Shown here: positions 1-64,000 of the stretch, piece after piece
Numbering within the stretch: the first letter of the stretch is position 1
Layout: each line of letters starts with the position of its first letter
From: a virus
Virus record (IMG/VR): IMGVR_UViG_3300046490_000164
Span: 6,170-70,169 of that record
Length of the DNA: 64,000 nucleotides
Direction: 5' to 3' (one strand)
Position numbers and translations under genes: made by a program
The notes under the pieces: model-generated
Told to the model about the DNA's origin: nothing
Seen by the model: the letters and a program-made list of their open reading frames with translations, nothing else
The model's database searches: none

Positions 1-1
1 A

Positions 2-1156
2 CGCATATCCAACGCGTACGATTTGGTGATGGCCGCCAAGGGAACGATGCCGAGGATGGGGGCAGGGGTGTCCCCCACCTTGGCGATCATGGCTGGGGCC
101 GGGATTGGCCCAAACATGCGAGCGTTCGCTGGGGCTGGTGACCTGTCCCACTACATGGGGGTCGAGAGCCGCACGAAGATGGTAGACGCCGCGACCGAGT
201 CCCTCGGTAAGGCCGGGCTGACCAGTACGACTGTCGGGGTGTTGTCCCAGAACAATCAGATGAGGCAGATCGTGGAGGACATCCTGGCCGGGGGCGACAA
301 GGCCTCCAGGATCATGGAGGGCTTGAACTCCGATTCCGATGCTCTGGCATTCAGCACGACAGGCCTGAAGACACCGGCCGAGCTTACCTCTTTGCGGGCT
401 GTCTTGAAGGATGTGATGAAGGATGGGGGAAAGTTCAACGACATCACGAGCGCGCTGGGTTCGTTCCGAAAGGCGCACGCCGCAGGACAACTGCACATTC
501 TACAGAAGGCGGTCACAGATCAGGGCGTTCTTCTTGGAGGCTCTGACAACAAAGAGGCCCAGGCACTTGGGGCCACTCTGCGAGGGTTCTCGGGAGTACG
601 TAACGAAGACGAATTCACGGCCTGGAACAAGGGTCTCAACTCTCAGCTTGCCGACATTACTGCGCACGCTCGAGGGCTGAAGGGAGAGGCCAGGGCGGCC
701 TACTTGAAGCCGTTCGGGGTGGTTGGGGTCGGGGTTGGCGGAGCCATCACCGGCGGGGAGCGTCTCCACGGGAGGATGTCTCGCAAGGAAGTGGCCGAAG
801 CTTTGGACGTAAGCCCGGACGAGCTAGATCGTATGACCCCTAACCAGCTGCACAAGGGCGAGTACAACTTCGAGGGGGCGGGCGGGCAGAAGCTGGTCAC
901 CGACCTCATCAACACCTTCGGAGGCGACAAGGTAGCACGTAGCTTGGCGCCCGCAGGGAAGAGAGAGGGGTCGGAGGGGCAGACGGACCAGAAGATGATC
1001 GAAGCTCTCGAGAAGGTATCGAAGTCTGCCGATCTTCAGGTCGCAGTACTGTACGGCATCGCGTATGGCGATGAGAAGTTTGCGAAGAACGCCGCCACGA
1101 TCATGGTCAACAATCGACCGCAGTCTGGGTACGGCGACGCTGGGGCCGGTAAGTAA
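2..1156 (+). CDS. hypothetical protein, probably 5'-truncated by the window edge; Gly-rich segment GVVGVGVGGAITGG
   Basis: 377-aa ORF open from position 2 with no upstream in-frame stop. Codon usage and GC3 match the neighbouring genes. No recognisable motif. Confidence 0.5.
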   Translation, partial: RISNAYDLVMAAKGTMPRMGAGVSPTLAIMAGAGIGPNMRAFAGAGDLSHYMGVESRTKMVDAATESLGKAGLTSTTVGVLSQNNQMRQIVEDILAGGDKASRIMEGLNSDSDALAFSTTGLKTPAELTSLRAVLKDVMKDGGKFNDITSALGSFRKAHAAGQLHILQKAVTDQGVLLGGSDNKEAQALGATLRGFSGVRNEDEFTAWNKGLNSQLADITAHARGLKGEARAAYLKPFGVVGVGVGGAITGGERLHGRMSRKEVAEALDVSPDELDRMTPNQLHKGEYNFEGAGGQKLVTDLINTFGGDKVARSLAPAGKREGSEGQTDQKMIEALEKVSKSADLQVAVLYGIAYGDEKFAKNAATIMVNNRPQSGYGDAGAGK

Positions 1157-1171
1157 CCCCTAAGGGATCCC

Positions 1172-1381
1172 ATGGGACTTCGACGCGAAAGCACCGCGGT
1201 TACGACTGTCAACGGTCGCCAGATGACCGTGAAGCTCATCGACAACCCCAACGTTGACGACATCGTGTCCACGGAGATGCAGGTGCAGGCCTACTTCGTT
1301 GCCACCAAGACGAGCGACACTGCGCGTAAGGTGAGCTACGACATCCGTGACTACCTCATCCGTCTTGGAGTGGAGCGGTGA
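1172..1381 (+). CDS. small hypothetical protein (69 aa)
   Basis: ORF in the gap between flanking genes. Its end overlaps the next start by 4 nt (ATGA-type coupling). Confidence 0.4.
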   Translation: MGLRRESTAVTTVNGRQMTVKLIDNPNVDDIVSTEMQVQAYFVATKTSDTARKVSYDIRDYLIRLGVER

Positions 1382-2796
1382 CTACCTACGCGCAGGTCAT
1401 CCCGAACCGCTTCGACACCGCGGCTGCTGGGGCCGTCTCCGAGACGAAGGCCGCTTCTGGGGCTAGTGTCAGGACGGTACGACGCCCAACGCGAGGCATC
1501 ACACTCAAGGAAGACACCTTCGCAACCCTTCGCCTGGTGGCCGGCTCCGGGTCGAACCGGAAGCTCATCGACGCAGGTGGGAGAAGGATGGAGGTCGACT
1601 CCTCCGGTACCGCCAAGTACATGGAGATCGGTAACCGTAGGGCTACCGACGTCTACTCGAACTTTCTCCTCCAGGCCATCAACGAGGACCGCTCCGAGAA
1701 GTTCCAAATCCTCGAGACCTTCGGTGAGCCGTACATCTTCCTCTTCGGCCAGCGCGCCAGGATGATGAGCTTCCAGGGCGTCCTCATCAACACCTGGGAC
1801 TTCAACTGGGAAGCGGAGTGGTGGGAGAACTACGATCTCTACCTGCGAGGAACGAAGTGCGTCGAGCAGGACTCCCAGGTCTACCTGTCCTTCGACAACA
1901 CGGTGGTGGGCGGCTACATCGTCCAGGCTTCCGCCACCAAGGATGCGGTGAACCGGAACCTCGTCAACTTCCAGTTCCAGATGTTCGTCACCACCTACTC
2001 GAACTACTCATCCGTCGGGGATCCCACAGCCCTGCCGGTCAGTGAGCGGGACGCCGCTGACGGGAACATGGCTCCCATGGATGTGACTCGAAAGATAACT
2101 GCCGCCGAGCTGGCGCAGTACCGCCCGGAGCTCATCAACCCATTCAACACACCGGACAGGGCGATCGTCGACCCGGTCACTGGGGAGCTGACGTACGTCA
2201 TCAATCCACTGACGGGCAAGACGGTGAAGACCTTGGCGGATGCCCTCCAGGATCTGTCTCCTAGTCGCATCGTGAAGGCGTGGCAGTCGGTGGCAGACAT
2301 CACGAACTCCGCCATCAGCGATGCGAGTGGGATCCTCAACGGCACGGTGATGAGGGTACCGTACGGCTTCGCCGGCTCAATGGTCTACGACGAGGCTGAC
2401 CAGGCTGCGGTGGCGCGAGCTGTGGAGGTCGGCGGGACGGTCACGTATACGACCTTCAGCGACAATGATGATGAGTACGTCGGGTCCTCTGACCACTACG
2501 GGACTTCCAACATTCGTTGGGAGGGCATGTCTCAGTCGGAGTCCGATCAGACGACGGATGCCGTCAACTCCACTCTTCGGGCCGCGCAGATCTGGAACGA
2601 CTTCGGGTACGACCCGGCCTCCACAGCGGCGCAGCAAGAGCTTGCCCGAGTCCTGTCAGCCGCGAAGCTCGGGCTGACATTGGTCACAGGTGTCGGCGCC
2701 GTCGTCGGAGGGTTGGCAGGCGGCATGACCGGTACGAAGGACTTGTCTGCTACCAGTGCCGTGACGCGGCTACCACTCCCTGCCCCACCGAGGTAG
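1378..2796 (+). CDS. hypothetical protein (472 aa) with a C-terminal hydrophobic Gly-rich segment (possible transmembrane anchor)
   Basis: Long ORF. The C-terminus LTLVTGVGAVVGGLAGGMTG is hydrophobic. No family recognised. Confidence 0.55.
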   Translation: MTTYAQVIPNRFDTAAAGAVSETKAASGASVRTVRRPTRGITLKEDTFATLRLVAGSGSNRKLIDAGGRRMEVDSSGTAKYMEIGNRRATDVYSNFLLQAINEDRSEKFQILETFGEPYIFLFGQRARMMSFQGVLINTWDFNWEAEWWENYDLYLRGTKCVEQDSQVYLSFDNTVVGGYIVQASATKDAVNRNLVNFQFQMFVTTYSNYSSVGDPTALPVSERDAADGNMAPMDVTRKITAAELAQYRPELINPFNTPDRAIVDPVTGELTYVINPLTGKTVKTLADALQDLSPSRIVKAWQSVADITNSAISDASGILNGTVMRVPYGFAGSMVYDEADQAAVARAVEVGGTVTYTTFSDNDDEYVGSSDHYGTSNIRWEGMSQSESDQTTDAVNSTLRAAQIWNDFGYDPASTAAQQELARVLSAAKLGLTLVTGVGAVVGGLAGGMTGTKDLSATSAVTRLPLPAPPR

Positions 2797-2799
2797 AAC

Positions 2800-5700
2800 T
2801 TGAGCGCCGTCGCCAAGCCGCTGCATCTCCGTCTGTTCCTGGAGGGGGTAGAGGTGCCTGTGGTGTCTGCACAGGTGACTGTCAACATCAACTCCCCCGC
2901 AGCCGCGGCCATCCAGGTCGTCCCGCTCGACGAGGGGCAACTGCTACGGCCCAGAACGATGGTCCACCTATTCTTCCTCGATACACGGACACGTATCGAT
3001 GGGGGAGGCGGCGTCGGAACGTTGGGGGACTACAAACTTCTCTTCTCTGGGGAGACGATCGGTCTGGCGGTCCAGCAGACACCACAGTCCAGAGGGTTGA
3101 TTCTCCAGTGCGTCGACTTCTCGAGCTACTGGGATACGGCGCACGCCACCACCGTGGAGTACGGTCTCAACGGTAACCTGTTCAACAACCTCAGCTCCCT
3201 GCATGGGGGCTCTGACGCCCACTTCGACGACATCGTCAGCACCCAAGCCGACAAGCTTGTGAAGTGGATACACCAGGCGCCGCTCACCGAGGGGCTCAGC
3301 ACCGTCTCAGGACTGGCCGGTGGGATCATCAGTATGCTGGAGGCCATGGGCGGGGTGTCTCCTCACTTCGTAGGGGTGAACGATTTCTTCACGGTTGCGG
3401 AATTGCGCTGCCGCATTCTGAACCAGATCACAGCCGAAGAGCACGACGACACCGCGACGAATTTGCTTAGTGTCCAAGTCTTCGGAGACTGGCTCCGCAA
3501 CGGTCTCCACAACATCGGCCAGCAGGTGACGTTCCGTGACATCATGAAGTTGCTGTTCCAGTACATCCACTACGATGTGATCCCCAATCCTGCGGCCAAG
3601 TTCGTCGACAGCACAGATGCGAAGTCCACGACAACCGTCAAGGGGCAGACGTACGAGGTCGGTAAGTCTCCATCCATCGTGTCCATCAGTAAGACGTTGG
3701 ACGACCACATCTCCTACCTTCAGCACCAGACCGCATCTCCTACAGACAACATCCCTAGCATCGTAGGGATAGCGACCAACATCTCTGCGGAGCTGGGCAA
3801 GGCCATCACCACGCTCACCGCTCTTGCGGCCTCGAATGCCAGCGCAGCCTCTTCCGCGACGCGTGTGAAGGACTACCTCCAGAGTGCCAAGAGCACGGTC
3901 GATAAGCTGAAGAACGGAGACACTACGTCGTGGTCTCCGTTCGGGCCGGCTCTCGTAGACCTCATCCAGGCCCGTAACGCGCTCGGTGCGATGTCGGGAA
4001 CGACCAAGTCGGCCGATCGAACCGTATCTGACGCACGAAGTCAGCAACTGCACACTCAGATCATCCGTCCTGATTGCTGGTTTGCTCCCCCGCCGGTCTG
4101 CAACGTCATCTTCCCAGAGCAGTACACGCAGTTCACCTTCGATCGTAACTACGTTAGCGAGGTGACGCGGTCCTTGGTCATGGTCTATCCATGGCTTGTG
4201 GGCCCAGACGCTTTGATTGCTGAGAGATTCTTGGCCCCGAACATCGGGTTCCCGGGTACCGATCTGGAGGGCAAGTATCTCGAGGGCGCGCACAAGGTGG
4301 TAGGGCGGGAAGACAGTTACCGAGTCTTGATGAAGCACGAACGCCACATCGGCATCATCGCCAGGTCTGAGTGGCTTTCCAACGTGTCGGCCGGGGCGTC
4401 CAAGTTGGATCCTGGCTCGAAGGACTCACTCAAGCATGGAAGATTGTTGTGGGCAGAACGTGTGGCGCTGTTCCAATTCTTCAAGTACCGATTCGCCCCG
4501 CGCATCCTCAACGTCAGTGGCCGCTTCAACCCCGGGCTGGTGTGTGGGTTCCCTGGCGCTGTCATTCGGGCGCCTTACCGTCCCACACAGCCTGCCTCGT
4601 ATTCGGAGACCGATGCCCTGGACTTCGCTCTGGGGCACGCTGCCGAACTGGGGGCCCCTTCGCATTTCGTAGGCATGATCTCCTCTGTCATGCATTCCGT
4701 AGATCAGAACGGCGGCAACTCGTCGGTAGCTATGCATCACGTTCGTCAGCACAACGGTGTTGACGACGAGTTTCTTGGCGTCATGCAAAGCGTCAAGCAG
4801 CCATCCACGACGAAGGTCGTCAAGGTCGTCCTGCGGTGGGCCGATCTATCGGACAAGGATGTGAAGCTCCGTAAGCTCATGGAGGACGTCACCCCGCAGG
4901 GGTCCGACTCCCTCTCCAAGTCTTCCAGCTCGAGCTCGTCGGTCAAGGTCGTAACCTCCTCTGCTCCGATCGTCTCGGTCGACCCGACGTCTGGTGGTCT
5001 CTCAAACTCGACGCTCCAGAGCACCCACACGATTGTCCAAGAGACAGACGCCCCTCCGACTCTGACGGCTCCCACCCTCACAGCACGATCGCGTCTTCGC
5101 GATGTCGGAGACAGCGTGCTCGTGCCGAGCCCAAATGGCAGGATAGCGGCTGGCGATGTCGGTAAGGGGTTCTTCCCGGGCAGCACCTTGGTCGGAGTCG
5201 AGGTGTTGGGAGATGGATCTTCCGACGTCGATCCGACTACCGGACGGCGACACTTCGCAGCGGTGGCCCTCTACGAGAGGGTAGTGGTGCCGATCACCAG
5301 CAACCTTCCGGTGGAAGAGATCATCAGACCCACCTCCTGGTTCTCCCCCAAGTACTCCAACACGAGAGTTGGCTCGGAGATCTACGAGCCATTCTTCGGG
5401 TGCGCATCCGTAATTGATGGACTTACGGCCTCAACAGGAGGTCCCGCGTCGCCTACGACTACGACAGTTGCCCCGAAGTCAGGGTCCGACAGCAAGGACC
5501 TGTCCACAGACCCAAAGGCAAGCTTGTCCTTCGTCTCCGCGGTAGAGGCCTCCAAGCTCGTGTTCACGATCGAAAGGGCGCTGAACTCTGTCGCGTACAT
5601 CTACGGGAAGGTGAAGACCGCTGGCATGGACGTGGATGCCTTTATCTCGCAGTACAACTCTCGATCCATCGCCACCCTACGTCAGATGTTCGGAGATCTG

Positions 5701-5988
5701 GACTCTCTATCGTTCGACATTGCCGGCGATGGGTCTGTGTCGGTAGAGCCTACTGCCGATGGGTCGACGCCTTCCATTGGCTTCCACACAATGGCCATCC
5801 ATCCACAGCTGGTACAGCACAGCCGGCTGGCTGGTCTGATGGATGACCCCACGCTGCCTCTCAAGCGCATCAACGAGGACGGGGCCGCCTCTGCCGTGCC
5901 ACCTGCGTACGACGTGAGGTCCGAGAAGTACGAGCGTGTCATGACGTATCTCGTGGCTCTCAAGAAGGGCCCGGCCTTCGTAGGTTAG
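2800..5988 (+). CDS. large hypothetical virion-associated protein (1062 aa)
   Basis: 3.2-kb ORF. A GAGGT Shine-Dalgarno-like motif lies 7 nt upstream of the TTG start at 2800. Carries a serine run SSSSSSSVKVV. No catalytic motif recognised. Confidence 0.6.
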   Translation: MSAVAKPLHLRLFLEGVEVPVVSAQVTVNINSPAAAAIQVVPLDEGQLLRPRTMVHLFFLDTRTRIDGGGGVGTLGDYKLLFSGETIGLAVQQTPQSRGLILQCVDFSSYWDTAHATTVEYGLNGNLFNNLSSLHGGSDAHFDDIVSTQADKLVKWIHQAPLTEGLSTVSGLAGGIISMLEAMGGVSPHFVGVNDFFTVAELRCRILNQITAEEHDDTATNLLSVQVFGDWLRNGLHNIGQQVTFRDIMKLLFQYIHYDVIPNPAAKFVDSTDAKSTTTVKGQTYEVGKSPSIVSISKTLDDHISYLQHQTASPTDNIPSIVGIATNISAELGKAITTLTALAASNASAASSATRVKDYLQSAKSTVDKLKNGDTTSWSPFGPALVDLIQARNALGAMSGTTKSADRTVSDARSQQLHTQIIRPDCWFAPPPVCNVIFPEQYTQFTFDRNYVSEVTRSLVMVYPWLVGPDALIAERFLAPNIGFPGTDLEGKYLEGAHKVVGREDSYRVLMKHERHIGIIARSEWLSNVSAGASKLDPGSKDSLKHGRLLWAERVALFQFFKYRFAPRILNVSGRFNPGLVCGFPGAVIRAPYRPTQPASYSETDALDFALGHAAELGAPSHFVGMISSVMHSVDQNGGNSSVAMHHVRQHNGVDDEFLGVMQSVKQPSTTKVVKVVLRWADLSDKDVKLRKLMEDVTPQGSDSLSKSSSSSSSVKVVTSSAPIVSVDPTSGGLSNSTLQSTHTIVQETDAPPTLTAPTLTARSRLRDVGDSVLVPSPNGRIAAGDVGKGFFPGSTLVGVEVLGDGSSDVDPTTGRRHFAAVALYERVVVPITSNLPVEEIIRPTSWFSPKYSNTRVGSEIYEPFFGCASVIDGLTASTGGPASPTTTTVAPKSGSDSKDLSTDPKASLSFVSAVEASKLVFTIERALNSVAYIYGKVKTAGMDVDAFISQYNSRSIATLRQMFGDLDSLSFDIAGDGSVSVEPTADGSTPSIGFHTMAIHPQLVQHSRLAGLMDDPTLPLKRINEDGAASAVPPAYDVRSEKYERVMTYLVALKKGPAFVG

Positions 5989-6042
5989 CGTTCCCAGAAG
6001 GGTAGCCGCTGGTGTAAGGTTGCGCGACAGGAGGATTCCTAC

Positions 6043-6357
6043 ATGGATTCGAGGATCTGCGAGGCTTTCGGGGACGAGCTCCAGAAGATCTCTGGAGAGA
6101 TGACTGGCGCCACCCGCATCGGCCGGAAGCCCATCTCCGTGGAGAAGATGCTGGAGAACGAGGCGACCGTGACCGGCCTGCCGGAAGAGTTCGTCCAGCA
6201 GACGATGGCGAAGGCTGCGTCCGCCTTCCTGAAGGTGAGCAAGGTCAGCGGCAAGACCCTGGCCGCTGTCGGCGCAGGCGCTGTGGGTGCCCTGACCGCT
6301 CGCCAGGCCAACGAGGACCGGAAGCTCGGTCGCATGGTCCGCAAGCAGCAGCAGTAG
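6043..6357 (+). CDS. hypothetical protein (104 aa)
   Basis: ORF preceded by an AGGAGG Shine-Dalgarno motif at about 6030. Has a hydrophobic AVGAGAVGALTA segment. Confidence 0.45.
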   Translation: MDSRICEAFGDELQKISGEMTGATRIGRKPISVEKMLENEATVTGLPEEFVQQTMAKAASAFLKVSKVSGKTLAAVGAGAVGALTARQANEDRKLGRMVRKQQQ

Positions 6358-6365
6358 GAGCCGCC

Positions 6366-7037
6366 GTGGACAGTGGCCTGGTGTACGCCAGCATGTTCGA
6401 CGAGCTCGAGAAGCTGGCGGAGATCAGCCTTGCCGGGCTCTCCCCGCAGCGTGCCCTAGAGTCGGGTGCCCACGCGATGCCCATGGAGACCTCTGGCTAC
6501 GACAAGGCCGTCTCCATCCTGAACAGAGCCCAGGCGTCCCCTGTGGTGCCCCAGGTGAAGACGGCCGCCCCTCGAGTGCCCTTCAACGCCGACCTCCCGG
6601 CCATCAACAGCTTCACCGGTGCCAAGAAGCGCAAGAAGCGCAAGCACGAGGTCGCGGTGGAGCGGGGCAAGAGTCTCGCCGGCCACACCCTCGGCGGCAT
6701 GGGCATCGGCCGGCTGGTCGGTGAGATGTCCCACGGCCCGAAGGTCCCGATGGCCGACGCCGCGCGCCAGGCGCTGCATGGTAAGAGGTGGTGGGGCGCT
6801 GTGGCAGGTGGTAGCATCGGCGTCGGTGAGTTCGTCCGCAAGAGGATCATGGACGCCAAGGAGGCCAAGATGGAGAAGAAGTCCTCCATCCCTGCCATCT
6901 CCTCCCCAGGGCGCGCTCTACAGGCATCGCGGCAAGTCGCCAAGGTGCAGGGACACGGCAGGATGAGCGGTCCCAGTCTTCGCGGTCAGCTCGGCGGTCG
7001 TGTGCTGGGCAGGAAGTTCATCCCTCCAGGAGCATGA
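6366..7037 (+). CDS. hypothetical protein (223 aa) with a basic KKRKKRKHE patch
   Basis: ORF tiled tightly with its neighbours. The Lys/Arg cluster suggests nucleic-acid binding or an internal-protein role; this is inference only. Confidence 0.45.
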   Translation: MDSGLVYASMFDELEKLAEISLAGLSPQRALESGAHAMPMETSGYDKAVSILNRAQASPVVPQVKTAAPRVPFNADLPAINSFTGAKKRKKRKHEVAVERGKSLAGHTLGGMGIGRLVGEMSHGPKVPMADAARQALHGKRWWGAVAGGSIGVGEFVRKRIMDAKEAKMEKKSSIPAISSPGRALQASRQVAKVQGHGRMSGPSLRGQLGGRVLGRKFIPPGA

Positions 7038-7471
7038 GCATGCGCAAGCTGACCAAGACCGGCGGCATCTACGACACCCTCGAGGAGGCCCGTGAGCGCT
7101 TCCACGTCATGGTCTCCACCCGCGAGGACAAGCGCGCCGAGACCGACGCCCTGTTCGAGAACGCCAAGGCCTCCCGGGCCCGCGACCGCGCAGTGGTGAA
7201 CAAGCACTTCGTGCAGGCCCCGGCCGCCGTCACCATGGCGACGAACCTCCAGGCCGAGATGCCGAAGGAGGCGTCGGTCGCCCCGCACTTCGATGCCTGG
7301 CTCGAGAAGAACGCCGGCGCCTTCATGAGCGATGCCCAGAAGCGCTACCCGGAGCTGCTGAAGGTCTCCGGCCTGGAGCAGGGCAAGCTCCCCCAGGCGC
7401 TGTCGAAGGGCAAGGCCGGCGGCGCCAAGCCAACACCGGTGCAGAGCTCCCTCTCGGGCGGCAGCTACTAG
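7034..7471 (+). CDS. hypothetical protein (145 aa)
   Basis: ORF overlapping the previous stop by 4 nt. Confidence 0.45.
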   Translation: MSMRKLTKTGGIYDTLEEARERFHVMVSTREDKRAETDALFENAKASRARDRAVVNKHFVQAPAAVTMATNLQAEMPKEASVAPHFDAWLEKNAGAFMSDAQKRYPELLKVSGLEQGKLPQALSKGKAGGAKPTPVQSSLSGGSY

Positions 7472-7474
7472 TGA

Positions 7475-8338
7475 ATGGAGATGCTTGCAGACACGGCCCA
7501 GGCCGTTGACTGGGTCCTGGACAAGCTCGCCGCGGCACGGCGTACCTCCACACCTGTCATCGGACCGGTCAAGACGGTCGAGCAGAAGAAGCAGGAGCTC
7601 GCGGCGAAGAAGCCGAAGGAGCTAGAGCTCTGGCAGACGTGGAAAGTCGGCGGCATGAAGCCGAAGGACCTCGACCCTCTGCTCAAGAGCTTCTCCAACC
7701 TCATCAACTCCCGCGTCGGCCTCTTCAAGAATCGAGTCGAGATCCCGACCACCGCCATCGAGCACGTTCACAAGAAGGAGTTCGTGAACGCGCTCAAGAC
7801 CTACGACCCGAGCCGTGGGGCGGCGCTGGGCACGCACGTCATGAACCGGCTCCAGAAGGCCGGGCGCTACATCGAGCAGAACAAGAACTTCGCGGTCATT
7901 CCGGAAAACATCTCCAAGTACATCGGCTCCTTCAACGCGGTGAAGTCCGAGCTGCGCGAAAAGCTGGGATACGAGCCTGGGGACTCCGAGATCCACGACC
8001 ACATCCTGGCCACCAACCACCCGAAGCTCGGCGGTCTCGCCCTGCGCGACATCAAGCGCATCAACAAGGAGCAGCGCAAGGGGCTCATCCAGACCGGGCA
8101 CGAGACCGACCTCATCAACACCAACGAGATGGACCCGCGGGAGCAGGAGGTGGCGCAGCTCATCTACCACCAGCTCACCCCGCTCGAGCGGTCGGTGCAT
8201 GAGTACACCTTGGGGCTGAACGGGAAGCCCGTCCTCCGCCCGGGCGCCATCGCCAAGAAGCTGGGGATCGATGGGTCGAAGGTGTCGAAGGTGAAGAAGG
8301 CAGTCTTCGAGAAGATGCGCCCCTACCTAGACACATGA
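7475..8338 (+). CDS. sigma-70 family RNA polymerase sigma factor (phage-encoded)
   Basis: Region 2-like segment FVNALKTYDPSRGAALGTHVMNRLQKAGRYIEQN resembles the canonical ...[21 protein letters not shown]... core-binding/-10 recognition block. The C-terminal helix-turn-helix IAKKLGIDGSKVSKVKKAVFEKMR resembles sigma region 4.2. Confidence 0.6.
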   Translation: MEMLADTAQAVDWVLDKLAAARRTSTPVIGPVKTVEQKKQELAAKKPKELELWQTWKVGGMKPKDLDPLLKSFSNLINSRVGLFKNRVEIPTTAIEHVHKKEFVNALKTYDPSRGAALGTHVMNRLQKAGRYIEQNKNFAVIPENISKYIGSFNAVKSELREKLGYEPGDSEIHDHILATNHPKLGGLALRDIKRINKEQRKGLIQTGHETDLINTNEMDPREQEVAQLIYHQLTPLERSVHEYTLGLNGKPVLRPGAIAKKLGIDGSKVSKVKKAVFEKMRPYLDT

Positions 8339-8550
8339 GCAACGTCGACCTCAGAAACGAGAGACTTCAGAAGCTGCGGGACGCGGCTCGGGCCTACGTG
8401 AAGGCAGAGAAGGATCGTATCGACCAGGAAGTCGCCATCCTACAAGCCGTGTTGGATGGGCGCACCGGAGGGGCCGGTGTGCAGCGCTTCACTGTAGACG
8501 TCGTGAGCGCTGTCGCCCAGAACGACCTGGCAGCCTACCTCTTGGAGTAG
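8335..8550 (+). CDS. small hypothetical protein (71 aa)
   Basis: ORF overlapping the upstream stop by 4 nt. Confidence 0.4.
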   Translation: MSNVDLRNERLQKLRDAARAYVKAEKDRIDQEVAILQAVLDGRTGGAGVQRFTVDVVSAVAQNDLAAYLLE

Positions 8551-8553
8551 CCC

Positions 8554-8865
8554 GTGGAATCATTTATCAAGCTCATCGCGGACACCTGGGGACTTGCGGG
8601 CCTTCTCATCCTGTCCCCGCTCATCGGGATGATCTACCTCTGGAAGGCCAACCTGAAGCTCCAGGCCGACCTCCAGGGGCTGAACGACAAGCGCATCGAC
8701 GACTCCATCAAGACCTCAGACAAGATGCTCGCCATGGTGAAGGAGCAGGCCAGTCTCTCGACCGAGACGAACCTGGCCCTTGACCGCCTGGGGGATGCGC
8801 TGTCCATCCTCCAGAACTCGGGGCGGATCGACCTCGGCCACATCAAGGCTGGACCAAGGGGCTGA
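8554..8865 (+). CDS. small membrane protein (103 aa; one N-terminal transmembrane helix)
   Basis: Hydrophobic stretch GLAGLLILSPLIGMIYLW near the N-terminus. Confidence 0.45.
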   Translation: MESFIKLIADTWGLAGLLILSPLIGMIYLWKANLKLQADLQGLNDKRIDDSIKTSDKMLAMVKEQASLSTETNLALDRLGDALSILQNSGRIDLGHIKAGPRG

Positions 8866-8866
8866 C

Positions 8867-9136
8867 ATGAAGTTCCTGAAGTTCTTCCTACACCGACGGC
8901 GTCCTAGTATCCTCCTGAGGCAGGCCGAGACGAAGCCGGTCTCCTCAGCGATGGCGGCCCCGGTGCAGAGTGGTGGGGGAAGTCCTCAGGCAGATCCCAG
9001 CGGCTCCGTGACTAGCGTGTACGAGGTCGTGGGAAAGGCTTTGGAGCAGGCAACCGAAGAGAAGAAGAAGACCAGGACGGCGGTCCAACGTATCCTCGAT
9101 ATCGTGGCCCCGCCCGCCAACACCACCAAGCGTTGA
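8867..9136 (+). CDS. small hypothetical protein (89 aa), basic N-terminus
   Basis: The ATG lies 2 nt after the previous stop. The longer track ORF 8780..9136 overlaps the preceding gene and was trimmed to this ATG. Confidence 0.35.
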   Translation: MKFLKFFLHRRRPSILLRQAETKPVSSAMAAPVQSGGGSPQADPSGSVTSVYEVVGKALEQATEEKKKTRTAVQRILDIVAPPANTTKR

Positions 9137-9146
9137 GGAGACAACG

Positions 9147-9692
9147 ATGCGGCTTCCGAACGGCGATGCGGTGATGAAGTGGAACGGAAGGTTCGACCTG
9201 GAGTGGTGCATCGGCGGGAAGATCTTCCACGACCAGGCACAGAACCAGGTCTACGACCAGGGCGAGCAGGACATCCTCGAGACCTTCTTCCGCGCCGCCA
9301 CAGCCCCAACCGGCTTCTACCTCGGCCTCCTGAAGACGACCTACGTCATCAACGAGCCCGATACGATGACGACCATCGGACCGGCGGAACTCACCAACGC
9401 CACTGCGAGCGGCTACACTGCCCGTCAGGCAGTGTCCCGCGACGCCATCGGGTGGCCAACCTCTGCCCCGTCGGGAGGCGACTGGCAGGTCACTTCCCTC
9501 CAGGTGACATGGACGGCTGGCGGCGCCTGGACCGACACTGCCGGCTTCCTCTTCCTCATGAGCGGCGGAGTCGCAACTCCTGGCAACACGGCCAGCGGGC
9601 GCGTCATCGCCGTGGCGAATCTCTCGCCTACTCGTCAGCTCCAGGCCAATGGCGATACCTTGAAGGTCACCTACTCGCTGAAGCTGCAATAG
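9147..9692 (+). CDS. putative virion structural protein, paralog A (181 aa)
   Basis: GAGGAG Shine-Dalgarno motif upstream. The C-terminal block ...GDTLKVTYSLKLQ is paralogous to the C-terminus of the next gene, ...GNTLNVTYTHTFS. Confidence 0.5.
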   Translation: MRLPNGDAVMKWNGRFDLEWCIGGKIFHDQAQNQVYDQGEQDILETFFRAATAPTGFYLGLLKTTYVINEPDTMTTIGPAELTNATASGYTARQAVSRDAIGWPTSAPSGGDWQVTSLQVTWTAGGAWTDTAGFLFLMSGGVATPGNTASGRVIAVANLSPTRQLQANGDTLKVTYSLKLQ

Positions 9693-9725
9693 CTTCAAGT
9701 GCTTCGCATACAAGGAGAACACGAC

Positions 9726-10346
9726 ATGATCGACAAGGCAGGCACCAAGGACATGGCAATGGTCGGTGTGGGTCTAGGCCACGGCGACTTCGGCAGGGTC
9801 ATCGGCGTCTTCGACGTCTGGACCACCAGGAACGGCCTCCCGTGCGCCGCGCTGACGAGGGCTGACGGAACCAAGGCGTACCGCACCACCGCCGACAACA
9901 CGATGACCACAGCGATGCTGAACCTGCTGCGGGACATCACCTGGCGGCTGGGCGTCAACGCGTCCGGCCCAGTCGGCGGTCTTTGGTCGGCCGGACCCTA
10001 CATCGGCCTCGCCCTCAACGCGCAGGTCATCACTGCGGCCACCACGCTCGCCACCGCTGGCACCTTCGAGGCGTCCGGCAACGGCTACACCGGCCGCATC
10101 GCCCCGACCTGGGTGGCCGGTGGCAACGGGCAAGGCAACAACACCGCCTCCCCGGCCTCGTGGACCGCCTCTGGCGGCAACCTCGGTGGCGCAGCGCTCG
10201 GCCAGCTCTTCACCACCCCAGCCGCCGCCACCACCGGCTCTGCCCCGAACGTCATCCTCATGACGTTCGCCACACTCAACGGCGGTCCATTCACCGTGGC
10301 GACCGGCAACACCCTCAACGTCACCTACACCCACACCTTCAGCTAA
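9726..10346 (+). CDS. putative virion structural protein, paralog B (about 207 aa)
   Basis: AAGGAGA Shine-Dalgarno motif then ATG at 9726. Shares the C-terminal motif with 9147..9692. Ala/Thr/Gly-rich beta-type composition. Confidence 0.5.
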   Translation: MIDKAGTKDMAMVGVGLGHGDFGRVIGVFDVWTTRNGLPCAALTRADGTKAYRTTADNTMTTAMLNLLRDITWRLGVNASGPVGGLWSAGPYIGLALNAQVITAATTLATAGTFEASGNGYTGRIAPTWVAGGNGQGNNTASPASWTASGGNLGGAALGQLFTTPAAATTGSAPNVILMTFATLNGGPFTVATGNTLNVTYTHTFS

Positions 10347-10355
10347 GGGTAGGCG

Positions 10356-10640
10356 ATGGCTACGGTTGGGACCGCCACGCTCAACTTCGGGTCGTTCCCA
10401 GGCTCGAACGAGGCGAGCGTGGCGGTCACCGGCCAAGGGACCATCACGACCGGCTCGGTGGCCGAGGCGTACTTCATGGCCGACTCGACGTCGGACCACA
10501 CCGCCTCCGATCACGCGTACGCCCCGACGTTCATCGAGCTGACGTGCGGCGCGCTCGTCAACGGCACCGGCTTCACGATCTACGGACGCAGCGCAGAGAA
10601 GATGCAGGGCACTTTCCAGGTCCGCTGGGTCTGGAGCTAA
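10356..10640 (+). CDS. small putative structural protein (94 aa)
   Basis: ORF with a Shine-Dalgarno motif upstream; ends ...GTFQVRWVWS. Sits in the same run as the paralogs above. Confidence 0.45.
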   Translation: MATVGTATLNFGSFPGSNEASVAVTGQGTITTGSVAEAYFMADSTSDHTASDHAYAPTFIELTCGALVNGTGFTIYGRSAEKMQGTFQVRWVWS

Positions 10641-10650
10641 GGAGTAGCGC

Positions 10651-12174
10651 ATGGCCATGGACGCGAACATCCGCGGACTCACCGGGACGCAGGCCGAGGT
10701 CGACTCGGCCAACAACCTGAAGGTGGTGCCGTCCGCCGCCCTCCCGACGGCGCCCTTCCACGTGCTCGGCGGGGAGCTGTCGTCGGCCACGGACCCCGCT
10801 GGCGTCGTCCGCAAGCGGGCCTGGATCAGCGCGGAAGGCCGTCTCCATACGGCGGTCGACCGTCCGGCGCTCTACGTCAACTTCGGCGGGTCCGCGACGG
10901 CCGCCAACGCCATCCCGCAGGACGTGCTCAAGCAGACCGCCACCACGATGACGGCCGACGCCGGCTCGACCACCGGCGGCTTCCTCCGCCTGAACGCCGG
11001 TGGCATCACGACCATCACGACGGGCATCCAGTACCAGACCTACGCCACCTTCCCGACCTACGGCGGCTTCGGCACCATCTACGAGTGGACGGCCAAGACG
11101 CTCAACGTCAACGGCACGGCCAACAAGGTGGTCGAGCTGGGGGTCGGGTACACCACCGACGCCAAGACGGCGGGGCTCCTCGACGGCTTCGGCTTCCGCT
11201 GGACGGCGACCAACACCTTCATCGGCTTCATGACCATCAACGGGTCGGAGTTCGCCACCGACGGCGCCGGCGGCCGTCCGGCGCCGATGACAATGCCGTC
11301 CGACGGCGTGGTGCACCGGTTCACCATCCGGAGCATGCAGGACGGGCTCTACTTCTTCGTCGATCAGGTGCTTCAGTGCGTCCTGAGCGTGCCATCGGAC
11401 CAGGCCGGTCCTGGGCTCCAGCCCAACCTGCCGATGCTGGTGCGCATCTACAACACCGGCTCGGCGCCTTCCGTGGCTCCGCAGCTCCTGATCTCGGAGC
11501 TGTGGGTCATCCAGGCAGGTATCGACTGGGGCAAGCCCTGGTCCCACATCGTGGCCGGCATGGGCCAGCACTGCGTCAACGTCCCCTACGGCCAGGCCAT
11601 GGCCGCCGCGGGCTCCGCGACCAACAACCGATCGGGCACGGCCGGTGGCGCGGCGGTCCCCGCCACGGCGGTCGGCACCAACACCGGCACCACGCTGCCG
11701 TTCACCGGCCTCGGTGGCATCGGCCGCATGACCGCCCAGGCGACGAACATCGCCGCCGCCGGTGACATGATCTTCTGCTCGTATCTGGTTCCGGCCCAGT
11801 CGGCCACGCAGGCGTCCAAGCGGCTCCACATCACCGGCGTGTCCATCGCGGCCTCCAACGGCGGTGCGGTGATCGCCACCACGCCGACGTGCCTCGTCTG
11901 GAGCCTCGCGTGGGGCCACACCGCGCTCTCCCTCGCGACCGGCGACTCCGCGTCGGCCAAGGGGCCGCGCTTCCTCGTCCTCGGCCAGATGTACGGTGCC
12001 ATCGGCGCCGTGATCGGCCAGGGCTACGACAAGGACATCGTCAGGCAGTTCCAGACGCCAATCGTCGTGAACCCCGGCGAGTACATCGCCGTCACCGTCC
12101 GGTTCCTCCTCGGCACGGCCACTGCCTCCCAGGAAGTCGTGGGCGTGATCGGCTTCGAGGGGTACTGGGAGTAA
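10651..12174 (+). CDS. hypothetical structural protein (507 aa); major capsid or sheath candidate, unproven
   Basis: Strong Shine-Dalgarno motif (TAAGGAG) upstream of the ATG. Long, Gly/Ala/Thr-rich beta-type protein that follows the small paralog run. No family recognised by eye. Confidence 0.55.
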   Translation: MAMDANIRGLTGTQAEVDSANNLKVVPSAALPTAPFHVLGGELSSATDPAGVVRKRAWISAEGRLHTAVDRPALYVNFGGSATAANAIPQDVLKQTATTMTADAGSTTGGFLRLNAGGITTITTGIQYQTYATFPTYGGFGTIYEWTAKTLNVNGTANKVVELGVGYTTDAKTAGLLDGFGFRWTATNTFIGFMTINGSEFATDGAGGRPAPMTMPSDGVVHRFTIRSMQDGLYFFVDQVLQCVLSVPSDQAGPGLQPNLPMLVRIYNTGSAPSVAPQLLISELWVIQAGIDWGKPWSHIVAGMGQHCVNVPYGQAMAAAGSATNNRSGTAGGAAVPATAVGTNTGTTLPFTGLGGIGRMTAQATNIAAAGDMIFCSYLVPAQSATQASKRLHITGVSIAASNGGAVIATTPTCLVWSLAWGHTALSLATGDSASAKGPRFLVLGQMYGAIGAVIGQGYDKDIVRQFQTPIVVNPGEYIAVTVRFLLGTATASQEVVGVIGFEGYWE

Positions 12175-12195
12175 GTTCCACCTTCAGGAGGCAGC

Positions 12196-12387
12196 ATGGC
12201 CATCGCCACCATCTACATCTGCGACCGCAAGAAGTGTCAGAAGACCGTCTCCGACGCGGCCGTGTCCGCCTTGCACATCGACATCATCGACCAGGCCGCC
12301 GGGACGCAGGCTCCGACAATCATCACCGACTTCATCCTCTGCCCCGACTGCAAGAAGGAGCTCGACGACCTCCTCACCGCGGAGTAG
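12196..12387 (+). CDS. small zinc-ribbon protein (63 aa)
   Basis: AGGAGG Shine-Dalgarno motif upstream. Cys pattern C-x4-C ... C-x2-C (ICDRKKC ... CPDC). Confidence 0.5.
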   Translation: MAIATIYICDRKKCQKTVSDAAVSALHIDIIDQAAGTQAPTIITDFILCPDCKKELDDLLTAE

Positions 12388-12436
12388 CGCAGGTGAGTCA
12401 CCGCAGTCTACGAGGTCCATGAAAGAGGGGTAGTCC

Positions 12437-15400
12437 GTGTCGTTGCTGCTAGCATTCGTAGGCGCCTTGACGTCCATGGTCGCCGCGAGTGACGCGACGA
12501 CACAGACAGATAGCGCCTCGTGCTGGATCTCCTCCTCCTCCAGCACCGGCGACACGACGACGCAGACCGACTCCGCTCCGGTGGGGCTCGGTCCTGCCTC
12601 GTCCGACGGGATCGGCCAGAGCGACAGCAACACGGCGAGCAATGTCGGGCCAGTCACCTTCGCCGTCGAGGGCGGCTCGCCCTTCGTCGGCTACTCGACG
12701 GGCCCGGGCACCAGCCCGAGCGTCGCGGTCACGACGGCGGGGGCATCCAAGCTCATCGCCATCGTGATCAGTGGCGCCAGCGCCCAGCCCGCCACGCCCA
12801 CCCTGGGCGCAAGCGGAGGCACGGGCTCTGGCAACGTGGGCGCCTGGTCGAACCCGGTGGCAGTCATCGGCACGACCAACAGATTCGCCTGGATCTTCGA
12901 GGCGGACAGCACGGGCGCCCTGGTGGGCGTCACCATCGGTGCCGCCGGTCCATGGGCCAACGCGGACAGCTCCATCCACGTCTACTCGGTCACGGGCGCG
13001 AACGCCTCGCAGGCGGGCCGGGCCACGCTGAGCGCAACGGCGGCGACCGGGACGCCGCAGGGCACCCTCAACTCGGCGGCCGGGTCCATCGCACTGTGGG
13101 GTGGTATCGGCGGCAGCGCCATCACGCCCGTGACCGGCAATGAGGTCGGGCTCGACGCAGCGTACACCGGCGACGAATACTTCAGCGGTCGCTGGACCGG
13201 GCTCACTGCTGGCTCGGTGTTGGTTGGCTCCTCTGCCTCGACCACCTCGGAGTGGACGCTCGTTGGCATCGAGGTGTTGCCCGCAGCGGGCGGATCGACC
13301 CAGACGAGCAGCACCACCGACGGCACGACGCTCACGGACAGCAACACGGCCTCCGTCGCTACTCCGGGCTCTTCGGCCAACACCGACGGCACCACGCAGT
13401 CTGACGCCAACACGGTCAGGCTGACGTCCGTCGTGGTCGATTCGACCACGCAGACCGACAACGCCTTCGGAGGAGCGCCGATCTTCCCCCTGGCGCTCTC
13501 GACCAACGGGCGCTACCTCAAGGACGCCAGCGGTAATCCGTGGCGCATCAAGGCTGACGCGGCCTGGTTCCTGTCGTCCATGGCGTCGCCGTCCCAGGTG
13601 GACACCTATCTGGCGAACCGCGCCGCCAAGGGCTTCAACGCCTTCTTCCTCATGGCGATGGTCCACCCGACCGGCTACGGCGCAGTGGACAGCTTCCACG
13701 GCAACACGACCAACGCCTACGATTACGCTGGCAACGTCGCCTTCACTACGCCGAACGACTTCTCGACTCCAGGTACGGCGTACTGGGCCAACCTCGACTC
13801 GATCATCACCAAGGCCTACAACGCAGGCATCGCCGTCTGCCTCTTCCCGTACTACCTCGGGTACGGCGGTGGCGTGCAGGGCTGGGAGAGCATCGTTGGC
13901 GCCATGTCCGGCGCGCAGGCCACAGCTTTCGGCACGTGGCTCGGCAACCGCTACAAGACCTTCACCAACATCCTCTGGATGGCCGGCGGCGACCACCACC
14001 CGACCGGCACCGCGCTCACCAACGTCAACCTGATCGACGCGGCCATCAGGGCCGCCGGAGCCGCGCAGCTCTGGGGCGCGGAGTTCAACGGCCACAACGA
14101 CGTGCCCTCCATCGACGACGCGGACGTGACCGGCGTCGACATGGACTCCTACTACGGGTACGGCCCGAACGGCAACTACAACGTCTACTACGACGCGGAT
14201 CGCGCGTACATCGCAGGTGCGCGGCCGGTGTGGGCGCAGGAGACCTGCTACGAGTACGAGGACAACACGGGAGACCGCGGCTCGCAGAACTCGCAGTGGT
14301 TCTGCCGACGGTCGCACTTCTGGAACAACCTGGCGGGTGGTATCGCGGGCTACGGCTTTGGCACGGCCAACGTCTACCTCATGTCGTGGGGCACGCCTGC
14401 CGTCGCCCTCGACAGCCCCGGCTCGGTGCAGACCGGTTACGCACACGGCCTCTTCAACACGATCCCGTGGTGGGATCTGCGTCCGAGCGGCACTGGCACT
14501 GGCAAGGCCGGGAAGACGCTCATCACCTCGGGTGCCGGCACCTGGGGAGTGTCGAACGTCGACACCGTCACCAGCGCGGTAACGGGCGACGGCGGCTGGC
14601 TCCTGGCGTACATCCCCGGCACGAACAACGGCACCGCGACCTCCGCCATCACTGTCGACATGACGGCCATGGGCGGCACCACTCGGGCCAGGTGGTGGAA
14701 CCCCGTTACCGGCGCCTATACCGCCATCGGGACCGGTTACGCCAACACCGGCACCCGGGCCTACACCACGCCAGGCAGCAACGGTGACGGCAACGACTGG
14801 GTCCTAGTGTTGGACGCCGCTCCGGCCACATCGTCGGCCACCAACGACACGACGACCGCTTCGGATAGCACACTCGTTGTGCTTGGGGCCGGGCAGATCG
14901 ACTCGGTCACACAGACGGCTACTTCCGCAGTCGCACAGGGGAGTGCCTCCACAGACGGTGCTACCCAGGCGGACTCGAATGCAGCGACTGTCGGTATCTC
15001 GATCGGTCTCGTCGACGCGACCTCTCAGGCCGATTCATCACCTGCGGCTCAGACTGCCCCACAGACAGATGGGAGCTCGCAAGCCGACCAGACCTCTATT
15101 GGGGTCCTCGCGTCAGAGGTCGATGGGGTATCGCAATCCGACATAAGCACGGCAACGCAGACTGCTGCGCTCGGTGATGGCGCAACGCAGATAGATTCCG
15201 TCTTGGTGAGTGTCCTATCCGCAACCTCCGACTTGGCGGTTGGTTCGGACAGCTCACAGACCCAGACTGGGACCTCAAGCGGTGACGTAACCAGCCAGTC
15301 CGACTCTACTGGTGTAGCCCAGGTACAGGCGTCTGTTGTTGTGGACGGTACGACGCAAGTCGATTCCGGCAACGTAACACAGGCACTGACATCGTCCGTC

Positions 15401-16840
15401 TCCGACAGTACGTCGCAGGTTGACCTAAACTCTGCAACCGTAGGAATCGTATCCAACATCGTCGATGCGTCGTCCCAGAGCGACCAGCTTACGGCTGCGT
15501 GCGGTGCGGCCCAGGCCGATATCAGTGCGCAGTCCGACGCAACAACGATAGGTCTTTGGGCCGCAGAGTCTGATGGAACATCTCAGGCAGATACTCAGCT
15601 CACTGTTCCTGTAGCCATACACGTCGATGGGGTCACTCAGTCTGACTCCTCGTCGACGTCCATTACTGGCCTCGAGTCGGACGGAACCTCTCAAGCAGAT
15701 TCCACGTCTGCTACCCAGACGTCTCCAGTCTCTGACGCAACGGCAGGGGCCGATTCTTCGACGGTTAGGGTCGTCTCGGCCCTGCTCGATACGTCTACAC
15801 AGACTGACGCTAGCGCAGCGACGTCAGTTACGTCTTCGGCCGATGGTACTTCTCAGACCGACGCCTCTGCCCTACGTACGGCCGCTACTCAATCGGATAA
15901 TACGTACTCTTCCGATTCGAATGCTGCCTGGCAGACCGCTGGGGAGTCGGATACCTGCTTTACGCCGGATTCTACCTCGGTAACTTTGTCGGCGACACAC
16001 TCCGACTCTACCGCAAGTGGGGATGCGGTGGTGTCCGGTGTGGGGGCCATCTCGTCTACAGGGGATGCCTCCTCGGCACTTGACTCCAGTGCGATCCTGG
16101 TCGGTGCGCCCAATCTAGATTCGACCGTAACGTCTGATGTCTCTGCGATCTTCCTTGTTGCTCGTACCCCCGACGCGGTCGCATCTGCGGACGTCGTTTC
16201 GGCCGTACCTACAGCAACTCAGACTGACACAACCGGAGCCGGGGACTCTACAGCCGTAACCGTCAAGCCTCTCTCCGCCGATCAGACCACATCGACAGAG
16301 TCAGTCAGCGTAACCACGGTCACCGTCTCTGGTTCTGTAGACTCTTCCAGCTCTGCGGACTCGTCAGGGGTAGCGCAGACATCTCGCACATCGGAAGTGT
16401 CGGCTTCGACCGACTCTGGATTTGCCGGACAAGGGTACTTGACCCTGTCGACGGACGGCACGGCGGTCACGGACTCTGTACAGACAACGGAAGGGTACGT
16501 TCACAGTGTATCCGATTCCGTAGCGTCCTCCGACAGTATAGCGACTAGCCGAAACCTCCAGCACTCGGACGGTGTCACTGCGACTGATGGCGTCATCGTA
16601 CAGTTCGTGTATGGTATCCCCGGTCAGTTGCCGGTACCGTTCCACTTCATGAGCGTTGGCGATGTCTTCACGTGGGCCGTCATGGGTGATGGCGGTCCAT
16701 ACCAAGTAACCTTCGACGTCGAGGTCGGCGTAGACTCCGTCTTCGAAATTTGGGATGGGGCCACACTTCTTGCTACCATCTACGTCTCGGGGGGCGGGGG
16801 AGACAGTTTCGACCCTCCGTTCGATGTCCTTTTGGGGTGA
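12437..16840 (+). CDS. giant tail-fibre-like protein (1467 aa): N-terminal TTQTDS repeats, a glycoside-hydrolase-like domain, then a long C-terminal periodic S/T/Q/D-rich repeat region
   Basis: 4.4-kb ORF. Its central domain at about nt 13480-14830 is roughly 75-80% identical at protein level to a domain in the next gene, sharing the conserved block FLMAMVHPTGYG...WMAGGDHHP...QNSQWFCRRSHFW. About 550 aa of repeats of the form DGTSQAD/TTQTD follow. Confidence 0.7.
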   Translation: MSLLLAFVGALTSMVAASDATTQTDSASCWISSSSSTGDTTTQTDSAPVGLGPASSDGIGQSDSNTASNVGPVTFAVEGGSPFVGYSTGPGTSPSVAVTTAGASKLIAIVISGASAQPATPTLGASGGTGSGNVGAWSNPVAVIGTTNRFAWIFEADSTGALVGVTIGAAGPWANADSSIHVYSVTGANASQAGRATLSATAATGTPQGTLNSAAGSIALWGGIGGSAITPVTGNEVGLDAAYTGDEYFSGRWTGLTAGSVLVGSSASTTSEWTLVGIEVLPAAGGSTQTSSTTDGTTLTDSNTASVATPGSSANTDGTTQSDANTVRLTSVVVDSTTQTDNAFGGAPIFPLALSTNGRYLKDASGNPWRIKADAAWFLSSMASPSQVDTYLANRAAKGFNAFFLMAMVHPTGYGAVDSFHGNTTNAYDYAGNVAFTTPNDFSTPGTAYWANLDSIITKAYNAGIAVCLFPYYLGYGGGVQGWESIVGAMSGAQATAFGTWLGNRYKTFTNILWMAGGDHHPTGTALTNVNLIDAAIRAAGAAQLWGAEFNGHNDVPSIDDADVTGVDMDSYYGYGPNGNYNVYYDADRAYIAGARPVWAQETCYEYEDNTGDRGSQNSQWFCRRSHFWNNLAGGIAGYGFGTANVYLMSWGTPAVALDSPGSVQTGYAHGLFNTIPWWDLRPSGTGTGKAGKTLITSGAGTWGVSNVDTVTSAVTGDGGWLLAYIPGTNNGTATSAITVDMTAMGGTTRARWWNPVTGAYTAIGTGYANTGTRAYTTPGSNGDGNDWVLVLDAAPATSSATNDTTTASDSTLVVLGAGQIDSVTQTATSAVAQGSASTDGATQADSNAATVGISIGLVDATSQADSSPAAQTAPQTDGSSQADQTSIGVLASEVDGVSQSDISTATQTAALGDGATQIDSVLVSVLSATSDLAVGSDSSQTQTGTSSGDVTSQSDSTGVAQVQASVVVDGTTQVDSGNVTQALTSSVSDSTSQVDLNSATVGIVSNIVDASSQSDQLTAACGAAQADISAQSDATTIGLWAAESDGTSQADTQLTVPVAIHVDGVTQSDSSSTSITGLESDGTSQADSTSATQTSPVSDATAGADSSTVRVVSALLDTSTQTDASAATSVTSSADGTSQTDASALRTAATQSDNTYSSDSNAAWQTAGESDTCFTPDSTSVTLSATHSDSTASGDAVVSGVGAISSTGDASSALDSSAILVGAPNLDSTVTSDVSAIFLVARTPDAVASADVVSAVPTATQTDTTGAGDSTAVTVKPLSADQTTSTESVSVTTVTVSGSVDSSSSADSSGVAQTSRTSEVSASTDSGFAGQGYLTLSTDGTAVTDSVQTTEGYVHSVSDSVASSDSIATSRNLQHSDGVTATDGVIVQFVYGIPGQLPVPFHFMSVGDVFTWAVMGDGGPYQVTFDVEVGVDSVFEIWDGATLLATIYVSGGGGDSFDPPFDVLLG
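13480..14830 (+). repeat. copy 1 of a divergent ~1.35-kb duplicated glycoside-hydrolase-like domain-coding segment
   Basis: Nucleotide and protein similarity to 19310-20650; for example, catggcgatggtccacccgacc is identical in both copies. Confidence 0.7.
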
Positions 16841-16842
16841 CC

Positions 16843-19800
16843 ATGCACGCTCTGGCAATTGCACTACTCATGGCCTTGGGGCCCGTTGACCTGACACAGG
16901 TAGATTGTGCCAAGACGGCCACCGCTGCGCACAACGATAGTCAGCACCTACGAGCCTACCAAGACTGGAATCCAATCTGCCTGGCAGCTAAGGAAATTCA
17001 GACGGCTCTGGTACTGGTACCCCCCACCATGGCCCAAGCAGGGTCGACCGTTACTGTTTCTGGAAAGCCTGGGTCGGTAATTTACCACCGTGAGGATGGT
17101 ACTGTTGCTGTGGCCGAAGCAGTAGGCACGGCCGCCTGCACCTCTCCGTGCTCGATCAGCCTAGCCACAGGCAGTACGACCATCTCTGCTGTCGCGACAT
17201 ACACCGGACGGTTTGCGTCTCCGGCAACCACACAGGCCTTTAACTACACAGCCTCCCCCATAGATCAGTCCATCCTACCATCCGGATTCAGGACAACATG
17301 GAACGCAGGAATTCCTGGCGGGATTCCTACCGACACAGACCCTACCAGGCCAGCTACACTCTACCTACCGAACGGAAACCCGTACTCCGGCTACTCAGTG
17401 AATCCGGCTCTGGCTGGGTACTCAAACGCTACTACGTTTACGATCGCATTTCAGGCAGCGATTGACGCAGCAGGCGCGGCCGCAACACCGACCTCTCGCA
17501 AGGTGGTCCTCCTCAAGGCTGGAGATTACTACATCGCCCCGCAGAACTTCCCCGGCACCTCGTTCCAGGTCGGGGTAGTCGTCCAAAAGGACAACGTGGT
17601 AATCCGCGGTGAAGGCGCCGACACCACCCGTATTGCGGCCAACGGTTTCATCGACAACTACGGCACCGTGCTCTTGTTCGGCCACCGGTACGGTTCCGCA
17701 GACGCGGACTTCGTGGTGCAGAACATGGCGGCCAGTGCTTACCGAGGGGACATGACGGTCACGGTCTCCAACGGCTCGGCCTACGCGGTGGGCGATGTGA
17801 TCACCATCGACCATCAAGATGGCGCTGCCACTCCGGTAGGCGCGGTCTATTTCAACGGGACTTATCTTTGGGAGTACGATTCCCAATACTTCAAGCGCCA
17901 GCCCACTGTGAGCTGGGCTGGGCCTGGCACCGGCGCGGCCGTGTACACCTCAGACCCCACAGATTACGCCTCGGCCAACCTCGTCGCGCAGAACGTCTTC
18001 CCGCTCTGGCGCTCCACGGTGCAGGCGACGGAGATCACCGCTATCAACGGAAACGTCCTGACCCTGAAGGACGCCATCAACATCGACTTCCCCCTCTCCG
18101 CTGTCCCACAGGTGTGGCGCACCGTGCCGGCCAACACAGCTAGCGCCAACGTCGGCACCCGCTGGGTCGGCGTCGAGAAGCTGGCAATCGCTGGCGGCAA
18201 CAACATCTGGGGATTCCCTGGCGGTAATGTTGGCTTCTCTTACTGCGCCTACTGCTGGGCTCAGAACATCGAAGCTGACGGCGGCCAGTGGACGGAGAAC
18301 GGCGACACGCACCGGCACCCCGGTAAGTACGGGTACAACATCGGAGTCGGCCGGAGCTACCGCACCGTGGTTCGTAACTCCTACGCACATGGCTCGACGG
18401 ACGAGAACCCGGGTGGCATCGCCTATGGCATCGTCGTCGGCGTGGGCTCGTCGGCCTGCTTGGTGGAGAACAACATCTCCCTCGAGAACAATAAGCCGAT
18501 CGCGCTCAACGAGACCGGCGGGGGCAACGTCATCGCCTACAACTACGCCGATGACGCTGTGCTGTGGAACAGCAGCACCTGGCTGGAGAACTGCATCGAC
18601 GACACACACTCTTCCTTCACGCACCACGACCTCATCGAGGGCAACTGGGCGTGCAACATCGGGGCGGACTCCACGCACGGCAACTCGGCTTGGCAGACCC
18701 ACCTTCGCAACTACGCCCACGGCAACAACACCCACGACCAGAAGACCGACAACCTCCGAGCGGTCGGGATGGATGGGTGGACCGGCGAGCACGCCTACAT
18801 CGGCAACGTGCTGCGCGGCGGCAACGTGTACCAAGTCACACCGGCCTCGCAGTCCGGCACACCGATCTACAAGCTCGGCGCCAACGCTGGGGGCAGCGGC
18901 CTCCTCTGGGACAACGGCTACTCCCTCGCGCACATCACCAGAGACGGCAACTGGGACAATGTCAGCAACGCCACCGTCTGGGCTTCCGGAGTCAAGACGA
19001 TCCCAGATTCTTTCTACTTGACCGGTAGGCCCGCGTTCTTCGGTAGCAACGCCTGGCCATGGGTGAGCCCTCTCACCGGCACCACTACAACTCTCCCGGC
19101 CAAAAAGCGTTACGATGATGGAACTCCGAACATCGTAGGTGCAGTCGCAGCCGTCGCCTGCACCTCCTATACCTATAGCGCGTGGTCACCCTCTACGTGC
19201 TCGTCTGGCAACCAGACTCGCGCCGTGGCGACCCAGGCGCCGTCGGGCTGCACCAACCAGGCGACGAACCCTCCGGTCCTCACGCAGAGCTGCACTCCAG
19301 TGGACGGGACGTTCCCGCTCTCGATCGCTTCGTCGGGTCGGTACCTCCAGACCGCGGTCGGCCAGCCCTGGCGCATCCAGGCCGACGCCGCCTGGCTGCT
19401 GCCGTCGATGGCGGCGCCCACCCAGGTTGACAGCTACATCGCCAACCGCAGGGCCAAGGGCTTCAACACCGTCTACCTCATGGCGATGGTCCACCCGACC
19501 GGGTACGGCGTCGCGGACAGCTACCACGGCAACACGAGCAATGCTTACGACTACGCCGGAAACCCGGCCTTCACGACGGCCAACAACTTCGCCACGCCGG
19601 GCGCCGCCTACTGGGCGAACCTCGACTCCATCATCGCGAAGGCAGCGGCTGGTGGGATGGCGGTTGCGCTCTTCCCCAACTACCTCGGCTACGCGGGGCT
19701 CAACCAGGGCTGGGAGACGGTGGTCTCAGGCATGACCGGCGCGCAGGCCACCGCCTGGGGCACGTGGATCGGGAACCGCTACAAGAACGCCGCCAACGTG

Positions 19801-22800
19801 ATCTGGATGGCCGGCGGCGACCACCATCCCTCCGGCACGGCGCTCACCAACGTCAACCTGATCTCGGCCGCCATCAAGGCTGCCGGGGCCTCTCAGGTCT
19901 GGGGCGCGGAGTTCAACGGGCACAACGACGTCCCGTCGATCGAGGACGCTGATGTGCTCCGCGTGGACATGGACTCGTTCTACGGCTACGGGCCCAGCGG
20001 CTTCTACAACCCGTTCTGGGACGCCGACCGTGCGTACATGAACGGCACGCGCCCGGTCTGGGTCCAGGAGTCGGGCTACGAGTATGAGGACAACACCGGC
20101 CAGCGCGGCACGCAGAACAGCCAGTGGTTCTGCCGGCGCTCGCACTTCTGGTCCGTCCTCGCCGGCGGCACGGCCGGCTACGGCTTCGGCACCATGAACG
20201 TCTACCTCATGTCCTGGGGCACGCCGGGCAACTCGCTCGACAGCCCGGGCTCGATCCAAACCGGCTATGCGCACACGCTCTTCAACTCGCTGCCGTGGTG
20301 GGACCTTCGGCCCAGCGGCACCGGGACCGGGAAGGCGGGGAAGACGTTGATCACCGCAGGAGCTGGGACCTTCGGCCAGAACAACGTGGACACGGTGACC
20401 AGCGCGGTGACGGGCGACGGGTCATACCTGCTCGCCTATGTCCCGGGCACGAACGCTGGTACTGCCGCAGCGTCGATCACCGTCAACATGACTGCGGTCG
20501 GTGGGAACTCCAGGGCGCGGTGGTGGAACCCTGTGACCGGCGCCTTCACAGCCATCGGATCATGCTACTCCAACACTGGGACACAGGCTTTCACCACACC
20601 CGGTTCGCACCTTGACGGCACCGGCAACGACTGGCTGCTGGTGCTTGATACGGCCGGAGCATCGTGCGGGGCTGTCACCGTCACCAGCGTTGCCATCGCT
20701 CCGACCACTGCAACCGTCAACGGTGGAGGCACGCAAGCTTTCACTGCCACGGTCAGTGGAACCAACGGACCGAGTCAGGTTGTGACGTGGAGCAGCAGCC
20801 CGGCGGGGAACATCAACGTCAACACCGGACTCTTCACGGCGCCAGCTTCGACCGCCTCTCCTCAGACGATCACCGTCACGGCGTGCTCCACCGTGGTTGG
20901 GTACACCGGGATCTGTTCGTCAGCCGCAACCGTCACCGTTCCGGCCACTGGCGCTGTCACGGCTCCCACCGTCGCGTCCAGAGTGGTTGCAAACGGGCCC
21001 GCCACGGGTACTCCTCCGACTGCTACGATTTCTGCCTCCGCTGGCTCGTTCATCGTCGCCATCCTGACTGCCGGTGGCGCGGCTCCAGCGGTTACCGGGA
21101 TCACTTCCGCTGGCACGGGGTCGGGTAGCATTGGAACCTGGGACATCTCGTTCACCCAAGTCGGTACTTCCCCTGCTTGGGCCAGAGTGTTCACGGCGAC
21201 GACTTCAGGTGACCTGACCTCGGTCACACTCACTCCATCTGGCACGTTCGATGCCTCGGACTCGGTGCTCACCGTCTTCGTGCTTACCGGAGCGGCTGCT
21301 ACCCAAACCAACCCCGGGAAGCTCAGTGCGACGGGGACCAACGCCGCTGTAGCCGGTCCGCTTGTTTCTACGGGCACTGCCTCGACTCTGGTCTGGGCAG
21401 CGGTTGGCATCGGTGGCGGCACGGTCACTGCCGCGACTGGGAACACGATTTCAAGTCAGCAAATTTACACTGGGGACGCCTACTACAACGGTCAGTGGAA
21501 CGGCACGGCTACCCCGGGATCGCACACGCTCGGCGTCTCCACCGTCAACACGCAGCAGTGGGCCATCGCTGGCATCGAGGTCCAGGGCGGCGCACCCGTA
21601 CCACTGACCAGCATCGTATTCGACAATCGCACCGCGACCAACCTAACTACGAGTCAGACTCACACGATCTCCGTGGCCTACACGCCCTCGACTGCTACGG
21701 ACAAGTCGCTGACGTGGTCGTTGTGTTCGACTGCTCCGAGCCAGACTGCCGTCGGTAACGGTGACCCCCAGGCTTACTCCTGCGGATCTTGCACGGCGGC
21801 CGACTCCAGCTATGGAACATTCAACTCCACTTCACTTCTCTATACCGCCCCCGCCACGGTGAGCGGAACGATGCACGCCTACCTGAAGGGCGTGAACACT
21901 GCGACAGGGCTGTGTGACTACGCGGAAGAGATCGTGACGAGTAGTGAGGTGGCCTACTCCGCATTCATTCTGAGTGACCTGACTGTGGCGCTGAGCGGCC
22001 AGATGCAGGTCACGTTCACCTCCAAGACCCCCAGCAATGCCAACGGTCCGCTGACGTGGAGCACCTGCACAACGCTCCCCACGGGAACTCCGCTGACCTG
22101 CGGAGGTTCGGCCAGCGGGTCGGTGACCTCGACTGGGCTCTACACCGCTCCGGCCTCCGGGTCCACGGCCTATGTGTTCGCGTGCCAGGCTTCGCTCTGC
22201 GGCTACGCCGTGGTCACGCTCACAGGCGGTGGGAGCACCTACTCCCTCCCCGCCGACCGCGCGACCACCTGGCAGCCGGGCGTGACCTACAACGGCGGCA
22301 TTCCGACTCGGAGCACCGTCTCCGCTACGCTCTGCCCCGCCGGGCAGACGGTCTCCGGGGCAACCTGCACCGGCAGCGCCACGGGCGCGGACGACACCTC
22401 TGCGATCCAGACTGCGCTCAACGCCGCTGGCGCACTGGCGACCAACGAGGCCAGCGCCCGGGTCGTGAAGCTCAACCCCGGCACCTTCCACCTCTCTAAC
22501 GCCGGCAACGGACTCTCGATGAAGAAGTCCTTCGTCACGCTCAGGGGTTCGGGTCCCGACTCGACCATCCTGAGCAAGGGCCAGATCGGCACCGCGACGG
22601 GCTCCACCGTCATCGGTGTCGGCCAGGATGGCTGGGTGTGGCGGGCGCCGGTCGCGCTCTCCACAACTGCGGCCAAGGGAGCTACCTCGATCTCGGTGGC
22701 TAGCAACCCCGGCTACCGGGTGGGGGAGATCCTCCACATCAACGAGCAGTACGATGCGGCGAACTCTCCGACCTACGGCTGGTTCAACGACTCCTTCCAG

Positions 22801-25800
22801 ACCACCGACTACCTTGGCTGGGGCGAGTGCCGGTGCGCCAATGACGCCACCTGTGCGTCGAACACGGGGTCCCCGGGCACCTGTTCGGCCTACGCTGGCA
22901 ACAGCACGGCGGCTCGGGCGCAGTCCCGCCCGGTCGGCCAGGCGGTGGAGATCGCCTCCATCAGCGGGACGGGCCCCTATACGATCGGGCTCACCACGCC
23001 GCTGCATACCCAGTTCCGCTCGACGCTCGGAGCCCACGTTCTGCGGATCTCCGACAACGCCAACAACCTGGCGCCCGACATGAGGTGGATCGGGATCGAG
23101 GACCTGGCGGTGGAGTACGGCGACGGTGGCGACGGCGGCGGCAACATCCAGATCCACGCCCCGGCGGCCTACACCTGGGTGAAGCACGTTGAGAGCCGCT
23201 ACCACATCGGTGGATCGGTCGCCTTCTCGGGCACCTTCCGCTGTGAGGTCCGCGACTCCTACATCCACAGCGCCCTCGACGCCAGCCCTGGCGGCGCAGG
23301 CTACCTCGTGGAGGTGGAGTCCTACGCCGCCGACAATCTCGTGGAGAACAACGTGATCTGGGCGGGCAACAAGGTGCTGGCGATGCGGTCGTCCGGCGGC
23401 GGCAACGTGATCGGCTACAACTACACCGACGACTCCTACGGGGTCGGCTACCCGCACCAGCAGGAGGTGGGCCTGAACGCCAGCCACATGGCGGGCAGCC
23501 ACTTCGAGTTGTTCGAGGGCAACTACGGCAGCAACTTCGACTCGGACTCGCACTGGGGCGCGGAGTTTTCGATCACGGCTTTCCGCAACCAGCTTTCCAC
23601 CAAGCGGGCGAAGGCGAGCTACCTGGCGACGGGGCATGATGACTACAGCCGCCCCAGCGCCAGGACGCAGACCAACTGGCCGTCCGGCACTCCGTTCCAC
23701 CTCTACTACGAGGACGCCTGGAGCCGCCGAGGGATCGGTCTCACGCGCAACCAGCGGGGCTACAACTTCGTCGGCAACGTGATCGGGTATCCTGGGATCG
23801 CGGTTCAGCTCAGCGTGCAGTCCTCGTGGGCTGACTTCGCTCTGCTCCAGGCCCAGGACTCCCTCACCTATGAGATCCTCGCCCCCGGCGGCAATGCGAT
23901 CGGGGCTTGGTATCTCGGGTATGACGGGGACAACCCGGGCAACGCGCATGACTCCGGGGTCGTGGCCTCGACGCTCCGCGACGGCAACTTCGACTTCATC
24001 ACCGGGACGATGCACTGGCACTCTGTCGGCGGCTCCGGAGTGGGCCAGACGACCGCTCCTGCGGCCTCTACGCTTCCCTCCTCGCTCTACCTGGGGAACA
24101 CCAAGCCGGCGTTCATGGGCGCGAACCCATGGCCCTGGGTCCTCCCCGAGAGCGGGTCCGTTGCGACGCTCCCGGCCAAGGCCCGCTTCGACGCGGGCAC
24201 GCCGAACGTGGTGGAGCTCCTTCCCTCAGGCTCGACCTACTACCTCCCCGCGGCACGCGTCACCACCTGGCAGCCAGGCGTCACCAACAACGGCGGGATC
24301 CCCACGACCCGCACCACGCTGTGCGCCACGCTCTCTCCCAGCGGGGGCGACGACACCACGGCGATCCAGGCAGCTCTCACCGCCTGCCCGGCCAACCAGG
24401 TGGTGAAGCTCAATGCCGGCACGTTCAATATCTCTGGCAACGGCATCTTCCCCGTGTCCAACACCACGCTGCGCGGCTCGGGGCCCGGGGTCACGACGCT
24501 CCACGCCACAGGCGCCAATCCGCTCGTGCTCGTCGGCCAGCTCTGGTTCAACTACACGGGCCAGGTCAACCTCGCGACCGACGCTGTGAAGGAAGCGACG
24601 ACGGTAACCACGGCGACCAATCCTGGGCTCACGGCCGGAGAGGTCGTAGTGGTCAACGAGACCTACGACTCGACGCTGACCTGGTTCAACAACGCCATGG
24701 CGGGCCAGGGCCTTGGAGACTACCAGGGCTGGGGTGAGGGGCGCGTCGGTCCCGCCGCCTCCTCTCGGCCGATCGGCCAGGCGATGGAGGTCGTTTCGGT
24801 CACCGGGAGTGGGCCCTACACCATCACCTTCTCCACCCCGTTCCACCGAGCCTACCGGACGTCCAAGACGGCGCACCTCGCGAGGCTCACGGGCGGGCTT
24901 GGCGGTCCCAGGACGGGCGTCGGCGTCGAGGACCTGACCCTCGCGGACGGCGGCGGTGGTGACGACGGCGGCGCCGGCGTCACCTTCTCGGCCGCCTCGA
25001 GGTCTTGGACCAAGCACGTCGAGACGATCCGCTCGGGCAACGCCGCCATCCTCTTCAAGGCGGCCGTGCTGTGCGAAGCCCGCGACTCCTTCATTCACTC
25101 GACCCGGAGCCCCGACCCGGGTGGTGGCGGGTACGGCATCGCGGTGGACTCCTACGCGGCCGACAACCTCATCGAGAACAACATCTCCTGGAACTTCAAC
25201 AAGGTCATGGTGATGCGGTCCTCCGGCGGCGGGAACGTCGTCGGCTACAACTACATGGACGACGGGTATGGCTCCGGCTATCCGAACCAGGTGGAGAACG
25301 GGATCAACGGCAGCCACATGACGACGCCGCACGACGAGCTCTTCGAGGGCAACTGGGGCTTCAACTTCTCCGGCGACTCGACCTGGGGCAACTCCATCGC
25401 CATGACGGTGTTCCGCAACCACCTCACCGGCCTGCGCGGCGGACGCACCTACGCTGGTGTGAACCTCTCCCTCTTCAACCAGGGCGGGTTCTACTTCGAG
25501 GACGAGTACAACCGCCGGGCTGCAGGGACCAACGACTTCCACTGGTCCCACAACTTCGTCGGGAACGTGCTCGGCTTCAGCGGGATGCCGCTGGTCACCA
25601 ACCCGCAGTCCACCTACAAGAACGTCCAGTCCGGGTGGATCTACGAGTGGGCGCCGGGCACCTCCGACACGCTGGTGCCCATGTGGAAGTTCTCCGACCA
25701 GCACGAGGGGGCGAGTGACGCCCAGCGCACGCAGTCCATCAACACCATGCTGCGCGACGGCAACTGGGACTGGTACACGCAGGCCCAGCACTGGCACGGC

Positions 25801-25992
25801 GTGGGTGGCAGCGGCTCCAACCAGACCACGGCGCCCGCCGCCAGCACGATCCCCAACTCGCTCTACCTGAGCTCAAAGCCAGGCTTCTTCGGCGCGAACG
25901 CCTGGCCCTGGGTGAACCCCGTCAACGGGGCCACCACCACGCTCCCGGCCAAGGCCCGCTTCGACGCTGGGACTCCGAACGTGGTCCCCTAG
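16843..25992 (+). CDS. giant multi-domain receptor-binding/depolymerase fibre (about 3049 aa): N-anchor, beta-helix module 1, glycoside-hydrolase-like domain, Ig-like (Big_2) domains, beta-helix modules 2 and 3
   Basis: The ATG at 16843 abuts the previous stop at 16840, and the N-terminus aligns to that of the 26016 gene. Parallel beta-helix repeats occur three times: NNISLENNKPIALNETGGGNVIAYNYADD / NNVIWAGNKVLAMRSSGGGNVIGYNYTDD / NNISWNFNKVMVMRSSGGGNVVGYNYMDD. A DDTSAIQTALNAAG motif is typical of pectate-lyase-superfamily tailspikes. The glycoside-hydrolase-like domain spans about nt 19310-20650. Confidence 0.75.
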   Translation: MHALAIALLMALGPVDLTQVDCAKTATAAHNDSQHLRAYQDWNPICLAAKEIQTALVLVPPTMAQAGSTVTVSGKPGSVIYHREDGTVAVAEAVGTAACTSPCSISLATGSTTISAVATYTGRFASPATTQAFNYTASPIDQSILPSGFRTTWNAGIPGGIPTDTDPTRPATLYLPNGNPYSGYSVNPALAGYSNATTFTIAFQAAIDAAGAAATPTSRKVVLLKAGDYYIAPQNFPGTSFQVGVVVQKDNVVIRGEGADTTRIAANGFIDNYGTVLLFGHRYGSADADFVVQNMAASAYRGDMTVTVSNGSAYAVGDVITIDHQDGAATPVGAVYFNGTYLWEYDSQYFKRQPTVSWAGPGTGAAVYTSDPTDYASANLVAQNVFPLWRSTVQATEITAINGNVLTLKDAINIDFPLSAVPQVWRTVPANTASANVGTRWVGVEKLAIAGGNNIWGFPGGNVGFSYCAYCWAQNIEADGGQWTENGDTHRHPGKYGYNIGVGRSYRTVVRNSYAHGSTDENPGGIAYGIVVGVGSSACLVENNISLENNKPIALNETGGGNVIAYNYADDAVLWNSSTWLENCIDDTHSSFTHHDLIEGNWACNIGADSTHGNSAWQTHLRNYAHGNNTHDQKTDNLRAVGMDGWTGEHAYIGNVLRGGNVYQVTPASQSGTPIYKLGANAGGSGLLWDNGYSLAHITRDGNWDNVSNATVWASGVKTIPDSFYLTGRPAFFGSNAWPWVSPLTGTTTTLPAKKRYDDGTPNIVGAVAAVACTSYTYSAWSPSTCSSGNQTRAVATQAPSGCTNQATNPPVLTQSCTPVDGTFPLSIASSGRYLQTAVGQPWRIQADAAWLLPSMAAPTQVDSYIANRRAKGFNTVYLMAMVHPTGYGVADSYHGNTSNAYDYAGNPAFTTANNFATPGAAYWANLDSIIAKAAAGGMAVALFPNYLGYAGLNQGWETVVSGMTGAQATAWGTWIGNRYKNAANVIWMAGGDHHPSGTALTNVNLISAAIKAAGASQVWGAEFNGHNDVPSIEDADVLRVDMDSFYGYGPSGFYNPFWDADRAYMNGTRPVWVQESGYEYEDNTGQRGTQNSQWFCRRSHFWSVLAGGTAGYGFGTMNVYLMSWGTPGNSLDSPGSIQTGYAHTLFNSLPWWDLRPSGTGTGKAGKTLITAGAGTFGQNNVDTVTSAVTGDGSYLLAYVPGTNAGTAAASITVNMTAVGGNSRARWWNPVTGAFTAIGSCYSNTGTQAFTTPGSHLDGTGNDWLLVLDTAGASCGAVTVTSVAIAPTTATVNGGGTQAFTATVSGTNGPSQVVTWSSSPAGNINVNTGLFTAPASTASPQTITVTACSTVVGYTGICSSAATVTVPATGAVTAPTVASRVVANGPATGTPPTATISASAGSFIVAILTAGGAAPAVTGITSAGTGSGSIGTWDISFTQVGTSPAWARVFTATTSGDLTSVTLTPSGTFDASDSVLTVFVLTGAAATQTNPGKLSATGTNAAVAGPLVSTGTASTLVWAAVGIGGGTVTAATGNTISSQQIYTGDAYYNGQWNGTATPGSHTLGVSTVNTQQWAIAGIEVQGGAPVPLTSIVFDNRTATNLTTSQTHTISVAYTPSTATDKSLTWSLCSTAPSQTAVGNGDPQAYSCGSCTAADSSYGTFNSTSLLYTAPATVSGTMHAYLKGVNTATGLCDYAEEIVTSSEVAYSAFILSDLTVALSGQMQVTFTSKTPSNANGPLTWSTCTTLPTGTPLTCGGSASGSVTSTGLYTAPASGSTAYVFACQASLCGYAVVTLTGGGSTYSLPADRATTWQPGVTYNGGIPTRSTVSATLCPAGQTVSGATCTGSATGADDTSAIQTALNAAGALATNEASARVVKLNPGTFHLSNAGNGLSMKKSFVTLRGSGPDSTILSKGQIGTATGSTVIGVGQDGWVWRAPVALSTTAAKGATSISVASNPGYRVGEILHINEQYDAANSPTYGWFNDSFQTTDYLGWGECRCANDATCASNTGSPGTCSAYAGNSTAARAQSRPVGQAVEIASISGTGPYTIGLTTPLHTQFRSTLGAHVLRISDNANNLAPDMRWIGIEDLAVEYGDGGDGGGNIQIHAPAAYTWVKHVESRYHIGGSVAFSGTFRCEVRDSYIHSALDASPGGAGYLVEVESYAADNLVENNVIWAGNKVLAMRSSGGGNVIGYNYTDDSYGVGYPHQQEVGLNASHMAGSHFELFEGNYGSNFDSDSHWGAEFSITAFRNQLSTKRAKASYLATGHDDYSRPSARTQTNWPSGTPFHLYYEDAWSRRGIGLTRNQRGYNFVGNVIGYPGIAVQLSVQSSWADFALLQAQDSLTYEILAPGGNAIGAWYLGYDGDNPGNAHDSGVVASTLRDGNFDFITGTMHWHSVGGSGVGQTTAPAASTLPSSLYLGNTKPAFMGANPWPWVLPESGSVATLPAKARFDAGTPNVVELLPSGSTYYLPAARVTTWQPGVTNNGGIPTTRTTLCATLSPSGGDDTTAIQAALTACPANQVVKLNAGTFNISGNGIFPVSNTTLRGSGPGVTTLHATGANPLVLVGQLWFNYTGQVNLATDAVKEATTVTTATNPGLTAGEVVVVNETYDSTLTWFNNAMAGQGLGDYQGWGEGRVGPAASSRPIGQAMEVVSVTGSGPYTITFSTPFHRAYRTSKTAHLARLTGGLGGPRTGVGVEDLTLADGGGGDDGGAGVTFSAASRSWTKHVETIRSGNAAILFKAAVLCEARDSFIHSTRSPDPGGGGYGIAVDSYAADNLIENNISWNFNKVMVMRSSGGGNVVGYNYMDDGYGSGYPNQVENGINGSHMTTPHDELFEGNWGFNFSGDSTWGNSIAMTVFRNHLTGLRGGRTYAGVNLSLFNQGGFYFEDEYNRRAAGTNDFHWSHNFVGNVLGFSGMPLVTNPQSTYKNVQSGWIYEWAPGTSDTLVPMWKFSDQHEGASDAQRTQSINTMLRDGNWDWYTQAQHWHGVGGSGSNQTTAPAASTIPNSLYLSSKPGFFGANAWPWVNPVNGATTTLPAKARFDAGTPNVVP
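19310..20650 (+). repeat. copy 2 of the duplicated glycoside-hydrolase-like domain-coding segment
   Basis: Lies in the 16843 gene and is co-linear with 13480-14830 at about 75-80% aa identity. Confidence 0.7.
22240..24220 (+). repeat. beta-helix depolymerase module 2; tandem paralog of 24230-25992
   Basis: Begins YSLPADRATTWQPGVTYNGGIPTR and ends ...LPAKARFDAGTPNVVEL. Co-linear with the following module, which begins YYLPAARVTTWQPGVTNNGGIPTT. Confidence 0.65.
24230..25992 (+). repeat. beta-helix depolymerase module 3; tandem paralog
   Basis: Same motif order as module 2: DDTTAIQAAL, GGGDDGG, PbH1 repeat, and C-terminal cap LYLSSKPGFFGANAWPWVNPV...LPAKARFDAGTPNVVP. Confidence 0.65.
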
Positions 25993-26015
25993 TAGCCACA
26001 GACAGGACATCGAAC

Positions 26016-29000
26016 ATGATCTCTCTCGCTCTTATCGTTGCAGCAGCTCTAGGGGCTGTAGATTTGTCTCAGGTGGATTGTGCGAAGACGGCGTCTACTC
26101 CGCACAACGACAGCCAACACCTCAGAGCAGTGCAGGACTGGAACCCTATCTGCTTGGGGGTAAAAGAGCTCCAGACCGCGATGATTCTATCGCCACCGAC
26201 GATGAGTCAGAGCGGCGCCACCGTCACCATCACTGGTCCGGCTGGATCGGCCATCTACCACAGAGAAGATGCGGTAGTAGCCGTTGCTGGGGCCTCCGGC
26301 ACCACCTCTTGCGTCTCGCCGTGCGCAGTGGTTGTCGCAGGAAGCACTACGATCTCTGCCGTCGTTACTTTGGATGGACGACTGGCGTCCCCAGCCCTCA
26401 CCCAAGCCTTCAGTGTGGCCGCCGTAGCATGCACCTCCTACACGTACAACTGGGGGGCATGCAGCTCTGGAAGCCAGCCCGGCTCTATCGCTACGCAGTT
26501 GCCATCAGGATGCAACGACACATCGAGTGCGGTTCTTTCCCAGTCCTGCGGAGTCTCGAGCGTGGCGGTCAGCGACCGGACTTTGACCGGCGGTAGCGTT
26601 ACACAGCTCTCTGCGACGGTCACTACGACAGGATCCGTGTCATCCAACGTCTCGTGGTCTTGGGTGAGTGGTGCAGGTAACTCTTCCTCCATCACCTCTG
26701 GCGGTATGTACACGGCGCCGGCCTCCACTGCGTCTATCCAGACAGCAGTAGTGCGCGCTACCTCCACGCAGGACGGCACCAAGTTCGGAACGGCGACGAT
26801 CACGATCCCCGCTACCGTTGTGGCCACAACGGTATCCGTGGCATCTGGCGGTGTGCATGACAGCCTGAGCTACGATCCTGCCGTACATCCAACGTCCTCT
26901 GTAACGTTCTCCGCCACAACGGGGCAGGTCTTGGTTGCCGTGTGCTTCGTCGACGGTACTGGAGATACCTGCACCCCAACCAACGGTTCTGGGGCATCCT
27001 CGTTGGTGTGGACCGTCATCGATTCATCCTCCCAGGCTGGTTACATTGCGGCCTACTGGGCGCGAGTTGGGTCAACCTTGTCGAACGTCACCGTGACTTC
27101 TCCGGCGGCGACCAACAGTGGGACGAACTACCTGCACATCGATGTGTTGGATAACGTCTACACCAGTAATCCACCAATCGGCACGCACAAGGCAGATGGT
27201 GCTAATGGAGTTGCCAAAGCTCCTTCGGAGACGTTGTCCGCGTGCGCCACCGGGTCGATGGTGATGTACAGTGGTGACGTCTGGGCTCTGGGCAGTAAGT
27301 CATCCATGACTGCTGCTGACCTCGTGACCGGTAACAGCAACACCACGATTCTCTCGACGGTTACCAACGACTCCGCTGGAAAGTACGGCTACCAGCCAGT
27401 CAACTACTTCTGGGTCGGCCGCTCCGTGGCCTCGGCCACTGGCGGTGCGGACAGCACGGTCGGAGTTACGCAGCCGGCCACCGGAGGAACGTGGAACGAC
27501 CTTGCCTTCGAAGTGCTCCCATCTTCGTATAACGGAACCTGTTTGGCGGTGGGCGGGAACAGCGGGGGCGGAGGTGGTGGCGGAACAACGGACACGTTCG
27601 TCGCTGGGACGGATACGAACGTTGGAAATTTCGGAGCAGTTGATATCCGTCCAGGTCTGTTGGTCACCGCGGCGCCCGTAGCCACGCAATTCACGGCACT
27701 GCTCGCCAACGCTTGGTCGTATGCGGCCCCAGGTATCCAGGGCATGGCCTGGGCTGTTTATTCCTACCCTGCTGACGGACAGCCCTGTGGGACTGTTGAC
27801 TCTTCTGGCATGTGGACACCGCCGTCTCCGATCGTCCCGCACTCCACAGATCGCACCTGTCTGATTCAAGCTACTTCGACGGCACAACCTACTGCTCGAA
27901 CCTATGCCGCATGGATCCAGCCAGCTAACAACGCTGTGGCTGGTGCGACCTCCATAGTCAACGTGTCGCCGATGGCGACCTATGCCCCCGCTAGCGGGGG
28001 CACGGCTGCATTCACCGCTACTGCTCTAGGCACCTTGGCGTTGAATACGAACACATTCACAACCCCTGCCCCCCCACAGACGTTTGATTGGGCAACCGAC
28101 GTAGGCTCGATCAACTCGAGCGGTAACTGGTCGGCGCCGGGTACTACGTCTGGGTCCATTCGGACCGCTACGGTGACCGCGACACATAGAGCCACTGGCA
28201 AGAAGGCAACTGCGACAGTCACTATCGCCCCAACCGGTGGGTTCACTACCTGGGTTGAGCCTGCGGATCGAGCGACGAAGTGGCAGCCCGGTATCACGTA
28301 CAACGGCGGAATCCCGGCACGCAGCGGAGCCCCCTGCGCTACTGTTACGCCGCTGAACTCTAGCTACAACGGATGGCAGGGTGTCTCGGCGGACAACACC
28401 ACCAGCGACGCTGAACGAATCCAGGCAGCTATCGACTCCTGCGCTCCTGGCGGCGTCGTTCAGCTCACGGACGGCATCTATTACTCAGACTCCCACTCTG
28501 CGAATAAGACATCTGCTCCCTACACCATCATGCTAACGCGCGGCATCACCTTGCGCGGGACTGGCGTATGGAACGGAACCGCCGGTACACAGCTCCAGAA
28601 GAACTTTGGCGCCACAATGGGCAGCTACGCCCCTAGCGTCGTTGCGCCGTCCGGTAACATCCCCGTTGTCCGCATAGAGCCTCCGTTCGCGGGTAACTTG
28701 TCCACGGTAAGCACCTCCTTGAATGTGGACGCGCAGAAGGGCGCGTTGTCCGTGACGGTAGCTGATGCATCGCGCCTAGCTCCAGGGATGTACGTGGTGT
28801 TGGACGAGTTGACCGGAGTAGGCTGGCAGGTAGATCTTGGGGGCAAAGGCATGATCCTCGCCTCCGACGATCGTCGCGTATGGTACCGAACCACCACCCA
28901 GAGGAGCCCTGGCACGGGGGAGTCCGACGTCAATCTTGCTACCGGCAGTGTGTCGGGCTCTGTCGCCGGCTGGTACTCTCGATACGATCGAAAGACTGGA

Positions 29001-30611
29001 GAGTGGAAGAAGATCATATCAGTCGTCGGCAACGTGATTACCTTCGAGACCCCTATCCACATTACGTACAGGGCTGACGCCAAGCATAATGCTCAACTGG
29101 CCTTCTACGTCGGGGATAACGTAGGAGGCGCGTACGTCCCTCACCTCGAAAATGCTGGCATAGAGAACTTGTCGATTACCAACGGCGACGGCGACGGCAT
29201 CGATATGTCTCGTTGTGCGAGCTGCTGGATGAAGAACCTCGATGTATCCAAGAACCTCGGTAGCGTCGTAATCAACGACGGTTACCGCGACGAGCTCCGC
29301 CATCTATACGTACACGACACCGCCTTCCCGCACGACGGAGGCGCCGGGTATGCGATCACATTCAACAGTCAAAGCGCCGACTGTTTGTTGGAGGACTCGA
29401 TCACCTTCAACTTCAACAAGAACATCGCCGAGCGTAACAGCGGCGCAGGCACAGTGGTCGCCTACAACTACTTCGACGCTTCATATGAAGGATATGACTC
29501 CGCGATCGGGACTGGTGGACTCCCCACCTACAACGACAGTGGAACCGGTGGTACGGCCAACTCATGGGTAGAGGTCGGCATGAACGGCTCTCACCTACTC
29601 GGCCCTCACCACACCTTGTTTGAGGGTAACTACTCTCACAACTATGACTCGGACAATACCTGGGGTCCGTCGATCTACATGACTGTGTTCAGGAACCATC
29701 TGTCCGGTTTCCGTGAAGACTTCACCGACACGTTCACCAAGTACAACAACGGTGGTGCCATCAAGGTCTCGTTCTCGGACACGAAGGGTACTATCTCTGC
29801 CAACTACATTCCTTCGGGGCAGACGGTGCCGGTGGACTACCAGTTCCCCAACGTGTCCTTCGGTCCGCAACGCGCTGTTGGCATCATGGCCGGCACCTAT
29901 TGGCACACCATGGTCGGGAACGTGCTGGGCATCAACATGAATAAGCCGTCAAGCTCTACCAACCTGACGGCCGGGTGGGCCTGCGAACGCACCGGGGCCG
30001 CTTACGAGAAGAGCCTATGGAGACTGGGGTGGAGCGTAGGTGATGCGTGGAATGACGTCGATCCGAACGTCAATGCCACCACACTTCGACACGTCAACTA
30101 CGCGGTCAACACTGGTACGTTGGCAGTCGGGACGGGGAACGCGCAGTGCGGTCAGCCGAGCTACAACCCGTCCGCATCACTGTCGGGGCTCGCTACCCTA
30201 CCCAACTCTCTCTACATCACCACTGGCAAGCCGTCCTTCTTCGGCGCCAATGCCTGGCCCTGGGTGGATCCAGTTTCCGGCACCACATCCGTACTGCCTT
30301 CGAAGACGTGTTTCGACGCAGGGGTGCCGTCTTGCGTGTCCGTAGTCCTCGGCACCAGCGGAACACCATCTACGTCTGGTCAGTCCAGGACATTCACGGC
30401 AACCTTGACCGGGGTTATCGCCATGCCAACAGGGACGGTCAACTTCTACGACGGCACCACTCTTCTCGGAACTGGAACCCTCAACGGATCCGGGGTAGCC
30501 ACCTACACCACTTCCGCTCTCACCGTCGGAACCCATTCCATCTACGCAAACTACCTCGGGGATGCTACCAACCCTAGGGCCTCCGCGAAGGTAGTCCAGG
30601 TCGTCAACTAG
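26016..30611 (+). CDS. second giant fibre/depolymerase (1531 aa): shared N-anchor, Ig-like domain, beta-helix module, C-terminal Ig-like (Big_3-type) domain
   Basis: N-terminal about 130 aa, AVDLSQVDCAKTASTPHNDSQHLRAVQDWNPICLGVKELQTA..., is about 65% identical to the N-terminus of the 16843 gene. The beta-helix module carries DAERIQAAIDSC and the PbH1-like block GGAGYAITFNSQSADCLLEDSITFNFNKNIAERNSGAGTVVAYNYFD. The C-terminus TFTATLTG...GTVNFYDGTTLLGTGTL...YTTSALTVGTHSIYANYLGD fits the Big_3 pattern. Confidence 0.75.
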   Translation: MISLALIVAAALGAVDLSQVDCAKTASTPHNDSQHLRAVQDWNPICLGVKELQTAMILSPPTMSQSGATVTITGPAGSAIYHREDAVVAVAGASGTTSCVSPCAVVVAGSTTISAVVTLDGRLASPALTQAFSVAAVACTSYTYNWGACSSGSQPGSIATQLPSGCNDTSSAVLSQSCGVSSVAVSDRTLTGGSVTQLSATVTTTGSVSSNVSWSWVSGAGNSSSITSGGMYTAPASTASIQTAVVRATSTQDGTKFGTATITIPATVVATTVSVASGGVHDSLSYDPAVHPTSSVTFSATTGQVLVAVCFVDGTGDTCTPTNGSGASSLVWTVIDSSSQAGYIAAYWARVGSTLSNVTVTSPAATNSGTNYLHIDVLDNVYTSNPPIGTHKADGANGVAKAPSETLSACATGSMVMYSGDVWALGSKSSMTAADLVTGNSNTTILSTVTNDSAGKYGYQPVNYFWVGRSVASATGGADSTVGVTQPATGGTWNDLAFEVLPSSYNGTCLAVGGNSGGGGGGGTTDTFVAGTDTNVGNFGAVDIRPGLLVTAAPVATQFTALLANAWSYAAPGIQGMAWAVYSYPADGQPCGTVDSSGMWTPPSPIVPHSTDRTCLIQATSTAQPTARTYAAWIQPANNAVAGATSIVNVSPMATYAPASGGTAAFTATALGTLALNTNTFTTPAPPQTFDWATDVGSINSSGNWSAPGTTSGSIRTATVTATHRATGKKATATVTIAPTGGFTTWVEPADRATKWQPGITYNGGIPARSGAPCATVTPLNSSYNGWQGVSADNTTSDAERIQAAIDSCAPGGVVQLTDGIYYSDSHSANKTSAPYTIMLTRGITLRGTGVWNGTAGTQLQKNFGATMGSYAPSVVAPSGNIPVVRIEPPFAGNLSTVSTSLNVDAQKGALSVTVADASRLAPGMYVVLDELTGVGWQVDLGGKGMILASDDRRVWYRTTTQRSPGTGESDVNLATGSVSGSVAGWYSRYDRKTGEWKKIISVVGNVITFETPIHITYRADAKHNAQLAFYVGDNVGGAYVPHLENAGIENLSITNGDGDGIDMSRCASCWMKNLDVSKNLGSVVINDGYRDELRHLYVHDTAFPHDGGAGYAITFNSQSADCLLEDSITFNFNKNIAERNSGAGTVVAYNYFDASYEGYDSAIGTGGLPTYNDSGTGGTANSWVEVGMNGSHLLGPHHTLFEGNYSHNYDSDNTWGPSIYMTVFRNHLSGFREDFTDTFTKYNNGGAIKVSFSDTKGTISANYIPSGQTVPVDYQFPNVSFGPQRAVGIMAGTYWHTMVGNVLGINMNKPSSSTNLTAGWACERTGAAYEKSLWRLGWSVGDAWNDVDPNVNATTLRHVNYAVNTGTLAVGTGNAQCGQPSYNPSASLSGLATLPNSLYITTGKPSFFGANAWPWVDPVSGTTSVLPSKTCFDAGVPSCVSVVLGTSGTPSTSGQSRTFTATLTGVIAMPTGTVNFYDGTTLLGTGTLNGSGVATYTTSALTVGTHSIYANYLGDATNPRASAKVVQVVN

Positions 30612-30678
30612 ATAAGCTTGCTGTACCCACCCGGTAACACACTTAGTAAGCTACGTACCAAGCACAGGAGATACGGCA

Positions 30679-31488
30679 ATGGCTGACACCGACATGACTC
30701 CGACCACCAACGTCCCACTCGTTCCACAGACCGACCCAAGCGCCAAGGGCATGAGCACGTCAGAGGGCAAGATGGCTGCGGCCATGACCGCCCTGTGCTT
30801 CCTTGGCACGGTGGTACCGACCCTGATGACCATGCTCACCGACATCAAGACGAACTTCCCTGGATGGGGCTGGACTGGGCCAGCCATCGGCATCGTATCG
30901 ATTCTGGCCGGTGCCCTCACCAGCCTCGGCTACATGAACAAGCGTACGGAGCTCAAGCTCGGCCTCATCGACTCCGGCAAGAAGATCGCCGTCCTCCTGC
31001 TCCTCCTAGGGGCGACCAACGCTTCGGCTTCTCCATTGGTCCTCTGCCTACAGAATTGCGAGCCGCAGGTCAGGATGATGAAGGCCGTGAGCCCGGACTC
31101 CACTGTCCCCGTGGTGGAGACGGCCCCTGCCCCCAACCTGTGGTTCGGTCCCGCGGTGGGACTCAACGCCTTCACGCGCTTCTCCGCCGATAATGCCTGG
31201 CAGGCCGGCGTCATCCCGGGGATCGGCTACGGCATCAACTGGAAGCCAGCGAGCTGGACGGTCACCTCGAGCTTGATCGGGCTCAACTTTTATCTCCAGG
31301 CAGCCATGTCGAAGGCCGGCAACGGGCCCAGCACGTTCAACATCGACGTGCTGCCGGTGCTGACCTTCATGGACCTTCTGGCCGTGGGGTACGGGCACCG
31401 CTTCATGTTGGCCACCGAGGCCGGGCAGAAGGACACTGGAGGCGTTCTTCTCACTGTAGGCATCCTCAAGACCATCGGGACTCCGTGA
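30679..31488 (+). CDS. polytopic membrane protein (269 aa, at least 4-6 predicted TM segments); holin-like candidate
   Basis: AGGAGA Shine-Dalgarno motif upstream. Several hydrophobic helices, for example AAMTALCFLGTVVPTLMTML, GPAIGIVSILAGALTSLGYM and IAVLLLLLGATNASASPLVLCL. Its stop overlaps the start of the peptidase gene. Confidence 0.55.
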   Translation: MADTDMTPTTNVPLVPQTDPSAKGMSTSEGKMAAAMTALCFLGTVVPTLMTMLTDIKTNFPGWGWTGPAIGIVSILAGALTSLGYMNKRTELKLGLIDSGKKIAVLLLLLGATNASASPLVLCLQNCEPQVRMMKAVSPDSTVPVVETAPAPNLWFGPAVGLNAFTRFSADNAWQAGVIPGIGYGINWKPASWTVTSSLIGLNFYLQAAMSKAGNGPSTFNIDVLPVLTFMDLLAVGYGHRFMLATEAGQKDTGGVLLTVGILKTIGTP

Positions 31489-32255
31489 TGACCGAGACGA
31501 CGTTGGTGCGCAAGTATGGATGGCACAGAGACATCCCGGACCGTCGGGATCGTCTGGCTATCCCAAAGTTCGCCCTCTCCACTCTTCCCCCTCTCGTCGA
31601 CCTGCGCCCCAAGTTCCCTGTGCCGTGCTACGACCAGGGCGACTTGGGGAGCTGCACGGCCAACGCTCTGGCCGGCGTGGTGGAGTTCGAGCGTCTGAGG
31701 GATGGGGCCACTCCGGACTTCGTCCCTTCGCGTCTCTTCATCTACTACAACGAGCGAATGGTGGAGCACTCGATCCAGAGTGACTCCGGGGCCATGCTCC
31801 GTGACGGTATCAAGGTGCTGGCGAAGCTGGGCGCATGCCCGGAGGTTCTCTGGCCGTACAAGCCTGAGGTCTTCACCGTACGCCCCCCTCCGTTCTGCTA
31901 CGTCGAGGCGAATCGGCACAAGGTCAGATCCTACCAACGTGTCTCTCCGACCGTGAATGGAATCCGCTCTGCCCTGGCGACCGGCTCTCCAGTCGCCTTC
32001 GGCTTCACGGTCTACGAGAGCTTCGAGTCACCTGACGTGGCTAGGACCGGGGTAGCACCGATGCCCGGGCGCAACGAGCGAGCTTTGGGTGGTCATGCTG
32101 TGGCTGCCTTCGGCTACGACGACACCAACCAGCGCCTCATCGTGCGCAACTCCTGGGGACCGAAGTGGGGACAGGAGGGGTACTTCACCCTCCCGTACGG
32201 CTTCCTCGAGGAAGGCCTTGCTGACGACTTCTGGCAAGTAGAGATCGTGTCGTAG
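31488..32255 (+). CDS. papain-family (C1A) cysteine peptidase
   Basis: Catalytic Cys context CYDQGDLGSCTANALAG matches the QGxCGSCWAF consensus. The His/Asn region GGHAVAAFGYDD...IVRNSWGPKWGQEGYFTLPYG matches the C1A hallmark GGHAV...NSWGxxWGxxGY. No propeptide or signal peptide. Confidence 0.7.
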   Translation: MTETTLVRKYGWHRDIPDRRDRLAIPKFALSTLPPLVDLRPKFPVPCYDQGDLGSCTANALAGVVEFERLRDGATPDFVPSRLFIYYNERMVEHSIQSDSGAMLRDGIKVLAKLGACPEVLWPYKPEVFTVRPPPFCYVEANRHKVRSYQRVSPTVNGIRSALATGSPVAFGFTVYESFESPDVARTGVAPMPGRNERALGGHAVAAFGYDDTNQRLIVRNSWGPKWGQEGYFTLPYGFLEEGLADDFWQVEIVS

Positions 32256-32273
32256 GCGCGTGGGTAGAGAGCT

Positions 32274-33509
32274 ATGGCGTCTGCGACGGCCCTCATCACA
32301 CTGCCGACAGGGACAAGAACACTAACCCTGCGGCTGGTGTCTGGCGGTCTAGCGACCGTAGGGGACGTCACAGTCTCCTACCCCATTGCGTACACCGACC
32401 TAGCAGACACTGCCGGAATTTCAGACCTAGCAGTATCCGTCGCAGCGTCGGCGGTAGTCTACGCCGACGCTGTCGCGTCGTCTGACCTCGGCACCGGCTT
32501 GATGGGCTCGGCCACGGCGCAGGCCGTATCCGACGTCTCTTCCATCCCCGACACGTCCGCCACTTTCTACGGTGCGGCAGCGGTGCTCGTCGACTCGACG
32601 AGCATCAGTGACTCGCAACTGTCGATACGCTCGTCGGCGGTGTCGTTGTCGGATCTCACACTCACCAACGACATCACTGCTTCCCTGTTTGGGCATCTGT
32701 CGGGTTCGCAAGATATCGGGCTGATCCAGGATTCGTCTCTCTCCTACCTGTCTAGCTACTGTGCGACGCAGGACCTGGCACATGGAGTCGACTACTCTGA
32801 CTCCGTACTTAGCGGCCAGGCGATCAGCTTCGTCTACGACTCGGCAAGCGTCTACGAAACGATAGCTACACTCATAGGTGGCTCCTCTACCGCTAGCACC
32901 GTCTCGTACGCACACGACACATGTGCTGTGTACGTTGAAGTGATGTACGCGGCGTACGCAGCCATCGCCGCTCTCGACTCGCTACAGCTCGACCATTGGC
33001 TCTGGGTAGGGGTCGAAGATCAGGCTAGCCTCTCCGAGAACAGCCTCGGTCTGTTCTCGGCGTTGTCCTCTGCGCCGGATGTGGGCGGCGTCTCTGACCT
33101 TCCCGTATCGTTGGCAGAGTACGTGTTGGTGTGGCCGGATTTGGTGGGCTCCGTAGACAACGCCAGCCAGGTCAACACCTTCATCTACACCATTGCCGAT
33201 GCAGGCGGGATCGGGAGTGCATTGTGGGCGTCTGCCGGTGCGACGCTTGCTGCCTTTGAGCTGCTCCGCACGACCGACGACTTTTTCGCCTACAGTCGTG
33301 CGAGTGCTAGTGTCCTAGACCTAGGGTGGACGGAGGATGAGCTCGTAGTCGTAGCGGACATCTCTCTTAACCCATCGCCTCTTACTCCTGTGGTCGTTGC
33401 GGTCATGGTCAACAAGCCCCCAGACACCCCCGTCGCAAGGGCCACCGTCTTGGCGATTCCATACAACAATCCCCCGGCCGCCCCAGTCGGAACCGCTACG
33501 GAGGTGTAG
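32274..33509 (+). CDS. Ser/Asp-rich repeat structural protein (411 aa)
   Basis: Periodic SDL/SDS/DSS motifs throughout, for example ISDLAVSV, ASSDLGTG, ISDSQLSI and SLSDLTL. Sits in the structural block. Confidence 0.5.
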   Translation: MASATALITLPTGTRTLTLRLVSGGLATVGDVTVSYPIAYTDLADTAGISDLAVSVAASAVVYADAVASSDLGTGLMGSATAQAVSDVSSIPDTSATFYGAAAVLVDSTSISDSQLSIRSSAVSLSDLTLTNDITASLFGHLSGSQDIGLIQDSSLSYLSSYCATQDLAHGVDYSDSVLSGQAISFVYDSASVYETIATLIGGSSTASTVSYAHDTCAVYVEVMYAAYAAIAALDSLQLDHWLWVGVEDQASLSENSLGLFSALSSAPDVGGVSDLPVSLAEYVLVWPDLVGSVDNASQVNTFIYTIADAGGIGSALWASAGATLAAFELLRTTDDFFAYSRASASVLDLGWTEDELVVVADISLNPSPLTPVVVAVMVNKPPDTPVARATVLAIPYNNPPAAPVGTATEV

Positions 33510-33512
33510 ACG

Positions 33513-34727
33513 ATGTCCATCCAGATCACCTGGCAGCCAAGCACCGATCTCGACATCCAGAACTACCTCCTGGAGCGAGCGGTACTTCTCTCGGGACCGT
33601 GGCACCAGGTCAGTTCCATCCCGCACACCATCCCCGGGCCGAACTGGGACAGCGCGCACTTCGTCTTCTACTACAATGACATGTCCGGCAATGCGGCGAC
33701 GTACTATCGCCTCACCGCGGTGGATCGCGCCGGACAGTCCAGCCCAACCTCAGCACCCTTCAGGTCGACCACTGCGGTGCCGGTAGGTACTCCTGGGCTA
33801 GTCACAACCCTCTCCATACCTGCCGGAAACGTGTCCGAGCTTTTGACGCTAGGCTACTACACGATCGAGATCTGGCGCTCTGCTGATGACGGGGCAACCT
33901 GGAATGAGCTCACCGCCCCTCTGGCTTTGGGCGCCGCCATCTACTCCGATCTCTTCCGCAACACCATGCGGATCGGCGGCCTGTCCTTCTCGGTACAGGT
34001 GGATGGCGGTACGACCACCACCATCTCGTTCCCCGGAGAGATTCTTCAGAACTGGACCACCTCCCAGGTGGTGCTGAGGATCAACGAGGTGGTTCCGGGT
34101 CTGGCCTCCGTGAGAGGCATGACAGTGCGTTTGATGAGCCCGAGCACTGGCAGGGCCAGCAGCCTGACCATCGTCTCGGACCAGACTGGAATGTTTGGGG
34201 CTGTCTCCGTACATGGGCTCGATCAGAGGATCCTCCTCGCCAGCGGCGTGATGCTCTACCGCTACTACGATGAGGTCCCTGCCACGCCTGGTGCCAGGTA
34301 TCGGTGGCGCTTCTCAGCAGACGGTGAGGCTCCTTACTCCAACTTCTTCGACTACTCGACTGGGCAGAAGAAGCCTCTGCTCGACACGTCGCTCATGTCT
34401 GTGGCCACCGCCATCTTCACAGACCTCAGTGGGCGCGCCGTGCAGCGTTCGGTGGTGATGACCGCAGTGGGCGCACCGACCTTCAAGAACGGGCTCGTCA
34501 TCGGTGCTGAGCGGTCTCGTGTATACGAATCGGACGGTGACGGGTTCCTCCAGGTAGAGCTTGTACGCGGTACGACAGTACGAGTGGGGATCGAGGGAAC
34601 CAACGTCGTCAGGGAGTTCGTCGTCCCGGACGTTCCGACCTTCGACCTGTTGCAGATCATGTCCACTCTGTCGGACCGGTTCGACGTGCAATCCACGCTT
34701 CCTATCATCAACAGGAGACATGTCTAA
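33513..34727 (+). CDS. hypothetical structural protein (404 aa) with an N-terminal fibronectin-III-like segment
   Basis: N-terminus MSIQITWQPSTDLDIQNYLLERAV...YYRLTAVDRAGQSS resembles an FN3 beta-sandwich (W...Y...Y pattern). Confidence 0.5.
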   Translation: MSIQITWQPSTDLDIQNYLLERAVLLSGPWHQVSSIPHTIPGPNWDSAHFVFYYNDMSGNAATYYRLTAVDRAGQSSPTSAPFRSTTAVPVGTPGLVTTLSIPAGNVSELLTLGYYTIEIWRSADDGATWNELTAPLALGAAIYSDLFRNTMRIGGLSFSVQVDGGTTTTISFPGEILQNWTTSQVVLRINEVVPGLASVRGMTVRLMSPSTGRASSLTIVSDQTGMFGAVSVHGLDQRILLASGVMLYRYYDEVPATPGARYRWRFSADGEAPYSNFFDYSTGQKKPLLDTSLMSVATAIFTDLSGRAVQRSVVMTAVGAPTFKNGLVIGAERSRVYESDGDGFLQVELVRGTTVRVGIEGTNVVREFVVPDVPTFDLLQIMSTLSDRFDVQSTLPIINRRHV

Positions 34728-35656
34728 TGGCTATGCCAGTGGACATCTTCGTGGCAGGAGACGGTCTTCAACCTACCGCGCTCGAGGGTGTGTCTGTTGC
34801 GGTTTTGAGCGACACGACCTCCGAGCTTCTCGCCAACGCCCTTACAGACTCTGATGGGAGGGCTGCCTTCCTTCTGCCTGGGGGCATACCGGGTGTGGTC
34901 TACGAAGTTCGTCTGTACAAGAAGGGCGTGGCGTTCGCCAACCCACAACACATAGAGGTCCTAGATCCTCTCCCTATCGACGATCTGAACCAGTTCGACG
35001 TGACCGGGACCCTCTTCCCGCCAGAGGTCTCCAACGATCCAAGGACGTGCCGCTGCACGGGCTACTTCGTGGGGTTCGACAACTCCCCCCTCCCAGGCAC
35101 CAACGTACGCATCGCCTCGAGACAGGGAGCGGCCGAGCAGGTCCCTCTTGTGGTCGACGGACGTCTAGTTGCCGCGGACTCCATCAACCTCAATGCGGAC
35201 GCACACGGACAGCTAGTGATCGACCTCCTCCGTGGCGGCCGTTACTACGTCTCGGTCGGGGACGAGGACAACACCTGGGACATCCTCGTCCCCGACCGCC
35301 CATCTGCCAACCTCATCGACCTCATACACCCATGCCCGGTCTCGCTTGCGTGGGGTAGCCCAGCTGTCAGCAACACCCTCACCCTGAAGGTCGGCGACAG
35401 TCTCAATGTCGACCTGTCCCTCCTCTTCTCGAACTTCGAGACTCTCACAGAAGGACTATCCCCGTGGATCTTGCTCAGCAGCTCCGACCCTCAAGTGGCC
35501 GCGACCGTTCTTTCGGGAGAGGACAAGGCGGCCATCAACGGGCTGGCTGTGGGGACGGTAATGGTAACGGCAACAGCAGCCGCGGTAGCCAAGCCGGCGC
35601 GCGTGCCGATCTACTCTCTGAACGCACCAACGCTTCAGGTGGTGGTCACACCATAA
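34727..35656 (+). CDS. hypothetical structural protein (309 aa) with a C-terminal Ig-like segment
   Basis: Its start overlaps the previous stop. The C-terminal part, LKVGDSLNVDLS...AINGLAVGTVMVTATAAA, is Big_2-like. Confidence 0.5.
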   Translation: MAMPVDIFVAGDGLQPTALEGVSVAVLSDTTSELLANALTDSDGRAAFLLPGGIPGVVYEVRLYKKGVAFANPQHIEVLDPLPIDDLNQFDVTGTLFPPEVSNDPRTCRCTGYFVGFDNSPLPGTNVRIASRQGAAEQVPLVVDGRLVAADSINLNADAHGQLVIDLLRGGRYYVSVGDEDNTWDILVPDRPSANLIDLIHPCPVSLAWGSPAVSNTLTLKVGDSLNVDLSLLFSNFETLTEGLSPWILLSSSDPQVAATVLSGEDKAAINGLAVGTVMVTATAAAVAKPARVPIYSLNAPTLQVVVTP

Positions 35657-35796
35657 GCTACTCGACCGAATCGATCTGTCGAGAAGCACCTAGCTCCGGG
35701 ATCCACGAACGCTACGCCGGCGTCAGGGCGCTGTGGATCAAGGTCATCATCCGAGCCGTCTTCGACTGGGTCTCCTACAGAGACAGCCCGCGTCTC

Positions 35797-36012
35797 ATGC
35801 AACGCAAGCTGGCAGACAGCGCCAGATCGTGGATCTTCGACGAGAACGAGCTCTTCAATGGGTTCCCTAACGTATGCCGGTGCCTGGATATCGACCCAGA
35901 CCTCGTACGGAAGTGGGCGGGGGCCATGTCGCGCGACCAGGTCGCCAAGATCGAGCACCTCGAGCGTGAGAAACACCTCGAAGTCCCATATCGCTTCCAG
36001 CGGAGGTCGTGA
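35797..36012 (+). CDS. small hypothetical protein (71 aa)
   Basis: First ATG in the open frame after the 35656 stop; the track ORF 35464..36012 was trimmed to it. Leaves a 140-nt apparently non-coding gap upstream. Confidence 0.3.
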   Translation: MQRKLADSARSWIFDENELFNGFPNVCRCLDIDPDLVRKWAGAMSRDQVAKIEHLEREKHLEVPYRFQRRS

Positions 36013-36015
36013 GTA

Positions 36016-38094
36016 GTGGCACTAACGCCGACCGACTTTCTGACAGCTCTCCTCTCGAAGAATCTGGTCGAGAGCAAGGTCGACGGCGTTCCGAACTCCG
36101 ATGTGGAGGGGACAGCCGTCTTCCACACCGTTCTAACGGCTCTCCTCACGTACCCACGAAGCGTACTGCTGATTGCGTATCTGGCCAGGAACAGGCTGCT
36201 CTCCGCCATCTCGGACGAGCTCACCCAGGTCGCGGACCTATCGGCCACCGTGCGTGACCTGGGCAACGTCTCCCTGTCCATAACCGACACCAGCAGCTTG
36301 CAGACCGCCAGAAGCGCACTCCTAGATATGGATGTGCAGGGAAACCTGTCCGCCAACGACTCCTCCTATGGTCGCTTCGATCGGGCAGTCTCGGACTTTC
36401 TCAGGGGACCTGTCGCCTCAAACGTGAAGACGAAGGGCAGTACCTCGTTGGTTCGTCCGTACGTCGAGGCTGTCGCAGCTCTGCCAGCCGACCTGGCTGC
36501 TCTTGAGGTGCTGCACGCCGACACGCTCGACCGATACTACGCTCTTGTGGTCGGGGTGCAGAACTTCGTCGCCTCCGAGGCCGCAGGTCTTTTGGCCTCC
36601 TCCACCGTGTACCGGGCGCAGCAGCGTCTGGCGGACATCATCCAACAGCTCGAGGCCGACCCTTCTGGCATAAGCTCTAGAGACCATGTCGTATCGCTCT
36701 TGAGCCTGCGAGCGGCGTTGAAGGCCTTGAGTGCGAAGCCGGCAGTGGATGCTCCAATAGTTGACACCTCCCTAGGGCTGCCTCTGGGGCACGCCACCAG
36801 GGCGAGGACAGCAGACTGCTTCGCCAGCACTACATCACTGCCGGGACCGTGGCAGACGCCGTACGATGCGTACCTGACTCTGAACGGGGTGCGATCCCTA
36901 CTGCCTGTGCCGACGCTGGATATCTTTGGGCGGGCGGTGGTGGTGGGGAGTCAGGTTGCGTGGCCCGTGACACTGCCCCCGTACGCCGACCTTTACCTAT
37001 CACTGGATGGCACTACTAGCAGGGTCCAGCTCAACCCCACACCCTCTCCTGTGATGGCAACATTCCAGGACATCGTAGATAAGCTCTCCAGTACCTTGAG
37101 TGCCGTGGAGTACGGCACTGGGCGTCTGCTTCTGTCCACCACTGCCGCCTCCCTGGCGGTCGAGGTATCCTTCTCGCAAGCGCATCCGATGGGCCTGGTT
37201 GTGTGCTACACGAACTCCGCTCACCAGCTCCTCGGGCTCTCTACCGGCAAAGTGTCCGCAGGTAGCATTCCAGTCTGGATGATGCTGGACGGCATACGCT
37301 CTGCCTTCTCCGGCCAGGTGTCCGCTACCTCCTTGAGCAACGGCGTCATTCGTCTGACTGCCATAGCTCCGAATGTCCCGATCTCGGTGTCCGGGTTCCC
37401 GGATCTTGGACTGTCGAACGTGTCTCCGAGCACCGACAAGTTGGAGTTCTACGAACCATCTTCCGGTACAGTGCGAGCCGACAGCTTGGTTGATGTGGGA
37501 GATTTCGTATCCATCGGGGGCGCCACACGGTCGGTCGTTGGATTCGATCGGCACTACGCAGTCCTCAACTCCCCCATCACACACACCGACGGGCCTGTGA
37601 CCGTCACCAGCTCGTTGGTGTCGGCCTTCGAGGCCTTTGACGTCACGATGGGTGGGCATCTGCCGATTTGGCTTGCCGCTAGGTTTGCCCAAGACCTGAC
37701 GGTCGTAGACAGAGCTGTAGCTCCGCTGTATGGCTCCCCTACGCCGGCCAACAGGGAGGGCGCTCTGAATGTCCTCGAGGACCTCCAGGGGAGGCTTCGG
37801 GACCTATATGAGGCTCTTCACCCGCAGGCATCTGACCTACCGGCCGGGGCGGCCACGGACGAACGAGCACTGGTAGCCGGACTGGTGCAGACCCTGACGG
37901 AGAGGAAGTTCGACAGAGCCGTGGACATGCTCATGAGGTGTCAGGTCCGGGAGGTATTCGACCTCGACTGGCAGTCAGCCTCGTACGCCGGAGACTTCAT
38001 GCGCTCCATGTCGGACGTGGCTCAGAACGACATGTCCTTCCCGAACACCACTCTTAATGACGAGACGCAGAGCGTCGGAACGGTGACGAGGTAG
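36016..38094 (+). CDS. hypothetical structural protein (692 aa)
   Basis: 2.1-kb ORF beginning 4 nt after the previous stop. No motif recognised. Confidence 0.55.
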   Translation: MALTPTDFLTALLSKNLVESKVDGVPNSDVEGTAVFHTVLTALLTYPRSVLLIAYLARNRLLSAISDELTQVADLSATVRDLGNVSLSITDTSSLQTARSALLDMDVQGNLSANDSSYGRFDRAVSDFLRGPVASNVKTKGSTSLVRPYVEAVAALPADLAALEVLHADTLDRYYALVVGVQNFVASEAAGLLASSTVYRAQQRLADIIQQLEADPSGISSRDHVVSLLSLRAALKALSAKPAVDAPIVDTSLGLPLGHATRARTADCFASTTSLPGPWQTPYDAYLTLNGVRSLLPVPTLDIFGRAVVVGSQVAWPVTLPPYADLYLSLDGTTSRVQLNPTPSPVMATFQDIVDKLSSTLSAVEYGTGRLLLSTTAASLAVEVSFSQAHPMGLVVCYTNSAHQLLGLSTGKVSAGSIPVWMMLDGIRSAFSGQVSATSLSNGVIRLTAIAPNVPISVSGFPDLGLSNVSPSTDKLEFYEPSSGTVRADSLVDVGDFVSIGGATRSVVGFDRHYAVLNSPITHTDGPVTVTSSLVSAFEAFDVTMGGHLPIWLAARFAQDLTVVDRAVAPLYGSPTPANREGALNVLEDLQGRLRDLYEALHPQASDLPAGAATDERALVAGLVQTLTERKFDRAVDMLMRCQVREVFDLDWQSASYAGDFMRSMSDVAQNDMSFPNTTLNDETQSVGTVTR

Positions 38095-38096
38095 CC

Positions 38097-38408
38097 ATGG
38101 CCTCTGGAAGCTTCAGGAGTATCCTCCACTCGGCCTTCGTAGAGGTCCGTTCCGGGGCCGTGAACAACGCCACGGCTACCTTGACCATCGACCATCTCTT
38201 GCTCGAGCAGATCTCTTTCCTCAAGCAGGGGGAGACCCGTCAGCTGGTGGATGGCACGGGGGACTCTGCCGGTAGCCGGATCTCTCGGTACGACCGCCTC
38301 GACGCCATGCTGACGCAGCTCGAGTCCGCAGTAGACGCCGTGGCCGCTGCCAAGACGGACGAGAAGAAGCTGGCGGCCCTCGGGCTTAGCGACGAGGTGT
38401 CCCTGTGA
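38097..38408 (+). CDS. small hypothetical protein (103 aa)
   Basis: ORF tightly packed between its neighbours. Confidence 0.45.
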   Translation: MASGSFRSILHSAFVEVRSGAVNNATATLTIDHLLLEQISFLKQGETRQLVDGTGDSAGSRISRYDRLDAMLTQLESAVDAVAAAKTDEKKLAALGLSDEVSL

Positions 38409-39055
38409 TCGACCTGCGCGTCATCAACACCAAGACCATCCTCCCTCAGCACTCTGTGGCTCCGATCAGGGGCTTCTTGCCGCCGTCCGTCATCGTCCTC
38501 GGTGACCGCATGAGTCTGGCGCAGGAAGTTGAATACAACGGCATTCTTGTAGACGAGTTCGTGGTGGCCGACCCCACCAGGTTGATCGTCCGAATCCCTC
38601 AATCCCAGGTTGGCCGTCCTCTCGATTCCTTGCGTGTCTTCTCTAGCGTCTCGTTGGCGAAGCAGGACGCCACGGTCACCTTCGGACTGACGAGTCCGAC
38701 GAAGATGCTTGAGGGCATCGACCGCCTCGTGCAGTCGTTCCTCATGATTTTCCTATCCACACCAGGGTCGGATATCTTCTCTCCTGACGGTGGTGGTGGG
38801 GTGCTGTCGCTGGTAGGACGGTCCACGAACAATGGGCAGAACAGCATCGCCGCAGACATCAGCCTGGCCATCGGCAGTACGAAGCAAGAGATGCTCGCGC
38901 AACAGTCCAAGACGTCTGGAATCCCCATGAGTGAGCGACTCCTATCCTGTGATCTCGACTCTGTCTCCTTCAGAGGAGACCCGACGTCGGTCGCAATTCA
39001 GGTATCGATCAGCAACATGACCGGTGATTCCGCTCAAGTTTCGTTCGGAGGGTAG
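38405..39055 (+). CDS. hypothetical protein (216 aa)
   Basis: ORF overlapping the previous stop by 4 nt. Confidence 0.5.
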   Translation: MIDLRVINTKTILPQHSVAPIRGFLPPSVIVLGDRMSLAQEVEYNGILVDEFVVADPTRLIVRIPQSQVGRPLDSLRVFSSVSLAKQDATVTFGLTSPTKMLEGIDRLVQSFLMIFLSTPGSDIFSPDGGGGVLSLVGRSTNNGQNSIAADISLAIGSTKQEMLAQQSKTSGIPMSERLLSCDLDSVSFRGDPTSVAIQVSISNMTGDSAQVSFGG

Positions 39056-42000
39056 ATGGCCTCAGCAGAGATGAAGAGCTTCCTCGAGTCGCGCCTGCTG
39101 GACCTGGACGCCTCGATCGACCTGTCGGCCGGCTCCCCGGCCCAGACGAAGTTCATCGATCCAGTCTTGCAGTACCTGGGGACGGATCCGTTCGAGACAG
39201 ACATCGACCTGTTCATCACGACCAGGCTGCGGCAGGAGTTCCCAAAGCTCTTCAGCGGGGATCCTGGTGCCGTGCGTGACTCCTTCGTGAAGCCACTCAT
39301 CCTCGTGCTCGAGCCCTTCAAGCGCGAGACGCAGTCGGTCAAGAGGGGACAGTCGTTGGCCGATCCCTCCATGCTCTCGGACAGCGATGCTGACGCACTC
39401 GTGGCGAATGTCTTCGACGAGCGGCCGCAGGGAAGTCGGACGAGTGGGGTGGTGCGGGTGTTCTACGCCAACCCCACCAACGTGCGAACGGAGCTGACCG
39501 TCAGGTTCTTCACCCCAGGGGGGCTCAACTTCTATCCAACGAACCCGACGTCCATGGCCGCGGAGGAGATGGTCTTCAACCGCCAGGGTTCCCTGTTCTA
39601 CATGGACGTCATCGTGTCAGCCGAGAGCGAGGGGAGTCAGTACGGTACGGACGCCAACACCGTCACCGGCGTGTCCGGCCTGTTCGGTGTGGTGAAGGTC
39701 ACCAACCCACGGGCCTTCGTAGCTGGCTCTGCTCGGTTGGACACTCCGTCCTTCGTCGCCCAGGGGCGTGAAGCACTGTCGGAGAGGTCTCTCGTCTCGC
39801 GTCGAGGAGCTCGTGCACGCACCTCGGACGTCTTCAAGTCCGAGATCAAGTCGGTGCAAGTCATCGGCGCCAATGATGAAGAGATGATGAGAGACATCCT
39901 GGTGGCCGAGGCACCTGGCCATGCCTGGATGCTGGGACAGGTGATGCTGTTCGGTAGGGTTGCCTACGTGCGAGTGCGCGTCATCGACACTTACGATGGG
40001 ACCTCCTACTCTCCCCCAGTCAAGGGGGACCGCATTTTCGTCTACCTCGATCAGTTCTCGAACGGTGGGGCGTGGAGGTCCCTTCCCCAGAATAGAAGGT
40101 TCGTACGTCTCACCGTAGAGGATGTGATCGTCTCGGACATGACCGGGCAAGCCCCTTACCAGGCTTCCTTCCTGGTGCGCTGGTCGGACGATCCGTCCAC
40201 TGTGGGATCCTCCCTCCCCTTGGGTACGAAGCTTCCCCTCACCGTCGAAGGAGGCTTCCTCAAGAAGGGGACGATTCGGATCTCATCCATCCCGGACCGC
40301 GGAGCAGTCAGCTTGGTGGTGAATGACCAGGCCGTACACGTCTTCGGCCACACCGACATCTACGCCCGCCCATCCGTGCGTAGTGTGTCGAAGGCCGTGA
40401 TCTCGTCCTTGACGGACGCGGATCCTTTCCTGAGCCGTACTTCCCTATCCACTATGGCCGGGTCCAACGCCCTATCGGACGGCTCGTTCGACTTCACCAT
40501 GGCGGGTGTGTTGGTCGGGGATCTCCTCACGATCGAAAGTGGGGACGACGCTGGGACCTACCGCATTGGAAAGGTAACGGGCCATCAGATCTACCTCGTC
40601 TCCCCAATGACGAAGACGTCCAATGGGCTTCGGTACGTCATCACCCGCTCGATCTCGATCGACCCGTTCGAGCCCAAGATCAAGAAGCTGCCATTCGGTG
40701 ATGCGCTCACTGGCCTCCAAACCAACATCGGGTCGAACCTTTTCTACTTCGTAGCCAACGTCTTGGACTATGGAGCCAAGGTCGGGGACACGGTCAGAAT
40801 AGAGGCTGGGCTCGACACCGGGGACTTCACCATAATCGGGTTCCACCCAACCCTGGGCGGGACCGGGGTCTTTGTGGGCCGTCCGGCTGCGGCATCGAAC
40901 GGTGCCCTGGCCTACGAAATCTTCACTCCCCAAGACCCTGTAGCCAGGCCTCTGGTGCGCATCAGAGATATTCAGCTGCTGGACTCGGCCACGAAGGCTA
41001 CAGGCATCTCTGTACCTCCAGCCGGACCGGTGGCTGTCGTTCCTACCAACGCATTCACTACCGCTCAGGTTCGCGGCTCGAGCCAGGTAGCCAGCGGCTA
41101 TATCCTGCCGGCGTTCACGAAGACGGCCGGGCCGACCGCAGTGATCTCTGATGTGGCGGCGTGGGCGGGTGATCGTAGGTACTCCCAAGGTTTCGATTCC
41201 TTCATTGGCGGGGTATTCAAGGCGTTCTTGGCCAACGACGGAACTCAGTCAGAGCTCCTGTTCCCCCCCGAGGTCTTCGACCGGTGCAGCTGTATCCTGG
41301 CGGTGCCCGAGACGACGGACGCGCGGGAGAACTTCCCGCCGATCGATCCGAACCCTGGCGACGCCATCACGATTCGAAACGGCCCCAACAAGGGAAGCTA
41401 CCTCGTCAAGAGCATCAGGAAGTGGAAGTACAACAGCACTGTCGGTAGTGTGGTGGTCACATCGTGGGTGTACTGCGTTCAGATCCACGGGACCTTCCCT
41501 GTGGATGTCTTCGGAGAGATCGCCAACTTCTGCAAGGCGGCTGGGGTGGCGCTGCCCGATGATCTGTACCAGGCCGTAGCCCTGGGGCCCTCATTCTTCT
41601 CGAATGTCGTCGCCAACATCGGCTCCTACCTTGACTTGGCGATTCGCAGGTTCGGTGGCTCCTCTCCCGGCGCAGCAGCTCTACAGGCCAGCGCTGCGTT
41701 GCTCTTCAAGGTAGGGTACGACTGCGGCGCCCCGGCTACAGGTACCTTGCGGTCGTACTTCCTCCGCCCTCAACTCTTTCAGCAGCACACCGGGGAGACG
41801 GATACTCCGACTCTTTACAAGTACACCGCCAATAACGGCTCTACCTCATTCTTCCGTCCTTCCCTCTACCGCTACGTGCGCAACCAGGTGTCGCCTGGTC
41901 GGCTGGACGGGGACGCCGCCTACGGTGATCGCCCACGCGATGATCGCACAGTCGGATCGTCCATCTTCTTCGACGACGATTCCAAGCCGACGATGTTCGA

Positions 42001-43480
42001 ACAGGGCGTAAGCGTCGGGGACATCATCTCGATCAACGAGGAGCTACCACTATATGGGTCCTACGCCGTCCCGGCCATCTCGACGGTTTCCGGCACCTCT
42101 CTCGTACAAGTACCAACTGGCCCAGCAGATCTCTTCGCCCCCACCGTCGTAGGGAACCTGGTGTATGTGGGCCAGGGGGATGACCGAGGAATGTATTTGG
42201 TCGTCGGTCGGCCGGATGGAAGATCACTCATACTGGATCGCCCACTTCGGTCATCTACCCCCACGCCTCTGGGCTCTGGGTCCTGCAAGGCATCTTCTTC
42301 AGCGGGACAGGATGTGATCGTCAAGCTCGACGGCTACGCCTTTGACGTCTCGTCTGTAGGTAAGTTCATAACCCTATTCGGGACCGACCACGACCCACGA
42401 ACTGACACAACCTACGAGGGCTCGTATCGCATTCACTCTGTCATCGACAGCAACACCGCGGTGGTCGAGCGCACGAGTCCGTTCCCCCAAAGCCCGGTAT
42501 CGGGGTGGTTCGTGGTGACGGATGCGCCGGCAACTACCCCGTCCGCTGTGGGGTCTGTAGGTGGGACCGAGCTCTTCGGACTCCTACCTATTCGCGTCTA
42601 CAACGAGCTGGCCAGTGAGTACGCCATCACAGACGTATCGACCGTACCTCGAGAGTCCAAGATCACGGTAACCGGCTCCCCGAAGGCTGGGTATGGGCAG
42701 CCATACGTCATCTATCGTTCCGACGTCCGCAGGGTGACTCCTACGGAAATGGCTCAGAACAAGGACGGTTTCCTCTACTACTTCGACACAGAGGTGACGT
42801 CCCTGGCTCCTGGTGTAGAGGCCAACATTCCACAGAACTCGTACCTAACTGCCGAGGACGGGACCTACGAGAGCGCTGGGTATCGATTCGAGGTGGACGA
42901 CACGACCCTCAGTTACTCCATGAGGGAGTCGGGGCGCCTCGTACTACCTACGAAGATCCTACCGATCGGCGTGCCGGACACGGAAGATGGGCATGTCAGT
43001 CTGGTGGGAGCCCCCATCAGCATCGACTACGAGTCGGCTGAAGTCGTGGCTCGACTTCAGGAGTTCCTGGACAACCCAGAAGACCGAGTCTCCTCCGCCA
43101 ATCTTCTCGCCAGGCACTTCCTCCCGTCCTACGTCTCATACGATGCCACGTACTACGGAGGCTCGGCTCCAAGTGTCGTGGCGCAGGACATCCTCGACTA
43201 CATCAACAACATGCCCATAGAGACGGCAGTTGATGTGTCTCAGCTCCAGAAGCTGATCGAGCAGAGAGGGGGTAACCCTGTGACGCCGACCAAGGTGTCG
43301 GTCACCACACACGACTGGGGCCGGAAGGTCTGGGTCGAGTTCAGCGAGAACGAGCTGGGTGGGACCACCCTAGTTCCGTATGACGGCACACCTCGAGTGA
43401 CTGCCTTGCTGTCTGGGGATGATGTGTCTGGGGCTTCCCCAGTTCCGGACGGTGAGAGGGTCAATCTCGTGAGAGGGTAG
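39056..43480 (+). CDS. giant hypothetical virion protein (1474 aa); baseplate or tail component candidate
   Basis: 4.4-kb ORF starting directly after the previous stop. Contains a C7 homopolymer at about 41253-41259. No enzymatic motif recognised. Confidence 0.6.
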   Translation: MASAEMKSFLESRLLDLDASIDLSAGSPAQTKFIDPVLQYLGTDPFETDIDLFITTRLRQEFPKLFSGDPGAVRDSFVKPLILVLEPFKRETQSVKRGQSLADPSMLSDSDADALVANVFDERPQGSRTSGVVRVFYANPTNVRTELTVRFFTPGGLNFYPTNPTSMAAEEMVFNRQGSLFYMDVIVSAESEGSQYGTDANTVTGVSGLFGVVKVTNPRAFVAGSARLDTPSFVAQGREALSERSLVSRRGARARTSDVFKSEIKSVQVIGANDEEMMRDILVAEAPGHAWMLGQVMLFGRVAYVRVRVIDTYDGTSYSPPVKGDRIFVYLDQFSNGGAWRSLPQNRRFVRLTVEDVIVSDMTGQAPYQASFLVRWSDDPSTVGSSLPLGTKLPLTVEGGFLKKGTIRISSIPDRGAVSLVVNDQAVHVFGHTDIYARPSVRSVSKAVISSLTDADPFLSRTSLSTMAGSNALSDGSFDFTMAGVLVGDLLTIESGDDAGTYRIGKVTGHQIYLVSPMTKTSNGLRYVITRSISIDPFEPKIKKLPFGDALTGLQTNIGSNLFYFVANVLDYGAKVGDTVRIEAGLDTGDFTIIGFHPTLGGTGVFVGRPAAASNGALAYEIFTPQDPVARPLVRIRDIQLLDSATKATGISVPPAGPVAVVPTNAFTTAQVRGSSQVASGYILPAFTKTAGPTAVISDVAAWAGDRRYSQGFDSFIGGVFKAFLANDGTQSELLFPPEVFDRCSCILAVPETTDARENFPPIDPNPGDAITIRNGPNKGSYLVKSIRKWKYNSTVGSVVVTSWVYCVQIHGTFPVDVFGEIANFCKAAGVALPDDLYQAVALGPSFFSNVVANIGSYLDLAIRRFGGSSPGAAALQASAALLFKVGYDCGAPATGTLRSYFLRPQLFQQHTGETDTPTLYKYTANNGSTSFFRPSLYRYVRNQVSPGRLDGDAAYGDRPRDDRTVGSSIFFDDDSKPTMFEQGVSVGDIISINEELPLYGSYAVPAISTVSGTSLVQVPTGPADLFAPTVVGNLVYVGQGDDRGMYLVVGRPDGRSLILDRPLRSSTPTPLGSGSCKASSSAGQDVIVKLDGYAFDVSSVGKFITLFGTDHDPRTDTTYEGSYRIHSVIDSNTAVVERTSPFPQSPVSGWFVVTDAPATTPSAVGSVGGTELFGLLPIRVYNELASEYAITDVSTVPRESKITVTGSPKAGYGQPYVIYRSDVRRVTPTEMAQNKDGFLYYFDTEVTSLAPGVEANIPQNSYLTAEDGTYESAGYRFEVDDTTLSYSMRESGRLVLPTKILPIGVPDTEDGHVSLVGAPISIDYESAEVVARLQEFLDNPEDRVSSANLLARHFLPSYVSYDATYYGGSAPSVVAQDILDYINNMPIETAVDVSQLQKLIEQRGGNPVTPTKVSVTTHDWGRKVWVEFSENELGGTTLVPYDGTPRVTALLSGDDVSGASPVPDGERVNLVRG

Positions 43481-43760
43481 CGAAGGTCACCAGACCTGTG
43501 TACGGGTCGAACTCGGTCTTACATAGAACGCAACGCAGCACCTTGTTGGGGAGGGCGGAGCCTGGAGAGAAGGGGCGGGAGGAGTGCAGAGTAGGCTCCA
43601 CCGCCCCACCGCCGCACGTAGGGCACTTGGAGTTTCTGAAGAGCGCCTGCTCGCGCACAATGAGAGGAGTAAGGAGGTCTTCGTACAGCTTGTTCCCCTT
43701 CTCATCTCTGGCATCGAGAATCTGCCGAACCTTGTCAGGATCCATCTCGTGGAAGCTCAT
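43461..43760 (-). CDS. small zinc-ribbon protein (99 aa); the only leftward gene inside the rightward structural block
   Basis: Protein-like composition. CPTCGG ... CVLCKTEFDP gives a C-x2-C ... C-x2-C pattern. Its 3' end overlaps the end of the 39056 gene by 20 nt. A TATACT -10-like hexamer on the + strand lies in the 43761-43829 gap. Confidence 0.5.
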   Translation of the reverse strand: MSFHEMDPDKVRQILDARDEKGNKLYEDLLTPLIVREQALFRNSKCPTCGGGAVEPTLHSSRPFSPGSALPNKVLRCVLCKTEFDPYTGLVTFATLSRD

Positions 43761-43829
43761 GGAGTTCTTCCCCTAGTTAGGCCCACATTCTATACTCAGG
43801 GCCGGCTACCAACCACCTAGAGAGACTGA

Positions 43830-46550
43830 GTGTCCATCGAGATCGTCAACACGGCACCCGGCACATCAGGAGAGCTCCTAGAGCCCGGCCGTCCGACGCA
43901 TTTCAGTCTCAAGTCGCTCGGCGGTTCTATCATCCTGGGGTCGTTGCGTGCCTCCTTGGGGATATCTAACCTACGTCTCCACGGCACCCTGCCAGAGCTA
44001 GACCCGGTGCTGGCTCCCGGGATCGTGTCTTTGGCCGTCCCGGAGCACCGGACTCCGCAGGCTGGGACAGCACCCACCAGCATCACCAGCAACGCGCTGT
44101 CTGTCGGAAAGCCGTCCAACTCTCAGCTCGATGCATCCGTGTACGAGCTCACCTATCCCGTAGAAGACGATGCTTCGGTGATGGGCTACTTCAGGCTGAA
44201 GAAGCGCAGCTGGGTAGGCCACCAACCGGACTACTGCTACACGCCTGGGGTGGTGGCCCCGTACCTCGGTCTTCGTGTTGGTCCGCTCAACAGCGGTGCC
44301 TTCGTCTTCCTACAGGATGACGGACTCACAGGGCAGCTCCTGGTTGGAGGGCCGCTCCAAGCCTCGCAGCAGCCACGCCCAGCTCAGCAGTCTTTTCCTT
44401 TTGCCTGGAAGAGTTTGGGGGATGGACAGGCGATTGAAGTTTGGATCTTCCTGAATCGTGCAGGCCTTCCCCCCCCATACCCTTCCCCCTACACACCGGT
44501 CATAGAAGTGTGGAAAAGGGCTCCGTCTGATCCGGGTCCGGTACGCCTGACGTCCACACCTACCACAGTTGCGTCTCTCGGAGCCTTCACCAAGCAGTCC
44601 ACAGATCTGACCGCCACGTTGTTTTTTGGCAACGGGGGGCTGGTTGGTGAGACGGTAGAGTTCGAGGACTGGGCTCTGTTCCCCGACTACCGCGTTGGAG
44701 CATGGGAAGGAAACGCTCTTCCCTACAACGCCCTGGAGATTCGATCCGATAACCCGGTCGTGTTCCGGGCGGATGACGGCAATCGCTTCGACGGCTCCTA
44801 CGCCGGGCGTTGGTTCGAATCCACTGATGCAGGAAGCGCCAAGCCGATGTCATCGTTTGGGTATCAGCCTGGCCGAAAGCTGGTCCCGCTGACGGTGGAC
44901 ATCGAGAAGGCTTCTATCGACGCTTCTGGTACGAGGAGTGCTGGGTACGGACACGCTACATTTGAGCGGTATGAACCAAGGTTGGCTCTTCGTCTCGAAG
45001 GGTTCTCGGTCGAGGCATTCTTGTCCGGCAACCCGGTCGTACTGGACGGAGATTCTTTCGGAGCCGGCTTCGAAGTCGACGACGGACTGCATCGATACGG
45101 TGTAGTGATGGTGTCTGGTGCTAGTAGGCGTGGATTTGCTTTGGCCGGGATCGGGTCCCCTTCCCTCCTGGCTTCCTACTACCTATCGAACACAGACAGT
45201 GACTTCACCAGCCTCAAGCTAGTGCGTCTCATAGTGGATCGCCTGCGCAACACTTTGAGCCTCTACGTAGATGGCGAGTGCGTGTTCTCGTCTACTTTGG
45301 CTGCCTTGGTACTTCCGACATCTGTCGCCCCTGGTCGGGTCAGAGTGGGGCACGTCCGAGACAACACCACACAGGGCATGTGCAGCGTCGCATCCATTAC
45401 GTACATGCCTCGGTACGTGGCGTACGAGTCCTCGGACGGTACGGCTCCAGATACCACAGTACCTACCTTCGTCAGGGCGTTCAGTTCCGGGTCCTCGAGC
45501 TCGAATGCTGGAGCTCTCAGGATCGATCGCCCAAACTGGGGGTCCGCTGGGCGAGCTGTCTTCCAGAAGGCGTACGATCTCGAGGAGCACAAGAGCTTCT
45601 ACATCGAGTTCGGCGCCAAGGTGTTGACCTACTGCGACGAGAACGGGACGGAGTTCGCCGCCAACTCCTGGGTCGGTCCTGGCGTCGTACTGCACTTCGG
45701 TAACAAGGTACTTCGTTTTGGGTTCTTCGACTGTGGTGTCTACGGCCGCATGGTCGGGGTCATCACCGATAGTGGATCCGACCAAGACATCCTGCTTCAG
45801 ACCGATGTGGGTAGGCGGATCTCTGGTGAGTGTGATTGGACTCAAGCCCAGAGCTATCGAATCATCTGCAAGCCGTATGTAGGGATCGAAGTTTGGGTGG
45901 GTAGTCCGGCTGGGGTGCCTCTATTCACCATCCCCTGGGGAGCGGCCGGGATGGACCTGCCGACGGAGGTCACCTCCACGTATCTGGAATTCGGACACCT
46001 GCTGTCCACGAACTCGAGCTCCTCGGAGTGGGAGTTCGTAAGATGGGGGTCTGGGAACGGGTACGAAGTGTCACTGTCTCAGCTGTATCCGAACGGCCCA
46101 AAGCCGTACCATCTCGGTGGTGAGGTTCTTCTACATGTAGAGATAGACGAGTATGCCGACGGTTCTGGAATCGCGGGCACCGGCGTAAGGGCGTACGTCC
46201 ATTCGATCCTGGATTCGATACTGTCCACGGAGAGAAGCCCCAGTCTGCGTTACGTCTCCTCTTCTGTGTCTGACGTTGCCTCTATGGCAGCGTTCTCCAC
46301 GATAGGAGCCTCGGAGTCTATCGACTTGGCTGTCGTAACTACGTCCACCACCGCAGCAGTGTCTTCGTCCCGCAGCTTGTCGGATACTGCCGTTGTTGGA
46401 GATGCGACAACTTCGTCGGTCACCTCTTTGCCTATCACGACCTACGTGCCTGTGATCGACTGGGTGGTTTCGGCCGATGTCGTTCCTCCGGTCATCGTCA
46501 GTGGTAGTGATGGTGGCTTTGATGTACCTCTTGACGGTTCTCTGGGCTAG
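43830..46550 (+). CDS. large structural protein (906 aa) with a concanavalin-A-like/LamG-type lectin domain
   Basis: The segment LKLVRLIVDRLRNTLSLYVDGECVFSS fits the laminin-G/ConA-like jelly-roll signature ...TYDGSTLRLYVDGxLVAS. The track start at 43830 is not a literal ATG and lies within a 3-nt start-codon ambiguity. Contains a C8 homopolymer at 44469-44476. Confidence 0.55.
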   Translation: MSIEIVNTAPGTSGELLEPGRPTHFSLKSLGGSIILGSLRASLGISNLRLHGTLPELDPVLAPGIVSLAVPEHRTPQAGTAPTSITSNALSVGKPSNSQLDASVYELTYPVEDDASVMGYFRLKKRSWVGHQPDYCYTPGVVAPYLGLRVGPLNSGAFVFLQDDGLTGQLLVGGPLQASQQPRPAQQSFPFAWKSLGDGQAIEVWIFLNRAGLPPPYPSPYTPVIEVWKRAPSDPGPVRLTSTPTTVASLGAFTKQSTDLTATLFFGNGGLVGETVEFEDWALFPDYRVGAWEGNALPYNALEIRSDNPVVFRADDGNRFDGSYAGRWFESTDAGSAKPMSSFGYQPGRKLVPLTVDIEKASIDASGTRSAGYGHATFERYEPRLALRLEGFSVEAFLSGNPVVLDGDSFGAGFEVDDGLHRYGVVMVSGASRRGFALAGIGSPSLLASYYLSNTDSDFTSLKLVRLIVDRLRNTLSLYVDGECVFSSTLAALVLPTSVAPGRVRVGHVRDNTTQGMCSVASITYMPRYVAYESSDGTAPDTTVPTFVRAFSSGSSSSNAGALRIDRPNWGSAGRAVFQKAYDLEEHKSFYIEFGAKVLTYCDENGTEFAANSWVGPGVVLHFGNKVLRFGFFDCGVYGRMVGVITDSGSDQDILLQTDVGRRISGECDWTQAQSYRIICKPYVGIEVWVGSPAGVPLFTIPWGAAGMDLPTEVTSTYLEFGHLLSTNSSSSEWEFVRWGSGNGYEVSLSQLYPNGPKPYHLGGEVLLHVEIDEYADGSGIAGTGVRAYVHSILDSILSTERSPSLRYVSSSVSDVASMAAFSTIGASESIDLAVVTTSTTAAVSSSRSLSDTAVVGDATTSSVTSLPITTYVPVIDWVVSADVVPPVIVSGSDGGFDVPLDGSLG
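44469..44476 (+). repeat. C8 homopolymeric tract inside the 906-aa LamG-domain protein gene
   Basis: Sequence ttcc+cccccc, encoding LPPPY. It is the longest mononucleotide run I noticed in the window. Confidence 0.5.
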
Positions 46551-46552
46551 AC

Positions 46553-49500
46553 ATGAGTTACACCGACCGCACCATCGACGGGCTGTCTTCCCCACTGCGT
46601 GTGGCGCCTACCGCAGTGGTGTCGGCATCGCCCATGTTCGGTGTCATCGGTTCGGTAGTACGCTTGAGTGGCGCCAATAGCGTAGGCCTGGACGGCGCGA
46701 GCCTTAGTTACTTCTGGCACTTCGTTACGGTCCCTATCGGCTCTAGAGTTGTGCGAGAGGGGTTCCGTTCTACCTCTCAGGACGGATCCGAAGTAACCTT
46801 CTCACCGGACATCGTAGGTGAGTACCTAGTACGTCTCACGGTCGTAAGTGGCGCCGCGGAGGCCATCTCCGACCAACGCATCTCCATACGAGCCATCCTG
46901 GTGCCGGACGGCCGGGGCCTCGTCCCAGACGGCAAGTTCATATGGAGCTACTTGCGGGACGTGTGGCAGACGGTTGAGAACAAGGAAGTCTTTGAATCCT
47001 TGTGGAGTGCCCTCATCCAGATCGCCGGTGGAGAGCTCCTGAAGCTCTACCAGAACGACTTCGCCAAGAGCATCCGAGACATCCAGGATCTCTACCAACG
47101 TAGATGGCTCAGCTACACGCCAAAGTTGAACCTCGGCACTGACCTTTCGTTCATCCTCGGCGGTCAGATGGCTGGACGTAACGCCACTACCGAGTTCCGT
47201 GGGCAGTACGGGAAGGCTGTAGTTCTGGGCCCTACTGAGGTGGCTGTGGTGCAGGGTCCGGTACTTCCAACACCCCCAGCCACCCTGGGGATGCTGTCCC
47301 CCACGGCTGGGGTCGGCTACGTCTCCTACCGCATCGCCGCCCCCACGAAGACTGGGTATCGCCTCATCGATCCTATTCCAGGTTCTGGTGCGTATGCGGT
47401 AGGTACCGGCCTCTCTTTCTCGTTCGCCATCCAATCCAACTTGTGGACGCTGCCGTCCCCCGCTACCGATTTGCGGGTGGGAGATTACGTTAGGTGCCCG
47501 ACTGGAGCCAACGCCGGCTTCTACAGGATCACCACCATCAACGGTTCCTCCTATACTGTTTCCCCACCTCCCCCAGCCTCCTCGAACGGGGCGCTGCCGA
47601 TGACAGCCTACCGGGCTGTCATGTTCGAGATGGACGTCACTACCACTGCCCTGAGTGACTCCTTCGAGGTCGAGTACGCACCCGGAGCGAACGACCTCAG
47701 TACCGCGGCATCTGGTCGTCTCATAGTGATGGGGAAGAGCTCCCACACAATCGCTAGGACCTTTGTGTCGGCCACACAGGATCCTCCTGTCGTGGTGGTG
47801 ACGACCGACTCCCAAAAGGTCTTGCCGAAACTGTCAGGCCAGGACTGGTTGCTGCCACACACGCTGATCTCTGCCTCTGCCGACTTCGACGTCCAGGGGG
47901 TCAGACCTGGGGACGTCCTGCTTCTAGACGTCCTGAACGAGACATCGCAGGCTGCGGCTGAGATCGCTGCCCAGGTGGTTGGGGTCGACCGAAACCGTCT
48001 CGGCTTCGTGGTGAGTGACGAAGAGTTGGTGGGCGGGCAAGTCCCATCGATCCCGAACACCTACTACGTCTCAGTGTCCGGAGATCTCGGGATCCAGTCG
48101 GTATCGGTGGTCGATGGGAATCTGTTGCTGACCGACGGGGCCAAGACGATCAACGACTACACCAACAGCTCCCCCTTCCAGCAGAAGTACGCCAACAGGT
48201 TGCTGCCAGTAGATGGGTGGTTCGAGATCGCCGGTGGTCGGTTCCAAGTACACCCTCGCGCCATCATCCGAAACCACCTCATTCCGGTGGACGCCGCCGT
48301 CCGCTCCATCCCACTCCTGCAAGAGTGGATCGTACAGCCTGTCGTCGAGAGTCGTGGTGGGGTGCTGTACCAGCAGAGCCAAGGGCATGAGGTAGCTCTA
48401 CCCGCTGCCCCGTTGGCGCTCGTGGAGAATAGCGACTTCATCTTGTCCGGCGGTGTGGTGCTGGACGAGCCGCTCACATTCTCGACCGGATCTGATGTCC
48501 TCTCGGTGGAGGGGGTCTGCTTCGTAGATCGTAGCGTGGAGCCTGGGGATGTCATCACCATCACGACACCCCGCAGCCTGAAGGGAGAGTACCTCATCGT
48601 CGAGGTGCTCTCCAACGACTCCGTGCGACTCAACCTGACACTTCCGGACGTGGGGGTTGCCACGGCCGATGTGGTGCTGAACCGCGTCAAGCCGGGCACC
48701 TTCCTCCGAACCGTGCCAGGTGGGTTCGGTCCCAAGCGTCGTCTCCCCGATGTGTTGTGGGCCGAGGTGACCTTCTTCGACAATATGGACTACGTCGAGA
48801 AGAACTTCGGCATCATGGTCGGTCTCTCCCGAGAAGATCTTCGGAAGGCATCAGCCTCCATCAACTACCGCCAGGCTGTGGCAGGCCTGATGTTCGCATA
48901 TACCAGAGGATCTGCTTTGGCCAAGGTGAGGCTCGGCGCGCAGATCTTGCTGGGCCTCCCATTCGCAGAGCACCGCGGCATCATCCGCTCGGTGGAGAAT
49001 GACTACCGCCTCGACAACTCGGGTACCCCATCACAGGGTCGCCTGTTGGTGGAGGATGTGGACGGCCAAGGAAGACCCCTCGGGCTCTTCCGTTCCTACA
49101 TATACCCTCTCGACACAAGCCAGGATCTCTCAGGCCTCGAGGTCAACCCAAGCACAGGAGAGGTGTACGCGGAGGGGGACATCGTAGAGCTATTCTCTGC
49201 CCTCTCCAAGGGGGCCGAGGTAATCGACTACCTGTCCAATCCAGACCCATCCACCGTCTCTACAGCGACTCAGCTCTTGCAGCAGTACCACTCCATTCGC
49301 TTGAGGATGAACGACAACATCTTCAAGATCGAGGAGATGGCTCTCGTCTCCAACTTCCTTCGTCGCATCACCCCCTCGTATGTGTCCTTCTACCTCCTGT
49401 CGTCTTCGGAGTGGAGCGACAGCGTTACGGTTGGGGAGGGGCAGCACTTCAAACTCAAGAGAGAGCGCTACCCGCTGCGCGATGACGTGGGGACCGGTAT

Positions 49501-50680
49501 GTCCACGCCCCTCATCTTCGACTCGCAGTCGAACGATGGCATGACCGTTCTGAGGTGGGGGAACGGTCAGGCCTACACCGCTCGGAAATCTGGTAGAGAC
49601 CTCCAGGCCAACGGTGGGACGAACACCTTCTCGCTACCCGGTAACGTCATCACGCCGGCGCATGGGGCTGGCCCAGTTGCCCGGGTAGGGGACTTCTTGT
49701 CGATTCCTTCGGGTACGGGTGCCGGCGTCTACCCGCTAACGGCTGTCACGGAGACCCTCATCACCGTCTCCGGGGGTCCGACCGTAGGTTTCGTTGGGGA
49801 GTCTGGACTGCGCTACGAGATCCTCCGGAAGGTAGATCCGGTACTTCGGAGTGGTACGACCGCGTCCACCTCTTCGGACGGTCTGGTAGTCACACTACCG
49901 ACCGGTCTCCTGGCAGACGAAGTCCTTCCAGGTGACTGGCTGTTGTTGGGGAACGACAACTCCGCAACTCGCTACGCAATCACTGACGTCTCTCAGACGA
50001 CGGTCCATATCACCCCTCACGGCCCACTGTCGGCCAGCAACCTGCCCTACATGGTCGTCCGTCCTGCTTTCATCTACCCAGGTAAGTCTGTGGGGACGGT
50101 GACTGTTGCGGCTGGTGCCATCACTTCTTGGGATCGCCAGGCGATGTTGATGGCCGACCCGGGGGACGAGCTGCTGTTCAGCGACGGTACGGTGGCCTAC
50201 CGCAGCATCTTTTTCCTCATGGCTCGCCCGGCGACGGCATTGCACCTACAGCCCATCCCTCCGGACGGGGCATACACGGTGTCGCTCTACAAGAAGTGGG
50301 GGAAGCCGATCAAGTCGCGCACATCGTTCTTGGGGGAACACCTCACCGTCTCCCTTCATGAGATGACGAACAAGGCCTCCTGGTCCACTGGGGGGACCGC
50401 AGTCGCCCTCGGGAACGGGTACACCACCCCGAGGGCTGGTGATCTTCTCCAGCTCTTGGAGACGGCCTCAGCAACCACGGATGTGGGGTACGGGGCCGGT
50501 GTCTACCCGATCGTCTCACTGTCCGCGGCAACCAAGACTGTGACCGTCTCCAACGCGCTTGGGGCCTCCGGTTCATCGGCGTTCAAGATCATTAGCACGC
50601 TGCGTCCTCCTTCTATTGTCGATGGAACACTGGCTGGACCACCGATCTTGATAGGAGGAGGGGGTCATGGTGGGGTATGA
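46553..50680 (+). CDS. giant hypothetical virion protein (1375 aa)
   Basis: 4.1-kb ORF starting 2 nt after the previous stop. No family recognised. Confidence 0.6.
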   Translation: MSYTDRTIDGLSSPLRVAPTAVVSASPMFGVIGSVVRLSGANSVGLDGASLSYFWHFVTVPIGSRVVREGFRSTSQDGSEVTFSPDIVGEYLVRLTVVSGAAEAISDQRISIRAILVPDGRGLVPDGKFIWSYLRDVWQTVENKEVFESLWSALIQIAGGELLKLYQNDFAKSIRDIQDLYQRRWLSYTPKLNLGTDLSFILGGQMAGRNATTEFRGQYGKAVVLGPTEVAVVQGPVLPTPPATLGMLSPTAGVGYVSYRIAAPTKTGYRLIDPIPGSGAYAVGTGLSFSFAIQSNLWTLPSPATDLRVGDYVRCPTGANAGFYRITTINGSSYTVSPPPPASSNGALPMTAYRAVMFEMDVTTTALSDSFEVEYAPGANDLSTAASGRLIVMGKSSHTIARTFVSATQDPPVVVVTTDSQKVLPKLSGQDWLLPHTLISASADFDVQGVRPGDVLLLDVLNETSQAAAEIAAQVVGVDRNRLGFVVSDEELVGGQVPSIPNTYYVSVSGDLGIQSVSVVDGNLLLTDGAKTINDYTNSSPFQQKYANRLLPVDGWFEIAGGRFQVHPRAIIRNHLIPVDAAVRSIPLLQEWIVQPVVESRGGVLYQQSQGHEVALPAAPLALVENSDFILSGGVVLDEPLTFSTGSDVLSVEGVCFVDRSVEPGDVITITTPRSLKGEYLIVEVLSNDSVRLNLTLPDVGVATADVVLNRVKPGTFLRTVPGGFGPKRRLPDVLWAEVTFFDNMDYVEKNFGIMVGLSREDLRKASASINYRQAVAGLMFAYTRGSALAKVRLGAQILLGLPFAEHRGIIRSVENDYRLDNSGTPSQGRLLVEDVDGQGRPLGLFRSYIYPLDTSQDLSGLEVNPSTGEVYAEGDIVELFSALSKGAEVIDYLSNPDPSTVSTATQLLQQYHSIRLRMNDNIFKIEEMALVSNFLRRITPSYVSFYLLSSSEWSDSVTVGEGQHFKLKRERYPLRDDVGTGMSTPLIFDSQSNDGMTVLRWGNGQAYTARKSGRDLQANGGTNTFSLPGNVITPAHGAGPVARVGDFLSIPSGTGAGVYPLTAVTETLITVSGGPTVGFVGESGLRYEILRKVDPVLRSGTTASTSSDGLVVTLPTGLLADEVLPGDWLLLGNDNSATRYAITDVSQTTVHITPHGPLSASNLPYMVVRPAFIYPGKSVGTVTVAAGAITSWDRQAMLMADPGDELLFSDGTVAYRSIFFLMARPATALHLQPIPPDGAYTVSLYKKWGKPIKSRTSFLGEHLTVSLHEMTNKASWSTGGTAVALGNGYTTPRAGDLLQLLETASATTDVGYGAGVYPIVSLSAATKTVTVSNALGASGSSAFKIISTLRPPSIVDGTLAGPPILIGGGGHGGV

Positions 50681-50707
50681 GAACTTGGGTCTCCATAGGA
50701 GAACGAC

Positions 50708-51355
50708 ATGAAGCTACACGAACTGGTGAGCATCGTAGATAGTGGGATAGCAAAACTCCTCAGGGCCGACGGGTACGTGTCTTCTTACCGGCAGTTCCCG
50801 GAGGAGAAGTCCGTGGTGGAGACCAAGAACTGGGTCTCTGTCGTATTGCGTGAGCGTGGGAAGATCGTCGGCCGGCGCGAAGGCTACAACGTCTGGACGA
50901 ATACCGGGCGTGAGTACAACGCCATGCTCCAGAGCTACAGCGCCATGAACACCCCCTTCCGTTCGGACAGGCTGAGCTACATGGGGGCAGGCGTTGGGGC
51001 TCAGATCGAGACGCCTGGGGTGACGAGCCTGGCTGTGCCGATGGAGTTCGTGGTCGGCCAATTCTTGGCCCCACTCGATACTCCCCCTACCTTCCCACTC
51101 ACACCCTCCAGGACGACGGTCAGATACCGTCGAACCTTCCTCGAGAGGGAGCTCACCACTACAGCTGGTAGTAAGCTGAACATCAGCGAGTTCGGTTTGT
51201 TCACGGATGGGTCAGCACCTGGATATGCTCCAGGTAGCAGGGATATCTCCTTCGCCACGGCTCCCCTACAGGCACCGATGGCCTACAAGACTTTTGAGCC
51301 CATCGGGAAGACCGATACGATGCAGCTCGAAGTCGACTGGGAAGTTCGGTTCTAG
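50708..51355 (+). CDS. hypothetical protein (215 aa)
   Basis: ORF with an AGGAGA Shine-Dalgarno motif upstream. Confidence 0.5.
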   Translation: MKLHELVSIVDSGIAKLLRADGYVSSYRQFPEEKSVVETKNWVSVVLRERGKIVGRREGYNVWTNTGREYNAMLQSYSAMNTPFRSDRLSYMGAGVGAQIETPGVTSLAVPMEFVVGQFLAPLDTPPTFPLTPSRTTVRYRRTFLERELTTTAGSKLNISEFGLFTDGSAPGYAPGSRDISFATAPLQAPMAYKTFEPIGKTDTMQLEVDWEVRF

Positions 51356-51397
51356 CCGTACCGCAGTCACACGAAATTCGAAGGGAAGGTTCTGCCC

Positions 51398-54300
51398 GTG
51401 GGGATGACCTACTTCCGCCGGCCCCTGCTCGCAGGGAAGACGCTCGTCCGCACCGACTACCCCACCATCCGCGGGTCTGTGCGCAGGTCAGACCCCGACG
51501 GTGCGCCGTACAACGAGCCCTTCTTCCCAGGGCTGGCGTCCGGGCAGACGCTCATCTTGGGGTTCAACAGCGAGATCGCGCCGGTCATCACGTTCTCCAG
51601 TGGGGCCTACCTCAGTGCGCTGACGGCCATCAACGCCGTGCTGTCCCAGGCCGGACTGGGCAAGGCTTTCGATGCTGACGGCACCATCGCCATCCAGAGC
51701 CTGGCGTACGGCGGGAACAGCACCGTCGACGTGTTGGGCGGGACCGGGGCCAAGTCTCTGGGCTTCGATCTGTCGGCAGGGCCTATCCGTGCTCGGGGTG
51801 GTGACCTTCCGAGCGCTCCCGAAGGAAGAGTCGGGAACGTCTTCGGGAGCGCCTTCCCGGTCGAGGCGGAAGGGCTGTCGACGGAGTCCGTCAACCGCGC
51901 CCTAGGCAGGTTGGCCGCCAACTCCGACGTCCTCTACTCGGACATGATGAGGGACCAAGCCGCCCTCTCTCTGGTCGGGACCCTGACTGACGCCAACGTC
52001 GCCAGGCTAGGTGGGTACTCCACGTACGATGTGCCTGATGGAGTACGTATCTTCGCCGGGTTCCAGGACATCATCGATCCAGTCTCCCCGGAGCTGCTGT
52101 CACCCTTCTTCTCTATCATCGACACCGTCACCGGCTTGCCCATCTCGAGCCAGGTGGTCGACATCGTGAAGCGGGGCACGGTCGGTGTGCCTCCATACCC
52201 ACCAGCGTTGTCGGCCGATGGGAACGATACTGGGAGTGTGGTGGGGGTGCTGCTCCCCAGGATGACGGAGACGGCGATCCTGTCCATCAAGAATGGGCGG
52301 GTGATCGAGCTCGCCGGGGTGGGCAACGCTCAGGTAGGGGACTACGTCACCATCAACGGCAGCGACAGCACCATCAACAAGAGCCCTTGGGACAACCGCG
52401 GGGCGAAGTGGGTGGTAGAGGAGGTCCTCGACGCATCCCACTTGGCGCTTCGGCCCATGTCCCGTGTCGAGCAGGGGTACTCCTCTTACGACCTGGAGGG
52501 GGAATCCCAACCAGTCGTGGAGCTCAACGGGACCCTGCTCCAAGGGCAGAACTACGGCAACGTCGACATCATTGCGGGGCAGTTCGTGTCTGGCTGCTCG
52601 CTGGTGTTCTACCCACCGATCCCACCGGGAACCAACGCCAGTCTCTACGCCGCCGTGCCGGCGTCGCAATGCTCCAAGAGCGTCTTCTCCGACTTGGAGG
52701 CACACCGCCTGGCGAAGTCCTCCACCCTTTCTCGGGCCGGAGCTCCTTCACCGAACGCTGTCCTCTCTCGGCCCAGCCTCTCGATCACCCCGGCCACTCT
52801 CTCCTCCGGGGGAAACGTGCTGGTGCCGGCGAACCTGGTGGTAGGGTCTTTCGGGGTGAGATGGCACGGTCGGTTCGTCAGGGTGCCTGCCGCGTCCGTC
52901 ACTGTCCCACAGCCTGGGGCATACAACCAGAAGCTGTACTGGGACGAGACGGACTGCCTGGTGCACCTATCGACCACTGTACCGTCAACAGGCCATCTGC
53001 TCGGGTACACCGCGAATGCGACAACAGTGGCCTCCGCCTGCCTCACGGACTCCAGACCTGGTCGAGCCGCATCGGTAGGGGTGGGCGGTAACTTCTCCAC
53101 GCTGCTCGAGGCGACCTCCTACGCCAACATGACGGGCCTGCCGATGCAGCTCGTCCTTCTCGAGGACCAGACGGCCGCGTCGCCCACTGGGTGGCTACTG
53201 TTGGTGAACCTGACAGTGCGTGGGATTCACCCAGGCATCGCCGTGAATGTGTCGGCGCCTGGGGGCAAGCTGTTCACGGCCGTCTCGTCCACCATCGTCC
53301 TCGAAGACGTGGTGTTGGACACCCAGGCTAGCGGGGATGACTCTTCCCTGTTCTCTTTGGGCCCTACAGCGAGGGTCAAGCTCAAGAACATCGGCGGCCC
53401 CTACCCTCGGACCTTGGCAGCGGTGGGGTCTACGGTAGACGTGGGTGCTGGTGCCTCTAGGACTGTCTTGAGGGGCACTCTCGTGGAGGTGGTCAGTCCG
53501 TTGGCGGTGGACTCCAGCGTCTCCGTCTTCGGCACGGCTACCTTCGCAGGAGACCTCGTTGCCACGGCCGGCGCCACGACCATCGGGCATCTTGACGTCA
53601 CCCTCGCCGCCAACACCAACGGCATCAAGATGTGGAGTGACGGACAGTACCCTCACCTTCAGTTCTACAAGGCCGGCGAGGGGCCGGTGGAGCTCACCAA
53701 GGGGGCGGTAGGTGTGTTGACTGGAGGAGCAGCCAGCAACGCCGACTCCCTGCACACGCACTCCTTCCCGATCCAGGGGCTGACCAACCACCTCGCCAAC
53801 ACCCTTGGCGCCCACAAGGCGTCCGCCGTGTCGGTACTCTCCGGTGGGTTCCACGGCAAGCTGACCGCGGCAGCGACGGACGTCCAATACGCGCTGGCGG
53901 CGCTGGACATCCATCAGCATACGAAGTCTGAGGTCTCAGACTTCGCACATGCACACTACGTAGGCGACCTCTACCAAGATATCGGTATGCAGGTGCCGCT
54001 CCAGACGGCCATCGATGCCATCGCAGACAAGGTCCCGCTGACGTACTTGCGGAGCGATGTCACACCTACCCACGACGTCTTCACGTACCTTCCCCCAAGC
54101 AACACCAAGACGAGGGTAGGAACGAGTGGTGTGGTCTACGATCCGTCGACCCTTCCTTCGGTAGGGGTCACCCTCCCCTTCAGCATGTCTCCCGATAGGA
54201 GGGGCAACGACCTCCCGACGTGCATGATTCGGTTCGGCGCCTCCCACGGATTCTTCACCCAGGCCGTGACCGGGCTCATGCTGCGGTGGTGGTTGTTGCT

Positions 54301-54781
54301 GGACGGAGCACTGCTTTTGAGTGATGCCGGGTACCCGTACTCAGACGATACGGGGAACGGTGCCGACCAAGGGTACTTCTGTGGAACACTCGTCGGCCCG
54401 GCAGCATCGTCCCCGATCATCACCCCGATCATCCCGATGCCGGCTGCTGGGGCGAGGACCGGTGCAGGGTACACGGCGCGTGGGGCCCAAGGCGGTACCT
54501 GGCTAGCCTACAGCTCCGGGCAGGACTACTTGGTCTACGGCAGCAACGGAGCCACCGCGGTGTATCCGTACTTCGAGTGGATCGGCACCATACCGAACGG
54601 ACAGCACTGGCTGGACTTCCGCTACGCCTACTACGACATCTACCCTACGCAGGGCGGGTTCCTAGACCAACAGGCCAAGACCGGCTACGTCGACCTGTGG
54701 CACAAGTCGGCCTTCTTCCACATCACCCAGAGCATCCCGTACTACACGCCCACGCCAGTACCGGCCCACACCTTCTACTGA
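51398..54781 (+). CDS. giant hypothetical virion protein (1127 aa)
   Basis: 3.4-kb ORF; last large gene of the rightward block. Confidence 0.6.
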   Translation: MGMTYFRRPLLAGKTLVRTDYPTIRGSVRRSDPDGAPYNEPFFPGLASGQTLILGFNSEIAPVITFSSGAYLSALTAINAVLSQAGLGKAFDADGTIAIQSLAYGGNSTVDVLGGTGAKSLGFDLSAGPIRARGGDLPSAPEGRVGNVFGSAFPVEAEGLSTESVNRALGRLAANSDVLYSDMMRDQAALSLVGTLTDANVARLGGYSTYDVPDGVRIFAGFQDIIDPVSPELLSPFFSIIDTVTGLPISSQVVDIVKRGTVGVPPYPPALSADGNDTGSVVGVLLPRMTETAILSIKNGRVIELAGVGNAQVGDYVTINGSDSTINKSPWDNRGAKWVVEEVLDASHLALRPMSRVEQGYSSYDLEGESQPVVELNGTLLQGQNYGNVDIIAGQFVSGCSLVFYPPIPPGTNASLYAAVPASQCSKSVFSDLEAHRLAKSSTLSRAGAPSPNAVLSRPSLSITPATLSSGGNVLVPANLVVGSFGVRWHGRFVRVPAASVTVPQPGAYNQKLYWDETDCLVHLSTTVPSTGHLLGYTANATTVASACLTDSRPGRAASVGVGGNFSTLLEATSYANMTGLPMQLVLLEDQTAASPTGWLLLVNLTVRGIHPGIAVNVSAPGGKLFTAVSSTIVLEDVVLDTQASGDDSSLFSLGPTARVKLKNIGGPYPRTLAAVGSTVDVGAGASRTVLRGTLVEVVSPLAVDSSVSVFGTATFAGDLVATAGATTIGHLDVTLAANTNGIKMWSDGQYPHLQFYKAGEGPVELTKGAVGVLTGGAASNADSLHTHSFPIQGLTNHLANTLGAHKASAVSVLSGGFHGKLTAAATDVQYALAALDIHQHTKSEVSDFAHAHYVGDLYQDIGMQVPLQTAIDAIADKVPLTYLRSDVTPTHDVFTYLPPSNTKTRVGTSGVVYDPSTLPSVGVTLPFSMSPDRRGNDLPTCMIRFGASHGFFTQAVTGLMLRWWLLLDGALLLSDAGYPYSDDTGNGADQGYFCGTLVGPAASSPIITPIIPMPAAGARTGAGYTARGAQGGTWLAYSSGQDYLVYGSNGATAVYPYFEWIGTIPNGQHWLDFRYAYYDIYPTQGGFLDQQAKTGYVDLWHKSAFFHITQSIPYYTPTPVPAHTFY

Positions 54782-54905
54782 TAGGTGCGGGCAACGCTGG
54801 GCACTCGTCAGGCCTGGGGTGTAGGTTCGATCTCGTGGTCGGACTTCCGGCCCTGTACTTCGCTATACGTCCTAGGCACTTCGTACTCTCTCGCCTGGAG
54901 TGGCG

Positions 54906-55142
54906 ATGTTCGATGACACCAACGGCCTCTACATCCAACGCCTTACGGATGGAAAGGTTCGCATCGTTGTAAGAAAGGACGCAACCCCGGGTGCGGAGAT
55001 CCTATTCGACGTGATCTTGACTGCCACGCAGTGGAGCCGAGCAGTGGCGTCCGTGGTTCGGGACTGCAAGGACTGCCAGGCCTACTTCATAGCGTACAGC
55101 CAGCACATGGGTACCGATCCAACAGACAAGGATGAGGAGTAA
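54906..55142 (+). CDS. small hypothetical protein (about 78 aa)
   Basis: GGAG Shine-Dalgarno motif 5 nt upstream of the ATG at 54906; the track begins at the GTG at 54900. Followed immediately by the hairpin terminator. Confidence 0.45.
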   Translation: MFDDTNGLYIQRLTDGKVRIVVRKDATPGAEILFDVILTATQWSRAVASVVRDCKDCQAYFIAYSQHMGTDPTDKDEE

Positions 55143-55149
55143 GAAAAGA

Positions 55150-55177
55150 GGAGGGCCCCGATGTTCTGGGGCCCTCC
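55150..55177. terminator. bidirectional rho-independent-type terminator at the convergence of the + and - gene blocks
   Basis: Perfect 10-bp GC-rich inverted repeat GGAGGGCCCC-(8-nt loop gatgttct)-GGGGCCCTCC. The flanks are A-rich on the + strand (aagaaaag), which reads as T-rich for the - strand transcript; ttcta lies 3' on the + strand. It sits between the last + gene (ending 55142) and the last - gene (ending 55199). Confidence 0.6.
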
Positions 55178-55198
55178 TTCTACGTCAGGGGTGCCGGC

Positions 55199-55417
55199 CT
55201 AGTTGACGGCGGCGCTGGCCCCGGCGGAAGAGGCGGGCTGCTTGGCCAGGAGCTTCTCGACCTTGGCCTCGGCCTTCTCGAGCTTCGCGGCGAGCTTCCC
55301 CGCGACCTTGTCGTTCTTGGCGATGAGCTTCTCGATCTGGGTCACGGCCTTCTTGGCCAGCTTGAACTTCTTGGCCGCGGAAACCTTCTTCGCCTTCTTC
55401 ATCTTCTTGGCTGCCAT
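55199..55417 (-). CDS. lysine/alanine-rich histone-H1-like DNA-binding protein (72 aa)
   Basis: Sequence MAAKKMKKAKKVSAAKKFKLAKKAVTQIEKLIAKNDKVAGKLAAKLEKAEAKVEKLLAKQ. The AKK/KKA repeats resemble bacterial H1-like proteins (Hc1/AlgP/BpH1 type). Confidence 0.6.
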   Translation of the reverse strand: MAAKKMKKAKKVSAAKKFKLAKKAVTQIEKLIAKNDKVAGKLAAKLEKAEAKVEKLLAKQPASSAGASAAVN

Positions 55418-55478
55418 GTGGTAGTGCTCCTGCGTGTGGGTGATTCGCCCTTGTCAGTGCCCAGGGCGACGGGCATCT

Positions 55479-55982
55479 TCACTCATCTAGAAGCTGATAG
55501 ATAGCCAATTCACCAGCACCAGGTTGTCTGGTGAAGATGATGGCCTTGAGCTCTTCCGAGGTGCGCACTCGGTAATGTTCGATGCTCCCCTCCTCGGAAC
55601 CTATGAAGACGGCGAACCGAGGAGGGCCAGGGTTGGCTGCGATGAAGTTCTTCAAGACCGGGGCCACGTCCTGGAGGGTGACTCCCATCCCTACCTTCCC
55701 CTGCGTCACTTCCTTCTCGAACACCACTCCGATGACGGCGAGGTCAGCTCGGAACGTGGTGGTGTTCTTCCCGATGGAGAGGTAGAGCACCGTCTCTCCG
55801 GACTTGAACGGGATGATGCGGCGGTCCTTCTCCGTAGGATGTGGCCGCACCGCCCCGAGCTCGAAACCCCAGATGACGAGGTCCCTGATGATGCTCCGCA
55901 ATGACTCGTCGCTGAACCCCGCGGCCCCCTCGACTCGAGCTCTGTACCGCTCGAGCGCGTGGTAGGTGACGGCGATCTTCAT
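55479..55982 (-). CDS. hypothetical protein (167 aa)
   Basis: ORF in series with the other leftward genes. No motif recognised. Confidence 0.5.
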   Translation of the reverse strand: MKIAVTYHALERYRARVEGAAGFSDESLRSIIRDLVIWGFELGAVRPHPTEKDRRIIPFKSGETVLYLSIGKNTTTFRADLAVIGVVFEKEVTQGKVGMGVTLQDVAPVLKNFIAANPGPPRFAVFIGSEEGSIEHYRVRTSEELKAIIFTRQPGAGELAIYQLLDE

Positions 55983-56114
55983 CGCCCATCCCTCGCAGCC
56001 ACCGCCGAGTTCACGATACGGGTGAGGATGGTCGTCCTCTTCGTGCCGATGGGGATGACGATGCTCAGCGCCTGGTCCGCGAACTCGATGAGCTGCTCAT
56101 CCGTCATCCCCATC
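55980..56114 (-). CDS. possible very small ORF (about 44 aa) filling the gap between 56224..57126 and 55479..55982
   Basis: Reverse-strand reading gives MGMTDEQLIEFADQALSIVIPIGTKRTTILTRIVNSAVAARDGR with an ATGA overlap to the downstream start. Too short to be sure. My base count in this area is uncertain by 1 nt. Confidence 0.25.
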
Positions 56115-56223
56115 AGGTCGGAGTCGTTGATGGAGATGAAGGTGTTCGGGGAGACTGTGTTGGGACGCCGGTGGGGAGACGGCTCAGCGACCGCCGTCTC
56201 CCTCTCCTTCCTGGCCGACGTCC

Positions 56224-57126
56224 CTACTTGGGGTTTCCGACGAACTGCACCATGTACTGCCGGAACTGGTCGAACGTCTGGACCCCGGCCTTCTGGAGCG
56301 CCTGCCCGCCGGCCTGGTTCATGGCGTAGAGGTGGTGCATGACGGCGAGCATCTGGAGGCAGATGGTGCGGAGGTCCTCCTGCTCGTCGACGATGCCGTC
56401 GATCTTCTTCTCGAGCTCGTTGCCCTGCGTCCCGACCGCGTCGATGCGGACGAGCAGCGGGGACAGGTCGACCGCCCCGGTTGGGGGGCTCACCTGCATC
56501 GGGGCCTGCATCACCGCCGGCGGGGCGATGGTCATCGGGACAGAGTACCCCTGCGCGGCCGGGGCCGGCACGGGGGCCATCATCTGGGGCGGGGCCTGGA
56601 GGGCGGGAGGCGCCCCCGGGGCCATCTGCTGCGCGCCCTGAGCCGCCTGGGCGCTCCGGCGCTTACGGCCCGTCGGAGCGGCGGGCTGGGCGTCCTGCGT
56701 CGCCTGGGCGGGCTGCTGGGCCGCCTGGGCGGCCGCCGCCGGCGAGGCCACCGCCGGCGCCACGGGGTACTGGGGAGGGGCGGTGACCGGCACCATCTGC
56801 TGCGGCATCCCCATCTGGGGGGCATACCCCGGAGGGACCCCGTTCTGGGGGGCCATCTGCGGGATGCCGGCGGGCGCAGCCGCCGCGGCACCGATGTCGT
56901 TCACGAGCAGCCCCAGGGCGATCTCGTGCGAGATGATGACCTGCTTCACCTTCTCGCGGTCGTCGAGCGTCTCCTGGTACGTCATCAGCGCCTGGCCGTC
57001 CGACTTCTTGTAGATCATGTACGCCAGGTTGCGGACGGCGACGAAGCGGGCACTGTCGAGCTCCGCCTTCCGCTGCGAGGCCGTGCTGCCCTGGCGCGGT
57101 GCGAGCTCGTAGACTGTCTCAGCCAT
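56224..57126 (-). CDS. hypothetical protein (300 aa) with a central Pro/Gln/Ala/Met-rich intrinsically disordered region of about 170 aa
   Basis: Structured N-terminal (about 95 aa) and C-terminal (about 85 aa) domains flank a low-complexity stretch, APQMGMPQQMVPVTAPPQYPVAPAV...QAPPQMMAPVPAPAAQG. Confidence 0.55.
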   Translation of the reverse strand: MAETVYELAPRQGSTASQRKAELDSARFVAVRNLAYMIYKKSDGQALMTYQETLDDREKVKQVIISHEIALGLLVNDIGAAAAAPAGIPQMAPQNGVPPGYAPQMGMPQQMVPVTAPPQYPVAPAVASPAAAAQAAQQPAQATQDAQPAAPTGRKRRSAQAAQGAQQMAPGAPPALQAPPQMMAPVPAPAAQGYSVPMTIAPPAVMQAPMQVSPPTGAVDLSPLLVRIDAVGTQGNELEKKIDGIVDEQEDLRTICLQMLAVMHHLYAMNQAGGQALQKAGVQTFDQFRQYMVQFVGNPK

Positions 57127-57337
57127 TCTCTTCCTCTCCTTCTTCGTGGGTGGCGGCGAGCATGGCCCGGATGGCCATGTGCTCCCCGTACTTCGTCATC
57201 GTGGTCAGTCTTGCCAGGTACACCGGCTCTGGCACTCCCTCGAACAGCGTGCAGGTGTAGCTCTGAAGAATCCTCTCTTCGTTCGTCTCTCGACAGGCGC
57301 CGAGCTTTGCGCAGGCGAGGCACTCGCCCCTGGTCAT
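57119..57337 (-). CDS. small Cys-containing protein (72 aa), acidic C-terminus
   Basis: C-x2-C-x5-C cluster (ECLACAKLGAC) plus YTC. Tiled with its neighbours, overlapping by 8 nt. Confidence 0.45.
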   Translation of the reverse strand: MTRGECLACAKLGACRETNEERILQSYTCTLFEGVPEPVYLARLTTMTKYGEHMAIRAMLAATHEEGEEENG

Positions 57338-57657
57338 CAGTCCGTTCTCACCGTCGTCTCGTTCGGCGCGAAGCAGAGCGCGTGACGGCCGTCAGAGCAG
57401 GGGTACGTCGAGCACATGCCGGTGCACCCAGGGAGCTGGCTGCGGATCTGCTCGATGTGTTTCAGGATGTGGGCCTCCAACTTGGCCCTGGTCTGGATCG
57501 TCCCCGAGAGGTGCTCTGCCGAGGGGTCCATCTCCCCAGCCACGATGGCCTCGAGGGTCCTGCGGTCCAGCCCTCTTCGAAGTCTCGGCAGCCCTTGCCT
57601 GAGCGCCAAGGCAATGAGCTCCGACTCGTTGCAGTTCTTCAGGAGCTCGTCACTCAC
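57337..57657 (-). CDS. small hypothetical protein (106 aa) with a C-terminal Cys cluster
   Basis: Cys cluster PGCTGMCSTYPCSDGRHALC. Its start overlaps the upstream stop. Confidence 0.45.
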   Translation of the reverse strand: MSDELLKNCNESELIALALRQGLPRLRRGLDRRTLEAIVAGEMDPSAEHLSGTIQTRAKLEAHILKHIEQIRSQLPGCTGMCSTYPCSDGRHALCFAPNETTVRTD

Positions 57658-58129
57658 TTTCGTCCTCCTCGAGCAGAGACTTCATGATGCGGTGCCACCT
57701 GCCATACCATCCCGATCTGCCCTTGTCCGCACCCAAATCGTCGAGCTCTTCCTTGGTGGGGCAACTGGAGCAGAAGGGGAACGGTCTCTGGGAGCACAGC
57801 GCCCTTTCGACCGGAACGTAAGATACAGGTGGCGAACCATTCATCCTGTCAGCTTCACTCCCCCAGCGGGGACACGACAGGATTTCGTATGGGTCAGCGG
57901 GTACCGACTTGAAGATGAGCGTGAAGGTTTGGTGCGGACAGTAGGCGCAGCCTGCGAACGGGTGGTGAAGACATGCCGCTCGGTGCTGCGTCTGCATGAT
58001 ACTGGGGTCCGTCGGGTCCGGCCTGCATACGACGTTGGTGCCTGCTCCGAGGACCCCAGTCCTCACCTGCCGCTCCCTTGCTTCCAACTCACTCTCCTCA
58101 GTCAGCGTCTCAGGAGAGATGTGGTTCAC
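57650..58129 (-). CDS. Cys-rich putative zinc-binding protein (159 aa)
   Basis: Eight or more Cys, including CAYC and CSSC (C-x2-C pairs), with an acidic tail EEDESE. Confidence 0.5.
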   Translation of the reverse strand: MNHISPETLTEESELEARERQVRTGVLGAGTNVVCRPDPTDPSIMQTQHRAACLHHPFAGCAYCPHQTFTLIFKSVPADPYEILSCPRWGSEADRMNGSPPVSYVPVERALCSQRPFPFCSSCPTKEELDDLGADKGRSGWYGRWHRIMKSLLEEDESE

Positions 58130-58144
58130 ACGATTCAGTCCTCC

Positions 58145-58606
58145 TCACAGGAGAATGCCCTGCTGCACGGGAGGGACACCGAAGTCCTCTTCCCGAACCT
58201 GTTGGATGTACATCTCGATGCGTGGGTCGGTGGGGTCCATGTGCTTCTCCTGGGTCCCCACCAGGAAGTGCGAGTCGTCGACCCCGACGAAGTCCCGTAT
58301 GCAGTCCGTCAAGAGCTTAATGCGGTTGTCCAGGTCGAAACGCTTATACCGCTCTTTCGCGCGTTTTGATGCCTTCACCGCGGGGTTGTTCCACGTCTCG
58401 TTGATGATGGTCGGGAAGAAGAAGCGGAGGTGCAGAGCGTAGACCCTATCCGGCTCGAAGATGCCGGGCTGGAGCATATGGCCGTAGTTCTGCATCATGA
58501 ACTTCGAGAAGTCCTCCGCGTACTTCCTGGCCACCGTCGTGAGCGAATTCCTGAAGTACAGCCTGTTGGAACTCGGGGGGAAGCCCCGGTAGGTGAAGAG
58601 GATCAT
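58145..58606 (-). CDS. rusA: RusA-family Holliday-junction resolvase
   Basis: N-terminal YRGFPPSSNRLY matches RusA LPWPPSNNRYY. The catalytic block RFDLDNRIKLLTDCIRD matches RusA RRDLDNLQKAAFDALT (Asp-x-Asp-Asn...Lys...Asp). Confidence 0.75.
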   Translation of the reverse strand: MILFTYRGFPPSSNRLYFRNSLTTVARKYAEDFSKFMMQNYGHMLQPGIFEPDRVYALHLRFFFPTIINETWNNPAVKASKRAKERYKRFDLDNRIKLLTDCIRDFVGVDDSHFLVGTQEKHMDPTDPRIEMYIQQVREEDFGVPPVQQGILL

Positions 58607-59013
58607 TCGGTCAGGTCCTCGTCCCCGAGCAGAGGCCGTCCTCCCAGGTTCTGCTCACCGGCTCCGAGGAGCTTCAGGTTGGGCATGTCGTAGGGCTTGT
58701 ACTCGATGACCTTCTTCTCGAACGTCTCGCTCGACACCCTCCGGGTCTTGCCGAGCATCTCCGAGAACATCTTGCTGGCCTGAATCGCCTCCTTGGAGAG
58801 GAGGCTCTTCGGGAGGCTGTAGCCGTACCGTACCCAGGACTCGCCCCTGTCCCTGCCGTGGCTGCACGGTCCGCGGGTGTAGAGGCTGCCTCCATACTGG
58901 GCGATGACCTTCTCGATGCCCTGACGGATGACGTCCTGGTCGGTGGTGCCCCTGTAGATGGTCTCGAGGATCCTGCTGATCTCTTCCCGCTTCCTCGCCT
59001 TGCGGGCTTCCAT
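58603..59013 (-). CDS. hypothetical protein (about 137 aa)
   Basis: C-terminal part of track ORF 58603..59877. The upstream part of that frame is the Arg-rich antisense of thyX, so it was trimmed to the first ATG (MEARKARKREEISRILETIYRG...) just downstream of thyX. Confidence 0.45.
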   Translation of the reverse strand: MEARKARKREEISRILETIYRGTTDQDVIRQGIEKVIAQYGGSLYTRGPCSHGRDRGESWVRYGYSLPKSLLSKEAIQASKMFSEMLGKTRRVSSETFEKKVIEYKPYDMPNLKLLGAGEQNLGGRPLLGDEDLTE

Positions 59014-59033
59014 CTTGTCCAGGAGCCAGGTGA

Positions 59034-59852
59034 TCACTTGGGGCTCTCCGGTTGGATGTCCTCGTCGGTGAGCACCCGGAGGTTGGCCGTATTCTTGAGA
59101 GCCTCCTTGTAGACGGCGAAGAGGTCCTCCTTGTGCGGCCGCGCCTTGGAGAGAGGGCAGGCCATGTAGGCCTTCTTGTCCTCGTCGCAGTAGCCGAGAC
59201 GGTGCTCCCCGCACTTCGGCTGCATGTTGGCTGCCAGCTCGGGGACAGCCTTGCGAACCGCGGCGCGCATGAGGCCGACCATGTACCGGATCTCCCACTG
59301 CGCCCGGTGGCAGAGCCGGAGGTCGCAGATGTGGAGGAGCTCGGCGTAGTTCACCATGATCTGGAAGTTCGTCGGCATCGCGTTGGGGAAGACGAAGCGG
59401 GCGTCCTCTGCCGGGATGCCGTTGTCGAGCAGGAGCTGGTAGGTCTTCCCTGCGGTCTCCATCGCCTGCTGGTAGGCCATCTGCACCTCCAGGCTGGCCT
59501 TCTCGATGAGCGGCGGTGTGAGGAACTCGAACTTCCCTGGCTTGTACTTCACGTAGCGCTGTGACTGCTGCTCGAAGCTGATGCCGATGCGGTGGCGCAC
59601 CAGCTGGTGCGAGAGGGCGCGCGACACGCCGCTGATGCCGAACCAGAAGACCACCTGCTCGAGCGGGGAAACGTGGCCGGTCTTGAGCCGCTCGGTCACG
59701 AAGTTGGTGACGCTCTCCCCGGTGACCTCCTGGTTGTTCAGCTCGTCCCACACCTCTCGAGGCGTCTTGGCGGTGTAGCAGGTGCGGTACGCCCCATACA
59801 GCTTCATCAGCGGGTCGCGGGCGTGGTCGATGAGTACGACGTCGATTGCCAT
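59034..59852 (-). CDS. thyX: flavin-dependent thymidylate synthase ThyX
   Basis: ThyX signature RHR-x7-S-x-RY is present: LVRHRIGISFEQQSQRY. Length of 272 aa is typical. Confidence 0.8.
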   Translation of the reverse strand: MAIDVVLIDHARDPLMKLYGAYRTCYTAKTPREVWDELNNQEVTGESVTNFVTERLKTGHVSPLEQVVFWFGISGVSRALSHQLVRHRIGISFEQQSQRYVKYKPGKFEFLTPPLIEKASLEVQMAYQQAMETAGKTYQLLLDNGIPAEDARFVFPNAMPTNFQIMVNYAELLHICDLRLCHRAQWEIRYMVGLMRAAVRKAVPELAANMQPKCGEHRLGYCDEDKKAYMACPLSKARPHKEDLFAVYKEALKNTANLRVLTDEDIQPESPK

Positions 59853-59974
59853 GAGTGGCTCTTTCGAATGTTGTCAACCGCCCAGAGCGGTTGGAGGTTG
59901 GTGTAGTGACATGCCTCGAGAAACTGCTTGCGATCGGTGAGATCGAAGAGGGCCGGTGGCTTCTTCCTCGCCAT
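59807..59974 (-). CDS. possible small ORF (about 55 aa) overlapping the thyX 5' end
   Basis: MARKKPPALFDLTDRKQFLEACHYTNLQPLWAVDNIRKSHS..., preceded by GGAGG, with a TGATG overlap to the upstream gene's stop. The 45-nt overlap with thyX makes it doubtful. Confidence 0.25.
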   Translation of the reverse strand: MARKKPPALFDLTDRKQFLEACHYTNLQPLWAVDNIRKSHSWQSTSYSSTTPATR

Positions 59975-60195
59975 CACTTCCTCCTCGTCAGCATCCCGAG
60001 GGTGTCAGCCGCGGCACGCACCGGGTTACCGTCGGTAGGGTAGTTGTCGTTCACGAACTTCAGGGCATCCTCTTGCGTCATCGAGGTGATGCGAGTCAGG
60101 TTCTGGAGGACGGCGATGTGCCTGGTCTTGTCGTCGTACCTGTAGACCGTCAACATCTTGCCGTCGTCGGACAAGGTCCAGGCGATGCGGTCCAT
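59974..60195 (-). CDS. small hypothetical protein (about 73 aa)
   Basis: C-terminal ATG-initiated part (MDRIAWTLSDDGKMLTVYRYDD...) of track ORF 59974..60627. The rest of that frame overlaps the better-supported 60204..60662 gene. Confidence 0.4.
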   Translation of the reverse strand: MDRIAWTLSDDGKMLTVYRYDDKTRHIAVLQNLTRITSMTQEDALKFVNDNYPTDGNPVRAAADTLGMLTRRK

Positions 60196-60203
60196 GTCGT
60201 CTC

Positions 60204-60662
60204 CTACAGCTTGTCCTGCTTCGTGTCGTCGAGGGAGAGCTCGAAGAGGGCAACCACGCCCCACAGAGCGTGGGCCAGGTGCGCCTTGCCGCTCTCCTTG
60301 TCGAGCCACTCCCCCTGCCGCCACGCAATGAGGTGCCGCATGGTGGCGTTGAAGTAGCGGTCGATGGGCGTCTCCCCGGTCTCCGGATCGGTGGGGACGT
60401 CCCTCCACGAGTTGGCCGCGTACTTCCTGGCTCCGTACTCGTAGATGCCGGCCAGCGCGGTGACGGCGCGCCAGGGGATGAGATGGAATCCCCCTGGCTT
60501 GCCTCCCGACGCCTTGCGGGCTTTCGCGTCCGAGCACTCGCACGCCTTGTGGGTGTCCGCCTCGGTGTTGAACTCGATGAACCCGCACGTCTTGCCGATG
60601 TGCTTGTCGTGGCCACAGCTTGGGCAACGACTCAGGTCCAGCCCCGTCGGTGTGATGTCCAT
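60204..60662 (-). CDS. dATP/dGTP pyrophosphohydrolase-like (MazZ-like phage nucleotide pyrophosphatase) domain protein with an N-terminal Zn-ribbon
   Basis: FHLIPWRAVTALAGIYEYGARKYAANSWRDV fits the phage family signature (K/R)xxLDLIPPEALxxLARVxxFGAxKYGxxNW. The N-terminal Cys cluster is CPSCGH...C...CEC. This frame was chosen among three overlapping track ORFs. Confidence 0.55.
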   Translation of the reverse strand: MDITPTGLDLSRCPSCGHDKHIGKTCGFIEFNTEADTHKACECSDAKARKASGGKPGGFHLIPWRAVTALAGIYEYGARKYAANSWRDVPTDPETGETPIDRYFNATMRHLIAWRQGEWLDKESGKAHLAHALWGVVALFELSLDDTKQDKL

Positions 60663-60668
60663 ATCACC

Positions 60669-61268
60669 TCATCCGCGCCGGACGAACGAGCGCCCGGTCT
60701 GCATTGGGATCCCTGCCACGTTGGTCTCTCTTCCGATGCGCTGCACTTCCTGGCCGCGCTGGGTGATACGGCGAGAGACGGTCTCCCAGTCTCTCTGGGC
60801 CTTGTCCCTCATCGTGCGCGTGAGGATATAGAGGCTCGAGGCGTAGAGGTCGCTCGACTTCGCCTCCACCACTCGAGGATCCGTCTCGACCCGGTCGTTC
60901 TTGTCCTGGGAGGTGAGCTTCTTCCCGTCCTCGTCTGCCTTCAGGGCGATACGGACCCTGGCCTTGGTGAAATCGAGGTGGGCCTTGGCCGCATCCTGCT
61001 GGATGCTGGCCTTCGCCAACTCGCTCTCGATGAAGGCGCACCAGGCGGAGAGGTTGTTGAGGATGTCCCCCAGCTCCTCGTCGTCCAGTGACGTGATGGT
61101 GGAGGGCATCTCCCCCCGGTAGCCGCTTCTCGGCGCCCCAGCGAGCGTGAGTCCTTGCGACTGGATGTACTTCATTGCATCAGCGGGCGGCCCCATGAGT
61201 CTGGTCTTGCCGGTGTCGAGATCCTCCGGCGGCCGCAAGTCGAGACGTCCAAGCACTCCTCCTGCCAT
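60669..61268 (-). CDS. hypothetical protein (about 200 aa); predicted helical/coiled-coil; recombination-mediator candidate
   Basis: Track ORF trimmed to the ATG at 61268, which abuts the upstream stop at 61271. No motif recognised. Confidence 0.45.
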   Translation of the reverse strand: MAGGVLGRLDLRPPEDLDTGKTRLMGPPADAMKYIQSQGLTLAGAPRSGYRGEMPSTITSLDDEELGDILNNLSAWCAFIESELAKASIQQDAAKAHLDFTKARVRIALKADEDGKKLTSQDKNDRVETDPRVVEAKSSDLYASSLYILTRTMRDKAQRDWETVSRRITQRGQEVQRIGRETNVAGIPMQTGRSFVRRG

Positions 61269-61270
61269 GA

Positions 61271-62143
61271 CTACCTCCGCGCCGTGAGCGACTTCTGAGT
61301 TCCTCTGTAGGCCGGGCACCCGTAGGCATACGGGCACTGCTGACAGTGGTACCCAGTCGTCGCCTGTGGCTCTTGCTCGCTCTCGTAGTACCCGAGGAGG
61401 AGGCGAGCTTTCTCCTCCAAGGGCTGCCACATGCCCGGGTCGTACTGAACCGGGTAGTCGGACATGTTGGAGTCGTTCTTGTTCACGTAGAGGTAGACGA
61501 CGACCGGGCGGTCGAGCAGACGGCCGTAGATGGTGGCCTGGCGGAGGTGCTCAGGCTTCGGCTTCGTCAGCTTCTGGAAGTTCTCCTGCTTGATCGTCTT
61601 GTACTCGTGGATGATGCCCAGCTCGTAGATGGGGGAGTTGGGGATGTCGTCGATGATGAGGATGTTCTCCGCATCAGCACTCCCCACGACGAAGAGCTCT
61701 CCGGCCAACATCGAGGTGGTGCTGTTGATCCTGGACTCCGGGGTATACATCGCGCCCCAGGCACCCTTCATCCCGTAGGTCTGGAGCATGTGGTGCACCG
61801 CGTGGCCAATGTCGAAGGTGAAGAGCGTCCTCGACTCGTGCTTCTCCTGGCCTTCCCGTCCCTCCATCTCCCAGTAGACCTTCAGGAGGCAAGCGTGGGG
61901 GAGCTGGGACGGGTGGATGCCTGGGTACCGCGGCTCGGAAAGGACGTGCCCACGCCCCTCGCACTTCGAGCACGGCACCCACTTCGCCTGGTCCGTCGGG
62001 GCCGGCTTGGTCTGCTCGTACTCCCTACGCCACTTCAGCAGCCTGTCCTTCAGCTTGATGTGCTGGAGGATGACGCTCCTCACCTCCGGCGGCTGGGCGA
62101 GCCACTGGGAGATGTGGTGCAGGATGACGGTAGGTCGACTCAT
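61271..62143 (-). CDS. Cas4/RecB-like PD-(D/E)xK nuclease with a four-Cys (Fe-S type) cluster
   Basis: Core motifs ...ILIIDDIPN... and ...ELGIIHEYKT (E-x-K). The Cys arrangement is one N-terminal CSKC pair plus C-terminal C-x2-C-x5-C (CQQCPYAYGC), as in Cas4/AddB nuclease domains. Confidence 0.55.
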   Translation of the reverse strand: MSRPTVILHHISQWLAQPPEVRSVILQHIKLKDRLLKWRREYEQTKPAPTDQAKWVPCSKCEGRGHVLSEPRYPGIHPSQLPHACLLKVYWEMEGREGQEKHESRTLFTFDIGHAVHHMLQTYGMKGAWGAMYTPESRINSTTSMLAGELFVVGSADAENILIIDDIPNSPIYELGIIHEYKTIKQENFQKLTKPKPEHLRQATIYGRLLDRPVVVYLYVNKNDSNMSDYPVQYDPGMWQPLEEKARLLLGYYESEQEPQATTGYHCQQCPYAYGCPAYRGTQKSLTARR

Positions 62144-62289
62144 GCCGAAGCTCCCATTGGTGCGGTTCGTACCTCGAGCACGACCCCATACCGGAGACCC
62201 GCGCAGCGCCCCAGTGCGTGGCCGTAGACTATGAAGTCACCGGGCTCCAGCTCCCGCCCGGACTTGTCTCGCATGATCGGGGCGGTCAT
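62140..62289 (-). CDS. small hypothetical protein (about 49 aa)
   Basis: Track ORF trimmed to the ATG at 62289, which forms an ATGA overlap with the upstream stop. Confidence 0.3.
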   Translation of the reverse strand: MTAPIMRDKSGRELEPGDFIVYGHALGRCAGLRYGVVLEVRTAPMGASA

Positions 62290-62636
62290 TTGTTCATCTC
62301 CCGCATGGCAGCGAGGTAGTACTCGAACTGGTGCCACTCGATGACGGCCAGCTTCGTGTTGAACCCTGCCTGCCCCTGGAACTCGATCTGCATGACAGGG
62401 GTCTCTCCGAACTGCGATGCCTCGTTGCGGATCTTGTTCCAGGTGTCGATGCTCAGGGTGTAGCTCCGGCGAGAGGTGGTCTTGGCCTCCGCACGAATCT
62501 CCCCCTGCACCCTGACATCGCCCTTGTGTGAGGGCGAGTCGGTCGCTCCGGATGCCTTGGTGACGTTCCCACCGAGGCTGCGAGCCAGCCGGCCTTCCTG
62601 CCGCCGGCTGACCCGCTGATTGAAGCTCCTCGGCAC
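62286..62636 (-). CDS. Hjc/Mrr-like PD-(D/E)xK nuclease (archaeal-type Holliday-junction-resolvase-like)
   Basis: RRQEGRLARSLGGNVTKASGA...KGDVRV...IRAEAKTT parallels Hjc ERELVRLLEKKGFAVVRSAGSKG..PDLVAG...YLAIEVKST (Ser-Ala-Gly-Ser, Asp, Glu-x-Lys). Confidence 0.45.
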   Translation of the reverse strand: MPRSFNQRVSRRQEGRLARSLGGNVTKASGATDSPSHKGDVRVQGEIRAEAKTTSRRSYTLSIDTWNKIRNEASQFGETPVMQIEFQGQAGFNTKLAVIEWHQFEYYLAAMREMNK

Positions 62637-62638
62637 GG

Positions 62639-62863
62639 CTAGATGTCCTGGGACTTCAGCGTGCCGCGTCCGTTGTCGGAGCAGCGCGCCTCGGCCTTGT
62701 GGATGAGGTTGACGATCTCGGAGTTGAGCGCGTCGAAGAACTCCGCGGAGATCTTGAAACCACTGCTCTTGGCGATGATCTCCCGGACCCTGGCCTCGAT
62801 GACGGCCTTGGTCTGCTCCGTCTTCCCCGGCTTGCTCTCGACCGCTGCGGTGACGTCGGACAT
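62639..62863 (-). CDS. histone-fold protein (74 aa; archaeal/bacterial histone-like)
   Basis: AVIEARVREIIAKSSGFKISAEFFDALNSEIVNLIHKAEARCSDNGRGTLKSQDI aligns with archaeal HMfB [56 protein letters not shown]. Trimmed from track ORF 62639..63232 to the ATG just after the RecA-like stop. Confidence 0.55.
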   Translation of the reverse strand: MSDVTAAVESKPGKTEQTKAVIEARVREIIAKSSGFKISAEFFDALNSEIVNLIHKAEARCSDNGRGTLKSQDI

Positions 62864-62865
62864 GG

Positions 62866-64000
62866 TTATCGCTTCCATTCGTAGGTGAGCTTGATGTCCC
62901 GAGCCTTGTAGGCCATGGCGCGAATGCGCCGCATCAAGGTGTTGTGGTCTCCGACAGCGAGCCGGGCTTGCTCGTCGTCGTACAGCTCTTGCACGAAGGC
63001 ATCCATGCCGCAGGCCTTCAACAGCGGGTTCTTCGGGTCTTCCGGATTGTGGAGGGTGTACCAGGCGCCGGCCTGCTCCACGAGCTGGTGGCGCGCAGCG
63101 AAGAGGGCAGCGTCGGTGTAGATGTCGACGTTGTCTCTTGCCCAGACCGGGCTGCGATCGTCGTTGAAGTAGTACAGCCAGGACCCACGACCCCCTTCGT
63201 GGATGCCGGCCTTCCCCTTCTTGATCTCCCAATTCACTTCCTTGCCGTAGATCTCTCGACGCTGACGCTGGCCTCCCTTCACAGGGTCACGCTGCATCGT
63301 GTCCTCGTGGATGGTCTGGCCAGGAGAGAGGTAGATGTCGAGGAACTTGGCGTGCTCCAGCGCGTGCCCGCCGGTCTGCTTGTAGGGTGCATCCGGGTTC
63401 TTCTGGTCGTCGCGGATCTGGTTCACGACGATGACACAGGGGTCTCGGACGGTGCCGTCCGGGGCATCGGACATCAGCATGGGCGAGATCTTGTGAATGA
63501 ACTGGGTGTTCACCACCGAGGACCCGCCGCGGGTCTTGTCGTGCAGCGATTCGTTGCTGGCCTCCTGCTCGCTCATCACGTTGCCGACGCTGTCGATGGC
63601 GATGATGTGGTAGGCGTTGTGGTAGACGCCGTCGAGAACAGCCTGGTAGAGGTCCTCACCGGAGTAGGCCACGACCTCGTGGAAGGTCCCGACCTGCCGA
63701 CGCATGTCGTCGATCCGCTCCTTCGGGAGGTGCGTACCGTCCTGCTTGAATTGGGCCCGGTCGAACTCCTCGATCATCGTCTCCGAGTAGGCGAGGATGA
63801 GACCGGCTCGTCTGGCCTGCGAGACGTCCACGTGCATCTCGTTCATGGCGAACATGGCCGAGAGTCGGTCGCCCAGGATGGCCTGGAGCATCGCCATCGC
63901 ACGCAGGTAGAGCCAGGTCTTCCCGCAGTTGCGTCTTCCGATGAGCTGCGTGATGCCGGCGCAGGGGAAGCCGCCACCGAGCTCCACGTCGAGCGAGACG
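62866..64000 (-). CDS. RecA/UvsX-like recombinase, 5'-truncated by the window edge
   Basis: LGGGFPCAGITQLIGRRNCGKTWL parallels RecA [24 protein letters not shown] (Walker A). HIIAIDSVGNVMSEQE parallels RecA LIVVDSVAALTPKAEIEG. KQTGGHALEHAKFLDIYL parallels RecA TTGGNALKFYASVRLDIRR. The frame stays open to nt 64000. Confidence 0.7.
   Translation of the reverse strand, partial: VSLDVELGGGFPCAGITQLIGRRNCGKTWLYLRAMAMLQAILGDRLSAMFAMNEMHVDVSQARRAGLILAYSETMIEEFDRAQFKQDGTHLPKERIDDMRRQVGTFHEVVAYSGEDLYQAVLDGVYHNAYHIIAIDSVGNVMSEQEASNESLHDKTRGGSSVVNTQFIHKISPMLMSDAPDGTVRDPCVIVVNQIRDDQKNPDAPYKQTGGHALEHAKFLDIYLSPGQTIHEDTMQRDPVKGGQRQRREIYGKEVNWEIKKGKAGIHEGGRGSWLYYFNDDRSPVWARDNVDIYTDAALFAARHQLVEQAGAWYTLHNPEDPKNPLLKACGMDAFVQELYDDEQARLAVGDHNTLMRRIRAMAYKARDIKLTYEWKR

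Follow-up and report, generated by a model that had tools for sequence, protein, structure and literature searches.

A complete, highly divergent sigma-70-family sigma factor encoded in the tail and baseplate region of an uncultivated tailed phage

Introduction

Which RNA polymerase, and which promoters, might a sigma factor serve when its gene lies amid the tail and baseplate genes of a phage? The question is raised by a 64-kb stretch of viral DNA (hereafter the window, meaning the whole stretch that was analyzed), in which one open reading frame had been predicted from the sequence to encode a sigma-70-family sigma factor. The window is part of a genome that measures 134 kb or more, over half of which lies outside it, and contigs of this uncultivated phage lineage reach about 200 kb. 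A nucleotide search of the region against 50,697 deposited phages yielded no match, a host or prophage relative was not found among 185,579 GTDB representative genomes, and about 30 proteins of the window had no match in Pfam or PHROG.

The open reading frame

The gene occupies positions 7475..8338 of the window (+ strand) and encodes, from an ATG start, a 287-residue product exactly as described in the original prediction, including the two peptides quoted there. Independent gene callers retrieved the same product from three other assemblies of the same phage, and the third-position GC content of the frame (0.91) is typical for real genes at the 62% GC of the window. No other sigma-like open reading frame was found within the 64 kb. 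The rightward block in which the gene had been placed is there as well, nearly all genes from 23 to 55142 being on the + strand with the exception of 43461..43760. A strong hairpin at 55149-55178 separates two convergent gene blocks, and the leftward block beyond 55.2 kb carries RusA and a weak RecA-like match.

Profile and fold evidence for a sigma-70-family protein

The product of the frame at 7475..8338 is a sigma-70-family sigma factor, complete but highly divergent. Searched as a single sequence, the protein gave weak signals. PHROGs returned "RNA polymerase sigma factor" at 3.9e-4, and NCBIfam returned weak but collinear matches to RpoD-type (2.7e-6), FliA/WhiG (1.8e-5) and SigB/F/G (1.1e-4) models, with residues 68-284 of the 287 aligned on positions 7-225 of the 227 positions of the SigB/F/G model. 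The SigK and SigE models of NCBIfam matched residues 208-282, and a phmmer search against the PDB reached RpoS at E=0.2 only. A large protein collection contained 108 homologs spanning 269-334 amino acids, nearly all of them between 275 and 305. We built a family profile from an alignment of 47 homologs and searched it against 177,635 PDB sequences. The profile search that had been proposed as a check of the sigma assignment thus has two outcomes: the single sequence nearly fails it, with no significant sigma-domain match in Pfam (best Sigma70_r3 at E=0.059, no r2 or r4), whereas the 47-member profile matches RpoS as its best hit (E=5.8e-13) and also the SigA, SigB, RpoD and FliA structures.

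The profile and RpoS align collinearly over a single stretch that starts at region 2.2 and runs through region 4.2 (RpoS residue 327). In it, the peptide originally quoted as region 2, YDPSRGAALGTHVMNRLQKAGRYIEQ, pairs with RpoS regions 2.2-2.4, and the quoted helix-turn-helix, IAKKLGIDGSKVSKVKKAVFEKMR, pairs with the RpoS region 4.2 helix-turn-helix EVGQEIGLTRERVRQIQVEALKRLR. At the family level, the resemblance of these sequences to sigma factors is far beyond chance. Pfam Sigma70_r3 was detected in 15 of the 47 family members (best 3e-9), Sigma70_r2 neither in the window sequence nor among the 47, and every one of the 24 NCBIfam families with a match to some member is a sigma-70-family model.

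The AlphaFold2 model of the protein is all-helical with a mean pLDDT of 80.9, and its only low-confidence stretches are residues 1-3, 22-31 and 208-218. A Foldseek search of this model against the PDB returned sigma-factor chains for all of the best 50 matches (E from 1e-7 to 3e-5, probability 1.0), the low TM-scores (0.2-0.35) being no surprise in a flexible protein of several domains. Among viral predicted structures (BFVD), the named matches were almost all annotated phage sigma factors, the significant ones at 12-18% identity. The original sigma-70-family call therefore holds on collinear NCBIfam matches, the family profile, fold matches and homology to gp10 of phage Arash, described below.

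Domain layout

All three major sigma domains were located on the protein (approximate boundaries, + strand). Sigma-2 covers residues 46-140 (7610-7894), as indicated by the SigB/F/G model match from residue 68, the alignment to RpoS 2.2-2.4 and the residues at the Y430 and R441 positions of sigma-70. Sigma-3 covers residues 144-206 (7904-8092), with the Sigma70_r3 matches of the family and the collinear alignment to RpoS as evidence, and the sigma-4 helix-turn-helix covers residues 221-287 (8135-8335), where the profile runs through RpoS region 4.2, SigK and SigE match and the AlphaFold2 model places helices at 221-284 with a pLDDT of about 90. Between sigma-3 and sigma-4, an acidic, low-confidence and region 3.2-like linker (residues 207-220, 8093-8134) forms a loop in the AlphaFold2 model at the expected site of the region 3.2 "finger".

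Across the family, the sigma-70 Y430 position is taken by W, H or Y, and R131, at the R441 position, is invariant. The W433/W434 dyad of sigma-70 is replaced in the family by Thr/Asn and Lys/Arg, a replacement that leaves the mechanism of promoter melting uncertain; a similar replacement is seen in FliA-type sigma factors, and other alternative sigma factors generally lack the pair as well.

The protein starts with an N-terminal extension (residues 1-45, 7475-7609, + strand, approximate). Because many relatives are shorter (235-260 amino acids) and start at profile position 35-55, these first 45 or so residues are a subfamily-specific extension. It consists of a conserved helix, ALxWVLxKLSAAKK, followed by a variable Lys-rich linker, and W13, L15, K17 and A20 of the helix are invariant or nearly so in the 47-member alignment. 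An N-terminal "targeting" motif common to the sigma factor and two neighboring proteins, p104 and p223, was considered and rejected, as a profile of the sigma N-terminus matches the sigma factor alone.

Family size and classification

To delimit the family, we performed an exhaustive HMM search over 1.84 billion representatives of 50%-identity clusters, which matched 391 representatives at E<=1e-30, 1,419 at E<=1e-10 and only 7,843 at E<=1e-3. By these counts the clade, an orphan with three domains, is of fair size and stands well apart from the bulk of cellular sigma factors. The window protein does not reach the curated cut-offs of the NCBIfam and Pfam sigma subfamilies, with best scores of 20-27 bits vs 190-385 bits (for FliA/WhiG, 24.6 bits vs 189.6 bits), and no family member reaches any curated NCBIfam cut-off. 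The weak matches of the members are divided between RpoD/RpoS-type models and FliA or SigB/F/G-type models. As judged from these scores, the protein fits no curated subfamily among RpoD/SigA, RpoS, FliA/WhiG, SigB/F/G, the sporulation sigma factors and ECF. Assignment to the minimal T4 gp55 type, a single sigma-2-like domain of about 185 amino acids, is ruled out by the 287 residues and by the sigma-2, sigma-3 and sigma-4 domains of the window protein.

The sigma cassette

The sigma gene belongs to a tightly packed cassette whose order, p104-p223-p145-sigma-p71-p103, is conserved. All cassette genes are on the + strand. The first, p104 (6043..6357), encodes a small protein with a Gly/Ala-rich hydrophobic C-terminal segment and no family match; p223 (6366..7037) is conserved only in closer relatives and has no family match either. 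The conserved p145 (7034..7471) lies directly upstream of the sigma gene, and p71 (8335..8550), which encodes a conserved small helical protein, lies directly downstream; neither product has a PDB or family match. The last gene, p103 (8554..8865), is conserved and has no family match, and its product has an N-terminal transmembrane segment predicted by sequence inspection. Homologs of p145, p71 and p103 were detected by phmmer in all eight clade relatives covered and p104, in the corresponding place, in seven of them, and blastp found the whole cassette in the relative L016 as well; cassette homologs were not detected in L005, the most divergent locus.

The distance from the p145 stop codon to the sigma ATG is 3-5 nt in all clade members. 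The junction between the sigma gene and p71 is an ATGA overlap in the window, and in most relatives the terminal cTGGAG codons of the sigma gene form the Shine-Dalgarno sequence of p71. The best candidate for a cofactor or anti-sigma factor is p71, with p145 a further candidate partner.

Two Zn-ribbon frames had originally been put forward as cognate regulators, either anti-sigma factors or activators. Both exist, one encoding 63 amino acids at 12196..12387 (+ strand, C-x4-C...CxxC) and the other 99 amino acids at 43461..43760 (- strand, CxxC...CxxC). The regulatory role finds no backing in their sequence or distribution: neither shows an anti-sigma or other family match, Pfam and NCBIfam giving nothing beyond noise (the anti-sigma families being ZAS HxxxCxxC, FlgM, RsbW/SpoIIAB and AsiA), and neither has a conserved linkage to the sigma gene. 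The 63-residue frame was found in the same phage only, inside a lineage-specific insertion absent from relatives, and the 99-residue frame has no detectable relative in IMG/VR viral contigs. Since p71 and p145 are conserved and translationally coupled to the sigma gene, they are better partner candidates than the Zn-ribbon frames.

Tail and baseplate genes around the cassette

Around the sigma gene, we found the same gene order in eleven relatives with GC contents from 0.50 to 0.66: genes for proteins of about 1140, 69, 460 and 1000-1060 amino acids, three small genes, the sigma gene, and genes for about 70 and 100 amino acids. In the window, the third of these encodes a tail protein of 472 amino acids (1378..2796, + strand), a homolog of the Arash virion protein gp6 with a tail-tube/Hcp-like fold domain, and this confidently predicted domain matches tube-initiator and hub-adaptor proteins from the baseplates of PVC, AFP, pyocin and phages. 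The fourth encodes a hub-proximal tail protein of 1062 amino acids (2800..5988, + strand), which lies directly upstream of the cassette, a position conserved in all loci, and whose N-terminus matches Arash gp8 (a virion "cell wall hydrolase") weakly and collinearly. Searches of PDB sequences with the neighbors of 1137, 1062 and 472 amino acids, p71 and p145 returned nothing significant.

On the other side, a Baseplate_J-type protein of 1474 amino acids (39056..43480, + strand) is homologous to the Arash virion protein gp13; the Pfam Baseplate_J match is carried by its ortholog of about 1550 amino acids, encoded downstream in L016. The neighbors of that L016 gene are one-to-one homologs of the window genes at 33.5-43.5 kb. 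From this, the window's segment at 9.1-33.5 kb is a lineage-specific insertion of fiber genes, about 24 kb long. Within it, three giant fiber-like frames at 12.4-30.6 kb have apiosidase-like, collagen-binding-like and Ig-like domains, and a papain-family protease is encoded at 31485-32255. The sigma cassette is thus placed between hub-proximal tail genes and baseplate-wedge genes. The genes of characterized complete phage sigma factors, such as those of phiEco32 and SPO1, generally lie in early or middle regulatory regions and are not known from tail and baseplate modules.

Promoter-like elements

Upstream of the sigma gene there is just one gap of notable size (5989-6042), and it holds a promoter-like element that heads the cassette (5991..6020, + strand), made of TTCCCA (5991-5996), an 18-nt spacer ending in GGTG, and TAAGGT (6015-6020). 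At the orthologous position, 9 of 10 distinct lineages share the architecture TT(G/C)(G/C)CA-N17/18-(GTG)TAnnnT, the failing one being L005, with per-locus shuffle frequencies of 0.004-0.08. The versions found in relatives include TTCCCA-N17-TAACGT and TTCTCA-N18-TAGGGT, as well as a TTGGC type (TTGGCA-N17 followed by TACAGT, TAGTCT or TAGATT, and TTGGCT-N17-TAGTCT). We located two further intergenic elements on the + strand of the window, TTCCCC-N17-TATACT upstream of a gene for 906 amino acids (43768..43796) and TGGGCA-N18-TAGGTT, with a spacer again ending in GGTG, upstream of a gene for 80 amino acids at 54900..55142 (54798..54827). The strict pattern occurs seven times on both strands of the 64 kb, and no promoter-like element was found in the 400 nt or less upstream of the sigma gene itself. 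Promoters of the E. coli-type consensus are depleted, with 2 found vs about 9 expected and none intergenic (0 vs 2.4 at 1-20 kb, 1 vs 3.7 at 24-44 kb and 1 vs 3.2 at 44-64 kb).

The start of the block, just left of the window, carries a rightward element of similar type together with an invariant CTTATGCC, which reads leftward as (GG)CATAAG at a fixed distance of 17 nt from xGCAAC and faces a block with RNR and ligase genes. This invariant leftward element, GGCATAAG, occurs once per genome segment examined and is a candidate target that looks more "phage-specific". We dropped the idea that the composite CTTATGCC-N28-GGTGSTASC is a recurring "late promoter", as its recurrence in the window does not exceed chance; two divergent promoters sharing a site are the better reading. 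When conserved 8-10-mers were sought across loci without regard to genes, only orthologous coding positions came up.

The tail-block elements resemble sigma-A promoters (TTGnnn-17-TAnnnT) and a host sigma factor could read them; they are not assignable to the phage sigma factor over the host one. Covariation between the -35-like hexamer and sigma region 4.2 was also considered. The hexamer differs between clades (TTCCCA vs TTGGCA) while the recognition helix is nearly invariant, which leaves no informative covariation and argues against a simple match between the sigma factor and the -35 element. The phage-specific late promoters that the sigma factor was originally taken to imply are plausible.

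Comparison with known sigma factors

Among the 50,697 deposited phages searched, the only ones with a match to the sigma protein were Salmonella phage Arash and three related Vibrio phages. The best match is Arash gp10, annotated as "RNA polymerase sigma factor RpoS" (OQ632216; tblastn 4e-7; compared with the window's proteins, blastp 1.7e-12 and phmmer 2.6e-14), and the similarity, about 30% identity, is confined to the N-terminal half (residues 48-173). With its 234 amino acids, gp10 has no N-terminal extension, and unlike the window protein it passes the Sigma70_r3 cut-off (35.7 vs 25.3 bits), with a weak r2 match. Its position is alike: it lies downstream of a virion protein of more than 1000 amino acids that is hub-proximal and of a gp6-like protein, and upstream of the Baseplate_J-type gp13. 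Four Arash proteins have homologs in the window: gp6 corresponds to the protein of 472 amino acids, gp8 (weakly) to that of 1062, gp10 to the sigma factor and gp13 to the protein of 1474 amino acids, and gp6, gp8 and gp10 come in the same order as their homologs. Since the two phages share these homologs in a like order, the linkage between the hub gene and the sigma gene is ancient.

Bacterial group 2/3 sigma factors (RpoS; SigB/F/G; FliA/WhiG) have the same three-domain architecture with collinear regions 2.1-4.2. In contrast to them, the window protein is phage-encoded, carries a unique N-terminal extension, scores 10-20 times below every curated cut-off and stands no closer to groups 1/2 than to group 3, or the reverse. 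Among phage proteins, gp36 of phiEco32 and 7-11, gp28 and gp34 of SPO1 and the SigF/G-like proteins of Bacillus phages direct host RNA polymerase to middle or late promoters of the phage (PMC4331800, PMC8948821, PMC13401047). Such characterized complete phage sigma factors are structural neighbors of the window protein in BFVD; in the phage database, sequence similarity to it at E<0.01 was detected in the Arash group only. T4 gp55, with its co-activator gp33, offers the concept of a phage sigma factor with a small phage partner and differs in being of the minimal, sigma-2-only type. An analogous role for p71 would be pure speculation, and p71 showed no detectable similarity to PDB entries or families.

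Which polymerase and which promoters

The window's sigma factor likely turns the core RNA polymerase of the host toward phage promoters. By likeness to all characterized phage sigma factors (T4 gp55, SPO1 gp28/gp34 and phiEco32 gp36), the protein would bind the host core enzyme in place of the host primary sigma factor, and complete phage sigma factors have been described as recruiters of host core enzyme (PMC7824862). Directing this enzyme to phage promoters would then switch the transcription program. The sigma factor itself would be made from the polycistronic cassette, with transcription coming either from the TTCCCA-N18-TAAGGT element or, by read-through, from the promoter at the block start. 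It probably acts on promoters of the tail-block kind, TT(G/C)(G/C)CA-N17/18-(GTG)TAnnnT, and since these putative targets include the cassette's own promoter type, the cassette would be self-reinforcing; alternatively, it would act on the GCAAC-N17-(GG)CATAAG element, which is non-canonical and faces leftward from the block start. Besides the sigma-A-like look of the candidate promoters, the mismatch between variable -35-like hexamers and a constant recognition helix, and the replaced W433/W434 pair, it weighs against this explanation that Arash gp10, the closest cultured relative, comes from a phage with its own beta/beta' subunits, and that a divergent phage polymerase might be encoded outside the 64 kb of the genome.

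A quite improbable alternative is that the protein serves as specificity subunit for a multisubunit RNA polymerase of the phage's own and not for the host enzyme. In Arash, we confirmed gp206 as a true beta-beta'(N) fusion (Rpb2_6 at 2.8e-56, Rpb1_1, Rpb1_2) and gp216 as beta'(C) (Rpb1_5). This polymerase belongs to a large family from metagenomes in which the subunits are fused in some forms and split in others, and spectra per residue in the Arash particle proteome, as we computed them from the published numbers, are alike for gp10 (2.0), gp206 (2.3) and gp216 (2.0) (PMC10585845). More than half of the genome outside the window leaves room for such genes. Yet neither this polymerase nor the second sigma factor of Arash, gp196, has a counterpart in the window: an RNA polymerase profile, which scored E=0 on the positive control, found no such frame either in the window or in 11 relatives, of which about 20 kb each was covered, and the large unannotated frames of the window have no DxDxD catalytic motif of the RNA polymerase type. 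The 74 viral contigs with an Arash-type polymerase (80 of 84 matches listed) include none of the six contigs of 141-198 kb that carry the sigma gene, and no contig size in nt is common to the sigma matches and the 120 polymerase matches listed. Within this motif-seeded search and these partial genomes, the window's lineage seems to be without a polymerase of its own. A contig size of 29,503 nt appeared among the matches of both the polymerase and the 472-residue tail protein and was considered as a link between polymerase and tail module; the contigs come from different samples, and the shared size is a coincidence.

The location of the gene suggests another reading, which we regard as unlikely: the sigma factor would be a virion component, expressed late alongside the tail genes, packaged into the particle and brought in with the DNA, and in the next infection would capture host core polymerase for immediate-early promoters before any phage gene is expressed, its loading possibly relying on the lineage-specific N-terminal extension. 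The gene is embedded in and co-oriented with tail and baseplate genes, the linkage of hub gene, few small genes and sigma gene holds from the clade to the very distant Arash, and an extra N-terminal helix with a variable Lys-rich linker, absent from shorter relatives, would fit a targeting signal. Arash gp10 was moreover detected in purified particles at 100% coverage, with 24 unique peptides and 467 spectra, along with the phage polymerase subunits (PMC10585845); if the virion reading is right, this homolog would travel with the packaged beta/beta' polymerase as a virion holoenzyme. Against this, the Arash "virion" proteome of 116 proteins includes obvious enzymes such as ribonucleotide reductases, ligases and kinases, and its authors concede that abundant proteins without a structural role may have been carried over (PMC10585845). 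The extension is missing from gp10, its motif is not common to other cassette proteins, the cassette's own promoter-like element means that late expression is not required, and we found no precedent for a packaged sigma factor in the literature apart from Arash. It is very improbable, finally, that the protein is no working initiation factor but a sigma-derived DNA-binding regulator, or a decoy sequestering host core polymerase or a host factor. Its extreme divergence, with no curated sigma model passed, and the loss of the W433/W434 melting residues would agree with such a derivative, whereas three sigma domains and a linker are kept collinear across hundreds of homologs of conserved length, and the aromatic or His residue equivalent to Y430, the Arg equivalent to R441 and the 4.2 helix-turn-helix are conserved.

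Discussion

Phage sigma factors are a classic means of taking over host transcription, and the basic finding is in this respect unsurprising. Phage-encoded sigma factors are familiar regulators; what is unusual here is the uncharted lineage and the conserved place of the gene amid tail and baseplate genes. The protein provides a firm functional anchor in a lineage in which about 30 other tested proteins have no family match, and it marks out an orphan sigma clade of considerable size (hundreds of 50%-identity clusters) that goes unnoticed in standard Pfam annotation. The linkage of the sigma gene to the tail hub and baseplate genes, conserved as far as the polymerase-encoding Arash-like phages, with the homolog detected in particle preparations there, raises the question of whether some sigma factors of phages are delivered with the virion. 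If true, virion delivery of a phage sigma factor would be a new route of transcriptional takeover.

Coupling at the sigma gene junction and its neighbouring genes

The conserved C-terminal Leu-Glu codons of the sigma factor lie in the motif cTGGAG, which also acts as the Shine-Dalgarno sequence for p71, the 71-aa gene that follows, as examined at window 8320-8340 and at the orthologous junctions of five related loci (L004, L009, L010, L011 and L016). Because of this dual use, the C-terminus of the sigma factor and the coupling of its gene to p71 are both constrained. On the upstream side, p145 (7034-7471) aligned over nearly its full length with the H-NS model (p145 residues 13-118 against positions 23-128 of the 137-position model) at a non-significant E-value of 0.13, and this resemblance is possibly due to chance.

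Lineage-specific insertion and base composition

Between the sigma cassette on one side and the conserved baseplate genes on the other lies a stretch of about 24 kb (9147-33500) that is a lineage-specific insertion and was not present in the relative L016 when the loci were compared. It carries three giant fibre-like ORFs of 1467, 3080 and 1531 aa, among which apiosidase-like glycosidase, collagen-binding-like and Ig-like domains were found, together with an ORF for a papain-family cysteine protease (31485-32255) and a 63-aa Zn-ribbon ORF. Third-position GC was heterogeneous, region 6043-12387 differing from 1378-5988 and 32274-54781: the sigma cassette and the adjoining small genes of the insertion mostly had values of 0.83-0.96, with p71 lower at 0.76, whereas the conserved genes for tail and baseplate had 0.70-0.81. 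Such unevenness could reflect either expression level or a different origin.

Intergenic regions and candidate regulatory elements

The apparent 359-nt gap at 35657-36015 is probably coding: when translated it gives a plausible protein, and a 132-aa gene of L016 occupies the matching position. It should not be counted as intergenic. Region 43461-43829 contains the sole reverse-oriented gene of the 55-kb rightward block, which encodes a 99-aa CxxC...CxxC protein and shares 20 nt with the 3' end of the Baseplate_J-type gene. In the 69-nt gap adjoining it, promoter-like elements face each other, TTCCCC-N17-TATACT reading rightward and TAGAAT leftward. The tail block is separated from the convergent leftward block, which includes a RusA gene (58145-58606) and a RecA-like gene (62866-63987), by a strong GC-rich hairpin of 11 pairs with T-rich flanks (55149-55178), probably a bidirectional terminator.

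Immediately to the left of the window, where the tail block begins, the divergent intergenic region (L001 146-269) contains an invariant 8-mer, CTTATGCC (GGCATAAG when read leftward), at a fixed spacing of 17 nt from xGCAAC. The 8-mer was also found in L004, L006, L008, L009, L011, L016 and L019, and the phages sharing it span GC contents of 0.50 to 0.66. Together with xGCAAC it is a candidate non-canonical promoter or operator, and the block that it faces holds RNR and ligase genes.

RNA polymerase genes of Salmonella phage Arash

In Arash, the RNAP consists of a beta-beta'(N-terminal) fusion protein and a beta'(C) protein encoded separately, and the phage also has two genes of the sigma-70 family; the segments considered were L015 30093-34670 and L014 8441-10261 of Arash, along with L017. 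A large family of metagenomic phage polymerases includes this RNAP, and its members occur both fused (~1500-1600 aa) and split (beta ~1115 aa, beta'N ~380 aa, beta'C ~607 aa). Since a sigma factor was not found in group 1, the main set of RNAP-encoding phages in a review of jumbo phages (PMC7824862), the co-occurrence of a phage RNAP and sigma factors in Arash merits separate study.

Follow-up and report, generated by a model that had tools for sequence, protein, structure and literature searches.

A xylellain-type cysteine peptidase gene coupled to a gene for a holin-like and barrel-like fusion protein: a candidate lysis module among phage tail genes

Two overlapping genes behind the fibre genes of a phage, one for a membrane protein and one for a papain-family (C1A) peptidase, raise the question of whether they form an unconventional lysis cassette, as was suggested by the original prediction. 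In the window, i.e. the whole 64,000-nucleotide stretch of DNA that was analysed, reading of the sequence located both genes on the plus strand where they had been placed, at 30679-31488 (269 aa) and 31488-32255 (255 aa). A Shine-Dalgarno-like AGGAG (30666..30670, plus strand) was read 8 nt 5' of the ATG of the membrane-protein gene. The predicted stop/start overlap was also found: at the junction GTGATG (31485..31490, plus strand) the stop codon TGA of the membrane-protein gene (31486-31488) shares 1 nt with the ATG of the peptidase gene at 31488, an arrangement of translational coupling. An alternative GTG start at 31485 would yield a peptidase of 256 aa and a 4-nt overlap; the ATG at 31488 (255 aa) is the start also used by public gene callers. 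Peptidase-gene junctions are likewise tight or overlapping in the related phage loci L026, L027 and L007 and in Arthrobacter phage Mufasa8. GC3 values of 0.84 (membrane-protein gene) and 0.78 (peptidase gene) speak for coding in both reading frames. An exact-match search of IMG/VR with the window gave no hit, but identical contigs of 1.6-4.4 kb were obtained, and short contigs with an identical module stem from JGI sample 3300046495 and from runs SRR35913982 and SRR35913983.

The pair is located directly 3' of genes for giant fibre- or depolymerase-like proteins with beta-helix, Big_3_5 and apiosidase-like GH domains, in agreement with the predicted position after the fibre genes. The nearest of these, as identified by Pfam and the ORF map, encodes a 1531-aa fibre- or spike-like protein (26016..30611, plus strand) with a beta-helix (Beta_helix, 1e-3) and a C-terminal Big_3_5 domain (2.7e-19). 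Its end is separated from the module by 67 nt, with no endolysin gene in between. According to the ORF map, the peptidase gene sits inside a long block of structural genes, and no promoter-like site specific to the gene pair was found.

The assignment of the 255-aa protein to family C1A was borne out by a profile search, in which it matched Pfam Peptidase_C1 (PF00112) with 50.5 bits against a cut-off of 20.7 (E 3.8e-13, residues 37-236); the only other Pfam domain was a weak match to C39_2. The protein also matched PHROG 16701 ('peptidase', 7e-19) and, over residues 9-254, xylellain of Xylella fastidiosa (PDB 3OIS) with approximately 50% identity (E 6e-70), and more than 8000 homologues were found. 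The Cys and His/Asn motifs that had been pointed out are present. In a MAFFT alignment with papain and 19 homologues, the catalytic Cys and His, whose failure to align would have refuted the prediction, were found to align with those of C1A enzymes. Gln50 of the oxyanion hole (codon 31635-31637) corresponds to papain Gln19, the nucleophile Cys56 (31653-31655) to Cys25, His203 (32094-32096) to His159, Asn221 (32148-32150) to Asn175 and Trp223 (32154-32156) to Trp177, all codons being on the plus strand. These five residues are invariant in a further alignment of homologues. Judged by its sequence, the protein is a genuine member of C1A, belongs to the bacterial xylellain type and has a complete catalytic set.

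An inhibitory pro-region of the I29 type is typical of eukaryotic members of the papain family, and the peptidase had been predicted to lack a pro-region. This is correct insofar as Pfam detected no I29 domain; however, the protein does begin with approximately 45 residues that are homologous to the xylellain N-terminus. This segment contains YGWxxDxPDxRD, in which D18, R20 and D21 are invariant in the homologue alignment. Absence of I29 is normal for the 'short' prokaryotic C1A type (PMC10380794). No signal peptide was read in the sequence, and Pfam revealed neither a wall-binding or peptidoglycan-binding domain nor a match to an established peptidoglycan-hydrolase family. The natural substrate of xylellain is unknown (PMC12090721), and the acquisition of xylellain-type C1A peptidases by Caudoviricetes through horizontal transfer has already been published (PMC10380794).

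The protein encoded upstream had been described as a polytopic membrane protein. Hydropathy and an AF2 model do indicate three hydrophobic helices (residues ~32-54, 65-87 and 102-117), but the protein is not simply polytopic. As far as homologues and models indicate, it is a three-part fusion in which a holin-like module is joined via a signal-peptide-like helix to an outer-membrane-barrel-like domain. A word-indexed protein search matched only the membrane protein itself, and its relatives were detected by an exhaustive HMMER search, in which the two modules were found separately as well as fused. The N-terminal module (residues 1-100; 30679..30978, plus strand) was delimited by hydropathy, AF2 and homologues. 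By hydropathy TM1 covers residues ~32-54 (nt 30772-30840) and TM2 residues ~65-87 (nt 30871-30939), while the AF2 helices comprise residues 28-59 and 66-109. A short FPGWGW loop connects TM1 and TM2, and TM2 is followed by the basic tail NKRTELK. The module thus has the class II layout of a small protein with two TM helices and a charged C-terminus that is predicted to be cytoplasmic. Met86 was considered as an internal in-frame start giving rise to a second product, which is disfavoured, as Met86 is not conserved in the fused homologues.

Stand-alone homologues of the N-terminal module have 89-115 aa and are 35-51% identical to it. Their genes overlap or abut genes for wall enzymes, namely Hydrolase_2 (L023) and Tlde1/YkuD (L024), and a fused form adjoins M15_3 in L026. 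We call the module holin-like because its stand-alone relatives overlap or abut genes for cell-wall hydrolases; adjacency to an endolysin gene is a property of these homologues (L023, L024 and L026) and not of the window itself. No match to described holin families was obtained in Pfam or PHROGs. Fusion of the module to an exported domain was found here and in at least three other lineages.

The third hydrophobic helix, KKIAVLLLLLGATNASA (residues 101-117; 30979..31029, plus strand), aligns with the cleavable Sec signal peptides of the stand-alone barrel proteins P0123, P0125, P0127 and P0135. Stand-alone members carry this signal peptide, with its A-x-A cleavage motif, at the N-terminus. The motif is retained in the fusion protein as A115-S116-A117, which suggests a site for signal peptidase I after A117, and most of the listed fused homologues still have a small-x-small motif. 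The helix is followed by a linker (residues 118-150; 31030..31128, plus strand) with a conserved two-cysteine motif, PLVxCLxxC, and a stretch rich in Pro and Ala; it is modelled less confidently (pLDDT 57-81), and short strands appear in the domain-only model.

For the C-terminal domain (residues 151-269; 31129..31485, plus strand) a fold of six long antiparallel strands of 12-17 residues each, with the motifs LWxGPxVG, PGxGYGxxW and LPxxT, was predicted with confidence, and the model resembles small outer-membrane barrels. In a comparison with BFVD structures, a single phage relative, which is uncharacterised, was found, and outer-membrane-barrel proteins of phages were matched only weakly. 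The C-terminal aromatic beta-signal is absent from the protein of the window, which ends in ...KTIGTP; among 17 aligned members a single one has an aromatic end (P0125, ...SLASF), and most end in I, L or P. The AF2 model of the fusion protein contains no coiled coil. Members of the barrel family were also found in bacterial chromosomes away from phage genes (L012 and L018).

Linkage of the barrel gene to a C1A peptidase gene was not confined to the window, as the two are neighbours in seven phage-type lineages. The fused membrane protein together with the C1 peptidase recurs in L007, L026 and L027, with peptidases 35-65% identical to that of the window; identity of the barrel is 42% in L007 (BLASTP), and L026 and L027 reach 31-33% overall. 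In the low-GC phage contigs L008, L009 and L014 an unfused barrel gene lies beside the C1 peptidase gene. In each of the three relatives for which the gene directly upstream can be read, this gene codes for a canonical or lysozyme-like wall hydrolase, namely M15_3 in L026 (5e-08), M15_4 in L009 (2.7e-06) and a goose-type-lysozyme-like protein in L007 (1.6e-04). In L026 and L027 the module is followed by genes for TM plus coiled-coil proteins and for lipobox proteins, and in L114 a fusion of TM and barrel modules is found inside a Hydrolase_2 cassette that has no peptidase. A 170-aa neighbour in L025 that looked M15-like by eye gave no match in Pfam or PDB and was not counted as evidence. Full-text searches of the literature retrieved no paper in which a C1A peptidase and a barrel protein share a lysis cassette.

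A C1A peptidase in a lysis role had been considered unusual, a view that does not hold in light of several precedents. Distant C1 homologues are found inside annotated lysis cassettes of Gordonia phage Lilbeanie (gp40) and Mufasa8 (gp26), the endolysin of Alicyclobacillus phage MMB025 combines an N-terminal C1 domain with an Rv2525c-type glycosidase-like domain and PG_binding_1, and the N5 domain of mycobacteriophage LysA belongs to the papain family (PMC3314691). Nevertheless, viral xylellain-type peptidases do not in general serve lysis. The family is carried by at least 537 IMG/VR contigs, and at the best 80 loci, whose neighbourhoods were examined, a barrel or holin-like neighbour was found in none (0/80), which rules out a general linkage to lysis; only 3 of 136 flanking genes were of lysozyme type. 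The neighbours at these 80 loci are heterogeneous, with RNA ligase, HNH and EF-hand domains among them. In the jumbo phages FLC9 and XacN1 the peptidase gene is surrounded by unrelated genes, and in the 595-kb phage LR756511 it similarly lies outside a recognisable lysis cassette. Bacterial homologues with 55-60% identity are encoded by stand-alone chromosomal genes and have no signal peptides.

The window was also searched for further lysis genes. Among its predicted proteins, Pfam and PHROGs identified no lysozyme, amidase, CHAP or M15 enzyme, in line with the original prediction that no canonical endolysin would be visible. A match to the PHROG 'endolysin; inhibits RNA polymerase' (60207-60662, minus strand) proved to be a dATP/dGTP diphosphohydrolase (Pfam PF18909) and not a T7-type lysozyme. 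When all proteins from the lysis neighbourhoods (L007, L009 and L023-L027) were compared with the window by tblastn, only the membrane protein and the peptidase were matched; a hit of the L026 M15_3 protein to the C-terminus of a 1474-aa protein (43127-43462, E 0.09) is gapped at the zinc-ligand positions and was regarded as chance. Scanning the window in all six frames for lipoboxes and spanins gave no credible candidate, and none in a coding-like frame near the module. The other membrane-protein candidates, a low-complexity ORF (55203-55424) and an ORF with TM and coiled coil (8554-8865), do not lie beside an enzyme gene.

Taken together, these results make it on balance probable that the two genes are a lysis module embedded among tail genes. 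Both are most likely part of the host-bursting machinery, as they recur beside cell-wall-degrading enzymes in unrelated phages. The lysis-cassette prediction is therefore supported by context, i.e. by homologues of the N-terminal module next to wall enzymes and by pairs that follow M15 or goose-lysozyme-like genes; its other part, the peptidase as the endolysin, is not. Relatives in which the upstream gene is readable encode a canonical or lysozyme-like endolysin as well, which argues for a peptidase with an accessory part in envelope degradation rather than one that acts as the sole endolysin. Because no canonical endolysin is visible in the window, the cassette may here have no other enzyme that degrades the wall or envelope.

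In the mechanism that we propose, the 269-aa protein would insert into the inner membrane with a cytoplasmic N-terminus, and TM1 and TM2, going by the context of their homologues, would form a hairpin similar to that of a class II holin. The third helix would act as an internal signal sequence and export the C-terminal domain; a cut after Ala117 is probable, as the helix is homologous to signal peptides that are cleaved and still has the A-x-A motif. The freed domain of ~150 aa would then, as its predicted fold implies, form a small barrel in or at the outer membrane. Meanwhile the peptidase, having no signal peptide, would build up in the cytoplasm, perhaps kept inactive by its xylellain-like N-terminal segment, and would gain access to the envelope only once the holin-like module permeabilises the inner membrane. 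There it may cut peptide bonds that hold the envelope together, candidates being stem peptides and cross-links of peptidoglycan or proteins that tether the outer membrane to the wall, and the barrel protein may participate in the outer-membrane step. Tether proteins would be the better match for a protease that is 50-60% identical to cytoplasmic bacterial enzymes. A stronger version of this scheme is possible but doubtful: peptidase and barrel would be a previously unrecognised envelope-disruption system, in which the released protease cuts tethers or peptidoglycan peptides and the barrel, often fused to a holin, weakens or marks the outer membrane, and neither a canonical endolysin nor a spanin would be needed here.

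The strict form of the original prediction, by which the peptidase is the sole endolysin, a peptidoglycan endopeptidase that is released by the holin and replaces lysozyme, amidase or CHAP, appears quite unlikely. CHAP and NlpC/P60, which are clan CA cysteine peptidases, are established wall peptidases. So is the LysA N5 domain of the same clan (PMC3314691), and the joining of C1, PG_binding_1 and glycosidase-like domains in the MMB025 endolysin argues in the same direction, as does the lack of a canonical wall hydrolase in the 64-kb window, where the slot that relatives fill with an M15 or lysozyme-like gene is taken by a fibre gene. However, in three of three relatives whose upstream gene is readable such an endolysin is present in addition to the peptidase, the window belongs to a contig of at least 134 kb so that an endolysin may sit outside it, and the enzyme is 55-60% identical to cytoplasmic bacterial proteins that are unable to act on peptidoglycan. 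The same similarity to ordinary bacterial chromosomal genes would suit a horizontally acquired auxiliary protease that works in the cytoplasm on targets of host takeover, anti-defence or phage proteins, as it presumably does in jumbo phages, its adjacency to lysis genes being mere gene order. The missing signal peptide, the documented transfer into phages (PMC10380794), the occurrence in at least 537 IMG/VR contigs with heterogeneous neighbours among the best 80, and the position outside recognisable lysis cassettes in FLC9, XacN1 and LR756511 are all consistent with this explanation. We nevertheless judge it unlikely, as the linkage to the barrel is kept in seven lineages that differ in GC and gene order, holds for fused and unfused barrels with overlapping or tight junctions, and is accompanied by an independent placement in actinophage lysis cassettes that is hard to put down to chance.

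Small outer-membrane barrels encoded by phages beside tail-fibre genes are known, for example Lom of lambda. The pair, which directly follows receptor-binding-type genes, might similarly be a 'moron' next to the fibre genes that excludes superinfection or destroys receptors, with an outer-membrane protein like Lom or T5 Llp and a protease that removes or masks receptors, so that progeny are not trapped on debris. That the barrel family is also a normal bacterial envelope protein would fit. Yet the holin-like module and the endolysins that adjoin it in relatives indicate lysis, the peptidase has no export signal of its own and the pair no promoter-like site, and this explanation is very unlikely. 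Finally, the proposal that the peptidase is a virion-associated or head-maturation protease found no support beyond the location of its gene inside the structural block. The protein is a near-full-length copy of a stand-alone bacterial enzyme with no similarity to prohead protease families, and in every related locus its gene is associated with envelope or lysis functions rather than with head genes, which makes such a role highly improbable.

If the two genes do act in lysis, the module could extend the known set of lysis factors by both an enzyme class and an outer-membrane component that are new to it. The combination of holin-like, secreted barrel-like and papain-family protease modules recurs in both high-GC and low-GC phage lineages, and it would provide the first functional context for xylellain-type peptidases, which are abundant in bacteria and viruses. 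The fusion protein further poses a question of membrane biogenesis, namely how an internal signal peptide is handled behind two TM helices, and the peptidase would be of interest as an enzybiotic component if it is active from outside the cell.

Compared with known systems, the peptidase is closest to xylellain, with which it shares the size of ~255 aa, the intact Gln/Cys/His/Asn set and YGWxxDxPDxRD; neither protein has an I29 pro-domain or a signal peptide. Unlike the xylellain-type genes of bacteria, which stand alone, the phage gene is coupled to a holin-like/barrel fusion in a tail/lysis region. With CHAP, NlpC/P60, the papain-family (C39-like) N5 domain of LysA, the 'cysteine protease' products of Lilbeanie and Mufasa8 and the MMB025 endolysin, whose C1 domain is 33% identical, it has the clan CA fold and Cys/His chemistry in common, and like endolysin cysteine peptidases it is encoded in a probable lysis-cassette position beside a membrane protein or putative holin. 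In contrast, it is only 29-30% identical to the actinophage proteins, whose hosts are Gram-positive or mycolata, and it is a stand-alone, bacterial-like, full-length protein that has no wall-binding domain and is paired with an outer-membrane-type barrel.

Class II holins and pinholins have two TM helices and both termini in the cytoplasm. The N-terminal module is predicted to resemble them in its two helices, short periplasmic loop and basic cytoplasmic tail, and its stand-alone forms (~89-115 aa) do so in size and in genes that overlap or abut wall hydrolase genes; it differs in having no Pfam or PHROG holin match and in being fused to an exported domain. The barrel-like domain differs from small 8-stranded barrels (OmpA/OprF N-domain, OmpX/Ail/Lom, OmpW, PagL and NspA) in its six predicted long strands, 7-14% identity, lack of a Pfam match, Z below 8 and missing C-terminal aromatic signal; from the model, an oligomer or a barrel of another type is conceivable.

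Lysis of diderm hosts by phages is understood as three steps, which are carried out by a holin, an endolysin and then a spanin or disruptin. According to a preprint on the phiKT disruptin, approximately 15% of phages have no recognisable spanin gene (bioRxiv 10.1101/515445). Unlike spanins and disruptin, the fusion protein contains no lipobox, periplasmic coiled coil or cationic peptide, and its outer-membrane part is beta-barrel-like. Spanin-like genes also seem to be present in L026 and L027, so that the barrel is not necessarily a substitute for spanins. As with the spanins Rz/Rz1 and T1 gp11 and the disruptin of phiKT, we infer a component of a lysis cassette that would be aimed at the outer layer of a diderm host, and the way in which inner-membrane and outer-membrane modules have repeatedly been fused is reminiscent of the two-membrane logic of spanins.

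The gene pair comprises a membrane protein gene (30679-31488, +, 269 aa), with AGGAG located 8 nt upstream of its ATG, and a C1A peptidase gene (31488-32255, +, 255 aa; an alternative GTG start at 31485 would give 256 aa). The stop codon of the membrane protein gene and the start codon of the peptidase gene overlap in the junction GTGATG, and since GC at the third codon position is 0.84 and 0.78, respectively, both ORFs are considered to be coding. Upstream of the pair, where the original prediction placed fibre genes, three giant fibre- or depolymerase-like proteins are encoded. Two of these harbor an apiosidase-like glycoside-hydrolase domain and Collagen_bind_2 (12437-16840, +, 1467 aa; 16750-25992, +, 3080 aa), and the third is a beta-helix protein with Big_3_5 (26016-30611, +, 1531 aa). 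Their N-termini are hydrophobic and signal-peptide-like, which is unusual for tail fibres; the start codons are uncertain. Further large structural-type genes, one with a weak baseplate-wedge match, are located downstream of the pair, and DNA-metabolism genes (ThyX, RusA, RecA/UvsX-like, Cas4-type nuclease, dATP/dGTP diphosphohydrolase) occupy the opposite strand from ~55 kb; the window is therefore regarded as phage-like DNA. Positions 30000-36000 gave no megablast match in the INPHARED phage collection, and no exact match to a 40-mer taken from the start of the window was present in IMG/VR.

The 64-kb window comes from a contig that is at least 134 kb long; within the window, a canonical endolysin, a spanin and a second holin were looked for and none was found, in line with the earlier statement that no canonical endolysin is visible there. 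The name 'endolysin; inhibits RNA polymerase' (PHROGs 2252 and 5033) on 60207-60662 is misleading, as this protein is a pyrophosphohydrolase (dATP/dGTP diphosphohydrolase N-domain, PF18909, 2.3e-25; - strand). It shares a block with ThyX, RusA, a Holliday-junction resolvase and a RecA/UvsX-like protein (genes on the same strand at 58145-58606, 59034-59852, 62286-62636 and 62866-63987), and Cas4-type exonuclease PHROGs match one further window protein; such a set may point to a module for the nucleotide pool or for modified-base DNA. A 103-aa protein in the head/neck region (8554-8865, +) has a transmembrane helix at its N-terminus and probably a coiled coil after it; it adjoins no enzyme gene.

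The second gene of the pair encodes a true C1A enzyme with an intact active site, as had been proposed. Pfam Peptidase_C1 matched well over threshold, and the papain catalytic residues align with Gln50, Cys56, His203, Asn221 and Trp223, which are kept in every phage and bacterial relative examined. Approximately 50% identity across the full length (E 6e-70) was found to PDB 3OIS, 'Cysteine protease', which we take to be xylellain of Xylella fastidiosa, in agreement with the reference list of PMC10380794. Neither a signal peptide nor an I29 pro-domain was detected in the peptidase sequence; the proposed lack of a pro-region thus holds for I29, but at its N-terminus the peptidase has the segment YGWHRDIPDRRD in common with xylellain. 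In xylellain this segment is reported to block the active site (Leite et al. 2013). The family is very large, with at least 8000 homologues at E 1e-10. Among the matches listed, the best homologues vary little in length (about 251-280 aa) and are 53-60% identical, excluding the window's own entry and the homologous protein P0003 (66%), and source names include Burkholderiales, Verrucomicrobiota, Terriglobia and Pseudolabrys. Two bacterial members are single genes amid housekeeping genes. According to a published survey, Caudoviricetes and giant viruses acquired xylellain-type C1A peptidases (PMC10380794); xylellain itself has no known substrate (PMC12090721).

The upstream protein, originally described as polytopic, does contain hydrophobic helices, but it is composite. 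A word-indexed protein search returned no relative beyond the protein itself; an exhaustive HMMER search yielded 140 relatives of three kinds, namely proteins of ~90-115 aa matching residues 8-105, proteins of ~160-180 aa that match residues 100-269 and start with an ordinary Sec signal peptide, and fused proteins of ~240-255 aa. The third hydrophobic helix (KKIAVLLLLLGATNASA) aligns with the signal peptides of the second kind and retains the A-x-A motif, and a small-x-small motif is likewise kept in most fused homologues. AlphaFold2 on the family alignment modelled two long helices and, after them, six long strands (strand region pLDDT 95-98), and with a domain-only model (pTM 0.78, mean pLDDT 90.9) a barrel-like fold is predicted for the C-terminal domain. 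A basic loop connects helices 2 and 3, which fits a topology with a cytoplasmic N-terminus and an exported C-terminal domain; signal peptidase would cleave after Ala117 and the barrel would reside in the outer membrane. Signal-peptide proteins of ~190 aa from the barrel-like family are also encoded in bacterial chromosomes, with phage genes absent from the surroundings (L018, Gemmatimonadaceae MAG JANPKW010000090.1, 201-779; L012, 1831-2412), which makes a host envelope protein a possible source of the phage versions.

The N-terminal module has no match to a known holin family in Pfam or PHROGs. Its homologues adjoin three different wall-active enzyme families: in locus L023, stand-alone P0143 and the end of a Hydrolase_2 gene overlap, as do stand-alone P0138 and a Tlde1/YkuD-type gene in L024, and in L026 the gene immediately before that of fused P0129 encodes an M15_3 peptidase. 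One small membrane module beside three such families is a holin signature, and the module presumably functions as a holin. It is also fused to lipobox-bearing lipoproteins, P0152 (167 aa, ...ATGC) and P0183 (234 aa, ...ASGC, with a Pro-rich C-terminal tail), so that an inner-membrane module has repeatedly been joined to outer-membrane-directed partners.

Linkage of the barrel and peptidase genes is conserved, as they neighbour each other in seven phage-type lineages, window included. Gene order is goose-lysozyme-like (E 1.6e-4), fusion, DUF6527, C1 peptidase (66% identical), two small TM proteins and Gp80 fibre in L007 (GC not computed); M15_3, fusion, C1 peptidase, 93-aa protein, TM/coiled-coil protein and lipoprotein-like protein in L026 (GC 69%); and fusion, 63-aa protein, C1 peptidase, TM/coiled-coil proteins, two lipobox proteins and Gp80 fibre in L027 (GC 71%). 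L009 (low GC) carries a tail fibre, a signal-peptide protein, a C-terminal-TM protein, M15_4, C1 peptidase (44% identical), a barrel with its own signal peptide and a 77-aa two-TM protein; L008 (low GC) carries C1 peptidase, DUF6527 and barrel, and L014 (GC 40%) C1 peptidase and barrel. The upstream gene encodes a canonical or lysozyme-like wall hydrolase in all three relatives in which it is readable. L114 (GC not computed), which combines Hydrolase_2, a 113-aa protein and a TM::barrel fusion without the peptidase, shows the barrel to be a component of lysis cassettes independently of the peptidase. The small DUF6527 protein (PF20137) lies between the barrel and peptidase genes in two unrelated lineages (L007, 3313-3681; L008, 330-614, Cys-rich), is absent from the window and may belong to the module as a third component. 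In L026, a 165-aa lipoprotein-like protein (3058-3555) with an HEVGH zinc-metallopeptidase motif and no Pfam match is encoded downstream, after the TM/coiled-coil protein, and could be another envelope-directed protease of the cassette.

Release of the peptidase would depend on the holin, and its substrate would lie in the envelope. We favour an accessory role, in which it cuts envelope proteins, e.g. outer-membrane-to-wall tethers, or peptidoglycan peptides, because its identity to cytoplasmic bacterial proteins amounts to 55-60% and a separate wall hydrolase is kept in the relatives. It is possible that the peptidase is the sole endolysin of this phage, since no canonical endolysin gene occupies the slot in front of the module here.

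The main rival explanation is that the peptidase acts as an auxiliary protease in the cytoplasm and is located here only incidentally. A lysis link is not general for the xylellain-type family: it is encoded on at least 537 IMG/VR contigs, including giant-virus MAGs and 300-400 kb contigs, and in none of the 80 best-matching loci (L034-L113) was a barrel or holin-like module found within 6 kb. Immediate neighbours in these 80 are heterogeneous (lysozyme-type only 3/136), and in the jumbo phages FLC9, XacN1 and LR756511 the gene lies amid unrelated genes. RNA-ligase genes flank 4 of ~70 IMG/VR loci examined and EF-hand proteins flank 3. Against an incidental position, linkage to the barrel is conserved across lineages differing in GC content and gene order. 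The observation behind the original prediction of an unconventional lysis cassette stands, and its interpretation is supported in part, by this linkage and the wall-hydrolase neighbours, with the accessory role of the peptidase being favoured.

Enzymes of this type have precedents in lysis. Gordonia phage Lilbeanie gp40 and Arthrobacter phage Mufasa8 gp26, distant C1 homologues (29-30% identity), are both encoded inside annotated lysis cassettes, the latter with a 4-nt overlap with an upstream membrane-protein gene. The 753-aa endolysin of Alicyclobacillus phage MMB025 combines a C1 domain with an Ig-like domain, an Rv2525c-type glycosidase-like domain and PG_binding_1, and mycobacteriophage LysA proteins harbor a papain-family/C39-like N5 domain (Payne and Hatfull, PMC3314691). 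Full-text literature searches did not find this combination of parts described. The pair is most likely a lysis cassette, a known kind of system with its parts combined unusually.

Follow-up and report, generated by a model that had tools for sequence, protein, structure and literature searches.

The stretch of DNA analysed here, hereafter the window (64,000 nucleotides, positions 6,170 to 70,169 of IMG/VR record IMGVR_UViG_3300046490_000164), raises the question of what purpose a histone serves in a phage, and whether a second, Lys/Ala-rich protein acts together with it. Both ORFs reported by the initial annotation, 62639..62863 and 55199..55417, are present on the minus strand.

ORF 62639..62863(-) encodes an alpha3-truncated histone of the prokaryotic face-to-face (FtF) type, of 74 aa. 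Its ATG is located 2 nt past the stop codon of the RecA-like gene, and its GC3 is 0.95. The JGI call of the same ORF, named 'histone H3/H4', is 5 codons longer; the ATG at 62863 is supported because the homologues start with MS[DE]xTA. In the AF2 model, a disordered tail (residues 1–19) precedes alpha1 (23–34) and alpha2 (40–63), which are joined by L1 (35–39); L2 (64–70) is followed by an alpha3 of 3 residues (71–73). The RxTxxxxD motif is R66/T68/D73; R60 and N64 are, by alignment, the tetramer residues; and Cys61 is part of an 'RC' motif. The C-terminus lies one residue past the Asp of RxTxxxxD, as in most members of the family.

The product of this gene has a histone fold, together with the family motifs and a conserved gene position. 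The initial annotation had proposed this fold, and the proposal is borne out by a high fold probability and by conservation of the ORF in related phages. Against the PDB, phmmer with the single protein retrieved HTkC (9F2C, E 4.5e-5) and HLp (9QT0, E 2.8e-3), and the family profile retrieved HLp (2.3e-19), HTkC (7.8e-16) and HBb (3.6e-11), with weaker matches to HmvA (6.5e-5) and HMfA (0.04). The AF2 model presented a pLDDT of 76 overall and of 80–92 across the fold. Its top 9 Foldseek matches in the PDB were HTkC, HBb or HLp (TM 0.84–0.91, rmsd 0.9–1.3 A), and nearly all the lower PDB matches shown were also histone-fold proteins. R66, T68 and D73 are invariant in family alignment A1, with R60 and N64 at least 90% conserved; in alignment A2, T68 reaches at least 90% conservation and the other four residues, R60, N64, R66 and D73, do not vary. 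Positions R60/N64/R66/T68/D73 correspond to R48/N52/R54/T56/D61 of the FtF logo (PMC11390915). HTkC R45, which is needed for tetramer formation (bioRxiv 10.64898/2025.12.06.692711), aligns with R60, and the HLp DNA contacts K15/K17/K21/T57 align with R25/R27/K32/T68, which are conserved.

Other searches returned little. No Pfam or PHROG model matches the window histone itself; the word-index homology search returned only the query; and the BFVD fold search gave weak matches only, all of them longer metagenomic phage proteins or giant-virus histones. The tblastn search with two histones of the clade found nothing in 50,697 deposited phage genomes, and a pattern scan with alignment A4 had no match in metagenome_contigs or among 185,579 species genomes, alignments A1 and A3 being too variable as scan patterns for some collections.

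The phage protein belongs to the alpha3-truncated histones of the FtF class, alongside archaeal HTkC and Leptospira HLp. Alpha3-truncated prokaryotic histones are recognised by an alpha1-L1-long alpha2-L2 arrangement, seen here in the AF2 model and in Foldseek; by an alpha3 of 3–4 residues, here a turn at 71–73 before the end at 74; and by RxTxxxxD (Schwab 2024), here R66/T68/D73. The Arg and Asn of the FtF dimer-dimer interface are found at the aligned R60 and N64. The earlier remark that alpha3 is missing or minimal was correct: a reduced alpha3 is what defines the alpha3-truncated family.

Like HTkC (Thermococcus kodakarensis, 9F2C) and HLp (Leptospira perolatii, 9QT0-2), to which it is 30–32% identical, the phage histone has a single fold with a 3-residue alpha3 and RxTxxxxD, ends one residue past the motif Asp, and superposes as a model at ~1 A. 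It has Arg where HTkC has R45, Asn as in HLp, and basic alpha1 residues at the HLp DNA-contact positions. Unlike both, it is phage-encoded and carries a 19-residue non-basic N-terminal tail; its net charge is 0, against about +2 to +3; its alpha1 has Arg instead of Lys, with Glu flanks (subfamily signature (V/I)IEARVRE); and the Cys61 'RC' motif sets it apart. In cells, HTkC and HLp serve as abundant chromatin proteins; the phage gene, by contrast, lies within a recombination operon.

The best-fitting published category is that of the viral face-to-face histones (VFFH) of Liu et al. 2024 (bioRxiv 10.1101/2024.12.06.627149), described there as Caudoviricetes-encoded FtF-like alpha3 histones with Lys-rich N-terminal tails of 5–40 residues. 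The disordered 19-aa tail of the phage histone differs from these in having 3 Lys, 2 Glu and 1 Asp, for a net charge of 0. The VFFH survey is computational, and the sections of the preprint consulted report no RecA-histone-Hjc linkage or co-occurring HU gene. Four other classes were considered and rejected. The 'phage histones' of Schwab et al. 2024 (PMC11390915; e.g. A0A2E7QIQ9), named VTTH by Liu et al., likewise have an alpha3-type fold and come from tailed phages, but they carry a C-terminal tetramerisation helix and are without RxTxxxxD, while the window protein stops at alpha3 and contains this motif. HBb/Bd0055 of Bdellovibrio bacteriovorus (8CMP, 8FVX), a 'bacterial dimer' histone, shares the truncated fold (rmsd 0.9 A) and the motif; its class is without the R48/N52 residues, HBb having Glu/Asp where the phage histone has R60/N64. 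Archaeal nucleosomal histones of the HMfB type need an alpha3 of ~10 residues and a longer alpha2, against 3 residues here and an E of only 0.04 for HMfA. The DUF1931 pseudodimeric class needs two folds per chain, against a single fold in 74 aa with no Pfam DUF1931 match. FtF histones are known in Planctomycetota, Myxococcota, Bdellovibrionota and Spirochaetota (PMC11390915). In Actinomycetota, an H1-like basic tail was observed fused to the FtF fold.

The histone gene lies, as the initial annotation had noted, between a RecA-like gene (PHROG 97) and an Hjc-like gene (PHROG 2002). The first encodes a UvsX/RecA-like recombinase (62866..64000, minus strand, 3′ part; the full gene, of 458 aa, runs past the window end; E 4e-27) with at most 28% identity to cultured phages. 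The second, directly downstream of the histone, encodes a Holliday-junction resolvase of 116 aa (62286..62636, minus strand; E 6e-21). A Cas4/PD-(D/E)XK-type exonuclease of 290 aa (61271..62143, minus strand) is a conserved member of the module, and the same block holds another junction resolvase, a RusA-family protein of 153 aa (58145..58606, minus strand). An HU/IHF gene (1138..1395 of L001; PF00216, 33.0 bits against a gathering cut-off of 22.4), which is conserved in relatives, lies just beyond the window end and two genes upstream of the histone. That the window is viral rests on the replication-module families and on the relatedness to IMG/VR viral contigs, since PHROG and Pfam scans of the large plus-strand ORFs revealed no capsid, portal or terminase, and megablast of the region against the 50,697 deposited phage genomes found nothing.

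The gene order PolA-HU-Zn ribbon-RecA-histone-Hjc-Cas4 is common to six related lineages of uncultured phages and is kept in L002/L017, L007, L008/L013, L012 and L015. The larger of the related IMG/VR phage contigs have 138–209 kb, and the carrier contig has 134 kb. In the distant L005, too, RecA and histone are paired, and there the histone lies between RecA and Mre11/Rad50. The gene is relocated in two lineages, L011 and L019; it was not found in the +/-10-kb loci searched in L010 and L014, and in the short contigs L016 and L020 the junction is without it. Being missing or relocated in some relatives, the histone is not a core replication factor.

The phage histone has a net charge of 0 and a pI of 6.6. 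The pI is 5.0–6.6 in all clade members, against 9.1–9.5 in HLp, HTkC and HBb over the aligned portions; therefore, its affinity for DNA may be low, or it may act on something other than DNA. In the closest subfamily (alignment A3), E23 does not vary; it occupies a DNA-contacting helix end, where HLp has A13. Between sister phages, the dN/dS of the histone is 0.80 versus 0.02–0.49 for the neighbouring genes, a pattern that fits a host-interaction gene as well as an architectural gene. The substitutions cluster on alpha2, the tetramer and L2 elements are fixed, and alpha1 is identical. Judged by its context, the gene is dispensable and able to move within its module; it evolves fast, and its product is unusually non-basic among histones.

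The explanation that we favour, and consider probable, is that this is a true alpha3-truncated FtF histone of an uncultured large phage, acting as an accessory architectural factor in the infected cell. On the pattern of its homologues HTkC and HLp, two chains would pair into a histone-fold dimer and two dimers would close into a toroidal tetramer, to which N64 would contribute. A salt bridge would link R60 to the C-terminal carboxylate of the opposite dimer, and this would account for the chain having to stop at I74. The same homology suggests that DNA would be bound without sequence preference through alpha1 R25/R27/K32 and L2 T68, and wrapped round the torus, about 60 bp of it in HLp. The histone would in this manner bend or wrap the replicating and recombining phage DNA. 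Action inside the infected cell is most likely because the recombinase stop is 2 nt away, the resolvase is next and HU is nearby; a role as a virion packaging protein is unlikely.

A histone acting in the infected cell might instead be directed at the host, binding its chromosome or displacing its nucleoid proteins and thereby compacting or silencing host DNA early in infection. HLp expressed heterologously reorganises the E. coli nucleoid (PMC12701072), and the phage gene lies in a non-structural block and shows the accessory status and rapid evolution often seen in host-directed genes. Yet its ATG follows the recombinase stop so closely inside a replication/recombination module, and not among early host-shutoff genes, that such a takeover is unlikely, and the neutral charge of the protein also makes it a poor candidate for coating a chromosome in bulk.

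The way the gene is present, absent or relocated among relatives, with the highest dN/dS of the module, also resembles the behaviour of counter-defence genes, and wrapping by the histone could hide phage DNA from restriction enzymes, CRISPR and other DNA-sensing defences. We regard this shield as rather improbable, since no defence or anti-defence genes were recognised beside the histone, the gene appears co-expressed with an enzyme, and at ~60 bp per tetramer, if as in HLp, a very high copy number would be needed.

There is a slim chance that the histone-fold protein does not bind DNA and serves as a protein-protein adaptor, for example a recombinase cofactor or a poison subunit co-assembling with a host FtF histone. 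The low pI of the clade and the clustering of sister-phage substitutions on alpha2, with the tetramer and L2 elements fixed, are consistent with such a role, and any of the FtF-bearing phyla listed above could be the host (PMC11390915). Nevertheless, the conservation of R25, R27 and K32, basic residues aligned with HLp contacts, and the identity of alpha1 between sister phages speak against it.

The second ORF, 55199..55417(-), encodes a Lys/Ala-rich protein of 72 aa (the AKK protein), and no gene follows it in the leftward block. The ORF is preceded by an AGGAG Shine-Dalgarno, and an intrinsic terminator (55178..55149, minus strand; 11-bp stem with 9 GC pairs, then a T-run) closes the block. 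A plus-strand ORF over the same gene (55203..55424) was rejected, having no Shine-Dalgarno, no terminator and an odd Phe/Ser/Ala/Leu-rich product; its GC3 is equally high because its third codon positions coincide with those of the AKK gene. The protein has 20 Lys (28%) and 19 Ala (26%), a pI of 10.4, and the highest Lys content of the 550 window ORFs (12% for the next). Residues 3–24 are basic and non-amphipathic, with 11 Lys (charge of +8 to +9 over the first 18–24 residues, muH 0.08–0.17); an amphipathic coiled-coil-like helix extends from there to residue 59, followed by a disordered Ala/Ser/Gly tail. AF2 predicts a single 58-residue helix (residues 2–59), and the coiled-coil matches are all sub-threshold. 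A membrane-active cationic peptide ('disruptin'-like) is unlikely, since the Lys-rich N-terminus is non-amphipathic and no lysis genes were recognised nearby.

The AKK protein shares its Lys/Ala-rich composition and high pI with histone H1, chlamydial Hc1/Hc2 and other bacterial nucleoid proteins, but differs from H1/Hc1/Hc2 in having no winged-helix globular domain, a predicted continuous helix and a coiled-coil-like C-terminal two-thirds. It gave no match at E<=1 to PF00538 (Linker_histone), PF07432 (Hc1) or PF07382 (HC2), and nothing was found by the word-index homology search or by tblastn against the 50,697 deposited phage genomes. The AKK repeats are missing from the sister-phage orthologues. 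The H1/Hc1-like assignment of the initial annotation is accordingly not upheld: this is a separate small coiled-coil protein, with a lineage-specific poly-Lys/Ala N-terminus, and its coiled coil may hold a basic region that binds nucleic acid. Nor is the 'chromatin-like pair' supported in the form proposed: the two genes are 7.2 kb apart, relative L007 has the histone without an AKK gene at the expected block end, and the conserved second nucleoid-protein gene is HU. Nothing ties the AKK protein to the histone.

That the two form a functional pair, with the AKK protein supplying in trans the H1-like basic tail that the neutral histone is without, is very unlikely. Cellular homologues do fuse AKK/TAKK-repeat tails of about 45–65 residues to the same FtF fold, and four of the fused proteins, among them P0082 (Egicoccus sp.), P0085 and P0079, match Pfam HC2; the strongly charged, non-amphipathic AKK N-terminus would suit such a tail. 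Both genes occur in the window, in L008/L013 and in L012, but these three co-occurrences are all in closely related phages, and the AKK likeness is one of low-complexity composition, not of homology. The distance between the genes, the repeat-free sister orthologues and the L007 arrangement argue against the pair too. It is also doubtful, though somewhat less so, that the neutral fast-evolving FtF histones of the clade, rather than being generic DNA compactors, would be specialised partners of the UvsX-type recombinase and the resolvase on recombination intermediates, or antagonists co-assembling with host FtF histones, with the AKK protein of this phage perhaps an H1-like tail in trans.

Alpha3-truncated histones were recognised only in 2023–2025, and the members found in the literature with experimental study are HBb, HLp and HTkC, none of them viral. 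The claim that such proteins are barely described in phages stands in part: in silico catalogues of phage alpha3 histones already exist (PMC11390915; bioRxiv 10.1101/2024.12.06.627149), while our literature search found no experimental study of any of them, and the word histone is absent from a 2026 review of jumbo-phage biology. The histone described here adds a member whose context is informative. The locus is a clean phage example, with a fixed recombinase-resolvase position and HU in the same operon, and it combines low charge and fast evolution with natural variants in relatives, where the gene is relocated or not found. It thus makes testable the purpose of a histone in a phage replication and recombination factory.

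The two ORFs of the initial annotation are real, and both lie on the minus strand of the leftward block, at 62639..62863 and 55199..55417. The first encodes a protein of 74 aa, its ATG follows the stop codon of the RecA-like gene after 2 nt, and its GC3 is 0.95. The JGI annotation, which labels the gene 'histone H3/H4', places the start five codons further upstream; the ATG at 62863 is favoured, since the homologues open with MS[DE]xTA.

Used alone, the window histone matches HTkC of Thermococcus kodakarensis (9F2C, a crystallised face-to-face histone; E 4.5e-5) and HLp, the tetrameric Leptospira histone (9QT0; E 2.8e-3), with weaker matches to Bdellovibrio HBb and archaeal HmvA. An exhaustive phmmer search of 1.84 billion representative proteins returned 67 relatives at E<1e-3, none of which, except the protein itself, exceeds 50% identity. 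The profile of the family matches HLp (2.3e-19), HTkC (7.8e-16), HBb (3.6e-11), HmvA (6.5e-5) and HMfA (0.04). Pfam and PHROG models gave no match to the window histone itself; among 38 family members, sub-threshold matches were to DUF1931 in 22 and to CBFD_NFYB_HMF in 17. The AlphaFold2 model, built from the family alignment, presents a disordered tail (residues 1-19), alpha1 (23-34), alpha2 (40-63) and a three-residue alpha3 (71-73), with pLDDT of 80-92 over the histone fold. In a Foldseek search of the PDB, the best nine matches to this model were HTkC, HBb or HLp chains (TM 0.84-0.91, rmsd 0.9-1.3 A), and nearly all of the lower matches listed were histone-fold proteins too. The histone fold proposed initially is thus upheld by sequence, profile and model, and can be sharpened to a phage-encoded FtF-type (face-to-face) alpha3-truncated histone.

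The alpha3-truncated histones are defined by an alpha3 of 3-4 residues and a shortened alpha2, and have been divided into FtF tetramers, bacterial dimers and minor types; one of the latter, the 'phage histones', has a C-terminal tetramerisation helix and no RxTxxxxD motif (Schwab et al. 2024, PMC11390915). In the window histone the RxTxxxxD motif is formed by R66, T68 and D73, and R60 and N64 occupy the positions R48 and N52 of the FtF logo. HBb-type dimers, in contrast, are without these two residues. In HTkC, the equivalent of R60 is Arg45, which forms a salt bridge with the carboxylate at the C-terminus of the facing dimer; the R45A variant forms dimers (bioRxiv 10.64898/2025.12.06.692711). 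Nearly every single-fold relative stops at the same C-terminal residue, and the need of an Arg45-type salt bridge for that carboxylate would explain why family members end one residue past the Asp. The contacts of HLp with DNA include, among others, K15, K17, K21 and T57 (PMC12701072), which align with R25, R27, K32 and T68 of the window histone. Because of the motif, the R60/N64 pair and the aligned DNA-contact residues, the protein carries every sequence-level feature of the FtF class, and tetramer formation and DNA wrapping are predicted for it. It is not a 'phage histone' in the sense of Schwab and coworkers, as it has the RxTxxxxD motif and ends at alpha3; by their respective criteria, it is neither an HBb-type dimer, nor a nucleosomal histone, nor a DUF1931 pseudodimer. 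The best fit is with the 'viral face-to-face histones' bearing N-terminal tails in a 2024 preprint (10.1101/2024.12.06.627149), although the tail of the window histone is not Lys-rich as those tails are described there.

A 3.7-kb JGI contig, identical to the window end across 1,876 shared bases, adds 1.8 kb and gives the gene order PolA, HU, zinc ribbon, a 458-aa RecA/UvsX-like gene, histone and resolvase. The HU-family gene (85 aa, minus strand; PF00216 with 33 bits, which exceeds the cut-off) lies at 1138..1395 of L001, the coordinates covering this stretch, or ~244-500 bases past window position 64000. The small zinc-ribbon gene is located between it and the recombinase, directly upstream of the latter. 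The HU gene was found in every related contig spanning its position, so in this phage clade a single operon encodes both HU and a histone. The downstream genes in the window encode a Cas4-type exonuclease, a dGTP/dATP pyrophosphohydrolase-like protein, ThyX and RusA. The same block contains two different Holliday-junction resolvases, one of the RusA family (58145..58606, minus strand) and one of PHROG 2002 (62286..62636, minus strand). At its N-terminus the RecA/UvsX-like protein is extended by ~75 residues, Lys/Ala-rich at their start (MPPRKKVEQAEPAPKAAKTVAEKREAAAAKKKKDQ...) and encoded past the window end at L001 1579..1830. The product of the gene at 56224..57126 (minus strand; 300 aa) has a long central low-complexity region rich in Pro, Gln, Ala and Met; homologues of 30-62% identity occur in the relatives, and it has no family match. 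A 56-aa ORF at 59807..59977 (minus strand) contains 'NLQPLWAVDNIRK', which we take to resemble the C-terminal motif of HNH endonucleases, and may be a remnant.

The relatives recovered in searches with the histone and with the recombinase alignment include IMG/VR viral contigs (138-209 kb) and a number of metagenome fragments, among which the module is colinear with protein identities of 30-69%. Conservation in related phages had been named initially as a test of the histone, and the ORF is kept in them: it directly follows the recombinase in the window and in the loci L002/L017, L007, L008/L013, L012 and L015, and occupies the distal end of the block in two related lineages, L011 (19465..19650) and L019 (9533..9778). 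In a more distant phage, L005, the homologue sits between RecA and Mre11/Rad50. The histone was not found within +/-10 kb in L010 and L014, nor in the short contigs L016 and L020; the recombinase-resolvase gap of L010 holds an acidic ORF of 82 aa (11240..11488). Since it is relocated in two lineages and not found in these four loci, the histone gene has the behaviour of an accessory gene that can move.

No homologue of the histone was detectable in any deposited phage genome, and the recombinase is at most 28% identical to those of cultured phages. Scans of the window, its plus-strand block included, turned up no family for capsid, portal or terminase, so the assignment to phages rests on the families of the replication module and on kinship with IMG/VR viral contigs. 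The plus-strand block includes very large ORFs: those at 12437..16840 (1467 aa) and 16750..25992 (3080 aa) each encode an apiosidase-like glycoside-hydrolase domain (E ~1e-40) and a collagen-binding-type domain, and that at 26016..30611 (1531 aa) encodes Ig-like and beta-helix domains.

For the histones of the clade, taken together with the two more remote homologues L005 and L003, pI ranges from 5.0 to 8.1 and net charge from -2 to +1; in the window, L002, L007, L008, L012, L011 and L005, the histone is neutral to acidic, at pI 5.0-6.6. HLp, HTkC and HBb, the three alpha3 histones studied by experiment, reach pI 9.1-9.5 over the aligned portions. Between the sister phages L008 (11361..11546) and L012 (11358..11543), the histone shows 21 non-synonymous and 8 synonymous changes, a dN/dS of 0.80, which is the highest among the genuine genes in 20 kb; the others range from 0.02 to 0.49 (HU 0.09, RecA 0.19). 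Substitutions are mostly in alpha2 and otherwise in L1 and the N-terminus, while alpha1 is unchanged and L2-alpha3 differs by a single Ser/Thr exchange immediately ahead of the motif Asp. The histone therefore evolves fast, on small counts from one pair that are compatible with neutrality, and its core is under constraint, since the motif is invariant across 30%-identical sequences. The neutral charge, the dispensability and the fast evolution would also suit a protein for takeover of the host nucleoid, which we consider unlikely; they would also suit shielding of phage DNA against defences, a rather unlikely role, and for a histone-fold protein with a non-DNA or host-histone-directed function, which is improbable.

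The ORF at 55199..55417 has an AGGAG ribosome-binding site and is followed by a strong intrinsic terminator (55178..55149). Lys accounts for 20 and Ala for 19 of the 72 residues of its product, whose pI is 10.4; no other of the 550 ORFs in the window comes close to it in Lys content. A word-index search detected no homologue, and the H1, Hc1 and HC2 models gave no match; coiled-coil matches were sub-threshold only. One continuous helix is predicted for residues 2-59, with disorder in the tail beyond it; the first 24 residues are basic throughout without being amphipathic, and ~13-60 are amphipathic and coiled-coil-like. Close to the end of the corresponding block, L008/L013 and L012 have an ORF of 60-71 aa with 20-22% Lys, which has a terminator to itself and a ribosome-binding context like that of the window ORF. 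It aligns gaplessly with the AKK protein (score 74; composition-preserving shuffles give 39.6 +/- 6.5, and no more than 1 of 3000 attains this score), lacks the AKK repeats, and shows a dN/dS of 0.47 between L008 and L012. In L007 the terminator directly follows the preceding gene, and no such ORF is present at the block end. The AKK protein, which the initial annotation had taken for an H1/Hc1-like partner of the histone in a chromatin-like pair, is not a member of that family: the helix prediction, the alignable orthologues without repeats and the absence of model matches indicate a real, fast-diverging, putative small coiled-coil protein, whose poly-Lys/Ala N-terminus is specific to the lineage of the window phage. 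Binding of nucleic acid by a basic region held by the coiled coil is plausible. The pair is thus unsupported, and the conserved companion of the histone is the HU gene just outside the window. One lead for the original intuition is found in cellular homologues: P0082 (Egicoccus sp. AB-alg2), P0085, P0079, P0073 and P0023 have Lys-rich N-terminal tails of ~45-65 residues fused to a face-to-face histone fold. The tails of the first four consist of AKK/TAKK repeats, and P0082, P0085 and P0079 also match Pfam HC2 (PF07382). Judged by sequence, these proteins are natural fusions of an H1-like tail with a histone; the likeness of the tails to the AKK protein is compositional and not a matter of homology.

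We propose that the histone acts inside the cell on phage DNA that is undergoing replication and recombination. As in HLp and HTkC, its chains would form dimers and then a closed tetramer, which would wrap roughly 60 bp non-specifically. The histone fold, the FtF signature residues, the position of its ATG 2 nt after the recombinase stop and a neighbourhood kept among relatives, which includes HU and two junction resolvases, are established. Computational catalogues of phage alpha3 histones exist since 2024; in the literature we found no experimental study of one, and the word histone is absent from a 2026 jumbo-phage review. Because of its conserved position between recombinase and resolvase, the histone of this phage is a good candidate for experiment.
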